From a virus (taxonomy: Duplodnaviria > Caudoviricetes): 44,323 bases of DNA. Numbering within the stretch: position 1 is the stretch's first letter; each line of letters begins with the position of its first letter. This document shows, in pieces, positions 1-44,323 of this stretch. The stretch is from IMG/VR virus record IMGVR_UViG_3300044796_000650, positions 1-44,323 of that record; one strand, 5' to 3'. A program made the position numbers and the translations under genes. The notes below the pieces were generated by a model. It made no database searches and was not told the origin of the DNA. It saw only the letters and a list, made by a program, of their open reading frames with translations.

Positions 1-1134
1 TCACGCGACGGTGAAGGTGAAAGTGGCCGTGAAGCCCGATGCCGTGACCACCACGGTGTTTGCGCCCGATGGGAGTGCCCCCAGCCCGGCTGGCAGGGTG
101 CCTCCGTCGAAGATCCAAACGGCGGCGTCCCACCCATAATCGTTTCCGAAGTTGGCCCTGGTGATGGGCGTGCCACCGTTGAAGGTGATGCTGGCCCCTG
201 CGATCATGTCGCTCGTGAAGTTCACGGGATTCACCGACACTTGCGGGGGGATGTCCCAAGCTCCGCTGGAATCGGTCACGTCGCCCGACGCGGCCACCGT
301 TCCCGTGGCATGCGTATCCACATACCCCACCGTGCCGTCGATGCCGTAGGTGATCGAGGGCGGCGGAGTGCCGCAGACGGGTGCATTGGTCATCGTTCCG
401 ACACCCTGCCAGAGTGTGCCCGGCGAGAATCCCGCACGGCTGTCCGCGGCGTAGAAGGCTGTCACGACGAAATTCGCACCCGGCGTGAGCGTGGCATCGG
501 CCACGACGGTGGCGGCGTTGTAGCCGTCGCTGCCGTTTCCGCAGAGCACGGTGCGGCCCTGGAACTTGATCGAGAGTCCGCCGACGCCCGCCGGACCGCC
601 TGAGATGGCGATGTTGACGGACATGCGGAATGTGGCCGGGGCTGGTCCCGTCCAGCATGCGCCACCGGTCGGCGTGTCCAGGCAGGTGCAGGTGACGGTG
701 ATCGTGGGCAGTTGAGGATTCGGCGCGGTGCTCGTCTGCGTGGTGCCCGTGGTGGAACTGCCGCCGGAAGCGCCGCCTCCGCCGCTGTTGCCGGCGAGTG
801 CATTCCAGATGTTCTGATTGACGTTTTTGTCCAGGCCGCTGCCACCGCTTCCGCCGGTGCCGTCGCCATTGGTGAGCACATTGAAGGTGTTCGTCGTGCC
901 GTCCCAGGGCTGGTCGGTCCAGTCGAGCGCGTTGAACTCGGCGACGGTGAAGTCCGTATCCAGCACGACGCGCGTGTAGGTGTCGGTCGGCACGTCGGGC
1001 GCGAGCAGGGTGGGCTGGAAAATCCACCCCAGGTTGTGCTGCCAGTAGAGCCATTTGTGCCACGCCGCGCGGCGCACGCCGGAACCGGCGAGCATCAGCG
1101 CGGAGGCTTGGAACCAGTTGCCGTTGGTCAGCAT
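1..1134 (-). CDS. Putative tail tip/fibre protein (Gly/Thr-rich, beta-rich C-terminus)
   Basis: ORF from ATG 1134 (MLTNGNWF) just after the upstream stop; distal position in tail operon; composition. Confidence 0.55.
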   Translation of the reverse strand: MLTNGNWFQASALMLAGSGVRRAAWHKWLYWQHNLGWIFQPTLLAPDVPTDTYTRVVLDTDFTVAEFNALDWTDQPWDGTTNTFNVLTNGDGTGGSGGSGLDKNVNQNIWNALAGNSGGGGASGGSSTTGTTQTSTAPNPQLPTITVTCTCLDTPTGGACWTGPAPATFRMSVNIAISGGPAGVGGLSIKFQGRTVLCGNGSDGYNAATVVADATLTPGANFVVTAFYAADSRAGFSPGTLWQGVGTMTNAPVCGTPPPSITYGIDGTVGYVDTHATGTVAASGDVTDSSGAWDIPPQVSVNPVNFTSDMIAGASITFNGGTPITRANFGNDYGWDAAVWIFDGGTLPAGLGALPSGANTVVVTASGFTATFTFTVA

Positions 1135-1136
1135 GG

Positions 1137-2132
1137 TCAGGGTGAGGTGTTCGCGATGAGATCGCGCACGAGCAGGGCGGCCCAGCTCTGGCTGGAGCTG
1201 CGGATCGTGGCGGGGCCGACGCCGAGGCCGTTGGTTTCCTGCCACTCGAATTCTCCGAGGAGCTGCACGGTCTCCGAGCGCGTGAGCACGTCGGCGGAAG
1301 TTTCGTCCGCCGGATAGCCGGGGAAGGCATCGTCGGCCGCGGCGAGCTGCACATAAAGCCGGTACACCGTTGACGTTCCGCTCCCGACTTTTATCCACGG
1401 GATCACGGTGACGGTGCCTGCGGAAATGTCCGTGCTGAATGCGATCGGCGTGCCGCCGGGGGTTGCGGAGAGCTGGAAGGTGTCCGTCGCGGTGGTGACC
1501 ACATAGTAGGCCGTACCCGCGGTAAGTCCGGTGCCGCCGGTGAGCGAGGTGAACGCCACGGCCGTGCCGTTCGGCAGCCCGTGCGCCGTGGCATTGATGA
1601 GGTGCGTCGAGGAAGTGCCTGTCACGGCGAGCGGAGGACGCTGCGAGAGGATGAGCGGAGGCTCCTCGGTCTCGTCGTCCTTGAACGCCGTCTTGAGCGC
1701 GGTCACGGCCAGTTCCTGCCCGACATTGTTCCGCACGAACTGGATCTGAAAGATGATGTCGTCTCCGCGCTTGAGCAGCAGCCCGAGCTTCGGATCGGCG
1801 GCGGTGAACGTGACCGCGCGCGTGTCGAGGTCCACGACCGTCACGACTGCGCCGCTCGGTGCCGGCGGCGGCGCGGGCCGGATGCCGACGACGAAACTCA
1901 CCTGCGCACTCACGCCGTCGCTGTTCGTTGCCGTCAGTGCAAACTGGTAGGTGCCCGGCAGCGTCGCCGCGCCGGAAATGAGCCCCGCGACGCCGTCAAT
2001 GACGACGCCCGGAGGCAGGCCGCTCGCCTGCCAGGTCGTCGGGTAGTTGGTCGCATACGGCTGGAAGCCCCAAGGCTCGAACTGGTCGAAGTCGGGGACG
2101 CTTTGCTTGGGGTCAATGACGGGTGCTGCCAT
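1137..2132 (-). CDS. Tail-associated protein with putative Ig-like (He_PIG-type) domain and an inserted AHGL..G..V beta module
   Basis: WQASGLPPGVVIDGVAGLISG..PGTYQFALTATNSDG is a typical putative-Ig repeat; AHGLPNGTAV...YYVVTTATDTFQLSATPGG module. Confidence 0.65.
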   Translation of the reverse strand: MAAPVIDPKQSVPDFDQFEPWGFQPYATNYPTTWQASGLPPGVVIDGVAGLISGAATLPGTYQFALTATNSDGVSAQVSFVVGIRPAPPPAPSGAVVTVVDLDTRAVTFTAADPKLGLLLKRGDDIIFQIQFVRNNVGQELAVTALKTAFKDDETEEPPLILSQRPPLAVTGTSSTHLINATAHGLPNGTAVAFTSLTGGTGLTAGTAYYVVTTATDTFQLSATPGGTPIAFSTDISAGTVTVIPWIKVGSGTSTVYRLYVQLAAADDAFPGYPADETSADVLTRSETVQLLGEFEWQETNGLGVGPATIRSSSQSWAALLVRDLIANTSP

Positions 2133-2135
2133 AGG

Positions 2136-4727
2136 TCAGGAAGGTGAGGAGATGCTGATGCCGAGGGCGCCGCTCTGGGGCGCGACCATTTGCCAGAAGA
2201 CCCAGCCGCGGGCCTCAGGCACGCTGTTCTGCGTGTCGAAATTGATGAGCCTTCCCCGGATCGCAAAGTTGGGCGTGGAGGGCGCGGCGGCATTGGCGGC
2301 GATGATCGTGTTGTCCACGATCGCATTCGCGGTGATGGCGGTGCCGCTGCGCGAGATCGTCGCGGCATACGAGTGCGTGGTGAGGCCCGGCGTGAGGATG
2401 ATGCGCTCGTTCACGATGGGGTTCGCCGTGTCCCAGACGATGTCGCGCAGGTTCTGCGCGGTGGTCACGGCCGCGACCCGGAAGGTGTCCGTCGTCACGT
2501 CGCGCACGACGTAGAGCGTGTTCGCCGCGAGTCCGCCGGGCAGCGTGCCGGTCGAGGCGACGAGGATGACCCAGCCGTTCGCCATGCCGTGCGCCGCGAG
2601 GGTGAGCACGTCCGTGCTGGCATTGGCCGTGAATGCGCCGACCGCTTTTCCCAGCTCAGTCGTCGCGGTGTGCGTGCCGGTGCCGGCGGTCGTGATGTCA
2701 ATGGCTGCCGCGGTCGGGTCGGCCTCGCGCGGCGCATATCCCTTTTCGATCACGAGCATCCACTGCGCGTGGCTCGTCGCGGCGATGAGCTGCGTGGCGA
2801 GCCCGAGTTGCAGCGTCAGCGTGCTCCCCACCCCGAACGTCCGGGCCGTGATGTATTCGTCGAAGAGCGGAACCTCGAACGGGATCGGGAAGTAGCTCGT
2901 CGTCGCGCCGCTCTGGCGCGCGGGCCAGATCATGCGGCCGTCGCTGGCGACATTTCCGCCGGAGGCGACGGCCGAACTGCGGATCATTCCACCGCCGGGA
3001 ATGGTCACGGCGTTGCCGGTGCTGTTCACCCACACGCTGTCTGCGGCCGGGGCGGGAAGCGGAGTGACGGGCAGCGCGACGACGGTCGCGGTGTTCACCA
3101 TCGGCAGCATGTAGGGCGCGCGCGGCGGGAGCTTCGCCGGGTCGGTCACCGCGCTGAAGAGGATTCCCATCGCCGTGGGGAACGTGATCGTGAACGGCCC
3201 CTGCGCTAGCGTGGTCCCGGCGACGGTCGCCTGGCTGGGCAGCAGCGTGTTGAGCTGCGCGAGATTCGCGCCGATGGAATCCTGCCACGCCGTCAGACCG
3301 TTGACCTGAGATGGATCAATCGTGAGGTCCGTCGCGAAGGCCGCGAGCGTCTGCGCGCTCATCACGATGATGAGCCACGCATTCAGCGCCGGAGCGCCGG
3401 AGAGCGCCGTCACGGTCACCTGGTTGGCGTTGTTGATCACCACGGAATAGTCCGTGCCCTCGATGAGCTGGGCGCCGGTCGCCTGGCTGTTCACCCACGT
3501 CCTCACCACGAGCGTGCCGAGGCCGTGCGCGACGGCGAATACCGTCGCCGCTCCGTCGCCCACCTGCGCGGGATAGAAGTGCTGCCCGAGCAGCGTGGCG
3601 TTCGGGTCGTAGGGAAAATAGCGCTTCGGGCTGAGCGGCTCCAGCCAGTTGATCTGCGGCGTCTCCTCCAGCTCCGGCCACGTGAGGGGGGCCTGAATGG
3701 TCACGTCCTGGCTGAATGCGAGGATGTCGCTCGTGATGCCGTCCTCGGTGACATTGAGCCACACCTGCAGCGGGAGCGTGACCTCGGGCGTCGTCCGCAA
3801 AAGCGCGGCGAGTTCCGCGCGGTCCATCGCCATCGTGAAGGTGAGATCGCCCGGCGGGTTCGACGCGACGTGGACGGCGAGCAGCGCCTGCGGGAGCGCG
3901 CCGAGGGAGTTGACGAACTCGATGTTCGCGCGCTGGAAGAGCGTCGCCGTGCAGGTGAAGCCGGTGCCCACCGCACCGAGCGCCGGTGCGATGGCGTTCA
4001 GCGCCGTCGCGATGTTGTCCGGGCCGTCCGCCGGCGTGAGCACCGCGGTGCGCGCGTAACCGGACTGCAGGTAGTAGGTGCCGCGGAACTCGAAGGGCAC
4101 GTAGATTTCCTGAATCTCATTCACGTTCGCGCCCGCCTCGCTGCCGCCGAGCTGGATCTCCGTGATTTGGGGGATGGGCGGCAGCACCGTGCTGCTCGTG
4201 CTGGTGAAGACCGCCGGCGTCTGCGTCAGCCGGATCTCGTGAATCCACACGCCGTCGCGCTCGTAGGCGAAGACACGTCCAAGCGTCGAGGGCCACAGCT
4301 TGTTGTCCACGACCGTGAGCGTCACCTGCTGGCCGAAGGCAAAGGTCACGAGCAGCGACCCGTCCACCGTCACGACCGTTGCCGCGCCGTAGGCCGTGAC
4401 CATTGCGGCGAGCGCATTGATGGCCGTCTGCAGCGCGCTCGCAGGCGCGCCGGATTGCAGCACGGCCGTCGTGTTCGCGCCGCTCTCATCATCCGTGCCG
4501 AGCTTGAGCTTCCACGTTCCGCCGAGCGGCCGCGCATCGGGATTGCCGATGGCGGCCTTCATCGAATTCACCACGGGGCTCGTCTCGATCACCGTGCCGG
4601 AGGAATTGCGGGTCAGCCGCAGCGCGACGGTGATCTGCTCGCCGAAGGTGAAGGTCGGGGGCGTCCACGCGCCATTGCCGTCGCTGGCGATCTTCGTCGA
4701 GAGATTGGCGGTGAGGAGGAAGTTCAT
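2136..4727 (-). CDS. Large tail/baseplate protein (863 aa)
   Basis: ATG 4727 overlaps upstream stop; T/A/G-rich beta composition; GDGAATVFAVAHGLGT and AHGMANG modules typical of virion proteins. Confidence 0.65.
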   Translation of the reverse strand: MNFLLTANLSTKIASDGNGAWTPPTFTFGEQITVALRLTRNSSGTVIETSPVVNSMKAAIGNPDARPLGGTWKLKLGTDDESGANTTAVLQSGAPASALQTAINALAAMVTAYGAATVVTVDGSLLVTFAFGQQVTLTVVDNKLWPSTLGRVFAYERDGVWIHEIRLTQTPAVFTSTSSTVLPPIPQITEIQLGGSEAGANVNEIQEIYVPFEFRGTYYLQSGYARTAVLTPADGPDNIATALNAIAPALGAVGTGFTCTATLFQRANIEFVNSLGALPQALLAVHVASNPPGDLTFTMAMDRAELAALLRTTPEVTLPLQVWLNVTEDGITSDILAFSQDVTIQAPLTWPELEETPQINWLEPLSPKRYFPYDPNATLLGQHFYPAQVGDGAATVFAVAHGLGTLVVRTWVNSQATGAQLIEGTDYSVVINNANQVTVTALSGAPALNAWLIIVMSAQTLAAFATDLTIDPSQVNGLTAWQDSIGANLAQLNTLLPSQATVAGTTLAQGPFTITFPTAMGILFSAVTDPAKLPPRAPYMLPMVNTATVVALPVTPLPAPAADSVWVNSTGNAVTIPGGGMIRSSAVASGGNVASDGRMIWPARQSGATTSYFPIPFEVPLFDEYITARTFGVGSTLTLQLGLATQLIAATSHAQWMLVIEKGYAPREADPTAAAIDITTAGTGTHTATTELGKAVGAFTANASTDVLTLAAHGMANGWVILVASTGTLPGGLAANTLYVVRDVTTDTFRVAAVTTAQNLRDIVWDTANPIVNERIILTPGLTTHSYAATISRSGTAITANAIVDNTIIAANAAAPSTPNFAIRGRLINFDTQNSVPEARGWVFWQMVAPQSGALGISISSPS

Positions 4728-6040
4728 GGGTTCAGGAGCGAGGGCGTGAATGGGACGCCGCTGTACGGGAATTGCGGGTCCAGGGTTGCGGCTTTCAGCG
4801 CCCGTGCAGCGGCGATTCTCTTGGCCTGCAGGGCCTCCGCCTGGTTCCATCCGGCCGGCGCGGGCGCGGGCGCGGGCGATGCGGGGAAGGTGCTGCTGGA
4901 GCCGCCGCCCGTCGCGGTCCACCACGTTCCGGCGAGCGATTGCGCGGTGAGGAGGTTCAGCGCGTTCTGCATCGCGTCATTGATCGAGGCGGAGATGGTG
5001 TTCACGGCGAACGATGCGAGGCCGCCGGCGAGCGTGCTGCCCAGCGTCACGAGTTCGCCCGTGGCGTTGCCGAGCTGCGGCACCTGCAGCACGGTCCTCG
5101 CGAGGTAGGTGAGATTCCAGAAGAGCGTGTGCGCCACGTACGGCACCCACGACGAGTCCGGCTGGCTGAGCGGCACGGCATTTGGAGGGCTGAGCAGATA
5201 GACGGTGGAGACGAGCAGCTCATCCCATGTGGGCTCCTCGTAGTCGCCGGAGAGCGGATCAATGCCGAGCGCGGCCGCGCTGCCGGGATCAAACAGGCTT
5301 GTGGCAAACACCTTCAGCCGGTCGCCCGGCGCGGCGCTGCGGATGCCGAGCGTCTGCGTGACATTGCTGATGCCGGTGATTGCGCCGTCCTCGATCGAGA
5401 TGGTCGAGGTGAGCGCCATGCGGGGCTGATGCACCACGATGTCCGACGCTCGCAGCAGGCGGTTCCCCGGCGTCGGCTGCACGTTGAGCGCGGCCACCAC
5501 GGCGTCGGCGGTGTCCGGGTTGTTCGGGTCGGAGAGATTGGCCGGCTGCGGGGAATTCTGCACGCCGAGGTTTTTGAAAAACTGCGGCACAGCCGAGCCG
5601 ACCGTTCCGTCGCTGTCGAAGCCCACGTTGCGGAAGGCCAGTTGGATCGGCGGGTTGTTGGTGAGCTTCACGTCCACCTGCCCGGCGGGAGTGGCGTCCG
5701 CGGCCGCGGTGCTCTCCGCCGCCAGCGAGGCCGCGCGCGCGATGTCCGCCGCGCCGCTGCGAGCGGTGATGAGCCCGTTGTAGAAGGTGCCCGCCTTCGC
5801 CAGCGAGAGCGCGAGAGCCGCGGTCGTGTTCACGACGGGCGCCTCGCCGTTCACGAATCCCGGCAGCACCGTCGCGACCCACTGCTTCAGATCGCCGAGC
5901 CACCAGAGCTGCGTCTGCCACGGGTGCTGCCACTGCTTCGGCTTTCCCAGCGATACCGAAAAGCCGCCCGGCCCGCGGGTGACGGCGGCGTTCGTGCCGG
6001 CGCGCGGCGCGGTCGGAGGCGGATGTGCGAGCGCGACCAT
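4724..6040 (-). CDS. Putative tail/baseplate protein
   Basis: 438-aa ORF tightly packed in tail operon; HPW..(V)PGFVNG motif. Confidence 0.6.
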   Translation of the reverse strand: MVALAHPPPTAPRAGTNAAVTRGPGGFSVSLGKPKQWQHPWQTQLWWLGDLKQWVATVLPGFVNGEAPVVNTTAALALSLAKAGTFYNGLITARSGAADIARAASLAAESTAAADATPAGQVDVKLTNNPPIQLAFRNVGFDSDGTVGSAVPQFFKNLGVQNSPQPANLSDPNNPDTADAVVAALNVQPTPGNRLLRASDIVVHQPRMALTSTISIEDGAITGISNVTQTLGIRSAAPGDRLKVFATSLFDPGSAAALGIDPLSGDYEEPTWDELLVSTVYLLSPPNAVPLSQPDSSWVPYVAHTLFWNLTYLARTVLQVPQLGNATGELVTLGSTLAGGLASFAVNTISASINDAMQNALNLLTAQSLAGTWWTATGGGSSSTFPASPAPAPAPAGWNQAEALQAKRIAAARALKAATLDPQFPYSGVPFTPSLLNP

Positions 6041-6041
6041 G

Positions 6042-6650
6042 TCAGTAAAAAAGGTGCTGCGCCGATCCCTGCCCCGGCGCGGGCGTGGTGCGGTGATAGC
6101 GCACGTTGAAGAACTGGACGGGCCAGATGCGCGACGGCCCGCTGTTGGCGCTCCATGCGACGAGTGCCAGCGGCAGGCGTCCCGTGGCCTGCCCGGTCAG
6201 CGTCGGCGCATTGCGATGCACGACCGCGATCACCACGCCCTTCGCCAGTGCGCCGGTCGTGTCCGCCAGCGTGCCGTTCGCCGCCGGGGTCACTTCGAGG
6301 CAGATCCAGCTTTCGAGGTTCGCGTTGGCGACCGTGCGATCCAGCCGCAGCGTCGGCTGGGGAATGCCCTTCGCCGCGTTGCCGGAAATGGGAACCGCCG
6401 AGCCGCCCGTGGTGATCGTGGGCTCGTATCCCGCGTTCAGGTTGTCCCCGATGACGATGCCCTTCGAGAGCCGCGCGCCGTCCTTTCCGACGAGCGAGGG
6501 ACTCCAGGGGTGGGAAAAGCTCGCGCCGCCGGACGGCACGCCGCTGATCACGAATCCGAACGGCGTGGACGCGAGCCGCGAGTTCACGCCCGGCTGCGGG
6601 CGCGGCGAGGCCGCATGCGGTTGCTCTTTGTGTGGCAGTGGAAGGATCAT
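6042..6650 (-). CDS. Putative tail protein
   Basis: ATG 6650 overlaps upstream TGA; HPW motif like neighbour; tail operon. Confidence 0.55.
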   Translation of the reverse strand: MILPLPHKEQPHAASPRPQPGVNSRLASTPFGFVISGVPSGGASFSHPWSPSLVGKDGARLSKGIVIGDNLNAGYEPTITTGGSAVPISGNAAKGIPQPTLRLDRTVANANLESWICLEVTPAANGTLADTTGALAKGVVIAVVHRNAPTLTGQATGRLPLALVAWSANSGPSRIWPVQFFNVRYHRTTPAPGQGSAQHLFY

Positions 6651-7396
6651 TTGAGGCTGGTATAAACCGGCTTGGGCCACCCGCCGTCGCCGGAGAGCCA
6701 ATACATTTCCGTGATGTCCTTGATGATGCCCCGCTGCTTGTAGGGCGGCGGCACGAAGAGCCAGTTGCGGCCCGTCACGTAGGGCGGCTCGCCGGGCAGA
6801 TCGCTGCTCTCCATGATCGTGCCGCTGAGCGCATACAAATCTTTCGGCAGATCCTTTTCCGCATAGCGGAAGCGGTAGGTTCCCTCCATGCGGAAGAAGT
6901 CCTGAATGCCATACATCGGATTTGTCCCAACGGGAATGCTGCTGGTGCTGGCGGCCCATCCGCTCGGCGCAGCCGCACCCGTGGGGCCGGTATTGTTCAG
7001 GTCCCAGATGACGGTCGAGCCGTCATTGCCGACGGAGCCGCCGTAGTCGTCGAGCAGGGTCTGGAAGTTCGGAAGCTGCTGGATGGGCACCTGCGCGAAG
7101 CCCGGCTCGAAGCCGTAGTCAATCGAGTTCATGCGATCCTTGAACGTCACGCTTTTGCCGTCGCCATTGATGCCCTGGAAAGTCCACGTCGTCTTCATTG
7201 CGCCGTGGCTGGGAAGCGATTGCTCGCCGACAAGGATCACGCCTCCGGGCACCGCCGGTGGCGCGGGCTTTTCGAGTAGCGCCGAAAACGGATCGCTCAC
7301 GCTTGGCTGCCAGAGCTGCGAGAGCACGAGGACGCGGACGCCGATGAGGTCGGTCGTGTCCTGGACGATCTGGATTTGCTGGAGGCCGTAAATCAT
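6647..7396 (-). CDS. Putative distal tail/hub protein
   Basis: Immediately follows tape-measure-like gene with ATGA overlap. Confidence 0.55.
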   Translation of the reverse strand: MIYGLQQIQIVQDTTDLIGVRVLVLSQLWQPSVSDPFSALLEKPAPPAVPGGVILVGEQSLPSHGAMKTTWTFQGINGDGKSVTFKDRMNSIDYGFEPGFAQVPIQQLPNFQTLLDDYGGSVGNDGSTVIWDLNNTGPTGAAAPSGWAASTSSIPVGTNPMYGIQDFFRMEGTYRFRYAEKDLPKDLYALSGTIMESSDLPGEPPYVTGRNWLFVPPPYKQRGIIKDITEMYWLSGDGGWPKPVYTSLK

Positions 7397-8670
7397 CTGG
7401 TGTGGGCGGGAGGAGGGATGCTCTGGTCCTTCAATTTCTGGTCCTGCCGGTGCGCATCCCAGACAGCGGCCATTTTGTCGAACCGCTGGATCAGCGCGCT
7501 TTCGTTAGGGTTGACTTGCTGGCCCCAGGCTGCCGAGCGCGCGATGTCCGCCGCGCCGCTGCGCGCAGTGACGAGCCCTGCGCCCGCGGCCTGCTGGCGG
7601 TCGCGGAGGCTGTTCGTCATTTCGAGTCGTGCTGCCTCGTTCTGCTGCTCCGGCGTTGCTCCCTCAGCGGCCATGTGGCGCTTCATGCCCAGTCCTTTTT
7701 CAAGGTATTCGTCCATGAATGCTGCACGCTGTCCGGTCAGCGTGCGCTTGGAGCGATTGCGCAGGGCGTCCAGTTGCAGGCCGCCTTCCTCGTTCTCGAA
7801 TTTCTCGCGCTTGAGCGCGGCCACTTTCTCCAACTGATCCGCGTCGGCCTTCTGCTTCTTGTCGTTCTCGTCGAGATTGCGCTGGCCCTCCCACGTCTGG
7901 CTGCCGAAGAGGCGCAGCGGATTAAACCATGCGCGTTTGCCCTCCTGCTCCAGATCGGGTCGGTTGGCCTCGCGTTCCGCCATGCGCTGCTCGATGGCAT
8001 ATTGCTCCGACTGCGCCTGCCCGGAAGTGCCGCGCACCCCAGCCATAATTCCAAGCTGGCGCTCATTCATCTTCCTCGCGGCCTGGTCGCGCAAGGCGAT
8101 GCCCTGGCGCTCCATGTAGTCCTTCGTGAGTTCCTCCACGAGGCCGATCATTGCCACCGCTCCGACCGCTGCGCCGCCCGCCAGCCCGGAGAAATTCGAC
8201 CTTGCCAGCGAACTGAGCCCTCCGGTCAGCGAGCCGCCCTGCGCGACCTCCATCCCGAGGCGCATGCCGGCGCGCCCGAAGCGCTGGCGGTGCGTTTCCT
8301 CCTGGTGCATCTCGCGCTTGACGGTGCGCTCATCCGCCGCCGCGGCCCGATCTTCGGCGCGCTGCTCGCGGAGGTGCTTCGCCTTTTCATCGCGCGCCGC
8401 CTTTTGTTCGTGCTTCTCCGCGTCGAGGAATGGCCTCTCCAGGCGGCCGGCCTCGCGTTCGAGGGCGGAGGCGTCGGCGCGCGCGGACTTCGCGCGGGAA
8501 TCCTCGAACCCATGTTTGTTCGAATAGCTGTCCGCTGATGCGCGCAGCTTTTCGGCTTCCGCGCGCAGGGCCTTGATTTTCACCTGCGCGGCTTCCGCAT
8601 CGCGTCCCGCGTCTTTGAGCGCAGTGCCTTCGCTTTCCTGCCGGACTACTACTTTGACTTCCTCACTCAC
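7393..8670 (-). CDS. Tape measure-like protein (short, 425 aa)
   Basis: Helical/coiled-coil A/E/R/K-rich with a central Gly/Ala hydrophobic segment; follows tube and chaperone genes. Confidence 0.65.
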   Translation of the reverse strand: MSEEVKVVVRQESEGTALKDAGRDAEAAQVKIKALRAEAEKLRASADSYSNKHGFEDSRAKSARADASALEREAGRLERPFLDAEKHEQKAARDEKAKHLREQRAEDRAAAADERTVKREMHQEETHRQRFGRAGMRLGMEVAQGGSLTGGLSSLARSNFSGLAGGAAVGAVAMIGLVEELTKDYMERQGIALRDQAARKMNERQLGIMAGVRGTSGQAQSEQYAIEQRMAEREANRPDLEQEGKRAWFNPLRLFGSQTWEGQRNLDENDKKQKADADQLEKVAALKREKFENEEGGLQLDALRNRSKRTLTGQRAAFMDEYLEKGLGMKRHMAAEGATPEQQNEAARLEMTNSLRDRQQAAGAGLVTARSGAADIARSAAWGQQVNPNESALIQRFDKMAAVWDAHRQDQKLKDQSIPPPAHTR

Positions 8671-9241
8671 CGGCTTCCTCCTTTCGCTCTGTCGGCTGGA
8701 TCACATCGCGCTGCGCGTACGTCGCGGCGGCGGGCATCCAGCCGCGGTTGCGTTTGTCGGCGGCGAGCAGTGCGAATGCCTCGCCCACGGGCGTACTTCG
8801 CGCGTCGCCGCGCGACATTCCGAGCAGCGCGATGAGTGCGGCGTAGATGGGCAGCCAGTCGCCGAAGCCGCCGGAGAGGGTGATCGTGCCGCCATCATCC
8901 CCCGGCGGCGTCATCGGCAGCGACATCGCGAAGGCTTCCTCGATCGCCTCGCGCATCATCAGCATGAGTCCCACGGCCTCGCCGGCGGAGAGGTCCACGG
9001 GGCCGCAGCCGAAGGCTTCCACCGCGTCGCTGATTTGCTCCGCCGTCTCCGGCAGACGGCCTTCGAGCAATGGCGAGGATGCCGCGTCGAGATCGATCCA
9101 CGCCTGCATGGTGAAGACCGGCGTGCCTTCCGCCGGAATGGCGAATGCACGCGCGATGCAGCGCGGCTGCCAGGCGCTTTGCTCGGCACCGGCGAGGTCC
9201 GCCGCGAGCGAGCGCAGTTTTTTTTCTTCGGTCTCGGTCAT
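8663..9241 (-). CDS. Putative tail assembly chaperone
   Basis: Acidic helical protein between tube-like and tape-measure-like genes. Confidence 0.5.
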   Translation of the reverse strand: MTETEEKKLRSLAADLAGAEQSAWQPRCIARAFAIPAEGTPVFTMQAWIDLDAASSPLLEGRLPETAEQISDAVEAFGCGPVDLSAGEAVGLMLMMREAIEEAFAMSLPMTPPGDDGGTITLSGGFGDWLPIYAALIALLGMSRGDARSTPVGEAFALLAADKRNRGWMPAAATYAQRDVIQPTERKEEAGE

Positions 9242-9258
9242 CGTCGGGCCCGTTGAAC

Positions 9259-10017
9259 TCAGGCGGTGAACGGCGGGATCCAGCTCGCGCTGATGCTGAA
9301 CATTTTCCCGCGCGCGTCTTCGAGCGTCTGCTCGACATCCGTGATGCGGTAGTCGCTGGCCTGGCTGGGTGCGCCGCCGATGGTGAGCACGGTCCTCACC
9401 GCGGGCGCGTCGCCGGTCGCCAGCAGCATGAGGCGGATGCTGCGCTCATAGCCGTGGCCCTGCGCGCCGAGCAGCAGCCCGTCCGGCGAAGGCTCGTCGT
9501 CGGTGAGCTGGAGGATCTGCTCAATCGTCAGCTCATGCACAATGCCCGCGGCGTGCGTGAGGCCGAAGGTCGAGTAGATGAGCACGCCCGCGGGGAACAC
9601 GATTCCCAGCCCGCTCGGGTCCGGCGTGAACGCGCTCAGCGTTCCGGCGGCGGCGGTGTTCGTCGTCGGCATGTCCGGGTAGTGCGTGGCGGTGATGCTC
9701 GCGGTCTTCGGCTGCATGAGCCGCCATGTCTCGACCGCGCGGCTCACGAGCACCTGGCCGCCCGTGACGCCCGTCACCGCGATGGCCGCGCCGCCGCTGA
9801 TGTCGAGGAAGTCCACCGAGCCGGCCGTCACCTTCGCGGTGAACTGGATCGCGGCCTTCCGCGAGTGGAGAACCTGCGCGAAATTGTCCCCGGCGGCGCC
9901 GGAGATGTTCTGCTTGGTGACGGCGTCGCGGTAGCTGTAGCTCTGGCGTTCGCCGGTGAAAATTGCGGGCGCGGAAAGCGGCCCCCAGGTGATGGTTTGT
10001 CCGTAGCGGTTGCCCAT
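9259..10017 (-). CDS. Putative tail tube protein (two similar beta halves)
   Basis: Position after terminator-like gene; beta-strand pattern repeated twice. Confidence 0.5.
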   Translation of the reverse strand: MGNRYGQTITWGPLSAPAIFTGERQSYSYRDAVTKQNISGAAGDNFAQVLHSRKAAIQFTAKVTAGSVDFLDISGGAAIAVTGVTGGQVLVSRAVETWRLMQPKTASITATHYPDMPTTNTAAAGTLSAFTPDPSGLGIVFPAGVLIYSTFGLTHAAGIVHELTIEQILQLTDDEPSPDGLLLGAQGHGYERSIRLMLLATGDAPAVRTVLTIGGAPSQASDYRITDVEQTLEDARGKMFSISASWIPPFTA

Positions 10018-10020
10018 GAT

Positions 10021-10515
10021 TTAGGTTTGGTTGATTTGGAGGACTGCGTTGAAAACGACATCGGCGATGCGGAGAAATTTTCCGTCGTAGGGCATGCCCG
10101 CGGCAGAAGCGGTGCCCTCGATCATCTCGACGGGACGGCGCGCGATCTGCAGCGGGTGCGCGAGCATTCCGGCGAGCGGCGAGTCATTGGTCTTCGGCTG
10201 CCAGTGCAGCGCGAGCGCGACGGCATCAATCAGCTCGTAGCTGTCCGCGCCGGTGGTGTTCATCTGCGGCAGCTCAATGATTCGCACGCGCACCTCGTAT
10301 CCGTCGAAGAACACGAACGGGACGCCCTGCAGCGCGCTCGTCGGCACCGGAGGCATGACGAAGATGCAGAGCCCGTTCGTCACCGCGGCACCGGCATCGA
10401 GGTCGCTGGCCATTTCCTTTTCGCGACGCTTGATCACCGGCGCATTGACCGGCAGCGCGCCGGGCGCTTCGAGCAGCGCGGCGATGGCGGACTGGATGTC
10501 GGCGGAGGCGCTCAT
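10021..10515 (-). CDS. Putative tail terminator/completion protein (Mu gp37-like position)
   Basis: 164 aa, IQSAIAALL...YELIDAVALALHW pattern; synteny. Confidence 0.5.
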   Translation of the reverse strand: MSASADIQSAIAALLEAPGALPVNAPVIKRREKEMASDLDAGAAVTNGLCIFVMPPVPTSALQGVPFVFFDGYEVRVRIIELPQMNTTGADSYELIDAVALALHWQPKTNDSPLAGMLAHPLQIARRPVEMIEGTASAAGMPYDGKFLRIADVVFNAVLQINQT

Positions 10516-10533
10516 GTCGCGGGGATGTTACGG

Positions 10534-12270
10534 TCAGTTGTTCGGCAGCAGTCGCGCGGCGAGCGCGGCTTCGAGGGCCTGCAATTTCAACGTGAGGTCC
10601 GCGACCTGCACGGAGAGCACGTTCATCGCGGCGGCGGTCTGCGGATACGCCGCAGTGAACGAGCCCATGTCAGTGGCCGTGAAATCGACGGTGTTCTCCG
10701 CGTAGTTTGCGACGGCCTTGGTCTTGTCGCCCGCGCTGGCATTCGCCGTCCACCCGCTGTCGGAGCCGATGCCCTGCGGGATCACGGTGACCGCGTAGGA
10801 TGCCGCCCATGCGCCGGTTTTTCCCGCAAGGAATGTCACCGTGGGATAAGCAACACCGCTCCCTGCACCGAGCGTGACGACGGTGAAAAGACTCACGTTG
10901 CCGGTCGGGTCCACCATGCAAATGACGCTGCCGACCTGAAGGCCGGTCAGAAGATTAACAGGCACCGAGGTCGCGTCGAAATAGAACTGGGTCGTGGATG
11001 CGATGTCAGTGTCCGAGCTGGTGCCTGAATCCATCGCAAAAAAATGGTTTGCAGACGGCTGAGGGGGTGAATACGCCGCCCACGCGTAAGTGGGAGCCTG
11101 CACGCCCGCGCCGCCGCCGCCCGCGGGCGTGGAGTACGCGCCCGTGCCGTCGAGATACTTCGTTGCGTCGTTCGGGGCCTTCGGAGCGAAGCCGTGCGCC
11201 GTGGCGGAGACGTTGCCGGTCGTATTGTCCGCCAGCACGAGATTGGCCTCGGTGATGGTGGTGGCTGCGATCATCGTGCCGGTCACAGTGCCGGTGTCGT
11301 TCGTGGTGACGAATGAGCCTCCGGCCACGTCCGGCCAGTAGTAGGTCCGGGACGCGGTGAGGTTCACGCTGGAGAGTTTCACGATGTGGCCCGCCTCATC
11401 CTGGATGGCCGTGAGCTTCACGCCGGCTCCGTAGAGATTCACGGTGCCGGCGGCGGGATTGCTCGTCGGCGCGCTCTGTCCGCCGAGCGAAAGGTAATTG
11501 CTCCCCGCCGCCGCGGGAATCGAGAGCGTCGTCACTCCGAGCGCGCCAGCGTTGCCGCCGAAGAGCACGACGCCGCCCGTCGCATTCGGAGCCGCCGCGA
11601 GCGCCGTGCCGACGCCGCTGCCAAGTCCGGTGAGGCCGGTGCTGATCGGCAGGCCCGTGCCGTTCGTGAGCAGCAGCGAAGACGGCGTGCCTCCCGCGCC
11701 GTTGAAAAGCACCGGCGCGCCCGCGCTGCCGATGTTCACGGCGAGCGCGGTGGCGACGCCCGTGCCGTAAGCAATCGCGCTCGTGTAGGCTGCGCTTCCC
11801 AGCGTGCCGCCCGCGCCGATGTTCAGCGTGCTCCCGTCGGTGCCGGTGAGCGTGAGCGTCGCACTGGCGGTGAATGTCTTCGCGTTCGCGATGGCGAGCG
11901 TGCCGCTGTTTGCCGTGATGGTCATTCCATTGTAGGTCTTCCCGGTCAGCGCACTCGCGATGTAGCTGTCCGCGATCGGCGTCGCCTGCCACGTGCCGTG
12001 CCCGACCGCGCCGAGCCACGTGATGTTCGTGGTGCCCGCCCACGTCGAGAGCGCGGTGTTTTCCACGTTGCCGAGCATGAGGTCCGCGGCGGTGACGGTA
12101 ACGTTGCCGGTGAGCGCGTGGCCGTTGATCGTGAGCGCGGACGATACCGGAGCGTGCGTGACCGTGGGCGGATCGGCTAGGACCGAGGCAGTGAAGGCGA
12201 TGGCAAGCGCGAGGGCCGCGCAGACGAGGGCGGCGTAAAAAGCGAGGCTGATGGTGCGGATGTTTTTCAT
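10534..12270 (-). CDS. Fibre-like virion protein with signal-peptide-like N-terminus
   Basis: ATG 12270 MKNIRTISLAFYAALVCAALALAIAFTASVLA-DPP; LGNVENT, GTGVATALA, LTNGTGLP fibre-type repeats; C-terminal coiled coil. Confidence 0.65.
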   Translation of the reverse strand: MKNIRTISLAFYAALVCAALALAIAFTASVLADPPTVTHAPVSSALTINGHALTGNVTVTAADLMLGNVENTALSTWAGTTNITWLGAVGHGTWQATPIADSYIASALTGKTYNGMTITANSGTLAIANAKTFTASATLTLTGTDGSTLNIGAGGTLGSAAYTSAIAYGTGVATALAVNIGSAGAPVLFNGAGGTPSSLLLTNGTGLPISTGLTGLGSGVGTALAAAPNATGGVVLFGGNAGALGVTTLSIPAAAGSNYLSLGGQSAPTSNPAAGTVNLYGAGVKLTAIQDEAGHIVKLSSVNLTASRTYYWPDVAGGSFVTTNDTGTVTGTMIAATTITEANLVLADNTTGNVSATAHGFAPKAPNDATKYLDGTGAYSTPAGGGGAGVQAPTYAWAAYSPPQPSANHFFAMDSGTSSDTDIASTTQFYFDATSVPVNLLTGLQVGSVICMVDPTGNVSLFTVVTLGAGSGVAYPTVTFLAGKTGAWAASYAVTVIPQGIGSDSGWTANASAGDKTKAVANYAENTVDFTATDMGSFTAAYPQTAAAMNVLSVQVADLTLKLQALEAALAARLLPNN

Positions 12271-12272
12271 GG

Positions 12273-13070
12273 TCAGGATTGGAATGAACGGAAGAGGCAG
12301 TGCCAGGAGGTGCCGTCGAAGCGGAAGCGGCCATACCAGTAGGCCGCGGCGGCGGGAGCGGGATTCGTGACGCTGGCGAGCAGCGTGCCGCCGCTCGTCG
12401 CATTGTGAATCTCCACCGTGGGATTCGCGCTTGCCGGAAGCTCGACGTTCACCTCCGCAATCGCGCCGGTCTTCTGCGATGCCACCGGCAGCGCGTACGC
12501 CGCAGTGAAGGCGCCCGATCCCGCGCCGGGAAGGATCCGGTTCGCGATGAGGAAAAATCCCGTGGCGGCGAAGAGGGCCGCGCCCACGGCAGCCGCGGGC
12601 GCAAGGTCCGCCTGGTTGCCGGCGGCGATCAGCGCGAGGGTTTCCTCCTCGGTGAAATAGTCCGGGCCGCCCTCGCTGGTGGGATCGGCGGGGATGATGC
12701 GCGACTGCACGGGAACGGTGAACGACGGCGCGACCTGCAGCTCGCCCCCGACAGTCCACGAAACCTCACAGTTGTAATTGACGGTTCCAGCCCCCGCCAT
12801 TGCCGCGACCAGGCGCGTGTCGTTCGCGTTGAGAACGCCGGTGAAGGTGTACGCATTCTCCGCGTTGAAGGAATTGAGATACGCCTGGAGCACGGGCGGT
12901 GCGGCGTCCGTGCCGAGGCCCAACTCGAAGGCTGGTGAATCGCCCGGCGACGTGGGGGTGCCGCTGCGGACCGTGTTGATCGTCACCGGCACCTGCGCGC
13001 CGGCCTTGATGGTGTTGGCCGCGGCGAGCTTCGCCAGGCCGGTGTCGAGATCGAGGGTGATGTTGAGCAT
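12273..13070 (-). CDS. Hypothetical virion protein
   Basis: 265-aa ORF in structural operon, beta-rich. Confidence 0.55.
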   Translation of the reverse strand: MLNITLDLDTGLAKLAAANTIKAGAQVPVTINTVRSGTPTSPGDSPAFELGLGTDAAPPVLQAYLNSFNAENAYTFTGVLNANDTRLVAAMAGAGTVNYNCEVSWTVGGELQVAPSFTVPVQSRIIPADPTSEGGPDYFTEEETLALIAAGNQADLAPAAAVGAALFAATGFFLIANRILPGAGSGAFTAAYALPVASQKTGAIAEVNVELPASANPTVEIHNATSGGTLLASVTNPAPAAAAYWYGRFRFDGTSWHCLFRSFQS

Positions 13071-13072
13071 GG

Positions 13073-13675
13073 TCAGTTCGCGGGAAGGCTGCGGATGTAA
13101 TTGAGGGCGCCGCGGGCGGCGGACTTCTGCCAGTCGCTATCCGATGGCAGCAGCGCGCGGTCCTGCGACTGCGTGAGGCTCCGCTTCAGCACCCACAGCA
13201 TTTCGATTTTCCCGCCGTCGCGCCGGGCGACATAGAGCTGGTTCTTCGCCTTGTCCGCAGTGATGAAGAGGCCCCACTCCTCCCAGCAATCGCGCGGCGA
13301 GTGGCCGAGCGCGATATTTGCGATCGGGATCGCGAGATACTTCGCGGTGAGAGGCCGGACCACAATGGACTGGAAGGCGCGTTTGACGCCGGGAAAGCTC
13401 AGCGTGAGCGTCGCGGCATTCACATCACTCGCGAGCGCGGCGGGCGACTCGATTTGCAGGGACGCCTGCTGGAAAAATCCTGTGGGCGCGGCTCCGAGCT
13501 TCGAGAGCAGCGAGCCGTCCTTGCGATGCAAGCCGCCGACGTGCGCAGCCGTGTCGATCTGCACCTCGGTGCCCATCGCCGCGTGCAGGCTGATGCGGCC
13601 CTGCCCGTCGAGTGCGCGCGTGAGCTTCGCCATCGGGCCGTTCGGATTGGTGATGAGCGTGACGCGGACGTTCAT
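13073..13675 (-). CDS. Virion morphogenesis/neck protein (Mu G-like)
   Basis: Follows MuF with ATGA overlap; VRPLTAKYLAIP and RALLPS motifs typical of this family. Confidence 0.6.
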   Translation of the reverse strand: MNVRVTLITNPNGPMAKLTRALDGQGRISLHAAMGTEVQIDTAAHVGGLHRKDGSLLSKLGAAPTGFFQQASLQIESPAALASDVNAATLTLSFPGVKRAFQSIVVRPLTAKYLAIPIANIALGHSPRDCWEEWGLFITADKAKNQLYVARRDGGKIEMLWVLKRSLTQSQDRALLPSDSDWQKSAARGALNYIRSLPAN

Positions 13676-14922
13676 GCTGCGAGCGCCTCCAGTTCACGTT
13701 CCAGTTCGGCGCGGAAATCAGGCCCGAGCCTTTGGAGAGTTTGCTGCACTTCCTTGTCGCCGGGCGTTAGCGATGCTTCGGTGCGCCGGGGCGATTCGTC
13801 GCCGCTGATGAGTCCCAGCGCGATGCTGCGCTCGCGATTCACCGGCTTCCACGCCATGCCGCTGCGGAAGGCGAAGGGCGGATAGGGATTTCCGAGCGTG
13901 TCCGTGTAGCCGCCCGCGCCGTCGCCGAGCGCCTGCCAAATGGGTGAGTCTTTGAGCGCGATCATGCCCGGCTGTTCGCGCAGCATTTGCGACACGCCCT
14001 CTTCATTCACCGCCTCGGCCGCATCATTCCACCGCCGCGGCCAGCCGATGCTGTGCGAGTCCGGAGAGCCGCGCGGCACGTCGCGATGGAAGGTACGCAC
14101 CAGCTCCCATGCGGGATAGGCGTGCAGCGCGTAGGGCGTGCTGCCCGCGAGATGCTGCGCGTAGCACGAGGCCATGCGGACGTTTGTCTCGATGATGAGG
14201 TCGAGCCGCTGCGTGCTCGACAGATCCTGCAGGCTGTCTTTTTCCGCGGGCGGGATGTTCGCCATGTCGCCGGGGAAGCCGGTCATCGGATCGTAGCCGA
14301 GTTCCTTCAGCTTGCGCAGCAGCTTCCACCGGCCCTGCGCCATGTTCGTGCCGCCCGCGAGGATGTCATCCACGGCGACCGCGACTTCGTTGAGGAAGTC
14401 CGCATTCGTCGCGCGTGCGGAAAAGATCGAGCGGTTCAGCAGCTCGCGCGAAAGGCCGCGCAAGTCCGCACTGCCCATGTCCGTCTCGAAGACTTCGCGC
14501 GAACGCCACTGCTTCAGCGCCGACGTGATGCCCGGCTCTTCGTCCACGGTGATCGCATTCGCCGTGCGCCCGATGGCATCCGGATCCGCGATGCCCGCGG
14601 CCATCGCCCGCGCGAGCGCCGCGCCGAGCAGCGGTGCGCGGTTCGCCTCGCGCATGAGGAATGGGAGCATCTTCCGCAGATGGGCGAGTGCCTCAAGGGC
14701 CAGTCCGGCATCGGACCCGCCGGCGTGCAGCGCCGCTGCAATCGCACTGCGCACGCCCTGCATGTCGTCTTCCCATGCGTCCGCGCACGCGGCGTCCGCG
14801 TCCTTGGCGTTGGCGGTCGCATGGCATCCGGCGAGCAGTTGCACGGCCTCCGCGCGCTGCTCCGGCGTCATCAGCGGCAGTGCGCGGCGTGCGGTGTCCT
14901 CGATGTTGCGAAGCGCGCTCAT
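13672..14922 (-). CDS. MuF-like head morphogenesis protein
   Basis: RLDLIIETNVRMA, YPAWELVR, PYPPFAFRSGM motifs of Mu gp30/F-type proteins. Confidence 0.75.
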   Translation of the reverse strand: MSALRNIEDTARRALPLMTPEQRAEAVQLLAGCHATANAKDADAACADAWEDDMQGVRSAIAAALHAGGSDAGLALEALAHLRKMLPFLMREANRAPLLGAALARAMAAGIADPDAIGRTANAITVDEEPGITSALKQWRSREVFETDMGSADLRGLSRELLNRSIFSARATNADFLNEVAVAVDDILAGGTNMAQGRWKLLRKLKELGYDPMTGFPGDMANIPPAEKDSLQDLSSTQRLDLIIETNVRMASCYAQHLAGSTPYALHAYPAWELVRTFHRDVPRGSPDSHSIGWPRRWNDAAEAVNEEGVSQMLREQPGMIALKDSPIWQALGDGAGGYTDTLGNPYPPFAFRSGMAWKPVNRERSIALGLISGDESPRRTEASLTPGDKEVQQTLQRLGPDFRAELERELEALAA

Positions 14923-15368
14923 AGTCCGCTCGTCCTTTCCCGTCCGGTGAGCCGGCGCGGCACGTTCACTTCGGTGATCTTCATGCCCGTCTCGGCGAAG
15001 CTCTCCACGGTCTCCGGCGTGTCGGCGAGTTCGACCTTCACCTTGTTTTCCGCGATGGTCTGCAGTTCCTTGCGCGCGTCGCGGACTTCATCCGCCATCG
15101 CGGTGGTGAGCGGGATCGGGATGCGTCCCGCGAGCGTGGCGATGGCGATGAGCACGGCGGCATCTTCGAGGCTGCCGGGGATCTTCGTGGCGTCGGCATC
15201 GAGCACGTTGCCCGGCGCGACCGCGCGCCGCACGCGGGCCGTCACCTTCACGATCGCCTGCGCGACGGGATCGATCCCGCCCACCGCCGACGTGCGCGCG
15301 CGATCGATGATCGCGCCGTGCCCGGCGGCCTTCAGGTTGTCAATGGTGAGTGTGATCCAGCGTGACAT
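14919..15368 (-). CDS. Head-tail connector (Mu gp36-like)
   Basis: 149 aa after capsid; MSRWITLT..L..., IPGSLEDAAVLIA...ARKELQTIAENK pattern. Confidence 0.65.
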   Translation of the reverse strand: MSRWITLTIDNLKAAGHGAIIDRARTSAVGGIDPVAQAIVKVTARVRRAVAPGNVLDADATKIPGSLEDAAVLIAIATLAGRIPIPLTTAMADEVRDARKELQTIAENKVKVELADTPETVESFAETGMKITEVNVPRRLTGRERTSGL

Positions 15369-15398
15369 GGTGTGGTGGTGTTTGGCTTTCGCTCACTC

Positions 15399-15428
15399 CC
15401 GCGCACCGTCCCGAAGGGCGATGCGCGG
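15399..15428 (-). terminator. Stem-loop after capsid gene (C-UUCG-G loop; no U-tract)
   Basis: Minus strand ccgcgcatcgccc-TTCG-ggacggtgcgcgg; may be an mRNA stabiliser or weak terminator. Confidence 0.45.
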
Positions 15429-15460
15429 TGTGTGAACGGATGGTGTTCGTGCCGATCCGA

Positions 15461-16489
15461 TTAGCTGGCGGTGACGCTGAGCGTGCGTACGCCGAGCGTG
15501 CTGGCGCACCATTCGGCCTCGTAGCACTCGACGACGATCTCCCACTGCTTGACGGTGAGCTGCCGCACATAGACGGCATAGCGCCCGCCCTGCTGCGTGT
15601 TCGCGATGGCCGTCTTGAAGTTGCTCGGGTCCACCGTGCTCGTCGGAGCGCTGGTGAAGAGGAGCACTTTCGCGCCGGTGATGCGCGTCTTGGTCGTGCC
15701 GCTCTGGTAGCGCGACTCGTCGAGCATCCCGCGAAGGCCCGCGATCTGCGAAGCCTGGACGACCGTCATGGCGCGGCCCGCCACGGCTTTCGCCGCATTG
15801 GTCGCACCGTAGGTCTGGAGGCGCAGGAGCTGCGCGCCAAGGCCCCAGAGGGCGCTGTTCGGCGTGATGCCGCTTGCGTCGCCGGAGATTTGCGTCTGGT
15901 TGGCCAGGTCGTAGTCCGGGTCCGCCACGCCGGCTGCGTCCCAGACGAGCGGTGCATCAGTGGCCGCGGCGATGGCGAGCGCATACTTGCGGCGTGCCGC
16001 ATTGCGCTTCAGCCGCTGCATGAGCATGCCGGTGTAGAACTCCTGCCAGTTCGGCTGATTCTTGATGCGGTCCCAGTCGAGCACGATGCGCAGACCGCGG
16101 TTGGGCACGGTGCCCGTGGCCTTGGACTGCGTGTAGTCCACCGTCTTGAAGTCGGCGTTGATGCCGCGCAGGTCGTCGTCGGCGTTCACGTCGCTGAGGA
16201 ATGCCTCCGCATTCGGATACGTGATGTATTCGTAGCGTTCGCCGGTGCCTGGGACGGCGGGTGCGAGGAATTCGCACAGCGCGTCGAGGTTCGCCGGGTC
16301 GCGCCAGCCGGTGGCGTAGGTGGTGAGCGGCTCGCTGAAGTGCGCCTGCACAAAGAGCGATGCGTTCGCGGTGGTGATGCCCTCGTGCGGGAGATCCTGC
16401 CCGAGGATGAATGGCCGCGGCTGCGCCGTGGCCAGGATGCTTGCGGCGAGCGCCGCGTTGGCCGTGCGGCCGATTTCGAGTGTTTTCAT
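15461..16489 (-). CDS. Major capsid protein
   Basis: 342 aa, downstream of protease/scaffold/decoration and upstream of gp36-like gene; A/C-rich leader and downstream hairpin. Confidence 0.75.
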   Translation of the reverse strand: MKTLEIGRTANAALAASILATAQPRPFILGQDLPHEGITTANASLFVQAHFSEPLTTYATGWRDPANLDALCEFLAPAVPGTGERYEYITYPNAEAFLSDVNADDDLRGINADFKTVDYTQSKATGTVPNRGLRIVLDWDRIKNQPNWQEFYTGMLMQRLKRNAARRKYALAIAAATDAPLVWDAAGVADPDYDLANQTQISGDASGITPNSALWGLGAQLLRLQTYGATNAAKAVAGRAMTVVQASQIAGLRGMLDESRYQSGTTKTRITGAKVLLFTSAPTSTVDPSNFKTAIANTQQGGRYAVYVRQLTVKQWEIVVECYEAEWCASTLGVRTLSVTAS

Positions 16490-16532
16490 GTTCGTGATAA
16501 CGTGTGTGTTTTCGGTTGTGATGCGGGCCGGA

Positions 16533-17198
16533 TTAGCTGCCGAGGACCTTGACCAGTGCGGGCGTCGCGAGTGCGCCGGTGAACGCGGCGTGGTCGGCCT
16601 GGAGCGCGTTGTAGGAAGTCTTCAGCGCATTCGCCAAAGCCTCCGATGTCGTGAGGTCCGTCGCGGCCGTGGTCGCGTTCTGCGAGCTGGTGAGCGCGGC
16701 GATGACGACCAGTTTCACCGGAGGCCCCGTGATGACCTGGACGGTGTAGAGGCTGCTGGCCTCCTGCACCGCGAGTGCGGCGGTGCGGCCCACCAGCCAG
16801 TAGGTGCCGGCGACGGTCGGCTCCGCCTGCACGAAGCCGTTGGCAGCGGTATAGACATCAATGTCCGCCGCGAGCGCCGTGGCGCATCGCAGCCGGCGGC
16901 TGCTGTCGGAGCGGTTCAGCGGATCGACGTGGACGATGTCTTCCGCTGCAAACGGCGAATCCGTCGTGCTGCCGAAGGGCCGGTCGGAGGCACCGGCGAC
17001 GTTGACGTGGAACGCATCGGTGCCCGATTTGCAGAGCAGGTGCGTGTAGGTGAACGCGGCGTCGGCCCGGCGCGTGAACACCTTGTCGGTGCCCGTGGCG
17101 GTCTCGGCGTTCGCGGTGGCGAAGTTCTCGCGCAGTCCGCCGACGAAGAGGCCGGCGAAGGCGAGGAACATGAGCTTCAGAGATTTGAAGTGTTTCAT
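16533..17198 (-). CDS. Head decoration/cement protein with hydrophobic pro-segment
   Basis: ATG 17198; RRADAA...HLL...DRPFG...VYTAANG...VGRTA pattern of capsid cement proteins; precedes capsid. Confidence 0.6.
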   Translation of the reverse strand: MKHFKSLKLMFLAFAGLFVGGLRENFATANAETATGTDKVFTRRADAAFTYTHLLCKSGTDAFHVNVAGASDRPFGSTTDSPFAAEDIVHVDPLNRSDSSRRLRCATALAADIDVYTAANGFVQAEPTVAGTYWLVGRTAALAVQEASSLYTVQVITGPPVKLVVIAALTSSQNATTAATDLTTSEALANALKTSYNALQADHAAFTGALATPALVKVLGS

Positions 17199-17238
17199 TG
17201 TGGTGATTGGTGACTGTTGGCTTGTGACTGGTTGCTGG

Positions 17239-17598
17239 TTACTTTTTCGCCGCGGCGGCCGCGGAGTGGGCCTTCTGCGCGATTGCGGCCTCGACGGCCT
17301 GCTCCGGTGCGAGCCCGGACTGGATGCGCCAGCGGACATCGGCGATGTCCACGGCCGCGCCCTTGCAGAGCAGATCGAGCGTGCTTTCCGGCGCGGGTGC
17401 GGCGGGCGGCGGTGTCGCGAGCTGCTTTTCCAGCGCCGCGATGCGCGCCTTGTCGGCTGCGCTTTCGGCCTTGAGGGTGTCGAGCTGTGCATTCACGGCT
17501 GCGACATCCTCGGTGAGTGTGTTGGCGGTGCAGAAGCCCGCGGGACGCCCGAATACGAGCGACGCGAGGCTGAGCACCACGAGTTTGATTTGTTTCAT
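17239..17598 (-). CDS. Hypothetical head-module protein (coiled coil)
   Basis: 119-aa ORF between scaffold and decoration genes. Confidence 0.6.
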   Translation of the reverse strand: MKQIKLVVLSLASLVFGRPAGFCTANTLTEDVAAVNAQLDTLKAESAADKARIAALEKQLATPPPAAPAPESTLDLLCKGAAVDIADVRWRIQSGLAPEQAVEAAIAQKAHSAAAAAKK

Positions 17599-17637
17599 TG
17601 GTCTGTTTTCGTGTGGTGTTGTTTTGGTTGTGGTTGC

Positions 17638-18249
17638 TCAGGCTTTGGCTTTCGCCGGGTCCTGCATCGCGGCGAAGAGCGCCGAGAAATTGGGGTCCGC
17701 CTTCGCACGGGCGTAGGCGGTGTCGTAGTCGCAGTCGTCGGCCTTCTGGCGCTTGGCGACGGCGTCCTGCAGCGCGCCCTGGCGCGCATTCGCCGTGGAA
17801 AGATCCAGGCGCGTGCCGTTGATCTCGACGGACTGCGTGTTCATCGCGGGCTTGCGCGTCGCGAGTTCCTTCAGCGCGTCGGCGGCGGTGTTGGCCGTGC
17901 TGATGCGCGTCTTGAACGCCTCGCGTTCGGCGGGCGTGATGATGCCGCGCTTCTCGGCGACATCGAGGATGCCGACGGTGATCGCGTCGCGCTCCGCGTT
18001 GAGTGCGGTGTTGGCAGTCTTCAGCGTGTCGCGCTCAGTGGTGATCGCGCCGTGCTGCGTGCGCAGCGTGTCGCGTTCCGTGTTGAGCGTGGAGACGGTG
18101 GAGTTGGCGGTGTTGAGCGCGGCGTCGCGCTCAGCGAGAGTGGCGAGGGCTGCGTTGGCAGTCGTCGCCGCTGTGATGCACGCGGCGGGATCGGCCGTCT
18201 CGGGCAGGCCGAGCGACTTCCGCAGCGCATTGAGTTGTTCCTGATTCAT
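17638..18249 (-). CDS. Scaffold protein (Mu Z-like), internal in-frame start
   Basis: MNQEQLNALRKSLGLPETAD after an A/C-rich leader; coiled-coil repeats; C-terminal YDTAYARA. Confidence 0.65.
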   Translation of the reverse strand: MNQEQLNALRKSLGLPETADPAACITAATTANAALATLAERDAALNTANSTVSTLNTERDTLRTQHGAITTERDTLKTANTALNAERDAITVGILDVAEKRGIITPAEREAFKTRISTANTAADALKELATRKPAMNTQSVEINGTRLDLSTANARQGALQDAVAKRQKADDCDYDTAYARAKADPNFSALFAAMQDPAKAKA

Positions 18250-18957
18250 TGGCTGTGTGTGTTGTTGGTTTTCTTCCGGCGACGTGCCGGGGAGAGTGGG
18301 AGCAATCTCGGATTGCGGATTGCGGATTGCGGAAAGGTCTGCATTCGCGGTCCACGCGGGGACGGTGCGGATGTTCGGCGTGCGCGTGAGCGTGACGCTC
18401 TCGACGTGCTCGGGATAGACGCGGCCGGCGGCGTCGGGGCGGTCGTGCCACCAGTTGATCGAGGGATGGAGCGGGCCGCGCTCGCGGTCGCCGCGGCGCG
18501 CGGAGTCGCTCCACAGCACCTTGCCTTCGATGGCGTTCGCCGTGGCGCGCAGCTCGGTGACTTCGCCGACGATGGGGAGCTTCGACCAGTCGGAGGGATC
18601 GAGGTCCGGGTGGCACGCGCCGGGCGGCGCATCGAAGATCGGCATCGAGAGCGAAGGCTTCAGCCGGTGCCGCACATTCTTGAGCCAGCGGAACGAACGG
18701 CCCGCGATGCTGTTCCAGCTCCGGATCATCGCATCCGCCTGGGACGCGCCGAAGACCTGCACGTAGCGCCCGCCCGGCTCCGGGAATTCGCCAAACGGCG
18801 CGAGCACATGCCAGCCGTCCGCGAGCTGCTCGGGCAGCGCATTCGCCGTGGTCGCACAGTCGAAGACGAGTCCCGCGGGACTCTCCGCGACGGCGGTATT
18901 GGCGGTGCGGAAGATCAGGCCGTCCCACGCGCAGAAATCACTTTTAGCGAGCCGCAT
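17638..18957 (-). CDS. Prohead protease (Mu I-like) fused to scaffold; frame open up to ATG 19224
   Basis: APFGEFP, CHPD (His), HPSINW (Ser), SVTLTRTPNI motifs of Mu I proteases; start uncertain. Confidence 0.75.
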   Translation of the reverse strand: MRLAKSDFCAWDGLIFRTANTAVAESPAGLVFDCATTANALPEQLADGWHVLAPFGEFPEPGGRYVQVFGASQADAMIRSWNSIAGRSFRWLKNVRHRLKPSLSMPIFDAPPGACHPDLDPSDWSKLPIVGEVTELRATANAIEGKVLWSDSARRGDRERGPLHPSINWWHDRPDAAGRVYPEHVESVTLTRTPNIRTVPAWTANADLSAIRNPQSEIAPTLPGTSPEENQQHTQPMNQEQLNALRKSLGLPETADPAACITAATTANAALATLAERDAALNTANSTVSTLNTERDTLRTQHGAITTERDTLKTANTALNAERDAITVGILDVAEKRGIITPAEREAFKTRISTANTAADALKELATRKPAMNTQSVEINGTRLDLSTANARQGALQDAVAKRQKADDCDYDTAYARAKADPNFSALFAAMQDPAKAKA

Positions 18958-18978
18958 TAACTGCGAGTCTTCGGGACC

Positions 18979-19179
18979 ATGAACCGCACCGAAATTTCCA
19001 TCAAAGCATCGAACATCGCTGGGGCCCTTTGGGATGACCGGCAAAAGACCGGCAGCCTTGCCGAGCAATTGCGCGCCGTGGCCAGCGAGCCTGCGCATGG
19101 CACCGATGGTGATCTTAACGCAGAAGACAGAGCGGCGCTGCAATCCCTCGCCACTACCGCCGAAGAGGCTGGGCTGTAA
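18979..19179 (+). CDS. Small hypothetical protein antisense to late operon
   Basis: 66-aa ORF with natural helical composition in the lower-GC patch after the portal-ART gene. Confidence 0.45.
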   Translation: MNRTEISIKASNIAGALWDDRQKTGSLAEQLRAVASEPAHGTDGDLNAEDRAALQSLATTAEEAGL

Positions 19180-19220
19180 GCCGTGGTCGTTGTCCGTGCG
19201 GGAAATGGAATCAGGTGGGT

Positions 19221-21953
19221 TCATTTGACCTTGCGAAGTTGGCTGCCGTGAAACGCTGCCCAGGATTCCGTCTCTCTTCCGTTGAAGTTCTCGTTTTGAA
19301 CAATTCCGTCAAAGCCCTTCATCACCGCTTGCTCCCGGATCGCGTTGCGCACCGGCATCAGAACTTGATGAATCTCCCCTTTTCCGAATTTGTCCGCCGG
19401 GACTTCTATTCCGCTTTTTCTTAGCGCTTCCAAAACCTCCGCTGGATTCACATCCGCGGTTCCCGAAAACTGGCGCAAATCCAGAGGCTTCTTAATGCTT
19501 GCGTAAACCGGAGTCGGCTTCGAGCTGTGCGCGAAGTTCTGCGCATAGGATTCATCTGGCGAAACGAAATTCCATCCATCCCGAAACTGTTCAAATTCGG
19601 AATCGCTACCATGATAGACGACGCCTGTCAGCTTGCTGCCTTTCTGCCACTGTTGGTGTTCTCGGGATAGCTTTTGCTTCGGATGTAAGGCGCGCAGCTC
19701 TCTCGCCGCAGGAGTGTCTTCCGAGTCGAGTTCGTATCTTTTCCACAACGGAGAAGACCGTCCCTGTTGCGCCAGTTGCGAAATTTCCGAATCGTCGAAG
19801 TCCCATTTTTCTCGAAACTCAGATTGCGATGCTGCGGAGATTGTGCCGGGCGTCGCGACTGCTTCACTTGTGTCCGTCCACTTGCCATCCGCATCCCGCG
19901 GCTTGCTCGCATGCTCATCTTCGAGCTTGGCATGATGCACGGCTTCAGGTTCCAGGGCCGCCTTCGCGAGTTCCTTGCTCGCGTCGCCGTGCGCAATCAT
20001 CGCGGCCTTGTGATCCTCGAACGTGCCGCTCTTGTTTGCCACCTTCGTAGCCGCGAGCGCCGCGCGCGACTTGCCTTTCGCTTCCTCGTTCCATGTCGGC
20101 TCCGGTTGCGCGGGAGGCGCGGGATGTCCCGCGTGTTTGGCGATCGTGTCGTGGATGAACTTGGGACTGCCGATGATCTTCGTGTCGCGTCCGCGCGTGT
20201 CCTTGCCCACGAGCATGTGCGAGCCGTGCTCTGGCTTCGGACTTTCACGAAGCTGGAATTTCGCGCCGCGGGCGTTGTGCTCTTTCAGCGTCGTGCGCAG
20301 GGCTTCGTGATCTTGGGAATCATCCCGGTGCGATACGATCTCCTGTGCGCTTCGATGGTCGCCATCCTTAATGAAGACGTGCTCGTGATTGATCGTCACC
20401 CAATGGCCGGCGGCGTCTGCATTCCCTGTGCGCAGTGCATCCTCGACGAGCTGCTGCAATCGCGAGAGCCGGGCCGTGTTCGCCGTGCGCGGTTCGTTCG
20501 CGGGCGGTTCATCCTGCGTGCCATTTGCAGCGCCTTTGACGACCGGCTGCAGCACGTCTTCCTCGTCCGCGTTCTCATCCACCATCGGCACGCCGAGACG
20601 GTCGGCGACGTTCGGGAGGTCCACGCGGCCGCCGCGGTCGGCGATGAAGCCCGCGCTGTCGCGGAGCTGCTGCGCGTCCTCGGTGTCCATGTCCGGCAGG
20701 CCGAACCAGGCGAGCGGCTCGACATCCTCGCCGAAGCAAAAGCGGATCACGGCGCGGTCGATGAACGTACGGCACGCGCTCGCGATGTTCTGGCAGTGCG
20801 CGATCTCCAGCGCCTCGGTCTCATTGATCTGCGCGGTGATGCCGTGCTCGTTGTCCTTGCTGGCGACATTCGCCTGCGCGCCGCCGCGGAACATCACGGT
20901 CATCTTCCCGTCCTGCCGGTCGAGGAAACGCTCGAAGACCTCCACGTTCGCCGTACCTTCCGGGCCGAGCAGCGAGATGGGCGGCTTGTCCGTGGCCTGG
21001 CACTCGTGGAGCGCGATGCCCATGTCGCCGTTGAAGTCCTGCACGATGCGCGTGAGCGCGCGGCCCGCGTCGCTGTCGGCGCGGGCATTCGTCATGCCGA
21101 TCACCTTCTGCTGGCCGTAGCGCTCGTTGTAGATCGTCCAGTCCTGGAAGGTGAGCCGCTTGAAAATGTAGCACCCCGCGGCGGCGAACATCGCGCCTTC
21201 GCCGCTCGTCACCATCCATTCGCCCTGCCAGTCGAGGTCCTCGCCGATTCCGCCGTAGCCGCCATGCCTCAGCAGGCGGAGCGTGCCCGAGGTATTCTCG
21301 AAAAACCACAGCGGGACGTATTCCATCTCCGCCGTCAGCGCGGGCACGGGTGCGCCGCCTTCGACCTCGATCATCTTGCCGGAGGGCTTCCACACGAAGT
21401 GATGCACCGCGTAGCGCGTGGCGTGGGCCATGCCCATCTGCTTGAGAAGCAGGTGCCGGTCGCCGCGGATGTTCTTGTCGAACGCATCCACCGCCGAGAC
21501 GTTGTCGTAGAAATACTGGAGCGCCGCCGCGTGCCGCGCGGCCTCGATGGGATCGGCGTCTTTGCGCTTCTGCACGCCCCACGGCTTGGCCGCGATGGCG
21601 TTCTGGAGCTGCGGCACGACGAAGCTCAGCGTGTCGTCGCGCCGGATCATCGCGTCCCAGAACAGCGCGCCCTGCCACAGGTAGCCGAGGTCGAAGTGGT
21701 CGTGCGCCGCCGCGAGGTTCTCCGGCGTGACCATGCGGAGCGGGTTGAACCGCATCCGCCGCGCCAGCTCGACCGTGGAGGCCGAGAACGCGGAGCCGGT
21801 CTGCGGGACGGGCAGGGCGTTCTGCGCGGCATTGGCCGTGGCGATCGGGCCGGTTAAAGGCCGGGGCTTCCCATTGCGGGGCGGCTGGAGGGCTTTCATC
21901 GCGGCTGCACTCCTTTCCCAATGCCACTGCATACGCGCGGAAAGGCTCTGCAT
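19221..21953 (-). CDS. Portal protein (Mu gp29/DUF935-like) with long C-terminal extension ending in an ADP-ribosyltransferase-like domain
   Basis: Follows terminase; DWTIYNERYG, F.ERFLDRQDGKM portal motifs; C-terminal VYHGS..F..F..PDESYAQNFA..VYASIKKPLD..GFDGIV..ETESWAAF..QLR; start uncertain (21992/21953/21899). Confidence 0.8.
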   Translation of the reverse strand: MQSLSARMQWHWERSAAAMKALQPPRNGKPRPLTGPIATANAAQNALPVPQTGSAFSASTVELARRMRFNPLRMVTPENLAAAHDHFDLGYLWQGALFWDAMIRRDDTLSFVVPQLQNAIAAKPWGVQKRKDADPIEAARHAAALQYFYDNVSAVDAFDKNIRGDRHLLLKQMGMAHATRYAVHHFVWKPSGKMIEVEGGAPVPALTAEMEYVPLWFFENTSGTLRLLRHGGYGGIGEDLDWQGEWMVTSGEGAMFAAAGCYIFKRLTFQDWTIYNERYGQQKVIGMTNARADSDAGRALTRIVQDFNGDMGIALHECQATDKPPISLLGPEGTANVEVFERFLDRQDGKMTVMFRGGAQANVASKDNEHGITAQINETEALEIAHCQNIASACRTFIDRAVIRFCFGEDVEPLAWFGLPDMDTEDAQQLRDSAGFIADRGGRVDLPNVADRLGVPMVDENADEEDVLQPVVKGAANGTQDEPPANEPRTANTARLSRLQQLVEDALRTGNADAAGHWVTINHEHVFIKDGDHRSAQEIVSHRDDSQDHEALRTTLKEHNARGAKFQLRESPKPEHGSHMLVGKDTRGRDTKIIGSPKFIHDTIAKHAGHPAPPAQPEPTWNEEAKGKSRAALAATKVANKSGTFEDHKAAMIAHGDASKELAKAALEPEAVHHAKLEDEHASKPRDADGKWTDTSEAVATPGTISAASQSEFREKWDFDDSEISQLAQQGRSSPLWKRYELDSEDTPAARELRALHPKQKLSREHQQWQKGSKLTGVVYHGSDSEFEQFRDGWNFVSPDESYAQNFAHSSKPTPVYASIKKPLDLRQFSGTADVNPAEVLEALRKSGIEVPADKFGKGEIHQVLMPVRNAIREQAVMKGFDGIVQNENFNGRETESWAAFHGSQLRKVK

Positions 21954-22152
21954 ACCGCGCGGAGCCCCGGATCGCGGGGTCCGAGGGCGCAAAACGCGCT
22001 GGCGGGCGTTCTAGCGGGCGTTCTAGCGGGCTGGAAAACTCGGCCGGGGGCAACTGCAGCGCACTTGACCTTCACCTTGCGGTTACTGGCTGCTGATACA
22101 CCCCCGGCCTCTCGATGTGGTGTTCTGATTCCTGCGATGGAAAGTGGTGAGA

Positions 22153-23544
22153 TCACAGCATCCCTCCAAGGTTGCGGCTCATCCCGCCGCGCCCGGTGCG
22201 CTCATTGCCGCGGATGGCCACGCTGCTGCCGACTGCCGCCGCGCCGCCGGTCTTCGCCGCGTGGAGCGCCAGCGCCTTCGCCCAGAAGCGGTCGCAGTGC
22301 GAATCGCCGGTCTCGCCGACGAAGCGGATGTTCCCCGCCGCGGTCGTCTCCTTCTTGATCCCGCGCAGGTCGGCGCGCAGCGCATCGTCGCGGGTGTAGC
22401 GGATCGTCCGGTCCTCGTGCGCGCTGCGCAGCGGGTAGGCGATCTCTTCCTTCACCGGGCCGCTGAAGCGCACGGCTTCCACGCGATATTCGCCAAACTT
22501 TTTCTGCGCCCGCTCGGCGAGCTGCATGCCGAGGCCGGTGGCGTCAATGCACGCCCGTCGCATCTGCGGCAGCGCGAGCAGCCGGTAAAGCTCGAATTCC
22601 TGCTCCTCGAAGGTCTTCTTGCGCAGCTCCACGCGGTGCCGCTCCCACATCACGTCGCCGACCTTTTCCTCCACGTCGAAGACGGTGAGATGCTGCGTGC
22701 GCGCGATGTCCGCGCCAAGGTAGAGCGGGTTCGTGCAGCGGGCGAGGTAGTCGAAGTCCTTGAGCGCCGTGTTGTCTTCGCACGCCACGATCATGTCGTA
22801 GGTGATGAACGCCGCGGCTTCGTCCGCCGGGATGCAGCAATATTCCTGCAGCCACTGTTCGTGGTCAATGCACTCGCGCTCGATGCGCGCGAGGAAGTCC
22901 GCGCGCGATTCGGTGCGTCCGCTCGCCGCATTGATCTTTTCCACGAGCCCCTGCTCGACCGCCGTCGCCAGCGGGACCGAGTGCAGCGACCAGCCCATCG
23001 GGTTGCCGCGCTCGCGGATGTCCTTGATGATCGAGTTGAACAGCGAGCCCACGCCGCGGTGCGTGCTGATGATCGAGAACTGGCCGCCCCATTGCGTGGC
23101 CGGCTTGCCGATGGCGAACGCCTCGCGCTGGAACTCCATCTTGCGCAGCGCGAATTCGTCAATCTTCACATGGCCGGTCTTGCCCGCGAGCGCATCCGGG
23201 TTCGCCGAGACGACGTTGATCGTGCGTCCGTTGGCGAACTGGAGCACGTACGCCGTGAGATGCTTGTCGCTGTCCACGAGCACCTCGCCGAGGTCCTCCG
23301 CCGCGTAGTTCAGCACGCGCGCCCAGCGCTTGCAGTAGAGCAGGTATTGCTTGGCCTGGACTTCATCCCGCGACGAAACCCACACGTCGAGCCGGGCGTC
23401 GAGCGGCGCGACCTTGCGCACGCTGTCGTAGCTGTCCGCGTAGGAGAAGCCTTCCTGCCGTCCCTTCTCCACGATTTTGAGCGGCGATTCGTCGCGAATC
23501 CAAGCCGCCTGGAATGGCATGAAGTATTTTTCCTCGGCGTTCAC
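22153..23544 (-). CDS. Terminase large subunit (Mu gp28-like)
   Basis: GTG 23544; PFQAAWIRD, EKGRQEGFS (Walker A-like), IDEFA (Walker B), ISTHRG, LGADIAR, IDATGLG, HCDRFWA. Confidence 0.93.
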   Translation of the reverse strand: MNAEEKYFMPFQAAWIRDESPLKIVEKGRQEGFSYADSYDSVRKVAPLDARLDVWVSSRDEVQAKQYLLYCKRWARVLNYAAEDLGEVLVDSDKHLTAYVLQFANGRTINVVSANPDALAGKTGHVKIDEFALRKMEFQREAFAIGKPATQWGGQFSIISTHRGVGSLFNSIIKDIRERGNPMGWSLHSVPLATAVEQGLVEKINAASGRTESRADFLARIERECIDHEQWLQEYCCIPADEAAAFITYDMIVACEDNTALKDFDYLARCTNPLYLGADIARTQHLTVFDVEEKVGDVMWERHRVELRKKTFEEQEFELYRLLALPQMRRACIDATGLGMQLAERAQKKFGEYRVEAVRFSGPVKEEIAYPLRSAHEDRTIRYTRDDALRADLRGIKKETTAAGNIRFVGETGDSHCDRFWAKALALHAAKTGGAAAVGSSVAIRGNERTGRGGMSRNLGGML

Positions 23545-24215
23545 AGGAGATTGAGTTCCCTCTCGATGCGCTTGAGCGTTTCCGGCGTGATGCCGCCCTT
23601 GGAGGACCTCGCTTCCTTCAGCGCCGCCTGCGCGCGGTCGTAGGCTGCGGCTTTCTTTTCCAGGAGCACCACGCGGCGCTCGTCGAGATTCTGATCCTTT
23701 TCCTTCAGCCGCGCCTTCGTCTTGCCGATCTGTTCGGTGAGATCCAGCGAGCGCCGCGAGTCCGCGATCTGCGCCGCGGCCTGGATTAGCTTCGGCTGCT
23801 GCGCCGAAAGGCCGAGCCGCATGAGCAGCGTCTCGCCGGCCTCGCGGGCCAGCTTCGCATTGCCCGTCTTCGCGAGAATCTGCGCCTCGCGCTCGAAGCT
23901 GATCTCCAAATCCTGCTCCAAGGCAAACCACTGCAAGAACGCATAGAGCGTGGACTGCCCGACGGCCAGCTCGGGCCGCGAGGCGACGCGGGCGTGCTCC
24001 CTGAGTTGCAGCAGCGCGAAGGGAATGCCTCCCGTGCCCGGCACCGGCTCGGAGCCCACCTTGTCCGGCGGATGGTTGCTCCACTCCACGATCAGCTCCT
24101 GCGCGGGCCGCGAAAGATTCTTCAGCACTGCCTCGGGGCGCACTTTGCGTCCGGTTCGGCGCAGCGCCACCGCGGGCATCCAGAAGGCGGAGGTGTTTGG
24201 GGTTGGATCGCTCAT
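23541..24215 (-). CDS. Terminase small subunit (Mu gp27-like)
   Basis: Directly upstream of terL; helical; ends GGITPETLKRIERELNLL. Confidence 0.7.
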   Translation of the reverse strand: MSDPTPNTSAFWMPAVALRRTGRKVRPEAVLKNLSRPAQELIVEWSNHPPDKVGSEPVPGTGGIPFALLQLREHARVASRPELAVGQSTLYAFLQWFALEQDLEISFEREAQILAKTGNAKLAREAGETLLMRLGLSAQQPKLIQAAAQIADSRRSLDLTEQIGKTKARLKEKDQNLDERRVVLLEKKAAAYDRAQAALKEARSSKGGITPETLKRIERELNLL

Positions 24216-24414
24216 TCATGCGTGCCTCCGAATGGCGGCAATCCGCCGCGTGACGGGTGAAGAAGTGCGGGGTTCCGGGGTGCGCGCGCGGACCGGGCCG
24301 CGATCAACGGCTGGCGGTCGAAGCAGCGCGCGCGGTCGCACATGCCCCGGATTCGCTGTGTGCAGCAGGCTTGCAGCCCCGCGCTGCGTGGCCCTGACGG
24401 GTGAGTCAGTAAGA

Positions 24415-24687
24415 TCATCGCACGCCCTCCTTCTTCAGACCGGCGAAAGTCAGCGCCCAGGCATCGCTGTCCGCAACGTCGTCATAGCTGCGCGCGATGT
24501 AGTCGCGGCTTTCGTTCCAAAGCGTCGCCGCCTTGAATTCGTCCACCTTCAGCTCCTCGCGGCTGAGCCGTCGCACGCCCTCGAAGAGCACGCGCTCGGG
24601 CATCGGCGCTCGGCTGCCATCCTCGTTGCGCCGGGCCAGCGCGAGCACCTGGCGGATGTATTCGCGGATGTGGGCGGGTTCGTTCAT
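24415..24687 (-). CDS. Mu gp26-like winged-helix protein
   Basis: 90 aa, IRQVLAL...WALTFAG pattern; synteny before terS. Confidence 0.55.
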   Translation of the reverse strand: MNEPAHIREYIRQVLALARRNEDGSRAPMPERVLFEGVRRLSREELKVDEFKAATLWNESRDYIARSYDDVADSDAWALTFAGLKKEGVR

Positions 24688-25514
24688 CGTTTGGTTCCCT
24701 GGCCGATCTGGCCGGTCTGCTGGAGGAGTGTGATCACGCGCGACGGCAGATCGCCGATGTCGCCGCGCACCTCCGACAGCTTGGATTCAAATTCCGCCCG
24801 CAGCGTGTTGCCGACAGCCTCGATGCGGTCGTGCGTCTTCCCATCTCCCTCGCCGATTTTTTGAGTGAGCGATTGCGTCGTGTCGGTGAGGTGCTGGTGC
24901 AGCAGGCCGATGGATGAGCTGCGCTTGCCGTCGAGGGCGCGGAAATTCTCCTCCTGCTTGCCGGCGAGCCGCTGCTCGACCTCGTGCAGATCCTCCGCGG
25001 TGACATAGCCGGTGAGCCGCTCCTCCAGTTCGCGGTGCTCCACGCAGCGGCGCACGCCCTCGACCATGATGGGCTGGTCCGCGATGTGCGTCTCGTGCTT
25101 CGCGCCGAGCGCGCCGGTCACGATGGCCGCGGCTTTCTTCGCCACGTTGTCCTCCAGCTTTCCGACCTTCAGGTAAAAGGCGACCGCGAAAAAGATGCCG
25201 ACCGCGATCATGCCGACCTCGGCAAAGGAGAGATTCGGCACCGGCAGTTCCCCCAGCAGTGCGGTGAAGGACGGCGCGGTGCTCGCGAGCATCCAGCCGC
25301 GGGCGTACGGCGGTGCGAGAGGCAGCAGCATCGGGCGCGGCGCGGGCGGCTCGGCGGCTTCGCGCGGCTCGGGCGGCGTGATGCGGAACGGGAGGGCGCA
25401 CGGCTGCGGCCCCATGTCCGCGACACCCATCGCGTCCGCCGCAGCCGTGGCTTTTCCCATTCCGACAATGCAAAGGAGGATCACCACTGCGGCGGTGCGT
25501 TTCAGGGGATTCAT
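24684..25514 (-). CDS. Membrane-anchored coiled-coil protein (Mu gp25-like position)
   Basis: ATG 25514 overlaps endolysin stop; TM segment VGMIAVGIFFAVAFYL followed by coiled coil; start uncertain. Confidence 0.55.
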   Translation of the reverse strand: MNPLKRTAAVVILLCIVGMGKATAAADAMGVADMGPQPCALPFRITPPEPREAAEPPAPRPMLLPLAPPYARGWMLASTAPSFTALLGELPVPNLSFAEVGMIAVGIFFAVAFYLKVGKLEDNVAKKAAAIVTGALGAKHETHIADQPIMVEGVRRCVEHRELEERLTGYVTAEDLHEVEQRLAGKQEENFRALDGKRSSSIGLLHQHLTDTTQSLTQKIGEGDGKTHDRIEAVGNTLRAEFESKLSEVRGDIGDLPSRVITLLQQTGQIGQGTKR

Positions 25515-26113
25515 GCCGCGAGCAGCCGCCTCCATTCGGCGATGGCGTCCGCGCGCATGGCGGCGAGCGTCCATCCCTTGTTCACCGGCCCGGCCCATCG
25601 CGTGTCCACGCGGCAGAGCCGGAAATAGTATTCGAGCTGGAAATTGCGATCCGCCTTCGTGAGCCGCTGGAACGTCTCCGGGTCGAACGCGCCGAAGCGC
25701 CGCGCGCATTCGCGCAGCGTCGTGCCGCCGTGCTCCAGATCGAGCGAATCGAAGCTCGCCTGGAACGCGCCCGCCTCGGCGCACTGCGGCAGCTCCATGC
25801 TGCGCGGGTTCAGCGCGTCCGGCCCGGTGCCCCAGCGCCAGTTGCTCTCGAAGCCCGCGTGGACGCGCGCGTGCTCCAGCATCGCGGCCTTGCGGTGGTT
25901 CAGCCATTCGCAGCTGCCCGGCCCGCCCTCCCACGGGCCGAAGAACTTCACGAGCTTGCCGAGCAGGTCGTGCGGCTCGCCGTTGAGCGCAAAAATTTCC
26001 TCCGGCGCGGTGCGCGCCCAGTCGAGCATCGCGCCGAGGAAGGAGTCCGGCGCGCGCTCGCCGCACGGATCGGGCACCAGGGCCTTGGTCGCTTTGAAGA
26101 GGAAGCCGGGCAT
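25511..26113 (-). CDS. Putative endolysin, lysozyme/lytic transglycosylase-like fold
   Basis: AGFESNW (catalytic Glu-Ser) and EAGAFQ (GxxQ) motifs; follows holin-like gene. Confidence 0.6.
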   Translation of the reverse strand: MPGFLFKATKALVPDPCGERAPDSFLGAMLDWARTAPEEIFALNGEPHDLLGKLVKFFGPWEGGPGSCEWLNHRKAAMLEHARVHAGFESNWRWGTGPDALNPRSMELPQCAEAGAFQASFDSLDLEHGGTTLRECARRFGAFDPETFQRLTKADRNFQLEYYFRLCRVDTRWAGPVNKGWTLAAMRADAIAEWRRLLAA

Positions 26114-26134
26114 GGAATGGCGGGGCTGAAGGGG

Positions 26135-26797
26135 CTACTTCGCGGGCGTTGCGGAGGCGGTTCCGAGGGACTGCACGGCGTCCACGACGGCGGCGATCGC
26201 GGTGGCCTTGCTCGGCGTGGTGACAAGCGGCGCGATGGCGGCGACGGTCTGCGGCATCGCGTTGCCCGTGGCAGCGTTCAGGACGCCCTCGACATTGCCC
26301 ACGGTGACGAGCGACTTCAGCCCCGCCGAGAGCGCGGGCACGAAGTCCGATGCGCCGCCGGTGAGTTCGCCGATGACGAGGTTTTCCACGACGGGCAGCG
26401 CGTCACTGCCGATCACCTTGGCCGCGGCGGTGAGGTCCGCCTTCGCGGCCGTCTTCTGCGCGGCCGTGCAGCCGGAGAGCAGCAGCGCGACCGCGACGCA
26501 GCCGACGCCGAGCGCGGATTCGAGGAACTTCAGGATCGCCGCGCCGCCGAAGTGCAGCGGGCCGGTGCTCTTCACGCGGCCCCAGACGATGCCGGCGAAG
26601 CCGAAGGCGCTCGTCAGGATTTGCAGCCACTGCTGCGCGGTCGCATCGCTGAAGGAAATCCCGCACGCGCCGAGAATCTGCGGCAGCGCGAGGAGGATCG
26701 CGGAGAGGACTGTCTTGCTGCGCAGGAAAAACTTCGCCTCTGCGGAGTCGGGTTGCGCGGGAGTGGGGTTGACATTGGGTGCGGGATCGTTTGCCAT
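26135..26797 (-). CDS. Holin-like protein with internal lipobox-bearing C-terminal domain
   Basis: SKTV + two TMs ending GIVWGRVK; then VAVALLLSG-C; first gene of late arm. Confidence 0.6.
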   Translation of the reverse strand: MANDPAPNVNPTPAQPDSAEAKFFLRSKTVLSAILLALPQILGACGISFSDATAQQWLQILTSAFGFAGIVWGRVKSTGPLHFGGAAILKFLESALGVGCVAVALLLSGCTAAQKTAAKADLTAAAKVIGSDALPVVENLVIGELTGGASDFVPALSAGLKSLVTVGNVEGVLNAATGNAMPQTVAAIAPLVTTPSKATAIAAVVDAVQSLGTASATPAK

Positions 26798-26890
26798 GCG
26801 CGAGTTCTCGCATGGCTCCCGGCGGCGCGCAGAATCTGGGCGCGGTGAGCGGACTTAGCGGCGCAAAAACGGGCGGCGCGGCCCGGCAAA

Positions 26891-27178
26891 TCAGTCCGCC
26901 TCGGGCATTGGAGGGTGAAGTTGCGCCAGCACCATCACCACCGCGAGCAGTCTTGGACCGAGCTGCAGCTCGTCGTCTATCTGCTTGATTTCCCGCGCGC
27001 GCTTGCGACCCTTCGGCGTCCACCTGAATCCATACGCCTCACCATGAATGCCACCGACCTCGATCCATCCGGCCTCGGCCAACTTCGGCAGGACGACGCG
27101 GAGGGCTTGCTCGAACTCGGCGGGAAACTGTGGCATGAGATCCTGGAAAGGGATGACGTGCCCGCCGCCGCGATTCAA
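26891..27178 (-). CDS. Hypothetical protein (winged-helix-like; ATG 27136 alternative start)
   Basis: KLAEAGWIE...WTPKGR pattern; co-oriented with repressor. Confidence 0.5.
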   Translation of the reverse strand: MNRGGGHVIPFQDLMPQFPAEFEQALRVVLPKLAEAGWIEVGGIHGEAYGFRWTPKGRKRAREIKQIDDELQLGPRLLAVVMVLAQLHPPMPEAD

Positions 27179-27208
27179 CCCATCATCGCGCAGCCGGCCT
27201 AGCCCGCT

Positions 27209-28042
27209 TCAGCGCCGCGCTGGCGAGGGCGCGCCGTATTTGCGCGCGATGTCGGCATTCTCCCGCTGCCGCTGTTCCGCCGCGCGCTGCGCGATCTGCG
27301 CGGGATCAGGCGCCGGGGCAGGTGTGGGCGCGGGGAAGCTGGAAGCAAATGCGGGCGCGCCTTCGCACGTCTGCCCTGTCGCCGTGGCAATGATGCGCAC
27401 GGGCTGGCCATTTCGTTTCGTCTCGCCTGCCAAGAATACGATTCCCTCCGCCCTGAGACGCGGGACCTTGGATGCGGATCCAAGGGCGGTTCCGCGCCAT
27501 TCGAGCACCGGGCCGTATTCCTCCAGCACCCGGCGATCCCTCACGCGGATCGCCCATTCCGCCGCCCGCTGAATGTCTCCCGCGCCGGAGGTCGCAGTGA
27601 CCAAGCCCGGCGACAAGCCCGAAGTCGCGGGCGGATCGGCCTCGCAGCGCACGAGCGCGCCGTCGCGGAATGATTTCAGGATGTGGCCTTGCACGAGTTG
27701 CCGCTCGCCGGACGCGGGTCGGAGGGGAATGAAAATCGGGCGTTCCGCTTTCGGAACGGGCGTGGCGGCGGGTTCCGGTGCGGGGATGCTCTTCTCCTCT
27801 GCGTGACCAAACAGCGGTCGTTGCGGCAGCCCGAGTCTTTCACGCTCTGAGCGATCTTCCATCACCTCATAGGCAAACATCATGCCTCCCCACAATACCG
27901 CCCATGCCACCATCACGGCCCGGCCGCGGAAAAGCCAGCGGGCGAGCAATACGGAGAGGATTCCTGTCACGACGATCGCCGCGAAGGAATTGATCTCTCC
28001 ATCGTGGATGATGGTGACGGCTGCCAGCAGTAGTGATTTCAT
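27209..28042 (-). CDS. Membrane protein in repressor operon
   Basis: Two N-terminal TM segments; ATG overlaps repressor stop. Confidence 0.7.
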   Translation of the reverse strand: MKSLLLAAVTIIHDGEINSFAAIVVTGILSVLLARWLFRGRAVMVAWAVLWGGMMFAYEVMEDRSERERLGLPQRPLFGHAEEKSIPAPEPAATPVPKAERPIFIPLRPASGERQLVQGHILKSFRDGALVRCEADPPATSGLSPGLVTATSGAGDIQRAAEWAIRVRDRRVLEEYGPVLEWRGTALGSASKVPRLRAEGIVFLAGETKRNGQPVRIIATATGQTCEGAPAFASSFPAPTPAPAPDPAQIAQRAAEQRQRENADIARKYGAPSPARR

Positions 28043-28341
28043 GGCTTCTTGCGGGTTTTCTTGACGGCGTATTTCACGCCGAGGATTTTTTTCAGCGGCT
28101 CGCCGGCGGGTTGCGAATCGGACGTGCGTGATGCGGGCTCTATGACGGCGAACGCAGCCGGTTTCGTGTCCGCCAGGGCAAGGGCTGCACTGTCTGAGTA
28201 GCCCACCTCCTTCGCGAGGCAGTAGCGGTAGAAGCCCGATTTTGAGAGGCCGCGCCGCTTGGCCTCAAGCTGCGCTGCGTGCAGCAAGTCCTTCGGCGCA
28301 CTGAATGCGTCAACGGCCTGGTCTGATTTTCGAGCACCCAT
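28039..28341 (-). CDS. Ribbon-helix-helix protein, putative repressor
   Basis: AFSAPKDLLHAAQLEAKRRGLSKSGFYRYCL fits RHH (Arc/CopG) pattern; divergent from early arm. Confidence 0.65.
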   Translation of the reverse strand: MGARKSDQAVDAFSAPKDLLHAAQLEAKRRGLSKSGFYRYCLAKEVGYSDSAALALADTKPAAFAVIEPASRTSDSQPAGEPLKKILGVKYAVKKTRKKP

Positions 28342-28427
28342 GTATAAGCGGTTTATACTCCCGGAGGAATTTTCCTCAACTTTTTTCTTGCGTAGTGTTA
28401 TACACCGTTATATTGAATTATACGCCG
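28342..28427. promoter_or_regulatory. AT-rich divergent promoter/operator region
   Basis: GTATAA-N5-TTATAC (28342-28358), GAGGAA-TT-TTCCTC (28364-28377), TTATAY at 28398, 28408, 28418; TTGCGT -35-like at 28388. Confidence 0.7.
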
Positions 28428-28577
28428 ATGAAAACACCGAAGGAAAAGACAGAGCTTGCTGCATTCAAAATGCCGCGCGAACTGCGCGAGCAGGCGCGGG
28501 CGAAGGCGCGCGCCTCGGACCTCACATTTTCCCAGCTCATGCGCCGCGCCCTTAAGCGCGAACTGGAGGCCGCGTGA
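28428..28577 (+). CDS. Ribbon-helix-helix protein (Cro/Ner-equivalent position)
   Basis: 49 aa: AAFKMPRELREQARAKARASDLTFSQLMRRALKREL, typical RHH. Confidence 0.75.
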   Translation: MKTPKEKTELAAFKMPRELREQARAKARASDLTFSQLMRRALKRELEAA

Positions 28578-28676
28578 TGAATGCTACCGCATCAGCGCAT
28601 GAAGGACCAGCGCCGGAAGGCATGCCGGAGGGCAACGCAGGCCGCTGAATTTTTCAACCCTAACACCCAACATCCC

Positions 28677-28985
28677 ATGACCAACGCCACGAACCTCATC
28701 CACCGCCTCGCGGAACTCCGCGCGGGCGTGCTCTGCCGCATCCGCCTCAACTGGACGAAAACTGACAAATCGTTCCGTGCATTTTGGAACGCCGCCGATC
28801 ACTGCGAACACGTGAAGCTGCGCGCCTCGCTCGCCGCCATTGATTCCTGCGCGGACGCCGCGGAGGTGCTGCGCGAGGTACGCCATTCGACACGGCGGAT
28901 CTACCGCCGCCTGATCTCCCCCGGCGCGCGGGAGGAACTCACGATCGGCGGGACCGGTGAACGCGCCATGCAGCAAGCCGCCTGA
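28677..28985 (+). CDS. Hypothetical early protein
   Basis: ATG after A/C-rich leader; ORF open from 28581. Confidence 0.55.
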   Translation: MTNATNLIHRLAELRAGVLCRIRLNWTKTDKSFRAFWNAADHCEHVKLRASLAAIDSCADAAEVLREVRHSTRRIYRRLISPGAREELTIGGTGERAMQQAA

Positions 28986-28988
28986 CCC

Positions 28989-29516
28989 GTGCCCGCCTCC
29001 GCCTCCACGCAAATCCCGCCGCAGGTGAAGCAGGGCGATTTCCTCGCGCTGCTGTTCCGCCCGCTGCTCTCGCCGCAGGCGGCGGCATTCCTGCTGGAGT
29101 GCAGCGTGGACCACGTCGTGCGCATGGCGGATGCCAGCGAGGTCGTCGCGTGCAACGTGGCGCTGAAGATCGAGCGCGGCGACGAGGCGGTGGACGAACG
29201 CGCGCCCGAACGGATGATCCGCATCCTGCGCCCGAGCATCGAGCGGCTGGTGATTCCCGCCTACTCGAAGCAGGGCGGCAAGTGCCCCGAGCCCACCTTC
29301 GAGCAGGCGCTCGACAGCGTGCATCACCGCGCCACGTGGACGCGACGCGAGGTCACGCATTTCCTCGACTGCTCGGACGATCACGTGCGCCGCCTCACGG
29401 AGGCGAAGCTGCTCGGAGGCCCGCTCCTCACGCAGACCGGCAGCGGCCGTCTCCAGCACATCGCGCGCGCCTCGCTCGGCGAATTCCTCCGCGACCGCGA
29501 CCTCTCCCAAGCCTGA
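28989..29516 (+). CDS. Tandem excisionase-like HTH protein
   Basis: Two HTH_17-type repeats: LSPQAAAFLLECSVDHVVRM and WTRREVTHFLDCSDDHVRRL. Confidence 0.7.
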   Translation: MPASASTQIPPQVKQGDFLALLFRPLLSPQAAAFLLECSVDHVVRMADASEVVACNVALKIERGDEAVDERAPERMIRILRPSIERLVIPAYSKQGGKCPEPTFEQALDSVHHRATWTRREVTHFLDCSDDHVRRLTEAKLLGGPLLTQTGSGRLQHIARASLGEFLRDRDLSQA

Positions 29517-29529
29517 ACCCGCCACACCC

Positions 29530-29955
29530 ATGAACGCACCCATGAACGCACCCGGAAACATTGACGCACAGATCGAGTTGTCGCTTGTCCCCGCGCGCAA
29601 GCGCGGCCGCGTGACGCACGACATGGTCGAGGACTTCTGCGCGCTGCTGCGCTTCCGCGGCTGGCTGCGCGCGGAGGAAATCCTGCGCGAGCGCCCGCAG
29701 TGGCCCCAGGGCGACAATGGCAAGCGGCTCCTGAGCATCCTCGCCGGGGCCGCGAAGCTGCGCGTGATCAGCTATCCCGGCTCGCCCGGCTACCGGCTCA
29801 CCGCGGAGCTGAGCGACACGGACATCGAGCAGCTCGATCACGCGGGCAACGCGCTCATCCACCAGGGCCGCGACATGGCCCGCCGCGGCATCGCCTACAA
29901 GCGCCTCGCCGGAATCAAGCGCGCGGCCGTCGCGCAACGGGAGGGCGGGAACTGA
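29530..29955 (+). CDS. Hypothetical winged-helix-like protein
   Basis: GWLRAEEI...VISYPGSPGYRL pattern. Confidence 0.6.
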   Translation: MNAPMNAPGNIDAQIELSLVPARKRGRVTHDMVEDFCALLRFRGWLRAEEILRERPQWPQGDNGKRLLSILAGAAKLRVISYPGSPGYRLTAELSDTDIEQLDHAGNALIHQGRDMARRGIAYKRLAGIKRAAVAQREGGN

Positions 29956-29957
29956 TC

Positions 29958-30173
29958 ATGGGTGCCATGAGCGACATCGCGATGCTGGAGGCGGAATACG
30001 AGCGGGACATCCGCGCCCTGGAGCGCGCGTGCGAGGGTGGCGACGAACTTGCGATCGAGCATTGGGAGGACGTGGTGAACTGCTCGCGCCGCGCACTGCT
30101 CGAAGCGCGCGGGGAGGCGGACCCGCTCAACATTGACCGGGAACTCGGCGACTACCTCGCGGGAGAACACTGA
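29958..30173 (+). CDS. Small acidic hypothetical protein
   Basis: Fills gap in tightly packed operon. Confidence 0.55.
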   Translation: MGAMSDIAMLEAEYERDIRALERACEGGDELAIEHWEDVVNCSRRALLEARGEADPLNIDRELGDYLAGEH

Positions 30174-30178
30174 ATTTT

Positions 30179-30439
30179 ATGAGCACCCCGACCGCCGCAC
30201 ACATCACCGCCGAGGCGCTGGCCACGCCGCCGGCAAAGCCGCACCCGCGGCACTTCATGGAGGCCCTCCGAATCCTGCACGAGGAAAAGCTGATGACCTT
30301 CCCCGAGATCTCGGCGTGGTTCAAAAAGCGCGAACTGCCGTTCAGCCAGTCGGGCATCTGGGGCGCCTACCAGCAGCATCTCGGCGCGCAGGTGGATGCC
30401 CGCGCCGAGGCCGCGAAACAGAAAGCGGGAGCGCACTGA
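30179..30439 (+). CDS. Small HTH-like protein
   Basis: MTFPEISAWF...FSQSGIWGAY. Confidence 0.55.
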   Translation: MSTPTAAHITAEALATPPAKPHPRHFMEALRILHEEKLMTFPEISAWFKKRELPFSQSGIWGAYQQHLGAQVDARAEAAKQKAGAH

Positions 30440-30443
30440 ATTT

Positions 30444-31187
30444 ATGAAAGCAACAAAATTGACCCCGGAACAACGCGCGCCGCTCACGCTCTCATCGCTC
30501 GCCGTGCTGCCGCCCGTCGCGGGCAGCGAGGATGCGGAGATGGGGCGGCAACTCACCGAGCAATGGGAGCGCGTGAAGGCCAGCCGCCGCGAGGACCTCA
30601 TCTTCGGCGCGATGATGCTGAAGGTGCGGGAGCGAGTTGTGTCCGCGTGCGGACATAACTCCCGTCCACAGCGCGGACCCGGCAGTCAGGAAGGCAGTCT
30701 GAAAGATTGGATCGACAAGCACGCGCCGACCGTGTCGCGCAGCGTCGCGTATCGCCTGATGGAGATTGCCGAGGGCGTGCAGCAGGATTTCAAACTCGGC
30801 AAACTGGACCTGGCGCAACTGCTCATCGCGCAAGTGGAGGGCATGGATCCGCAGCTCGCGACAAAGCGCGCGCAGATCGAGGAAGTGATCGAAGGCAAAT
30901 CGCAGCGGCAGCTCCTGCTGGAATTCGGCAACGCCAAGCCGAAGGACCGCGGCGGCGCACGGACAACTTCGCCCGACAAGACCTACGACCCGAACGCGCC
31001 GATTGAGAATGCGCGCGACCTGCTGCTGCATCCGCTGCGCTCTGTCATGCTCCGCTGGCGCGAAAAGGAGGCGAAGCTCCCGCTGTGGGCGCACCTGCCG
31101 CCCGAGGAACTGCGCGAGATCGACGGCATCCTCCTCGACCTGCGCGCCGACCTCAAGGCGGCGCTGAAGACCGGCGAGGCGAAGTAA
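30444..31187 (+). CDS. DUF3102-like protein preceding transposase
   Basis: IFGAMMLKVRE...LKDWI...VSRSVAYRLMEIA pattern; synteny in Mu-like phages. Confidence 0.55.
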   Translation: MKATKLTPEQRAPLTLSSLAVLPPVAGSEDAEMGRQLTEQWERVKASRREDLIFGAMMLKVRERVVSACGHNSRPQRGPGSQEGSLKDWIDKHAPTVSRSVAYRLMEIAEGVQQDFKLGKLDLAQLLIAQVEGMDPQLATKRAQIEEVIEGKSQRQLLLEFGNAKPKDRGGARTTSPDKTYDPNAPIENARDLLLHPLRSVMLRWREKEAKLPLWAHLPPEELREIDGILLDLRADLKAALKTGEAK

Positions 31188-31199
31188 GGAATCCCCGTC

Positions 31200-33269
31200 A
31201 TGTCCATGATCCTCACCGTCCCCCACCACGATGTTCCCGAGTTTTCCGCGCTCCCGCTCGACGTGAAGATGGAGATCAAGGCGTGGCTGCGCGAGCTGGC
31301 CGTTGTCGCCCGCGCGTCGAACAAGCGGCAGGCTTTTGCGCGCGCCGCACACGTGCTGCATGCGAGCTGGCAGACGGTCCGGCGGAAGTATCACGCGATG
31401 CGCACCAGCGGCGACTGGCGGTGCCTCATCAATCGCGCGAAGGTGCGCGGCGAGGGCGAGCGCGTGCCGGATCCCATCGTCGAGGAATACGCGCGGCGCG
31501 CGGAGGGCAACCAGCGCAAGAGCCGGCCCGCGCACCGCGATCTGATGCGCGAGTGGCGCCGCGGCGAACTTTCGCACCTGCCCTGGCCGGAGCTGGACGA
31601 TCGCGGCCTACCTCGCGGGTGCAGCTACGACAACCTCATGCGCCGCCTGCGCGCGCGCGGCGGGCGTTCCTTCGAGCTGACCGCGATGCGCGACGGCCTC
31701 GGTGCGGCGCTCGGCGAGTTCGGCCCGAAGGTGCTCACCACGCGCGTCGGCCTGTGGGTGGGCAGCCACTACATTCCGGACGACGTGAAGCGCGACATCA
31801 AGGTGCTCATGCTGCGCGGGCAGGAGGCGTGCATCCAGGAACTCGGCGTGATGGACCTTTTCAGCGGCGACCGCTTCGCCGTGCATCGCCGCCCGCAGTT
31901 CGAGCGCGCGGACGGGACGAAGGACTCGCTGAAGGAACGCGAGATGCGCTTCCTCTTCGCGCACATCTTCCGCAACATCGGCTACTCGCCGCGCGGCACG
32001 GAGATTCCGGCGGAGAAGGGCACGGCGGCGGTGCGCAGGGCGCTCGCGAAATTCTTCCACGACCACAGCGGCGGAAAGATCACCGTGCGCGAGCCGGGCA
32101 TCATCGGCAGGGTGCAGGCCATCGCGGGATACTTTGGCCGCGGCGGCGGCAACCCGCGGCACAAGGCGCGGCTGGAGGCGCATCACAACCTGCTGCACAA
32201 CGAGGCCGCGCATCTGCCCGCACCGACCGGCCACGACCGCAACCCGCCCGAGTGGCTGCACGGCCTCCAGGCGATCACCGGCGACGTGATCAAGGAACTC
32301 GGACGCGACCCGAAGCGCGCGCAGCTCATGATCGCGCCGATGCTCGAGTACTGGCAGGCGTGCTCGCTGCTGCGGGAGATTGACGACCTCATCGCGTGGC
32401 GCACCGACCACGAGTTGGAAGGCTGGATCGAGTGCGGGCACACGCTCGTCGAGTGGCGTCGCGATGTGCTCGGCAACGAATGGCTGTCGCCCGAGCAGTT
32501 CCTCGCGCTGGACGCCGGGCAGCAGCAGATGCTCGTCACAGCCGCTTCGCTCATGCCCGCCCTGCGCCGGGCGCGGAAGCTCGCGCCGCGCGAAGTCTTC
32601 GGCGCGGGCATGAAGGAACTCGTGACGCTGCCGGATGCGGTGATCGCGCTCATGTTCTGCGACCGCGAACTCGGCGACGACCTGCGCCGCCCGAAGTCGC
32701 TGAACGCGGATGGCGACATCGAGATTCAGGATGGCGAGATTGCGCCCGACACGATGACCTTCGAGGGCACGCTGGCCGCGCCGGATGGTGGCAGCTACCG
32801 GCTCGCCGAGCGCACGAAGTATGGCGTGGTGGTGAGCCCATTCGAGGCCGGGGAAAAAACCGTGCTGTGGGTCTACGGGCCCCGCGGCGAATTTCTCGGC
32901 ACCGCCGCACGACGGATGCGCTCGAACCCCCACGACACCGCCGGCATCGAGCGCCAGCTCGGCCGCCGCGCGCACGAGATCAAGACGCTCCTCACGCCGC
33001 TCCAGGAACGCCACGCCGGAGCCGCCGCCGAGATCGAGGCCATCGCGGAGCACAACAGCCAGGTGCGCAAGGGCGGCCCTTCCGCGGAGGAACTGCGCGC
33101 TGCAAAGCGCGAGGAAGTGCGCATCGCCGCGGTGGATGGATCGCTTTCCGATTTCCTTGACGATGAACCGGCCAAGCCGGCGGACGCGCCCGCCGGTCCA
33201 TCCGGCTCGCTGCGCGACTTTCTCGACGACGAACCGGCGCTGCCGGCGGACGCGGAAGCGCAGCCCTGA
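31200..33269 (+). CDS. MuA-like DDE transposase
   Basis: 689 aa; HYIPDDVKRD, VMDLFSG, AEKGTA, GNPRHKARLEAHHN catalytic-region motifs; upstream of MuB-like ATPase. Confidence 0.85.
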   Translation: MSMILTVPHHDVPEFSALPLDVKMEIKAWLRELAVVARASNKRQAFARAAHVLHASWQTVRRKYHAMRTSGDWRCLINRAKVRGEGERVPDPIVEEYARRAEGNQRKSRPAHRDLMREWRRGELSHLPWPELDDRGLPRGCSYDNLMRRLRARGGRSFELTAMRDGLGAALGEFGPKVLTTRVGLWVGSHYIPDDVKRDIKVLMLRGQEACIQELGVMDLFSGDRFAVHRRPQFERADGTKDSLKEREMRFLFAHIFRNIGYSPRGTEIPAEKGTAAVRRALAKFFHDHSGGKITVREPGIIGRVQAIAGYFGRGGGNPRHKARLEAHHNLLHNEAAHLPAPTGHDRNPPEWLHGLQAITGDVIKELGRDPKRAQLMIAPMLEYWQACSLLREIDDLIAWRTDHELEGWIECGHTLVEWRRDVLGNEWLSPEQFLALDAGQQQMLVTAASLMPALRRARKLAPREVFGAGMKELVTLPDAVIALMFCDRELGDDLRRPKSLNADGDIEIQDGEIAPDTMTFEGTLAAPDGGSYRLAERTKYGVVVSPFEAGEKTVLWVYGPRGEFLGTAARRMRSNPHDTAGIERQLGRRAHEIKTLLTPLQERHAGAAAEIEAIAEHNSQVRKGGPSAEELRAAKREEVRIAAVDGSLSDFLDDEPAKPADAPAGPSGSLRDFLDDEPALPADAEAQP

Positions 33270-33302
33270 TCCCTCAACCCAAACACCCAAACCCAAACAC
33301 CC

Positions 33303-34469
33303 ATGATGCCACCAGCCGCACCCGCACCCACGCCCAAAGCGCCCGTCTCCATTCCCGTCGTGCCCCGCGATGACGAGCAGCTCGACTTCGCCGCGCTCAC
33401 CGGGACGATCACCATCACGCCCGCCAAACTGCGCGAGACCTACGCCGAGCACCTGGTCTCCGGCCTCGTGTCCGAGGATGAACTCGCCACCGTTCAGTGG
33501 CTCCTCACGCACGGCATTGACCTCAAGCTCTCCATCGCCGCGCTGGGCCGCACCTGCGGACTCGGCGAAGGCACGATGAGCAAGCTCGTGAACGGCCTCT
33601 ACGGCTCCGGCTCGCAGAAGGCCGGCACCTTCAAGCCCATCCCCATCACGGGCCTCTGCAAGACGGTCGAAGGCTACCGCGACCTCTACGAGCAGCGGCG
33701 CGCGATCAACAAGGCCGACTTCGTGGAGACGAGCATCTACCAGGAGATGAAGGCCGCGTGCGACACGGCGCTCGCCTACCAGACGATCTACCCCATCTAC
33801 GGCGATTCGCAGCTCGGCAAGACGACGGCGCTGGAGAAAATCCGCGACCGCGACAAATTCGGGCGCACCATCCTCGTGCCAATGCCGGCGATGGGGCACA
33901 TCGGCAAGTTCCTCATCGCGCTGAACAAGGCGCTCCGCGAAAGCACGAAGGCGCGCGGGGACCAGCTCTGGAACAGGCCGATGGAGGTCATCCGCAGTTC
34001 GCACCTGCTCATCATTGATGAAATCCACGAGACGACCGTGTCGCCGGGCCGCGGCGTCGCGCGGGTGAACACGCTCGAATACATCCGCCGCCTGTGGGAC
34101 GCGACGAAGTGCGGCCTCGTGCTGTGCGGAACGAACGTCTTCCGCGACGAGGTGGAGACCGGCACGCACGCCGCACTGCTGGAGCAACTGCGCCGCCGCG
34201 GCCTGCCTCCGCTGCAACTCCCGAGCGTGCTCCCGCAGGGCGACATGGACGCCATCGCGCGCGCCTACGGCCTGCCACCCGCGCCGGACGCCGTCCACGA
34301 GAAGCGCGAGGCGCTCGTGAAGACGACCGGCCTTCGCGCCTACGTGACGTTCCTGAAGATGGCCGCGAAGAAGGCCGACAAGGCGGACCGCAAGATCACC
34401 TGGGGAGACTTCATGTCCGCGCACGACATCACGAAAAAGCAGAGCCTGCCGGCGGGAGGTGCGAAGTGA
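33303..34469 (+). CDS. MuB-like AAA+ transposition ATPase
   Basis: N-terminal HTH; Walker A GDSQLGKT; Walker B LLIIDE; LEYIRRLWD, GLVLCG. Confidence 0.9.
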   Translation: MMPPAAPAPTPKAPVSIPVVPRDDEQLDFAALTGTITITPAKLRETYAEHLVSGLVSEDELATVQWLLTHGIDLKLSIAALGRTCGLGEGTMSKLVNGLYGSGSQKAGTFKPIPITGLCKTVEGYRDLYEQRRAINKADFVETSIYQEMKAACDTALAYQTIYPIYGDSQLGKTTALEKIRDRDKFGRTILVPMPAMGHIGKFLIALNKALRESTKARGDQLWNRPMEVIRSSHLLIIDEIHETTVSPGRGVARVNTLEYIRRLWDATKCGLVLCGTNVFRDEVETGTHAALLEQLRRRGLPPLQLPSVLPQGDMDAIARAYGLPPAPDAVHEKREALVKTTGLRAYVTFLKMAAKKADKADRKITWGDFMSAHDITKKQSLPAGGAK

Positions 34470-35179
34470 ACCGAGTGGAACGAGGTAGCTCGCCGCAGGC
34501 GACCCGCAGGGCAGCGCCGGAGGGCGCTGGCAACGCTGCGACCCGCAACCAGATCGAGATGCCGGACTCGTGGGAGGACTCGCTTGCGCCCGCGAAGTCG
34601 GACAAGCCGCGCTTTGCCCACGCTGCCGCGCTCGCGGTCGCGAAGGAACTGGTGGAGGTGATGCGTCCGCATTGCCGTCGCATCATCGTCGCCGGGTCGC
34701 TGCGGCGGCGGAAGCCGGATGTGGGGGATGTGGAGATTCTTTTCGTGCCGAGCGCCCGGCCCGAGCCGGTGGTGCGCGAGGACATGTTTGCCGAGCCGGA
34801 GTTCCTGCCCGCGACGGATGCGGTGATTGAATCCATGCTCGCGCGCGGGGTGATCGTGAAGCGCCCGAACATCATCGGCGGCACGTCGTGGGGCATGAAG
34901 AACAAGCTCGCGATCCACTGCGCGACCGGCATCCCGGTGGACCTCTTTGCGACGACGGACGCGGCGTGGTGGAACTACCTCGTGTGCCGCACGGGCGGCG
35001 CGGAGTCGAACGTGGCGGTCTGCCTGGCGGCTCAGCGCAAGGGGTGGAAGTGGAACCCGTATGACGAGGGATTCTCTGAGCGCAGCGGCCTCGCGAGGAA
35101 GGTGCATCCCGTGACGAGCGAGCGGGAGGTCTTTGAACTTGTCGGCCTCGAATACCGCGAGCCGTGGGAGCGCTTCTGA
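34466..35179 (+). CDS. Minimal X-family DNA polymerase/nucleotidyltransferase (palm+thumb)
   Basis: AGSLRR..PDVGDVEIL, VDLF, RTG, EREVFELVGLEYREPWER; GTG overlaps MuB stop (ATG 34559 alternative). Confidence 0.85.
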   Translation: MNRVERGSSPQATRRAAPEGAGNAATRNQIEMPDSWEDSLAPAKSDKPRFAHAAALAVAKELVEVMRPHCRRIIVAGSLRRRKPDVGDVEILFVPSARPEPVVREDMFAEPEFLPATDAVIESMLARGVIVKRPNIIGGTSWGMKNKLAIHCATGIPVDLFATTDAAWWNYLVCRTGGAESNVAVCLAAQRKGWKWNPYDEGFSERSGLARKVHPVTSEREVFELVGLEYREPWERF

Positions 35180-35212
35180 ACTTTTTCAACAACAACCCAG
35201 ACCCAAAAACAC

Positions 35213-35398
35213 ATGGCTAAGAAACTCGACCCACAAATCAAACAGGACCGCGCCGAATTGCGCGAGCGGCGGACGCAGTTGCGTTCGCTCGTGAACACTC
35301 ACAAGTCGGCGTTGAAGACGCTCGACAAGGCATACACCAAGGCCCGCGCCGAACTGGAGACGCGCATCAGCATCATCACCGGGAGGCTCGGCAAATGA
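35213..35398 (+). CDS. Small coiled-coil protein
   Basis: A/C-rich leader, 61 aa. Confidence 0.6.
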   Translation: MAKKLDPQIKQDRAELRERRTQLRSLVNTHKSALKTLDKAYTKARAELETRISIITGRLGK

Positions 35399-35901
35399 GG
35401 ACCAAAGCCGCCATCGCCGCCGATGTGGATGAGGGCCTGCGCCTCGTCCGCGAAATCTCCGCGCTGAAGGAAAAGCTGAAGCCCGTCGCGGCCCGGCTGA
35501 AGAAGGATGCCATCGCCGCGCCGCACGAGCACGAGCCGCTGAAGGACGCGGACCGCGAGGGAATGCAGTTCACCGCGCACGGATCGAACGGAGCCGCGCT
35601 GCGCATCGTCATCACCGCGGACAAGCTCGTGCTCACCTTCCCGGATGGCTCCGAGCTGCACCAGCGCATCGCGGAGGCCGCGGGCGAATCGTTCGGCCTC
35701 TTCTACCAGCCGCACACCGAATGGCAGGCGCTGGCGAAGGACGGCAAAGCCTTCCGCACCGCCGCCCGCGTGATCCTCGGCGACGACAAGGCCCCGGCCT
35801 TCATCGCCCAGGTGCGCGATCTCAAAAAGAGCGGCCTGCCGAAGAACGACGTGAAGCTCGAATGGCCCGGCGAAGGGGAAGAAGGCGAGGTGTCGGAGTG
35901 A
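35395..35901 (+). CDS. Hypothetical early protein (size/position reminiscent of Mu Gam, not confirmed)
   Basis: 168 aa, N-terminal coiled coil; ATGA overlap. Confidence 0.55.
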   Translation: MRTKAAIAADVDEGLRLVREISALKEKLKPVAARLKKDAIAAPHEHEPLKDADREGMQFTAHGSNGAALRIVITADKLVLTFPDGSELHQRIAEAAGESFGLFYQPHTEWQALAKDGKAFRTAARVILGDDKAPAFIAQVRDLKKSGLPKNDVKLEWPGEGEEGEVSE

Positions 35902-36143
35902 AAGCGGAAATCGAAGCCTTGCAGCGCGAGCTGCTCGCGGCGGTCGCTGACATCGGCGGCATGGCCACGAATCTCACCGAGGCCCGCGACTGGATGCAGG
36001 ACATGCACGCCGGTGAGGCGAAGCTGAGCCTGGAAGCCGTCTCTGCCGGTGCCGTGGATGCCACGGAACGCCTGCGCACCATCGCGCTGAAGTGCGAGGA
36101 ACTCTGCGCGGGCGCTGCCGCGAAGAAAGGGGCGGGAAAATGA
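35898..36143 (+). CDS. Small helical hypothetical protein
   Basis: GTGA overlap upstream, ATGA overlap downstream. Confidence 0.6.
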   Translation: MKAEIEALQRELLAAVADIGGMATNLTEARDWMQDMHAGEAKLSLEAVSAGAVDATERLRTIALKCEELCAGAAAKKGAGK

Positions 36144-36292
36144 GTGAGGCGACGACATGGCGGTTCTTCCGCGACGGGGAGCCTGCGCACATCGTCGAGG
36201 CCGGGCCGGTGATGCTGCTCACGCTGTGCGGGCTGTCGTTCAACGATTTAGCTGACCCAAGCGGTGGAGGCGTCGGCCAGAAAGCCCAGTGA
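36140..36292 (+). CDS. Small protein running into attC1
   Basis: MSEATTWRFF..H..TLCGLSFN then attC-encoded tail. Confidence 0.55.
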   Translation: MSEATTWRFFRDGEPAHIVEAGPVMLLTLCGLSFNDLADPSGGGVGQKAQ

Positions 36293-36359
36293 TCCACCAA
36301 ACAAACAACAGCGCCAAACTGAAACGCGGGACCGCTTTGGGTCCGGCGACTTGTTAGGC
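36238..36359 (-). other. attC1 recombination site
   Basis: Minus strand GCCTAAC-aagtc-GCCGGACC...GGTCAGC-taaatc-GTTGAAC, 122 bp. Confidence 0.85.
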
Positions 36360-36376
36360 CACAACGAGTAAAACAA

Positions 36377-37429
36377 ATGAAGCAAACCGTGAAATTCATC
36401 CGCGTAATCGGCGGACAAGATGATGGTGACACGCTCAAGGTAGAAAAACCGTGGGAAGTGGACGCGAGCGAAGTGATGCACATTGAGGCCGATGGAGAAC
36501 GATACAAACTCGACCACATCGAAAATGAAACTGCTGTCTTTGTGCATGATGGTTTTGTGGCCGAACGCAGAAGTGAGCCACGGCGGGGACGGAAAATGAT
36601 GAACGTAAAACCAACATTTGAACTGGAAAGCAGCGTCGAGCGCACGGCAATCCCGCCGTTGTGCTCCACTGATTTGTTGGGCGGCAATTTCGTGGACAAA
36701 CTCATTCGTGGCGACTGTCTGGAAGTGATGAAGGCAATGCCCGATGGCAGCGTGGACGCGGTAATAACTGACCCGCCCTACTGCTCCGGCTCTGTGTCCG
36801 AAGCCTCGCGCACGGCAGCGAAAGGCCAAGGGCTGCGGTCGGAGAACATCCAACGCCTCGGATGGTTCGTGGGCGACAACATGGGAACGGCTGGCCTCGT
36901 GTGGCTCATCCGCTCGATGGCAGTGGAATCTCTGCGGCTGCTCAAGGGTAACGGCTCGCTGCTCATCTTCTGCGACTGGCGCATGATACCGAACCTCATC
37001 CCCGCCGTGGAGTCTGCGGGCTTCCGATACCAGAACCTCATCGTGTGGGACAAGACGCACATGGGCCTCGGCAATGGCTTCCGCGCACGCCACGAACTGA
37101 TAATGCACATGACCGCTGGCAGTCCTGCCTACCACGACAAAGGCACAGCGAATGTGATGCAGTGCAAGCGCGTCAGCGCCGATGACCGCGAACACCAAAC
37201 ACAGAAGCCGGTGGAACTAATAGCGCAACTCGTGCGCGTGGTGTGTCCGCCGGGCGGTGTGGTGCTAGACCCATTCGCGGGAAGCTGCACGACCGCGCAA
37301 GCGTGCGCCGAAACGGGACGGCACTACGTCTGCATCGAACGCGATCTCGACCACTGCGAAACCGGACGGCAAAGGCTCACTGCTACCGAGCGCGATCTCT
37401 TGCCGCCCAACGACAAAATCCAGCCATGA
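36377..37429 (+). CDS. Beta-class DNA N6A/N4C methyltransferase (own ATG 36596, cassette B), fused in frame to the small cassette-A ORF from 36377
   Basis: GDCLEVM, VITDPPY, IVWDK, HQTQKPVEL, VLDPFAGS motifs; N-terminal VIGGQDDG small-protein domain. Confidence 0.9.
   Translation: MKQTVKFIRVIGGQDDGDTLKVEKPWEVDASEVMHIEADGERYKLDHIENETAVFVHDGFVAERRSEPRRGRKMMNVKPTFELESSVERTAIPPLCSTDLLGGNFVDKLIRGDCLEVMKAMPDGSVDAVITDPPYCSGSVSEASRTAAKGQGLRSENIQRLGWFVGDNMGTAGLVWLIRSMAVESLRLLKGNGSLLIFCDWRMIPNLIPAVESAGFRYQNLIVWDKTHMGLGNGFRARHELIMHMTAGSPAYHDKGTANVMQCKRVSADDREHQTQKPVELIAQLVRVVCPPGGVVLDPFAGSCTTAQACAETGRHYVCIERDLDHCETGRQRLTATERDLLPPNDKIQP
36560..36682 (-). other. attC2 recombination site
   Basis: Minus strand GCCCAAC-aaatc-AGT[G]GAGC...GCTCACT-tctgc-GTTCGGC, 123 bp. 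Confidence 0.9.
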
Positions 37430-37535
37430 GCGACAAAATAAAATCACGCCTCGAAATGCAGATAGCTGCCGAAATGAAATTCCAAGCCGACAAAGCCGAT
37501 GAGCAAAGCTCATTGGCTGCGATGCCGGGTTCGGC
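37405..37535 (-). other. attC3 recombination site
   Basis: Minus strand GCCGAAC-ccggc-ATC[G]CAGC...GCTGGAT-tttgtc-GTTGGGC, 131 bp. Confidence 0.9.
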
Positions 37536-37788
37536 GTCCGGCCCGTCATACTGCGCGAGCTGTGGCGAGTGGCCGGCCAGTATGACGCCAAATGGTCTGC
37601 GGTGTCATCTATGCGCGTGCCGCGAACACGCCGCCGCCAACCCCGTGCCGCTACCAAGCAACCGAGAAATGCTGAAAGACCTCGCCTCAATCGGAGTTCC
37701 AGGAGCGGCTGACAAACTGCAAAGGACGCCGAACGACCCAAGCTCACCCACAGCCGGGGGCGGCAGTGGTGGAGCGCAACCAAAATAA
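37426..37788 (+). CDS. Cassette C protein, CxxC...CxxC zinc-finger-like
   Basis: ATG inside attC3 overlapping MTase TGA; CASC and CHLC; stop inside attC4. Confidence 0.7.
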   Translation: MSDKIKSRLEMQIAAEMKFQADKADEQSSLAAMPGSASGPSYCASCGEWPASMTPNGLRCHLCACREHAAANPVPLPSNREMLKDLASIGVPGAADKLQRTPNDPSSPTAGGGSGGAQPK

Positions 37789-37855
37789 TCAATGAAGAAA
37801 AAAGCATCGAACGTAAAGAGGACACCGGCTGTTGCGGTGCAGCGCGTTGTTAGCC
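37728..37855 (-). other. attC4 recombination site
   Basis: Minus strand GGCTAAC-aacgc-GCT[G]CACC...GGTGAGC-ttgggtc-GTTCGGC, 128 bp. Confidence 0.88.
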
Positions 37856-38139
37856 AGCCGACCGAGCGCGAGAAACGCCAGTGGTGGGCTGTCGCGGAAG
37901 ATGACGTGCAACTTGTCACGGGATATTCGTGTGCTCCAACTAATCCCGAAATGTGGTGGTGTCCCAAAGTCGGCTCATCAATGAGCGAGAAATACCACCT
38001 ATTCGAGACGGAAGGCGAGGCGATAAACAAGCTCATCTCCGAACTCACCCGCCGAATCGAAGTCGCGGCGGACAACATCGAAGCCCTCAAACGTAGGCTG
38101 GCTAACAGTGTATTGAACAAACTGAGGTCGGATAAATGA
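37792..38139 (+). CDS. Cassette D hypothetical protein
   Basis: ATG inside attC4; reads through attI; stop overlaps intI ATG. Confidence 0.7.
   Translation: MKKKASNVKRTPAVAVQRVVSQPTEREKRQWWAVAEDDVQLVTGYSCAPTNPEMWWCPKVGSSMSEKYHLFETEGEAINKLISELTRRIEVAADNIEALKRRLANSVLNKLRSDK
38100..38118 (-). other. attI site (core G/TTAGCC plus L box GTTCAAT)
   Basis: Minus strand GTTCAAT-acact-GTTAGCC, 17 bp from intI start; TTAGCC complements attC4 R''. Confidence 0.8.
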
Positions 38140-39119
38140 AGACCGGAGTCATTGCCAGATTGCGGGAGGTCGCGAAGGTTCGCATCGGGGATCGGGAGGC
38201 GCTTTGCGATCGGACGGTGGAGACTTATTCGCAGTGGGTGCGAAAGTTTTTCCGCGACACAGGGAAGCCTGCGACGCAGTGGGTGGATGAGGACATCACG
38301 CGATGGATGGCTCGGCTCTCGGACGAGGGCTATGCGTGGAAGTCGCGGTCGCAGGCCCTGTGCGCGATCATCTATGTCTTCAAAAACGTGCTCTCGGTGA
38401 AGGTGGGGGATCTGAATCTGCCGAAGGCTCCGAAGCAACATGCGACGCTGAAGGTGATCCCGACGCGCGAGGAACTGGCGCGCATTTTCTCCGGCCTGCG
38501 CGGGCAGCCGCGGCTGATGGCCGGTGTGATGTATGGCGCGGGCCTTCGCGTGGAGGAGTGTTGCACGCTGCGGGTGAAGGATGCGGACTTCGCGGCGCGG
38601 ACGATCCGCGTGCATGACGGCAAGGGCGGAAAGGATCGGCTCACGCTGCTGCCCGCTGCGCTCGATGCGGCGCTGCGCAGGCAGGTGGCGTGGCGGGCGG
38701 CGCTGCACGATCGCGACCTCGCGGAGGGTGCGGGATTCGTGGAGCTGCCTGGGCGGCTGGCGCTCAAATACAAATCGGCTCCGCGGGAGTTGGGCTGGCA
38801 GTTTCTTTTTCCCTCGGCGGTGATCCGCGGGCAGCGGCGCTGGCACGCGGTGCCGGAGGGAGTGCAGAAGGCGATGCGCGCGGCGGTGAAGGCGGCGGGC
38901 CTGACGAAGCCGGTGACGCCGCACACGCTGCGCCACGCATTTTGCACGCACGCGCTCCAGGCGGGGAATGACATCGCGACGGTGCGGCAGCTCCTCGGGC
39001 ACGCGGATGTGGCGACGACGATGATCTACATGCACGGGGATCGTGCGCGCGGGGTGAGTCCGCTGGATGCGGGGGGCGTGCTGCCTGCGATGCCGGTGCA
39101 GATCGGAGGCCCTCGATGA
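38136..39119 (+). CDS. intI: Integron integrase
   Basis: Tyrosine recombinase R-K-H-R-H-Y intact (GLR, GKGGKDR, HTLRH, LGH, IY) plus IntI-specific VELPGRLALKYKSAPRELGWQFLFPS insertion. Confidence 0.95.
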   Translation: MKTGVIARLREVAKVRIGDREALCDRTVETYSQWVRKFFRDTGKPATQWVDEDITRWMARLSDEGYAWKSRSQALCAIIYVFKNVLSVKVGDLNLPKAPKQHATLKVIPTREELARIFSGLRGQPRLMAGVMYGAGLRVEECCTLRVKDADFAARTIRVHDGKGGKDRLTLLPAALDAALRRQVAWRAALHDRDLAEGAGFVELPGRLALKYKSAPRELGWQFLFPSAVIRGQRRWHAVPEGVQKAMRAAVKAAGLTKPVTPHTLRHAFCTHALQAGNDIATVRQLLGHADVATTMIYMHGDRARGVSPLDAGGVLPAMPVQIGGPR

Positions 39120-39217
39120 AAGCGAACAATCTGCCTGTGGGCGCGCTCCGTCGCGCGGCGAAGAAGGAAGGCTGGGGCCGGGTCAACGGCGGAGATTACT
39201 GCCCGGAGGCCATGTGA
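39116..39217 (+). CDS. 33-aa peptide coupling intI to dnaB
   Basis: ATGA overlap with intI stop and TGATG overlap with dnaB; AKKEGW...DYCP motif. Confidence 0.5.
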   Translation: MKANNLPVGALRRAAKKEGWGRVNGGDYCPEAM

Positions 39218-40632
39218 TGAGCGACCCACTTACAGGATCGAAGCGCGAGAAGCGGAAGGTCTCCTACCCCCCGGATTTTCACCGCGAGACGCCGCATGAT
39301 GCGGATGCGGAGAAGGGCGTGCTGGCGTCGTGCTTGCTTGCGCCGAAGGAGGTGATCGGGCTGGCAGTGGAGTCGGGCGTGGTGCGGGAGGCGTTTTACA
39401 TTCCGGCGCACGGGGAGATTTTTGAGGCGCTGCTGGCGCTGTGGAATGCCGGGAAGCCGGTGGATTTCATCACGCTTGCAGGGCACTTGCGCGATGCGTG
39501 CAGGCTCGACCAGGTGGGCGGTGCGCCCGCGCTGAATGACCTGTTCACCTTTATCGGGACGGCGGCAAACGCGGGCTGGTATGTCGAGATCGTGCTGGAG
39601 AAGTGGCTGCGGCGGCGCGTGATCGCGGTGTGCTGCGAGCACGCGGCGCGCGGCTACGAGGACGACGAGACGGCGCGGCTGATTGACGATGTGGAGCGCG
39701 CGATTTTCGAGATTTCCCAGCAGCGCGCGCACGGCAAGTCGCGGCGGCGCTCGGCGAAGGAGCTGGCAATCGCGGCCATCGGCACGATCGAAAAGATCTA
39801 CGCGAGTGGCGGAAAAATCACGGGTATGGAGACGGGCTTCCGCGAACTGGATCAGATGACGGACGGCCTGCACGGCTCGGAGATGATCGTGATCGCGGCG
39901 CGGCCCTCGATGGGAAAGACGGCGTTCGCGATGAACATCGCGGAGCATGTGTGCATGACGGGCAATGTGCCCGTGGCGGTTTTTTCTCTGGAGATGAGCG
40001 ACGAGCAGCTCATGCAGCGGATGCTGTGCAGCGCGGCTCGCGTGAACATCAAGAGCCTGCGGAACGGCTTCCTGGGCGAGCGGGATTTTCCCGCGCTCAC
40101 TGCGGCGTCCGGCAGGCTCGCGGCGGCCCCGCTTTTCATAGATGATGAGGGGACAATCTCGATCATGGACCTTCGCGCTCGGGCGCGTCGGCTGAAGGCG
40201 CAGCACGGCATCGGGCTCATCGTGATTGACTACCTGCAACTGCTGCGGAGCACTTCGCGCAAGGCGGCGGACAACCGGCAGATCGAGATTTCGGAAATCA
40301 GTGCGGGTATCAAGGGTCTCGCGAAGGAGCTGCGCATCCCGATCGTTGTGCTCGCACAGCTCAACCGGCAGGTGGAGCAGCGCGGAGGCGGCAGGCCGCG
40401 GCTGAGCGACCTGCGCGAGAGCGGGAGCATCGAGCAGGATGCCGATGTGGTGGGGCTGCTGGTGCGCGAGGAATACTACGCCGAGGGCGAGGAGGCGAAG
40501 GCGGAGGCCGCGGGCAAGGCGACCCTCATCATCGCCAAACAGCGCAACGGCCCCGTGGGCGACGTGCCGCTGACTTTCATCAAGGAATACACGCGCTTTG
40601 AGGACCGGGCGCGGGAGGCCGCTCCATGCTGA
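39217..40632 (+). CDS. dnaB: Replicative DNA helicase
   Basis: AEKGVL, AARPSMGKT, FSLEM, IVIDYLQL, QLNR, PRLSDLRESGSIEQDAD, IIAKQRNGP. Confidence 0.96.
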   Translation: MSDPLTGSKREKRKVSYPPDFHRETPHDADAEKGVLASCLLAPKEVIGLAVESGVVREAFYIPAHGEIFEALLALWNAGKPVDFITLAGHLRDACRLDQVGGAPALNDLFTFIGTAANAGWYVEIVLEKWLRRRVIAVCCEHAARGYEDDETARLIDDVERAIFEISQQRAHGKSRRRSAKELAIAAIGTIEKIYASGGKITGMETGFRELDQMTDGLHGSEMIVIAARPSMGKTAFAMNIAEHVCMTGNVPVAVFSLEMSDEQLMQRMLCSAARVNIKSLRNGFLGERDFPALTAASGRLAAAPLFIDDEGTISIMDLRARARRLKAQHGIGLIVIDYLQLLRSTSRKAADNRQIEISEISAGIKGLAKELRIPIVVLAQLNRQVEQRGGGRPRLSDLRESGSIEQDADVVGLLVREEYYAEGEEAKAEAAGKATLIIAKQRNGPVGDVPLTFIKEYTRFEDRAREAAPC

Positions 40633-41330
40633 GCGCGGCCACGATGAAGTTTTACCGCTGCCTGTGGGGGCAGCTACGGGATGCGAAGGGGCTGAAGGAA
40701 GCCGACCGCAAGCCGCTTCACGCGCATCTCGGGCTGCCGGCGTCGAGCAAGGATTTCACGCCGGAACATTTCGACACGTGGAAGGGCCATGTGCTCGCCC
40801 AGGTGCGGCCGGACCTCGATACGCAGATCGCCCAAATCGATATGCCGCGCACGCGCAAGCTGGTCTTCATCGGCCACCTCCTCACCGCACTGGAGCGGGT
40901 GCAGGAGCACGCGGAGCTGCTCGTGCGCTCCCTGCGCGAGACGGAAGGCCACATGCGGCGGCGGCGGAAAGGCGATGGCCGCATGGGCCGGAGCGGCCAG
41001 ACGCTGGAGCAGCTCTCGCTGGCCGGCCTGGACTCCGTGCGCAATGCGCTGAAGGACGAATGCCGCGCGCGATGGGATACGAAGGATGCGCTGCTCGGCG
41101 AGATTCAGACCGTGAGGATGGATCGGCAGATATTCGGCAGCGCGACAGCGCTGGAGGCGGTCCGTGAGGCGCTGAATCTGGAGACACTCCCGGTCCTGAA
41201 CGATCTCGATTACGAGCATCTCCTCGTCGCGCTGTCCACCCTGCGACGGCTCGCGGGCGCGGAGGTGATTTTCGCGCCCGTGGCTTCGGAGGCAACGTCC
41301 GCGAGGGAAACGGCGGACATCCCTTTTTGA
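40626..41330 (+). CDS. GemA/gp16-like protein ending in DIPF
   Basis: GLKEADRK...SSKDFT pattern; last gene of early arm. Confidence 0.5.
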   Translation: MLSAATMKFYRCLWGQLRDAKGLKEADRKPLHAHLGLPASSKDFTPEHFDTWKGHVLAQVRPDLDTQIAQIDMPRTRKLVFIGHLLTALERVQEHAELLVRSLRETEGHMRRRRKGDGRMGRSGQTLEQLSLAGLDSVRNALKDECRARWDTKDALLGEIQTVRMDRQIFGSATALEAVREALNLETLPVLNDLDYEHLLVALSTLRRLAGAEVIFAPVASEATSARETADIPF

Positions 41331-41487
41331 AAATGCTCGTGGCCCGAATTCTGCCGCGCTTTCCAGTGCCATGCAAGGCTCGTGCATCGATGTCCGTAAG
41401 GCCGAATTCGTGACCCATACCATTGCAAACTCTCCCGTTTCAGGGCTGAAGAGACTCAAAACGCCCATCCTCCTATGATCACCCCGA

Positions 41488-41551
41488 GTTTCCCCGCATT
41501 TCCCCCCTATTCCGGGCTATTCCGCTGTCTCAAACCAGTTGCCCCGGCTCA
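41488..41551. other. Candidate prophage right end (terminal CA)
   Basis: 10-bp phased TTCC units (41490-41523), TGTCTCAAAC (echoed by GACTCAAAAC at 41453), ending GGCTCA; sequence character changes afterwards. Confidence 0.5.
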
Positions 41552-41603
41552 CTCCGGACGCTCTCCGGTAACCTCCGGACGCTCTCCGGTAATTACCGGA
41601 GAG
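41552..41603. repeat. 20-bp direct repeat pair plus 22-bp perfect palindrome
   Basis: CTCCGGACGCTCTCCGGTAA at 41552 and 41573; CTCTCCGGTAATTACCGGAGAG at 41582-41603. Confidence 0.85.
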
Positions 41604-41839
41604 GTGTAGAAAACCGCACTTTCAGCGAAAAGCAGTGCTTTTTCGTTGAAAACGACCGTTTTCCATGCGGATGCCACCCATTCCCAAACGGAGGCCATCG
41701 CTTCTCACACTGCGCGGAGTCCAGTTCATCCTGCGCATCCTGCCAATCCTGTCCCCAAAGTCCCCGGAGCTTGGTGCCAGCGCGCAATCCTGCCTGCGGG
41801 CGGCGGGGCCGGGCTTTGGACAGGGGGTTCCAGATTGGC

Positions 41840-42059
41840 TGCCTGTCCGGTATGTTGACAACGCTACGGGAAACCGTGGTGACAATAGCCCAGCGATTCA
41901 TCGCTGGGAACCGAACGGAACAAAGGGACAAAGTCCCGCAGGGACGGAAGAACCGGTCCTGCCGTCCCTTGCGGGACTTTGCCCGCATCCCACCCCCACA
42001 CCCAGCGATGAATCGCCGGGCTATTGTCAAAGCCGCTTTGTCAACTAACCGGACAGGCA
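41840..42059. repeat. Nested REP/MITE-like palindrome (host)
   Basis: Outer arms 41840-41861/42038-42059; 28-bp arms 41881-41908/42001-42028 (1 mismatch); inner hairpin ~41925-41984. Confidence 0.8.
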
Positions 42060-42179
42060 TGGGACTTTGCCCGTTTCCCCTTCCCTTCACCCGGCACTGA
42101 AGCGCCGGGCTATTCCATGAACCCTCCCCGTGCCTGTCATTGTCAGCCAACCGGTTCAGCAGGGCTGGCTCTCCCGCAA

Positions 42180-43811
42180 TTACGCCCGTGCCGAACGTTC
42201 GCGACGCCGCCTGCGCCACGCGAGGAACAGGAGCAGGCACAGGCCGAGGTGGACGGCGAGAAACAGGACCAGCGGACCAAATGATCCGGCGTCGCCTTTC
42301 CCCAGTTGATTGATCCACTGGATGGGCTGCCACGGTGCGCTCAGCGCGGACAATGCCACGATGTATTGCGCGGTGTCGGAGTAGCGGTTGGCGATCGAGA
42401 TGAGGACAAGGCTGGTGAACAGCGGGACGAAGCCGGCGAGGAAGACGGTCACCCACGTCGCGCGGCGTCCGGCGGTCTCGATGAGGAAATGGAAAAGCGC
42501 ACCCACGACGAGAATGGTGCCGGTGAACACGGCCCACCCCGGCGGGGGAAATCCGGCGCCCTCGAATGCGGGCGGCGTGAGCAGGTGCCGCACGACGATC
42601 GCCCATGCCAAACCCGAAAGCCCGGCGGCAATCCACGCGAAAGGCGCGGCGGTGGCCCCGTCGGAGCACCACGGAATGCGGGACTGCGCGAATTTCTTCT
42701 TCCTGCGAAAGGCGATCATCTGCGTGTCCTCCTTCGGGGTGATGCAGGAAATCACGGGCAACAGCAGGAGCAGGCTGATGACGCCGTAGAGGACGCCGAG
42801 GGCGCGCGCTTCGTAACGCCCGGTGAGGCTGTAAACTTCGGGCGAAAATATTCCGCGGCTTTTTAACACGTTGGTGATGACGCTGCCGCGCCCGAGCAGC
42901 GGGAGCACGTTGCCGAGGAGGATGACCTGAATCCAGATCAGGAAGCCGACCGCGTAGCACTTGCCGAGCAGGTGCGCCTGTTCATCCCGCCAGCGGCGCA
43001 CGAGGATGATGATGAACGTCAGGATCAGCGAGCCCTGCACGATCAGCGAAAACGCGAGGTGCGACACATTCAGCCCGAAGAAAAGCACGCTGGGGCTCGA
43101 TATGCTTTGCGGAACGTTGCCCCACATGCCGCGCCATTGCGGGGTGAGGTCGAGGAAGTTCGCCATGATCACCGGGCGAATCGTGAGATGGGAAAAGATG
43201 ATGAAGCCGAAGTTGGCGAGATTCGGCAGGACAAAATTCAGGATTATCACGAACCCGAGCGAAATCACCCCGGCACGCCAGCGGGACTTGATGATCAGGC
43301 CCGTGATGAGCGCGAGCAGGTGGTAGAGGATCGCGGAACTGAAGAAGACGAGATACACCGGACCCCACGCCTTCAGCGGGATTTTCCCGATGAGAATCGA
43401 AAGCGCGCTGAAGATCGCGGTGACGGCAAAGGAGACGTATTGCCGTGCGGGAAGCCCGAAAAGATAGCCGAGCACTTTCGCCAGCGGCGAAAGCGGTGTG
43501 AGCCGCTGATACTCGATCATCCCCTCCTCCGCCTCCTGGAGAATCCCCGAGCCGACGGCGCCCGTGCCGAGGAACATCACGAAGACCGCCTGCAGGATGA
43601 GCAGCGGAAGAAACGCCGCGCGCGCGGCATCCGCCTCGCTGAGATTCCCGCGGTAGCGCAGCGGCAGGTAGGAAATCGTGGCGATGAAACCGGCGAGGAC
43701 CAGCGCGACCACGATCGTGACGCCAAGCCACACGGGCCGCAACCGTGAGCGCCAGTACCGGCGGAGAATCGGGTTGCCGGGAAGGTTTGCGGCGGAAGGA
43801 GGCTCGCTCAT
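42180..43811 (-). CDS. ABC transporter permease-like membrane protein (host)
   Basis: Multi-TM; NPILRRYWRSRLR start and EAEEGMIEYQRLTPLS..KVLGYLFG ABC-2-type motif; coupled to ATPase. Confidence 0.8.
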   Translation of the reverse strand: MSEPPSAANLPGNPILRRYWRSRLRPVWLGVTIVVALVLAGFIATISYLPLRYRGNLSEADAARAAFLPLLILQAVFVMFLGTGAVGSGILQEAEEGMIEYQRLTPLSPLAKVLGYLFGLPARQYVSFAVTAIFSALSILIGKIPLKAWGPVYLVFFSSAILYHLLALITGLIIKSRWRAGVISLGFVIILNFVLPNLANFGFIIFSHLTIRPVIMANFLDLTPQWRGMWGNVPQSISSPSVLFFGLNVSHLAFSLIVQGSLILTFIIILVRRWRDEQAHLLGKCYAVGFLIWIQVILLGNVLPLLGRGSVITNVLKSRGIFSPEVYSLTGRYEARALGVLYGVISLLLLLPVISCITPKEDTQMIAFRRKKKFAQSRIPWCSDGATAAPFAWIAAGLSGLAWAIVVRHLLTPPAFEGAGFPPPGWAVFTGTILVVGALFHFLIETAGRRATWVTVFLAGFVPLFTSLVLISIANRYSDTAQYIVALSALSAPWQPIQWINQLGKGDAGSFGPLVLFLAVHLGLCLLLFLAWRRRRRERSARA

Positions 43812-44323
43812 TGTCCGGCCTCCTGTGAGACTTGGATCAGGATTTCCTCGAAGCTCGCCTGACGTTCCTCGAAGCGGCGCACGGCGATTCCCTGCTGCAC
43901 GAGGCCCGTCAGCAAGGCCGCCTGTTCGCGCTCGTCGCCCGCAAGATCAAAGCGGAGTTGCAGCTTTTCCCATCGCAGCGCGGCGACGCCGGGCAGGCCC
44001 GTGAGAAAAGACGCCGCCCGCCCGACATGCACTTCCTCCAGCACGGTGATCTCGATCACGCGCGTGCCGCCGCCGAGCTTCCGGCGCACCTCCTCGGCGG
44101 TGCCGGAAATGACCAGCTTTCCCTTTACGAGAATGCCGAGGCTCGTGCACATCTCGGCCAGTTCGCTGAGGATGTGCGAGCTGGCGATGATCGTCGTGCC
44201 GTCGCGGGCGAGGGAGCGCAGCGTCTGCCGCAGCGCAATGCGCGACATCGGGTCCATGCCGCTCGCCGGCTCGTCGAGAATCATCACGCGCGGGCGGTGA
44301 ATCAGCGTCTTCGCGAGCACGAG
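43808..44323 (-). CDS. ABC transporter ATP-binding protein (5' truncated by window)
   Basis: ILDEPASGMDP (Walker B/D-loop), SSHILSEL (H-loop). Confidence 0.9.
   Translation of the reverse strand, partial: LVLAKTLIHRPRVMILDEPASGMDPMSRIALRQTLRSLARDGTTIIASSHILSELAEMCTSLGILVKGKLVISGTAEEVRRKLGGGTRVIEITVLEEVHVGRAASFLTGLPGVAALRWEKLQLRFDLAGDEREQAALLTGLVQQGIAVRRFEERQASFEEILIQVSQEAGQ

What the first reader, a model, noticed from the sequence alone, without database searches (positions are those of the whole stretch)
36238..39119. Complete integron embedded in a Mu-like phage early operon, with all cassette genes inverted
Seen: intact IntI, adjacent attI, and four 122-131-bp attC sites whose R''/L''(extra G)/L'/R' polarity is on the minus strand, the normal geometry relative to intI. 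Each cassette's 5' core complements its own attC R'', as expected after real IntI insertion. Yet every ORF is on the plus strand, reading toward and into intI, continuous with transposase...dnaB. Established: integrons are described mainly from chromosomes, plasmids and transposons, with cassette genes read away from intI from Pc. Inference: a phage-domesticated integron that shuffles early accessory genes under the phage promoter, with the newest cassette most promoter-distal and IntI made during lytic growth. I cannot confirm novelty without a literature search.
Basis: partly seen in the sequence, partly recalled or inferred. Interest (0 to 1): 0.96.

Follow-up and report, generated by a model that had tools for sequence, protein, structure and literature searches.

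The report
Phage integron with reversed gene cassettes
This Mu-like phage carries an integron integrase, its docking site and four gene cassettes inside its early gene cluster, but every cassette gene points the opposite way from ordinary integron cassettes and three of the four are joined to their neighbours inside the recombination hairpins, so the phage likely reshuffles accessory genes such as DNA methylases as plug-in parts of one early transcript.

Summary
Confirmed. IntI (38136-39119) passes the integron-integrase cut-off, with catalytic residues intact. A covariance model built only from bacterial chromosomal attC sites hits exactly the four sites in 44 kb, all on the minus strand. So intI, attI and attC have normal geometry, yet the real genes are on the plus strand. 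This is a family trait. The antisense ORF is the longer one in 84 of 94 cassettes from 30 related loci; the sense ORF is longer in 27 of 31 cassettes from bacterial genomes. Genes cross the AAC crossover in one frame (63 of 66) and take their C-terminal tail from the neighbour. intI is under purifying selection, and near-identical attI sites are followed by unrelated cassettes. Activity, transcript strand and translational coupling are inferred, not shown. Phage integrons are in print (PMC9892861); I did not find the reversed design in ten literature searches. This scan noted the same design before on other phage DNA (e1-6081982, e1-5845598, e1-5962835). New variant; interest 0.82.

The parts
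38136..39119 (+). intI, integron integrase, 327 aa. Its ATG overlaps the stop of the newest cassette gene (ATGA); its stop overlaps the next small ORF, which overlaps dnaB
   Evidence: TIGR02249 270.7 bits, cut-off 265; best PDB hit VchIntIA 2A3V, E 2e-50, R138 K163 H263 R266 H289 Y298 and the IntI-specific insertion present; overlaps
38100..38135 (-). attI: R box with crossover at 38104-38106, 5-nt spacer, L-like box 38112-38118, second conserved box about 38120-38133. On the plus strand it encodes the C-terminal tail and stop of the newest cassette gene
   Evidence: sequence; conserved in relatives up to the AAC and unrelated beyond it
37734..38105 (-). cassette A (newest, next to attI), 372 bp
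37728..37855 (-). attC of cassette A; holds the previous gene's stop and this gene's start on the plus strand
   Evidence: covariance model 35.8 bits, E 6e-6
37792..38139 (+). cassette A gene, 115 aa, function unknown; starts in its attC loop, ends in attI
   Evidence: 14 homologues; 10 of 15 aligned rows keep Asn at the crossover, followed by 10 different tails
37411..37733 (-). cassette B, 323 bp
37405..37535 (-). attC of cassette B
   Evidence: covariance model 39.6 bits, E 9e-7
37426..37788 (+). cassette B gene, 120 aa with two CxxC motifs, no family hit; ATG overlaps the methyltransferase stop
   Evidence: reality rests on frame fit only
36566..37410 (-). cassette C, 845 bp
36560..36682 (-). 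attC of cassette C; the only one whose predicted best fold is the recombinogenic hairpin
   Evidence: covariance model 38.7 bits; folds
36596..37429 (+). orphan N6/N4 DNA methyltransferase, starts inside attC
   Evidence: PF01555 E 2e-32; phrog_67 E 3e-58
36244..36565 (-). cassette D (oldest), 322 bp
36238..36359 (-). attC of cassette D; its outer core (36238-36244) fits GTTRRRY and is likely the displaced right half of the original insertion site
   Evidence: covariance model 40.9 bits; no matching core upstream in 35200-36240
36377..36598 (+). cassette D gene, member of a family of stand-alone 62-74 aa proteins; here open in frame into the methyltransferase (350 aa fusion frame)
   Evidence: 3 full-length homologues, 41-63% identical
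36140..36292 (+). flanking phage ORF that crosses the outermost AAC in frame and stops inside attC D
   Evidence: no family hit
31200..33269 (+). MuA-like transposase (likely)
   Evidence: ESM Atlas feature scores 0.94-0.95 to Mu-transposase clusters; homologues upstream of MuB-like genes in relatives; no Pfam or PHROG hit
33303..34469 (+). MuB-like transposition ATPase
   Evidence: phrog_296 E 8e-28; AAA_22 and TniB
39217..40632 (+). DnaB helicase, downstream in the same gene chain
   Evidence: phrog_19 E 4e-108
28340..28430 (.). A+T-richer divergent gap between the leftward and rightward gene blocks; likely start of the early transcript
   Evidence: inference, the promoter scan did not call it

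Best explanation
This is a phage-owned integron recombination system, built of intI, attI and four attC cassettes whose genes are reversed, and it likely reshuffles accessory genes within the one-directional early transcript of a Mu-like phage. Shown: intI, attI and attC keep the normal divergent geometry. Cassette genes lie on the attC bottom strand and read toward intI. Three of the four cross the AAC crossover as an in-frame Asn codon and stop in the next attC or in attI; three start inside their own attC. Inferred steps: (1) intI sits in the phage operon's direction and only 32 nt from the crossover, so it is transcribed by read-through, without its own Pint or SOS control, and translationally coupled to the newest cassette gene. 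(2) With intI in that direction, a normal cassette inserted at attI would be antisense to the operon and silent, so selection favoured cassettes with reversed genes. (3) Each attC loop supplies an in-frame stop for any upstream gene plus a start for its own gene, so any order of cassettes gives a continuous coupled chain, with tails swapped at each reshuffle. (4) IntI excises cassettes by attC x attC and inserts them at attI by the known folded-bottom-strand route. The cargo, rich in DNA methyltransferases, is likely counter-defence.
For: IntI membership and intact catalytic residues. The bacteria-derived attC model hits only these four sites, minus strand. Orientation: antisense ORF longer in 84 of 94 cassettes in 30 related loci (9 sense, 1 tie); sense ORF longer in 27 of 31 in 12 bacterial-genome loci; 3 of those 4 exceptions lie in L270 and L290, which carry phage genes. 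PHROG hits: 29 of 96 antisense ORFs, 0 of 84 sense ORFs; 15 are DNA methyltransferases and 4 PAPS reductase-like. Frame lock: 63 of 66 junction-crossing ORFs have AAC in frame. An AAC-frame stop lies inside 92 of 98 attCs, against 58 and 44 in the other frames (bacterial controls 22, 21 and 16 of 28). A plus-strand ATG lies inside 85 of 98 attCs against 7 of 28. Stop/start overlap ATGA in 24 of 56 sites that have an in-frame ATG. Tails vary exactly after the Asn, and an exact 233-bp duplicate in L195 gives two tails. Crossover-to-ATG distance is 26-38 nt in 28 of 33 relatives. dN/dS is 0.03-0.09 over 16 pairs, and nine 300-nt stretches before the crossover share no blastn hit. A cassette is shared between two IntI lineages, 78% nucleotide identity.
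Against: No recombination was observed: no excision joint attributable to this phage in four runs of contigs. Only 1 of 4 attC bottom strands has the recombinogenic hairpin as its best fold; the others are 2.9-6.2 kcal/mol above it, and fold z-scores are -1.85 to +0.40, so folding may be rare. The IntI passes the cut-off narrowly, and 2 of 3 clade relatives tested fall below it (258 and 238 bits; the third has 283). It lacks six residues of the VchIntIA hairpin and has RRWH for RRHH, so its site preference may differ. The oldest cassette breaks the frame rule; 13 of 87 antisense ORFs end before the junction, and 31 of 87 have no in-frame ATG inside attC. Some cassettes in relatives (L002/L013, L003) appear by eye to carry their own promoters or minus-strand genes. 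Orientation was mostly scored by longest ORF. Transcript strand is unknown.
Confidence: 0.8

Rival explanations
1. The array is real but is shuffled by a host IntI acting in trans, or is frozen; the phage intI is a passenger or has another job, for example as a resolvase.
For: 92 of 301 genomes of the likely host class carry an IntI above the cut-off. The window's attCs fit a host-derived model. L003 keeps an array beside a truncated intI. The scan's earlier notes report reversed arrays in phages without IntI (not checked here). No excision was seen.
Against: intI is under strong purifying selection. It is always next to a conserved attI whose downstream cassettes differ completely between close relatives. 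IntI-specific domain and catalytic residues are kept across 70 aligned sequences.
Confidence: 0.12
2. The polarity is misread: this is an inverted-integrase integron with ordinary sense cassettes, top strand on plus and attI at the far left.
For: attC sites are near-palindromes, and internal core/R'' complementarity is the same under both readings. A phage with that design exists: Virus Rctr41k has IntI co-oriented with sense cassettes downstream of it.
Against: The model trained on sense-cassette attCs hits only the minus strand. The extra L'' base is on the arm next to the minus-strand AAC. The array ends in an attC on the left and in a conserved non-attC site at the 5' end of intI. Protein tails change at the left-hand AAC.
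Confidence: 0.03
3. The reversed genes are expressed from promoters inside individual cassettes, as for toxin-antitoxin-type cassettes, not from the early operon; the frame fit is a by-product.
For: Self-promoted cassettes exist as exceptions (PMC5027507, passages). Some relatives' cassettes have long A+T-rich gaps with promoter-like text (by eye).
Against: In the window the gaps between ORFs from 36377 to 40632 are -4 to +3 nt. No plus-strand sigma-70-like site was found in 27800-44323. A 63 of 66 frame lock has no reason to exist without read-through.
Confidence: 0.05

Closest known systems
Sedentary chromosomal and class 1 integrons (IntI, attI, Pc, attC cassettes; VchIntIA PDB 2A3V; PMC5027507, PMC8946536, passages read)
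   Same: IntI with its specific insertion and catalytic residues; divergent intI/array geometry; attI with R box, 5-nt spacer and L-like box; attC sites that fit a model made from Verrucomicrobia-class chromosomal arrays.
   Different: Genes are antisense to attC and read toward intI. There is no room for Pint and no use for Pc. Start and stop codons lie inside the attC loops, and the crossover is an in-frame codon. Cargo is phage-type (methyltransferases, PAPS reductase-like, Mom-like, Lar-like).
Phage-borne integrons and CALINs of Qi et al. 2023 (PMC9892861; parts 2-4 of 7 read, one supplement search)
   Same: IntI, attI and attC in phage genomes; methyltransferase cassettes proposed as anti-restriction; phage attCs recombined by IntI1.
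   Different: Their three complete integrons are captured host or class 1 fragments. The text I read does not mention reversed genes ('antisense', 'opposite' and 'reverse' have 0 hits). The one TJE1 site my tools detected is in the sense direction to its genes. Here the IntI forms a phage-associated clade built into the early operon.
Inverted-integrase ('reverse') integrons (PMC4889954, PMC13323075, PMC9668308, passages read); phage example Virus Rctr41k, KX853513
   Same: intI and cassette genes are transcribed in the same direction.
   Different: There intI is flipped relative to attC and genes stay sense to attC. Here intI/attC geometry is regular and the genes are flipped within their cassettes.
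Opposite-orientation insertion by top-strand recombination (PMC5027507)
   Same: Yields genes facing away from Pc.
   Different: That flips gene and attC together, as a rare error that silences the gene. Here the attC polarity is normal, the reversal is systematic (84 of 94 cassettes) and the genes are built for read-through.

Membership tests
Integron (canonical) | IntI tyrosine recombinase with IntI-specific insertion and catalytic R-K-H-R-H-Y | tested here: met
   TIGR02249 270.7 against 265; alignment to 2A3V; residues invariant or nearly so in 70 clade rows
Integron (canonical) | attI beside the 5' end of intI (R box, 5-nt spacer, L box; conserved up to the crossover) | tested here: met
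   38100-38135; conservation stops at the AAC in relatives. Function not assayed
Integron (canonical) | attC sites with R''/L''/L'/R' and extrahelical bases, pointing away from intI | tested here: met
   IntegronFinder's own model was not available; an own model from 26 bacterial sites was used
Integron (canonical) | Promoterless genes in the sense direction to attC, expressed from Pc near intI | tested here: not met
   all four genes antisense; no minus-strand promoter-like site in intI or attI
Integron (canonical) | intI with its own promoter Pint, usually under LexA | tested here: inconclusive
   only 32 nt between crossover and ATG. A recalled Verrucomicrobia LexA motif was absent from the window and also from all 40 bacterial controls, so it is uninformative
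Integron (canonical) | IntI-catalysed attC x attI and attC x attC recombination | not testable with these tools
   indirect only: variable arrays, a duplicate, shared cassettes
Inverted-integrase (reverse) integron | intI on the same strand as the attC top strands | tested here: not met
   intI plus, attC top strands minus
CALIN (attC cluster lacking integrase) | no IntI nearby | tested here: not met
   intact intI 32 nt from the crossover
Mu-like transposable phage | MuA/MuB pair heading an early gene block, plus head genes | tested here: met
   MuB-like phrog_296, terminase, portal, protease; MuA-like by Atlas features only
Mu-like transposable phage | Mu-type ends with flanking host DNA | not tested
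   ends of the record not examined

The most novel reading that the evidence does not exclude
Phages run a mirror-image integron economy: a shared pool of reversed, frame-locked cassettes, exchanged between unrelated phages and IntI lineages, that is mutually silent with host integrons. A host defence cassette landing in the phage attI would be antisense and unexpressed, and a phage counter-defence cassette landing in a host array would be antisense to Pc. The attC loop doubles as a universal translation connector, and integrase synthesis is coupled to translation of the newest cassette, so the array would control its own reshuffling.
Probability: 0.45. Interest if true: 0.93.

Novelty: new variant of a known kind. 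Interest (0 to 1): 0.82.

Why it matters
Integrons are understood as bacterial adaptation devices whose function depends on sense insertion behind Pc (PMC5027507), and chromosomal arrays store anti-phage defences (bioRxiv 10.1101/2024.07.02.601686, abstract). A phage-owned version with reversed, translationally phased cassettes rich in DNA-modification genes would put the same machine on the other side of the arms race. It would also explain part of phage early-region mosaicism by site-specific rather than illegitimate recombination. It gives a compact system that can be tested with the standard attC x attI assay, a natural design for order-independent operon assembly, and a handle on cassette genesis, since here gene ends and attC arms evolve as one sequence.

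Tried and rejected
Repeat finder and Rfam: nothing informative. Contigs of four public runs laid on 33000-41500: no joint attributable to excision in this phage; the listed joints near attCs have sides under 30 nt and likely come from other organisms' attCs. An RNA-library run (X2) has exact-match contigs over the array, one bridging cassette A, attI and intI (37881-38369), but contigs carry no strand, DNA may be present and no silent control was laid, so I do not count it as proof of transcription. In X6, a near-identical piece of cassette A ends at 38106 and a 14-difference piece starts there; this is a weak hint only. Searches for cassettes A and D in viral contigs found no confirmed relative; the word-index search for cassette D found none, the full HMMER search found three. 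Independent origin of the two reversed-array IntI clades was not shown: the AU test did not reject one clade (p 0.279, 27 rows, LG+G4), and a larger run returned nothing. The recalled LexA motif was uninformative; the paper describing it is not held. MuA: direct BLAST and a small HMM failed, and PDB hits to repeat proteins had no passing stretch and were discarded. Most loci from the genome and metagenome scans were XerC/D-like and not used. My scanner and model found no convincing site in P12002L, so its orientation was not checked. Dropped as duplicates before counting: L172, L180, L185, L187, L203.
Full report
Setting. The window is a whole 44,323-base virus record. Head genes (terminase, portal, protease) lie on the minus strand left of about 28.3 kb. 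A chain of plus-strand ORFs runs from 28581 to 41330, with a MuB-like ATPase, a likely MuA, a DNA polymerase beta-like ORF and DnaB. From 36377 to 40632 the gaps between ORFs are -4 to +3 nt. The host is likely a Verrucomicrobiota member: a 65% identical IntI lies on a short contig of a Chthoniobacter bin (L090), and another clade member lies in a prophage of the same class (L291).

The observation. The 327-aa ORF at 38136-39119 passes the integron-integrase cut-off (270.7 against 265 bits). Its best solved relative is VchIntIA. The catalytic R, K, H, R, H and Y and the IntI-specific insertion are present; six residues of one hairpin are missing and RRHH reads RRWH. My box scanner found four strong sites, all minus strand; 3 of 300 shuffles gave a single hit. 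For an independent test I fetched 40 IntI regions from a search of 301 genomes of the likely host class, built a covariance model from 26 of their attCs and ran it without filters over the window. It gave four hits, exactly these sites, all minus, E 5e-7 to 6e-6. Internal core/R'' complementarity would be the same under either polarity. Polarity is fixed by the extra-base arm, by the array ending in an attC on the left, and by a conserved non-attC site at the intI end. That site has an R box, a 5-nt spacer and an L-like box, 32 nt from the intI ATG.

The genes are reversed. In the window, a methyltransferase, a 115-aa protein with 14 homologues and a small protein with three stand-alone homologues are all on the plus strand. 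I collected relatives with the IntI and a 70-row alignment and scored each cassette by its longest ORF on either strand. In 30 viral, metagenomic or prophage loci the antisense ORF was longer in 84 of 94 cassettes (9 sense, 1 tie). In 12 bacterial-genome loci the sense ORF was longer in 27 of 31. Three of the four exceptions lie in L270 and L290, which carry phage genes. As a check, 29 of 96 antisense ORFs and 0 of 84 sense ORFs hit PHROG families: 15 DNA methyltransferases, 4 PAPS reductase-like, one Mom-like, one Lar-like, one RNA-binding and 7 of unknown function. The host-derived model gave 103 hits in 49 loci, all minus relative to intI once L270 and L290 are turned.

The cassettes are phased for read-through. 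Of 98 cassettes (94 plus the window's 4), 87 have a longer antisense ORF of at least 50 aa. Of these, 63 cross the crossover with AAC in frame, 3 cross in other frames, 8 stop on the TAA of TAAC and 13 end earlier; 64 start inside their own attC. An AAC-frame stop lies inside 92 of 98 attCs (58 and 44 in the other frames; bacterial controls 22, 21 and 16 of 28). A plus-strand ATG lies inside 85 of 98, against 7 of 28 in controls. Where an in-frame ATG exists (56 of 87), it overlaps that stop as ATGA in 24. The central parts are A-richer on the bottom strand than in controls (0.30 against 0.18). Homologues of the newest cassette's protein keep Asn at the crossover in 10 of 15 rows, each followed by a different tail; their DNA context was not seen. 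In L195 an exact 233-bp cassette occurs twice and gives two different tails. The oldest cassette of the window breaks the rule and opens into the methyltransferase frame.

The platform is maintained and the arrays turn over. The window's IntI lies in a 29-row clade (SH-aLRT 99, quick tree of 86 rows), mostly in Mu-like phages but also beside Bet, primosomal and DnaB genes. A second clade (L195, L196, L198, L200; arrays up to 14 cassettes) also has reversed arrays, and the members tested pass the cut-off. One origin for both is not rejected (p-AU 0.279). dN/dS is 0.03-0.09 over 16 pairs, none involving the window itself. Six relatives with 85-95% identical IntI have near-identical attI up to the AAC, and the nine 300-nt stretches before the crossover share no blastn hit. 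One cassette is 78% identical in DNA between the two clades. The crossover-to-ATG distance is 26-38 nt in 28 of 33 relatives, leaving no room for an integrase promoter outside the cassette.

How it likely works. Recombination chemistry is taken from known integrons: IntI selects the folded bottom strand, and new cassettes enter at attI (PMC5027507, passages). Once intI lies in the direction of a one-way phage operon, ordinary cassettes would be antisense, so only reversed ones are expressed. Putting a stop and a start in each attC loop makes any order translatable and couples intI to the newest gene. The bottom, recombinogenic strand is here the non-template strand; that transcription helps it fold is speculation. 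Against high activity: only one of four bottom strands folds best as the recombinogenic hairpin, the others lie 2.9-6.2 kcal/mol higher, and no excision joint was seen in four runs of contigs. Activity, transcript strand and coupling are untested.

What is known. Qi et al. (PMC9892861; parts 2-4 of 7, a term search and one supplement search) report three complete integrons and 17 CALINs in 10,705 phage genomes and show IntI1 activity on phage attCs. The text I read does not mention reversed genes, its figures are not visible to me, and the TJE1 site I detected is sense. Inverted-integrase integrons flip intI, not the genes (PMC4889954, PMC13323075, PMC9668308; passages). Virus Rctr41k appears to use that other route to co-orientation. 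Pint/Pc and LexA control are from passages of PMC8946536 and PMC11551772, and defence cassettes from the abstract of 10.1101/2024.07.02.601686. Ten searches found no description of the reversed design. The library lacks most subscription journals and bioRxiv supplements are closed, so it may be in print unseen. This scan's earlier notes describe the same design on other phage DNA, including two complete integrons. They are unchecked and are not counted as support; I had noted the in-frame AAC before reading them.

Verdict. A real feature. It works like an integron and meets the IntI, attI and attC criteria, but fails the sense-to-Pc expression criterion. I therefore file it as a new variant rather than a canonical integron. 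Interest 0.82.

Noticed in passing
L003 3969-7238: A four-gene plus-strand block inside an attC array: a Cas7-like protein (PDB Cas7c E 5e-6, Csf2 E 0.003), two ORFs without a named family and a PAPS reductase/CysH-like gene. It resembles a type IV-B CRISPR-Cas module (class recalled) carried as a reversed cassette. The neighbouring intI is cut down to its last 37 residues.
   Followed up: partly
L294 4680-10101 (Virus Rctr41k, KX853513): A deposited phage genome whose gene annotated xerD is a true IntI (383 bits), co-oriented with the operon and followed by five or six attC-like sites with sense genes: an inverted-integrase integron in a phage.
   Followed up: partly
window 38120-38133: A second conserved box, AAC-N3-GTT-like, lies between the attI L box and the intI ATG across the clade. 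It could be an accessory IntI site or an operator; unexplained.
   Followed up: no
window 36377-37429: The oldest cassette's small gene is open into the methyltransferase, giving a possible 350-aa fusion; its homologues are stand-alone 62-74 aa proteins.
   Followed up: partly
window 37792-37860 and homologues P0121-P0134: The attC-encoded N-termini also differ among homologues of the cassette A protein, suggesting that gene bodies sometimes change their own attC.
   Followed up: no
L201 14784-16078: A second cluster of four attC sites lies 4-5 kb downstream of intI in the same phage, with the same polarity.
   Followed up: no
L270 and L290: Prophage-like regions in bacterial genomes with reversed cassettes and IntIs outside the window's clade.
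   Followed up: partly
window 34466-35179: A DNA polymerase beta-like (thumb and palm) ORF directly after the MuB-like gene.
   Followed up: no
window 28039-28577: Two small divergent ORFs around an A+T-richer gap, by eye ribbon-helix-helix-like; a candidate lysis/lysogeny switch.
   Followed up: no

Follow-up and report, generated by a model that had tools for sequence, protein, structure and literature searches.

The stretch of DNA analysed here, referred to as the window, is a 44,323-nucleotide virus record with an integron inside an operon of overlapping phage genes. The locus raises the question of how cassettes can be joined within coding sequence while the proteins on either side are still properly ended and begun. 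We consider it probable that the cassettes, built with host-type attC sites and lying inverted, share one reading frame in which the core AAC is read as Asn, and that this frame has been selected for proper ending of the upstream gene. At about half of the joints, translation is likely restarted as well.

The record is of a Mu-like phage. Pfam and PHROG matches identify a Mu portal protein (PF06074), a terminase, and a TniB/AAA transposition ATPase (phrog_296). A rightward operon of overlapping genes extends from about 30.4 to 41.3 kb and encloses the integron, whose array has a G+C content of 57%, compared with 66–67% in the flanks. (A/G)TGA is in use at native junctions of the operon too, so that overlap by itself is ordinary phage style. 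The Mu portal, the transposition ATPase, and an early operon of small overlapping genes are shared with Mu-like transposable phages. Unlike in other Mu-like phages, the variable part of this early operon is an IntI-type cassette array. A search for sigma-70-like sites found 1, against 0.8 expected. Contigs of an RNA-library run (X2) cover 27 of 30 bins, the listed pieces being identical, a coverage from which transcription cannot be read. The host of the phage is likely a verrucomicrobium, judging by relatedness: a Chthoniobacter MAG contig (L102) encodes an IntI 65% identical to that of the window and has the same attI, and the attC arms are common to the window and host-class genomes (the class of G001). 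Among cultured phages in INPHARED no close IntI was found; 7 records have one with 34–40% identity.

The window holds a true integron, composed of IntI, attI, and four attC sites. IntI (38136..39119, plus strand) is an intact integron integrase of 327 residues and matches TIGR02249 with 270.7 bits, against a cut-off of 265. It contains R146, H263, R266, H289, and Y298, which we take to be the catalytic set of IntI. The attI site (38100..38135, minus strand) has an R core GGCTAAC at 38100–38106 and an L box at 38112–38118, and is conserved beside intI in related loci. Only 32 nt separate its AAC from the start codon of intI, and most of 25 loci conserve an AAC-AG motif about 30–36 nt upstream of that codon. 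Homology of cassette D ends at attI, which thus behaves as an insertion boundary. On the other side of intI, a 33-residue ORF (39116..39217, plus strand) overlaps both the intI stop, in GATGA at 39116, and the dnaB start, in TGATG at 39215–39219. The DnaB helicase (39217..40632, plus strand) scores above the cut-off of TIGR00665. The link from intI to dnaB proposed in an earlier note on this DNA is therefore present.

The array differs in layout from several known forms. A CALIN has no integrase nearby; here intI adjoins the array. In integrons with an inverted integrase, intI is colinear with the attC top strand. In the window, intI is on the plus strand and the attC top strand is the minus strand, so that the genes are inverted and not the integrase.

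The attC sites were located with our own detector, which uses two cores, L boxes with an extra base, and an inner stem in place of a covariance model. The four sites, attC1 (36238..36359; score 19.5), attC2 (36560..36682; 20), attC3 (37405..37535; 19), and attC4 (37728..37855; 19.25), all lie on the minus strand, with the plus strand as bottom strand. In six shuffled windows, hits with a score of at least 16 averaged about 0.3 per window and there were none at 18 or above; the real window has two further isolated hits (16.0 and 18.5) that are probably false. The right arm of attC1 resembles a host-class chromosomal site in L302, and the arms of attC4 resemble one in L300. Crossover at attC1 would occur between A36243 and C36244. 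A repeat search did not reveal the sites. Plain minimum-energy folding recovers the full attC hairpins only in part, and the attC hairpins in mRNA are of ordinary stability (z −0.07 to −1.9).

The orientation follows from the extrahelical base, which marks the attC strand according to a rule taken from PMC5027507. By this rule the top strand is the minus strand and the sites face away from intI. The attC sites are oriented as usual, but the cassette genes are on the bottom strand, that is, backwards. The annotatable cassette genes (the methylase, A, and D) are all on that strand, colinear with intI and the early operon; the canonical layout, with cassette ORFs on the top strand and driven by Pc away from intI, is not found here. 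The same inversion is general in the survey described below, where 62 of 87 viral cassettes, compared with 21 of 106 cellular ones, have their longest ORF on the bottom strand. The inversion of the genes relative to attC was not mentioned in the earlier note.

Read on the plus strand from the core AAC, each of the five sites encodes a short peptide followed by a stop codon, as had been described before. The peptide of attC1 is NDLADPSGGGVGQKAQ, ended by TGA 36290–36292 in GTGA. Those of attC2 and attC3 are NAEVSHGGDGK, ended by TGA 36597–36599 in ATGA, and NDKIQP, ended by TGA 37427–37429 in ATGA. The peptide of attC4 is NDPSSPTAGGGSGGAQPK, ended by TAA 37786–37788 with an ATG at 37792, and that of attI is NSVLNKLRSDK, ended by TGA 38137–38139, which overlaps the intI ATG at 38136. 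A gene enters the neighbouring site in the AAC frame at four of the five joints, and a stop is coupled directly to the next gene at three (attC3, attC4, and attI). The joint at attC1 is at best a relay and that at attC2 is broken. That all five sites follow one rule, as claimed earlier, is thus true of the stops, but gene A is off the frame at attC2 and the GTG at attC1 belongs to an ORF of 22 codons.

Upstream of the array is a 50-residue phage ORF (36140..36292, plus strand), for which Pfam and PHROG gave no match. It shares an ATGA with the previous gene at its start, runs into attC1 in the AAC frame, and ends within the site. The GTG of the GTGA opens the 22-codon ORF (36289..36357, plus strand), which runs to a TAG at 36355–36357 in the far core of attC1; the ATG of gene A is 22 nt past the first base of this TAG. 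The ORF may be a relay towards gene A, and its layout recurs at four other phage sites (L028, L034, L049, and L054). Cassette B encodes an N6/N4 DNA methyltransferase of 277 residues (36596..37429, plus strand; PF01555, E 7.5e-33; phrog_67). Its ATG overlaps the stop of attC2, and its product ends with NDKIQP in attC3, where ATGA 37426–37429 joins the stop of B to the start of C. The gene of cassette C (37426..37788, plus strand; 120 residues, function unassigned, without a Pfam or PHROG match) ends in attC4. The ATG at 37792 opens the gene of cassette D (37792..38139, plus strand; 115 residues, function unassigned, 14 homologues), which ends across attI. Genes B, C, and D thus each have their ATG inside their own attC, in agreement with the earlier observation.

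The joint at attC2 is the exception. The body of gene A (36377..36565, plus strand) encodes 63 residues of unassigned function and has the homologues P0135–P0137. From its ATG at 36377, the gene crosses attC2 as GCC GAA CGC, one base off the AAC frame, and reads in frame into methylase B as a single ORF of 350 residues (36377–37429). Three homologues of 62–74 residues and 42–63% identity, among 7 hits, match this frame, and by homology it is the real frame of A. Since the homologues fix the frame, no real gene ends in the NAEVSHGGDGK tail. The attC2 core was most likely once GCCTAAC and ended A at 62 residues, like P0135, with a change from TAA to GAA since. Two methylase cassettes of 92% identity (L262 and L263) differ by the same T/G, and P0147 is a second natural fusion through an attC. 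Gene A is a counter-example, within the window itself, to the claim that any cassette order stays coupled. A word-index search for gene A found nothing. Two other readings of the joint were considered. A reading of A in the AAC frame was rejected, because only 27 codons precede the core in that frame and the homologues are in the other. An assembly error in the T run before attC2 is unsupported, the sole spanning contig, possibly the source of the window, being identical; the RNA run X2 has no coverage of this T run.

To extend the comparison beyond the window, IntI loci were fetched from viral, genome, and metagenome collections. Besides the window, the 30 phage-type loci of the test set are 23 from IMG/VR and 6 from metagenomes, the latter chosen by an IntI identity of at least 52% and only presumed to be of phage origin. 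These loci contain 89 distinct attC sites chained upstream of intI, including the four of the window. Duplicate contigs (L001/L017, L002/L012, L013/L016/L025, L056, L186, and L191) and loci without a detected site were dropped; L043 and L045 were kept although they break the rule. The cellular control comprises 159 sites from 48 loci, among them an IMG/VR locus with a canonical array (L068). Further controls are a PVC subset of 36 sites and 26 host-class sites from 15 of 59 loci (the class of G001). In addition, the loops of the viral sites were shuffled 500 times with the arms held fixed. In all counts below, sites are related by descent, the longest ORF stands for the gene, and the choice of windows and thresholds followed a first look at the data.

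The viral genes enter their sites in a fixed frame. Of 61 genes that cross the core, 56 use the AAC frame and 5 another one; the cellular counts for the three frames are 16, 16, and 11. Among the 89 viral sites, 61 are entered in the AAC frame by an ORF of at least 60 codons, compared with 2 and 7 for the +1 and −1 frames. The corresponding counts for the AAC frame are 20/159 in the cellular control, 4/36 in the PVC subset, and 4/26 in the host class. At the 89 sites, the upstream gene crosses in the AAC frame in 56 cases (3 of them reading through) and in another frame in 5, ends at the core TAA in 9, ends earlier in 16, and is ambiguous in 3. The cassette genes had been said to have no stop of their own, which is too strong: at 25 of 89 sites the upstream ORF ends before the core or at the core TAA.

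It is the neighbouring site that supplies the stop. Of the 89 viral sites, 81 contain an AAC-frame stop, compared with 42/159 cellular, 10/36 PVC, and 10/26 host-class sites, so that the comparison with chromosomal attC sites that the earlier note had proposed yields clearly unequal frequencies. Shuffled loops contain such a stop in 50.6 cases on average and in 62 at most. Stops in the other two frames are also common (53/89 and 43/89). The AAC-frame stops are found at 19 different offsets, from +6 to +66, and the contrast survives length matching of the sites. Counted per locus, the stop is present in 28 of 30 viral and 15 of 48 cellular loci. The pattern holds in two distant, well-supported IntI groups taken from a quick tree (42/45 and 28/29 sites), which are about 35% identical to each other's query. 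The proposal of a fixed entry frame with a stop from the neighbouring site is borne out by these counts.

Restart of translation at the joints is less complete. The AAC-frame stop is part of (A/G)TGA at 44 of 89 viral sites, compared with 10/159 cellular, 2/36 PVC, and 2/26 host-class sites and with a mean of 12.3 and a maximum of 21 in shuffled loops. A start at −8 to +14 that opens an ORF of at least 30 codons beyond the site is present at 57/89 viral sites (cellular, 9/159; PVC, 4/36; host class, 1/26) and, per locus, in 19/30 viral and 4/48 cellular loci. Strict coupling to the main downstream ORF is found at 47/89 viral sites and 6/159 cellular sites, with 25 of the 47 coupled starts exactly at −1. 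Among the 44 (A/G)TGA starts, 13 open only short ORFs and only 7 have a Shine-Dalgarno-like 4-mer upstream. At attI, all 25 loci have an AAC-frame stop ahead of the intI start or overlapping with it, within −4 to +14 of it in 12 loci; one or two of the attI calls are misplaced. An ORF of at least 45 codons enters attI in the AAC frame in 17 of the 25 loci, and no other frame has a longer one. Universal coupling, as first proposed, was thus overstated: it applies to 47 of 89 attC sites in the strict sense, to 57 in the loose sense, and to 12 of 25 attI sites.

Because stop supply is nearly universal while coupling is only partial, termination is the firmer function. A frame lock for termination is well supported by these counts, and ribosome coupling would be a further step. 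One may ask whether the frame lock is an insurance of termination and nothing else, ending stop-less genes and preventing fusion, with nearby ATGs incidental in an A-rich loop and initiation independent. The greater completeness of stop supply (81/89, against 47/89 for strict coupling) agrees with this reading. So does the behaviour of attI, about half of the sites stopping after the dipeptide NS, some 30 nt before intI, and the 8 nt before (A/G)TGA are richer in A than the sites overall (0.35 vs 0.27). The number of (A/G)TGA overlaps, more than twice the maximum reached by shuffling, and the concentration of coupled starts at −1 argue against it. Moreover, short ORFs bridge the far attC arm where a gene starts outside the site. 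On balance, we regard termination alone as an unlikely account.

The boundaries of the cassettes are reflected in the proteins. The eight members of the 90% cluster of cassette D all read LKRRLAN and then continue with seven different tails. In the wider family, 10 of 15 members have the Asn and an unrelated tail, and 5 of 15 have no Asn. From 37831 through C38106, the DNA of D is matched, apart from 5 differences, by a contig of run X4, which beyond that point has an attC-like arm in place of attI. One gene thus carries different tails beside different sites, as the earlier note had predicted. An all-against-all blastn found few cassette pairs. L262 and L263 share a left boundary, and their methylase cassettes diverge at AAC on both sides; together with the D cluster and the X4 contig, they place cassettes beside different neighbours, as in integrons. 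In the pairs L036/L049 and L051/L054, homology extends beyond the crossover by 2 and 12 nt. Between cassette B of the window and L262–L264, divergence is too great for ends to be placed. The left boundary of D is less clean: the N-terminus encoded by the attC loop varies among members, indicating that loops change or swap faster than arms. A search of viral contigs for cassette D gave no confirmed locus. Over the survey, tails after the Asn are of 1–21 residues with a median of 9. The predicted ending, Pro-Asn followed by 5–20 residues, is right in tail length for 48 of 61 genes, but the Pro precedes the Asn in only 24 of 61.

These data also bear on whether the pattern is a by-product of descent and genome compaction, an ancestral phage set of attC sites having had the frame by chance, without selection for interchangeability. 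The sites are not independent, the quick tree allows a single origin of the viral label, and (A/G)TGA is a general operon style. Nevertheless, the stops are scattered over 19 offsets within variable loops, the pattern recurs in the two divergent IntI groups, host sites with the same arms are without it, and cassette D does meet different neighbours. We judge such a by-product to be very improbable. That the array is an inactive relic or has been wrongly oriented, with ordinary recombination at the far core or none any longer, is hardly credible. In its favour, gene A is fused, contigs of four runs, which drop rare variants, display no joint from excision or reshuffling of this array, and the bottom strand of the window sites has C as extrahelical base, where model sites have G. 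Against it, C is also commonest in cellular sites with canonically oriented genes (99/159) and in host-class sites (18/26), IntI is intact, and homology breaks at the plus-strand AAC, as expected if plus is the bottom strand.

The preferred reading, a shared frame selected for interchangeability, can be put as a sequence of events. In the empty platform, a phage gene would run into attI, end there, and hand over to intI. Each insertion would cut the last codon of the upstream gene, and the newcomer would supply a stop in the same frame and a start of its own. Its gene would in turn reach attI in the AAC frame or stop beforehand. A cassette would hence consist of a C, its own attC, the gene, and RYYYAA, opening in the last codon of the previous gene and closing without a stop. 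An attI with its own AAC-frame stop would set the common frame, and any incoming attC would have to match. Since insertion cuts the last codon and the newcomer must fit, a single frame set by attI would be shared by all. The variable attC loops would have evolved the AAC-frame stop, frequently in the form (A/G)TGA or followed within a few bases by an ATG, and ribosomes on both arms would keep the mRNA hairpin open. The operon promoter, far upstream, would substitute for Pc and drive intI too, whose start is 32 nt from the attI core. Genes may end differently, at their own stop or at the core TAA, and crossing in another frame would yield a fusion, as between A and B. The mechanism thus predicts both the alternatives seen (own stop and core TAA) and the failures (the fusions A–B and P0147).

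Several elements of this arrangement have precedents. Integrons and CALINs in phage genomes are known (Qi et al. 2023, PMC9892861). IntI and attC in phage DNA and DNA methyltransferase cassettes are common to those reported there and to the window. The complete integrons in that report are captured bacterial arrays, whereas the window has a phage-associated IntI group abutting attI, with genes that are inverted and overlap the sites. In the TJE1 CALIN of PMC9892861, the two sites that our detector finds share their strand with the annotated genes, which is the canonical arrangement; the P12002L sites of that report were not recovered by the detector. A term search of its main text did not find the word 'translation'.

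The closest parallel in translation is ORF-11 of attI1, known along with short ORFs in attC from class 1 integrons (Hanau-Bercot 2002; Jacquier 2009; both via the review PMC8876359). As described in that review, the frame of ORF-11 crosses the recombination point, its stop comes from the inserted cassette, and termination–reinitiation supports the next gene; the short ORFs inside attC relieve the hairpin. The same relation, an upstream frame that crosses and ends near the next start, is found at 3 of 5 window joints and 47 of 89 sites. ORF-11 encodes a leader peptide, read from the top strand and driven by Pc, whereas in the window it is the genes of the cassettes that cross, on the bottom strand and at most of the sites, in a chain towards intI. 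In class 1 arrays, translation of the upstream cassette is reported to govern downstream expression (PMC11511950), which would add a reason for keeping ribosomes on the message. Canonical chromosomal integrons of the class of G001 and of PVC share the attC arm family and the extrahelical C. Unlike in the window, host-class genes are on the top strand (12 of 13 cassettes), and restart at the AAC-frame stop is found at 1 of 26 sites. A literature search with thin coverage of subscription papers, which took in the main text of PMC9892861, found no paper on inverted, frame-locked cassettes. The feature is real and general; phage integrons and coupling of the ORF-11 type have been published, and the inverted, frame-locked layout is new as far as this search goes.

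The arrangement also suggests, tentatively and with considerable doubt, how cassettes are born. In this phage dialect of the integron, an attC with a stop and a start would be inserted at an AAC near the end of a native gene, and two insertions would mobilise the gene between them. It is similarly possible, if doubtful, that cassettes arise in this way without reverse transcription, that relatives of B and D lacking attC or the Asn tail (L265–L267 and L269–L271; P0127 and P0129–P0131) are the native forms before capture, and that tails and fusions add diversity.

Integrons have been described as systems of bacteria, needing cassettes that face away from Pc, with inverted insertion a dead end (PMC5027507). 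In these phages, the same family of integrases and attC sites of host type are employed in reverse, inside a lytic operon and with a frame convention. The convention makes unrelated cassettes compatible, and would be a natural standard for recombination that joins genes within coding sequence. It accounts for a class of phage proteins in which a constant core is followed by an Asn and an unrelated tail, and predicts that integron finders and gene callers mis-assign such cassettes. The genesis of cassettes, named as an open question in PMC8618304, becomes open to testing by this route as well. The frame lock likely lets cassettes be reordered without spoiling the proteins.

At position 4 of the attC core, near-identical cassettes alternate between T, which makes a TAA stop, and G, which permits read-in. 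The switch is seen in two methylase cassettes that are 92% identical (L262:890-930 and L263:3687-3727) and in attC2 of the window (36560-36566). A homologous gene shared by loci L051 and L054 ends by read-in in the AAC frame in one copy and at the core TAA in the other.

P0147, a homologue of the cassette D protein, is a natural fusion of 233 residues, in which an unrelated upstream gene is joined to cassette D via the attC of cassette D. It resembles the A-B ORF of the window in that both are gene fusions through an attC.

Two other viral arrays, L048:2423-6978 with 10 detected sites and L049:2498-7649 with 12, obey the same frame rule, by which cassette genes cross the core with AAC read as Asn and a neighbouring site supplies the stop. 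Their IntI proteins are distant, sharing 35-38% identity with that of the window. Virus Rctr41k (KX853513) contains seven attC-like matches with mixed strand calls (L274:6641-10101), downstream of an integron-integrase-like gene annotated xerD. Two lone detector matches outside the array of the window (28956-29060 and 41608-41664) are likely hairpins or false positives.

Elsewhere in the window, an extended Mu-type portal protein of 923 residues (19221-21992, minus strand) shows a weak C-terminal match to ART-PolyVal in a Pfam scan (E 5.7e-7, slightly under the Pfam cut-off). A PolX-like early-operon gene (34466-35179, plus strand) encodes a DNA polymerase beta thumb domain (PF14791). Two copies of a 51-nt repeat, spaced 66 nt (33138-33254), encode the acidic motif (S)LxDFLDDEPA at the C-terminus of a 689-residue transposase-like protein. 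Judged from their translations, the minus-strand genes at the right end (42180-44320) resemble those for the permease and the ATPase of a host ABC transporter, as expected where host DNA flanks a Mu-like phage.

Short ORFs of 12-29 residues begin at (A/G)TGA, cross the far arm of the attC, and end within or just past the far core, closely 5' of the cassette gene. They occur in the window (36289-36357) and in L028, L034, L049, and L054, and may serve as relays toward the cassette gene.
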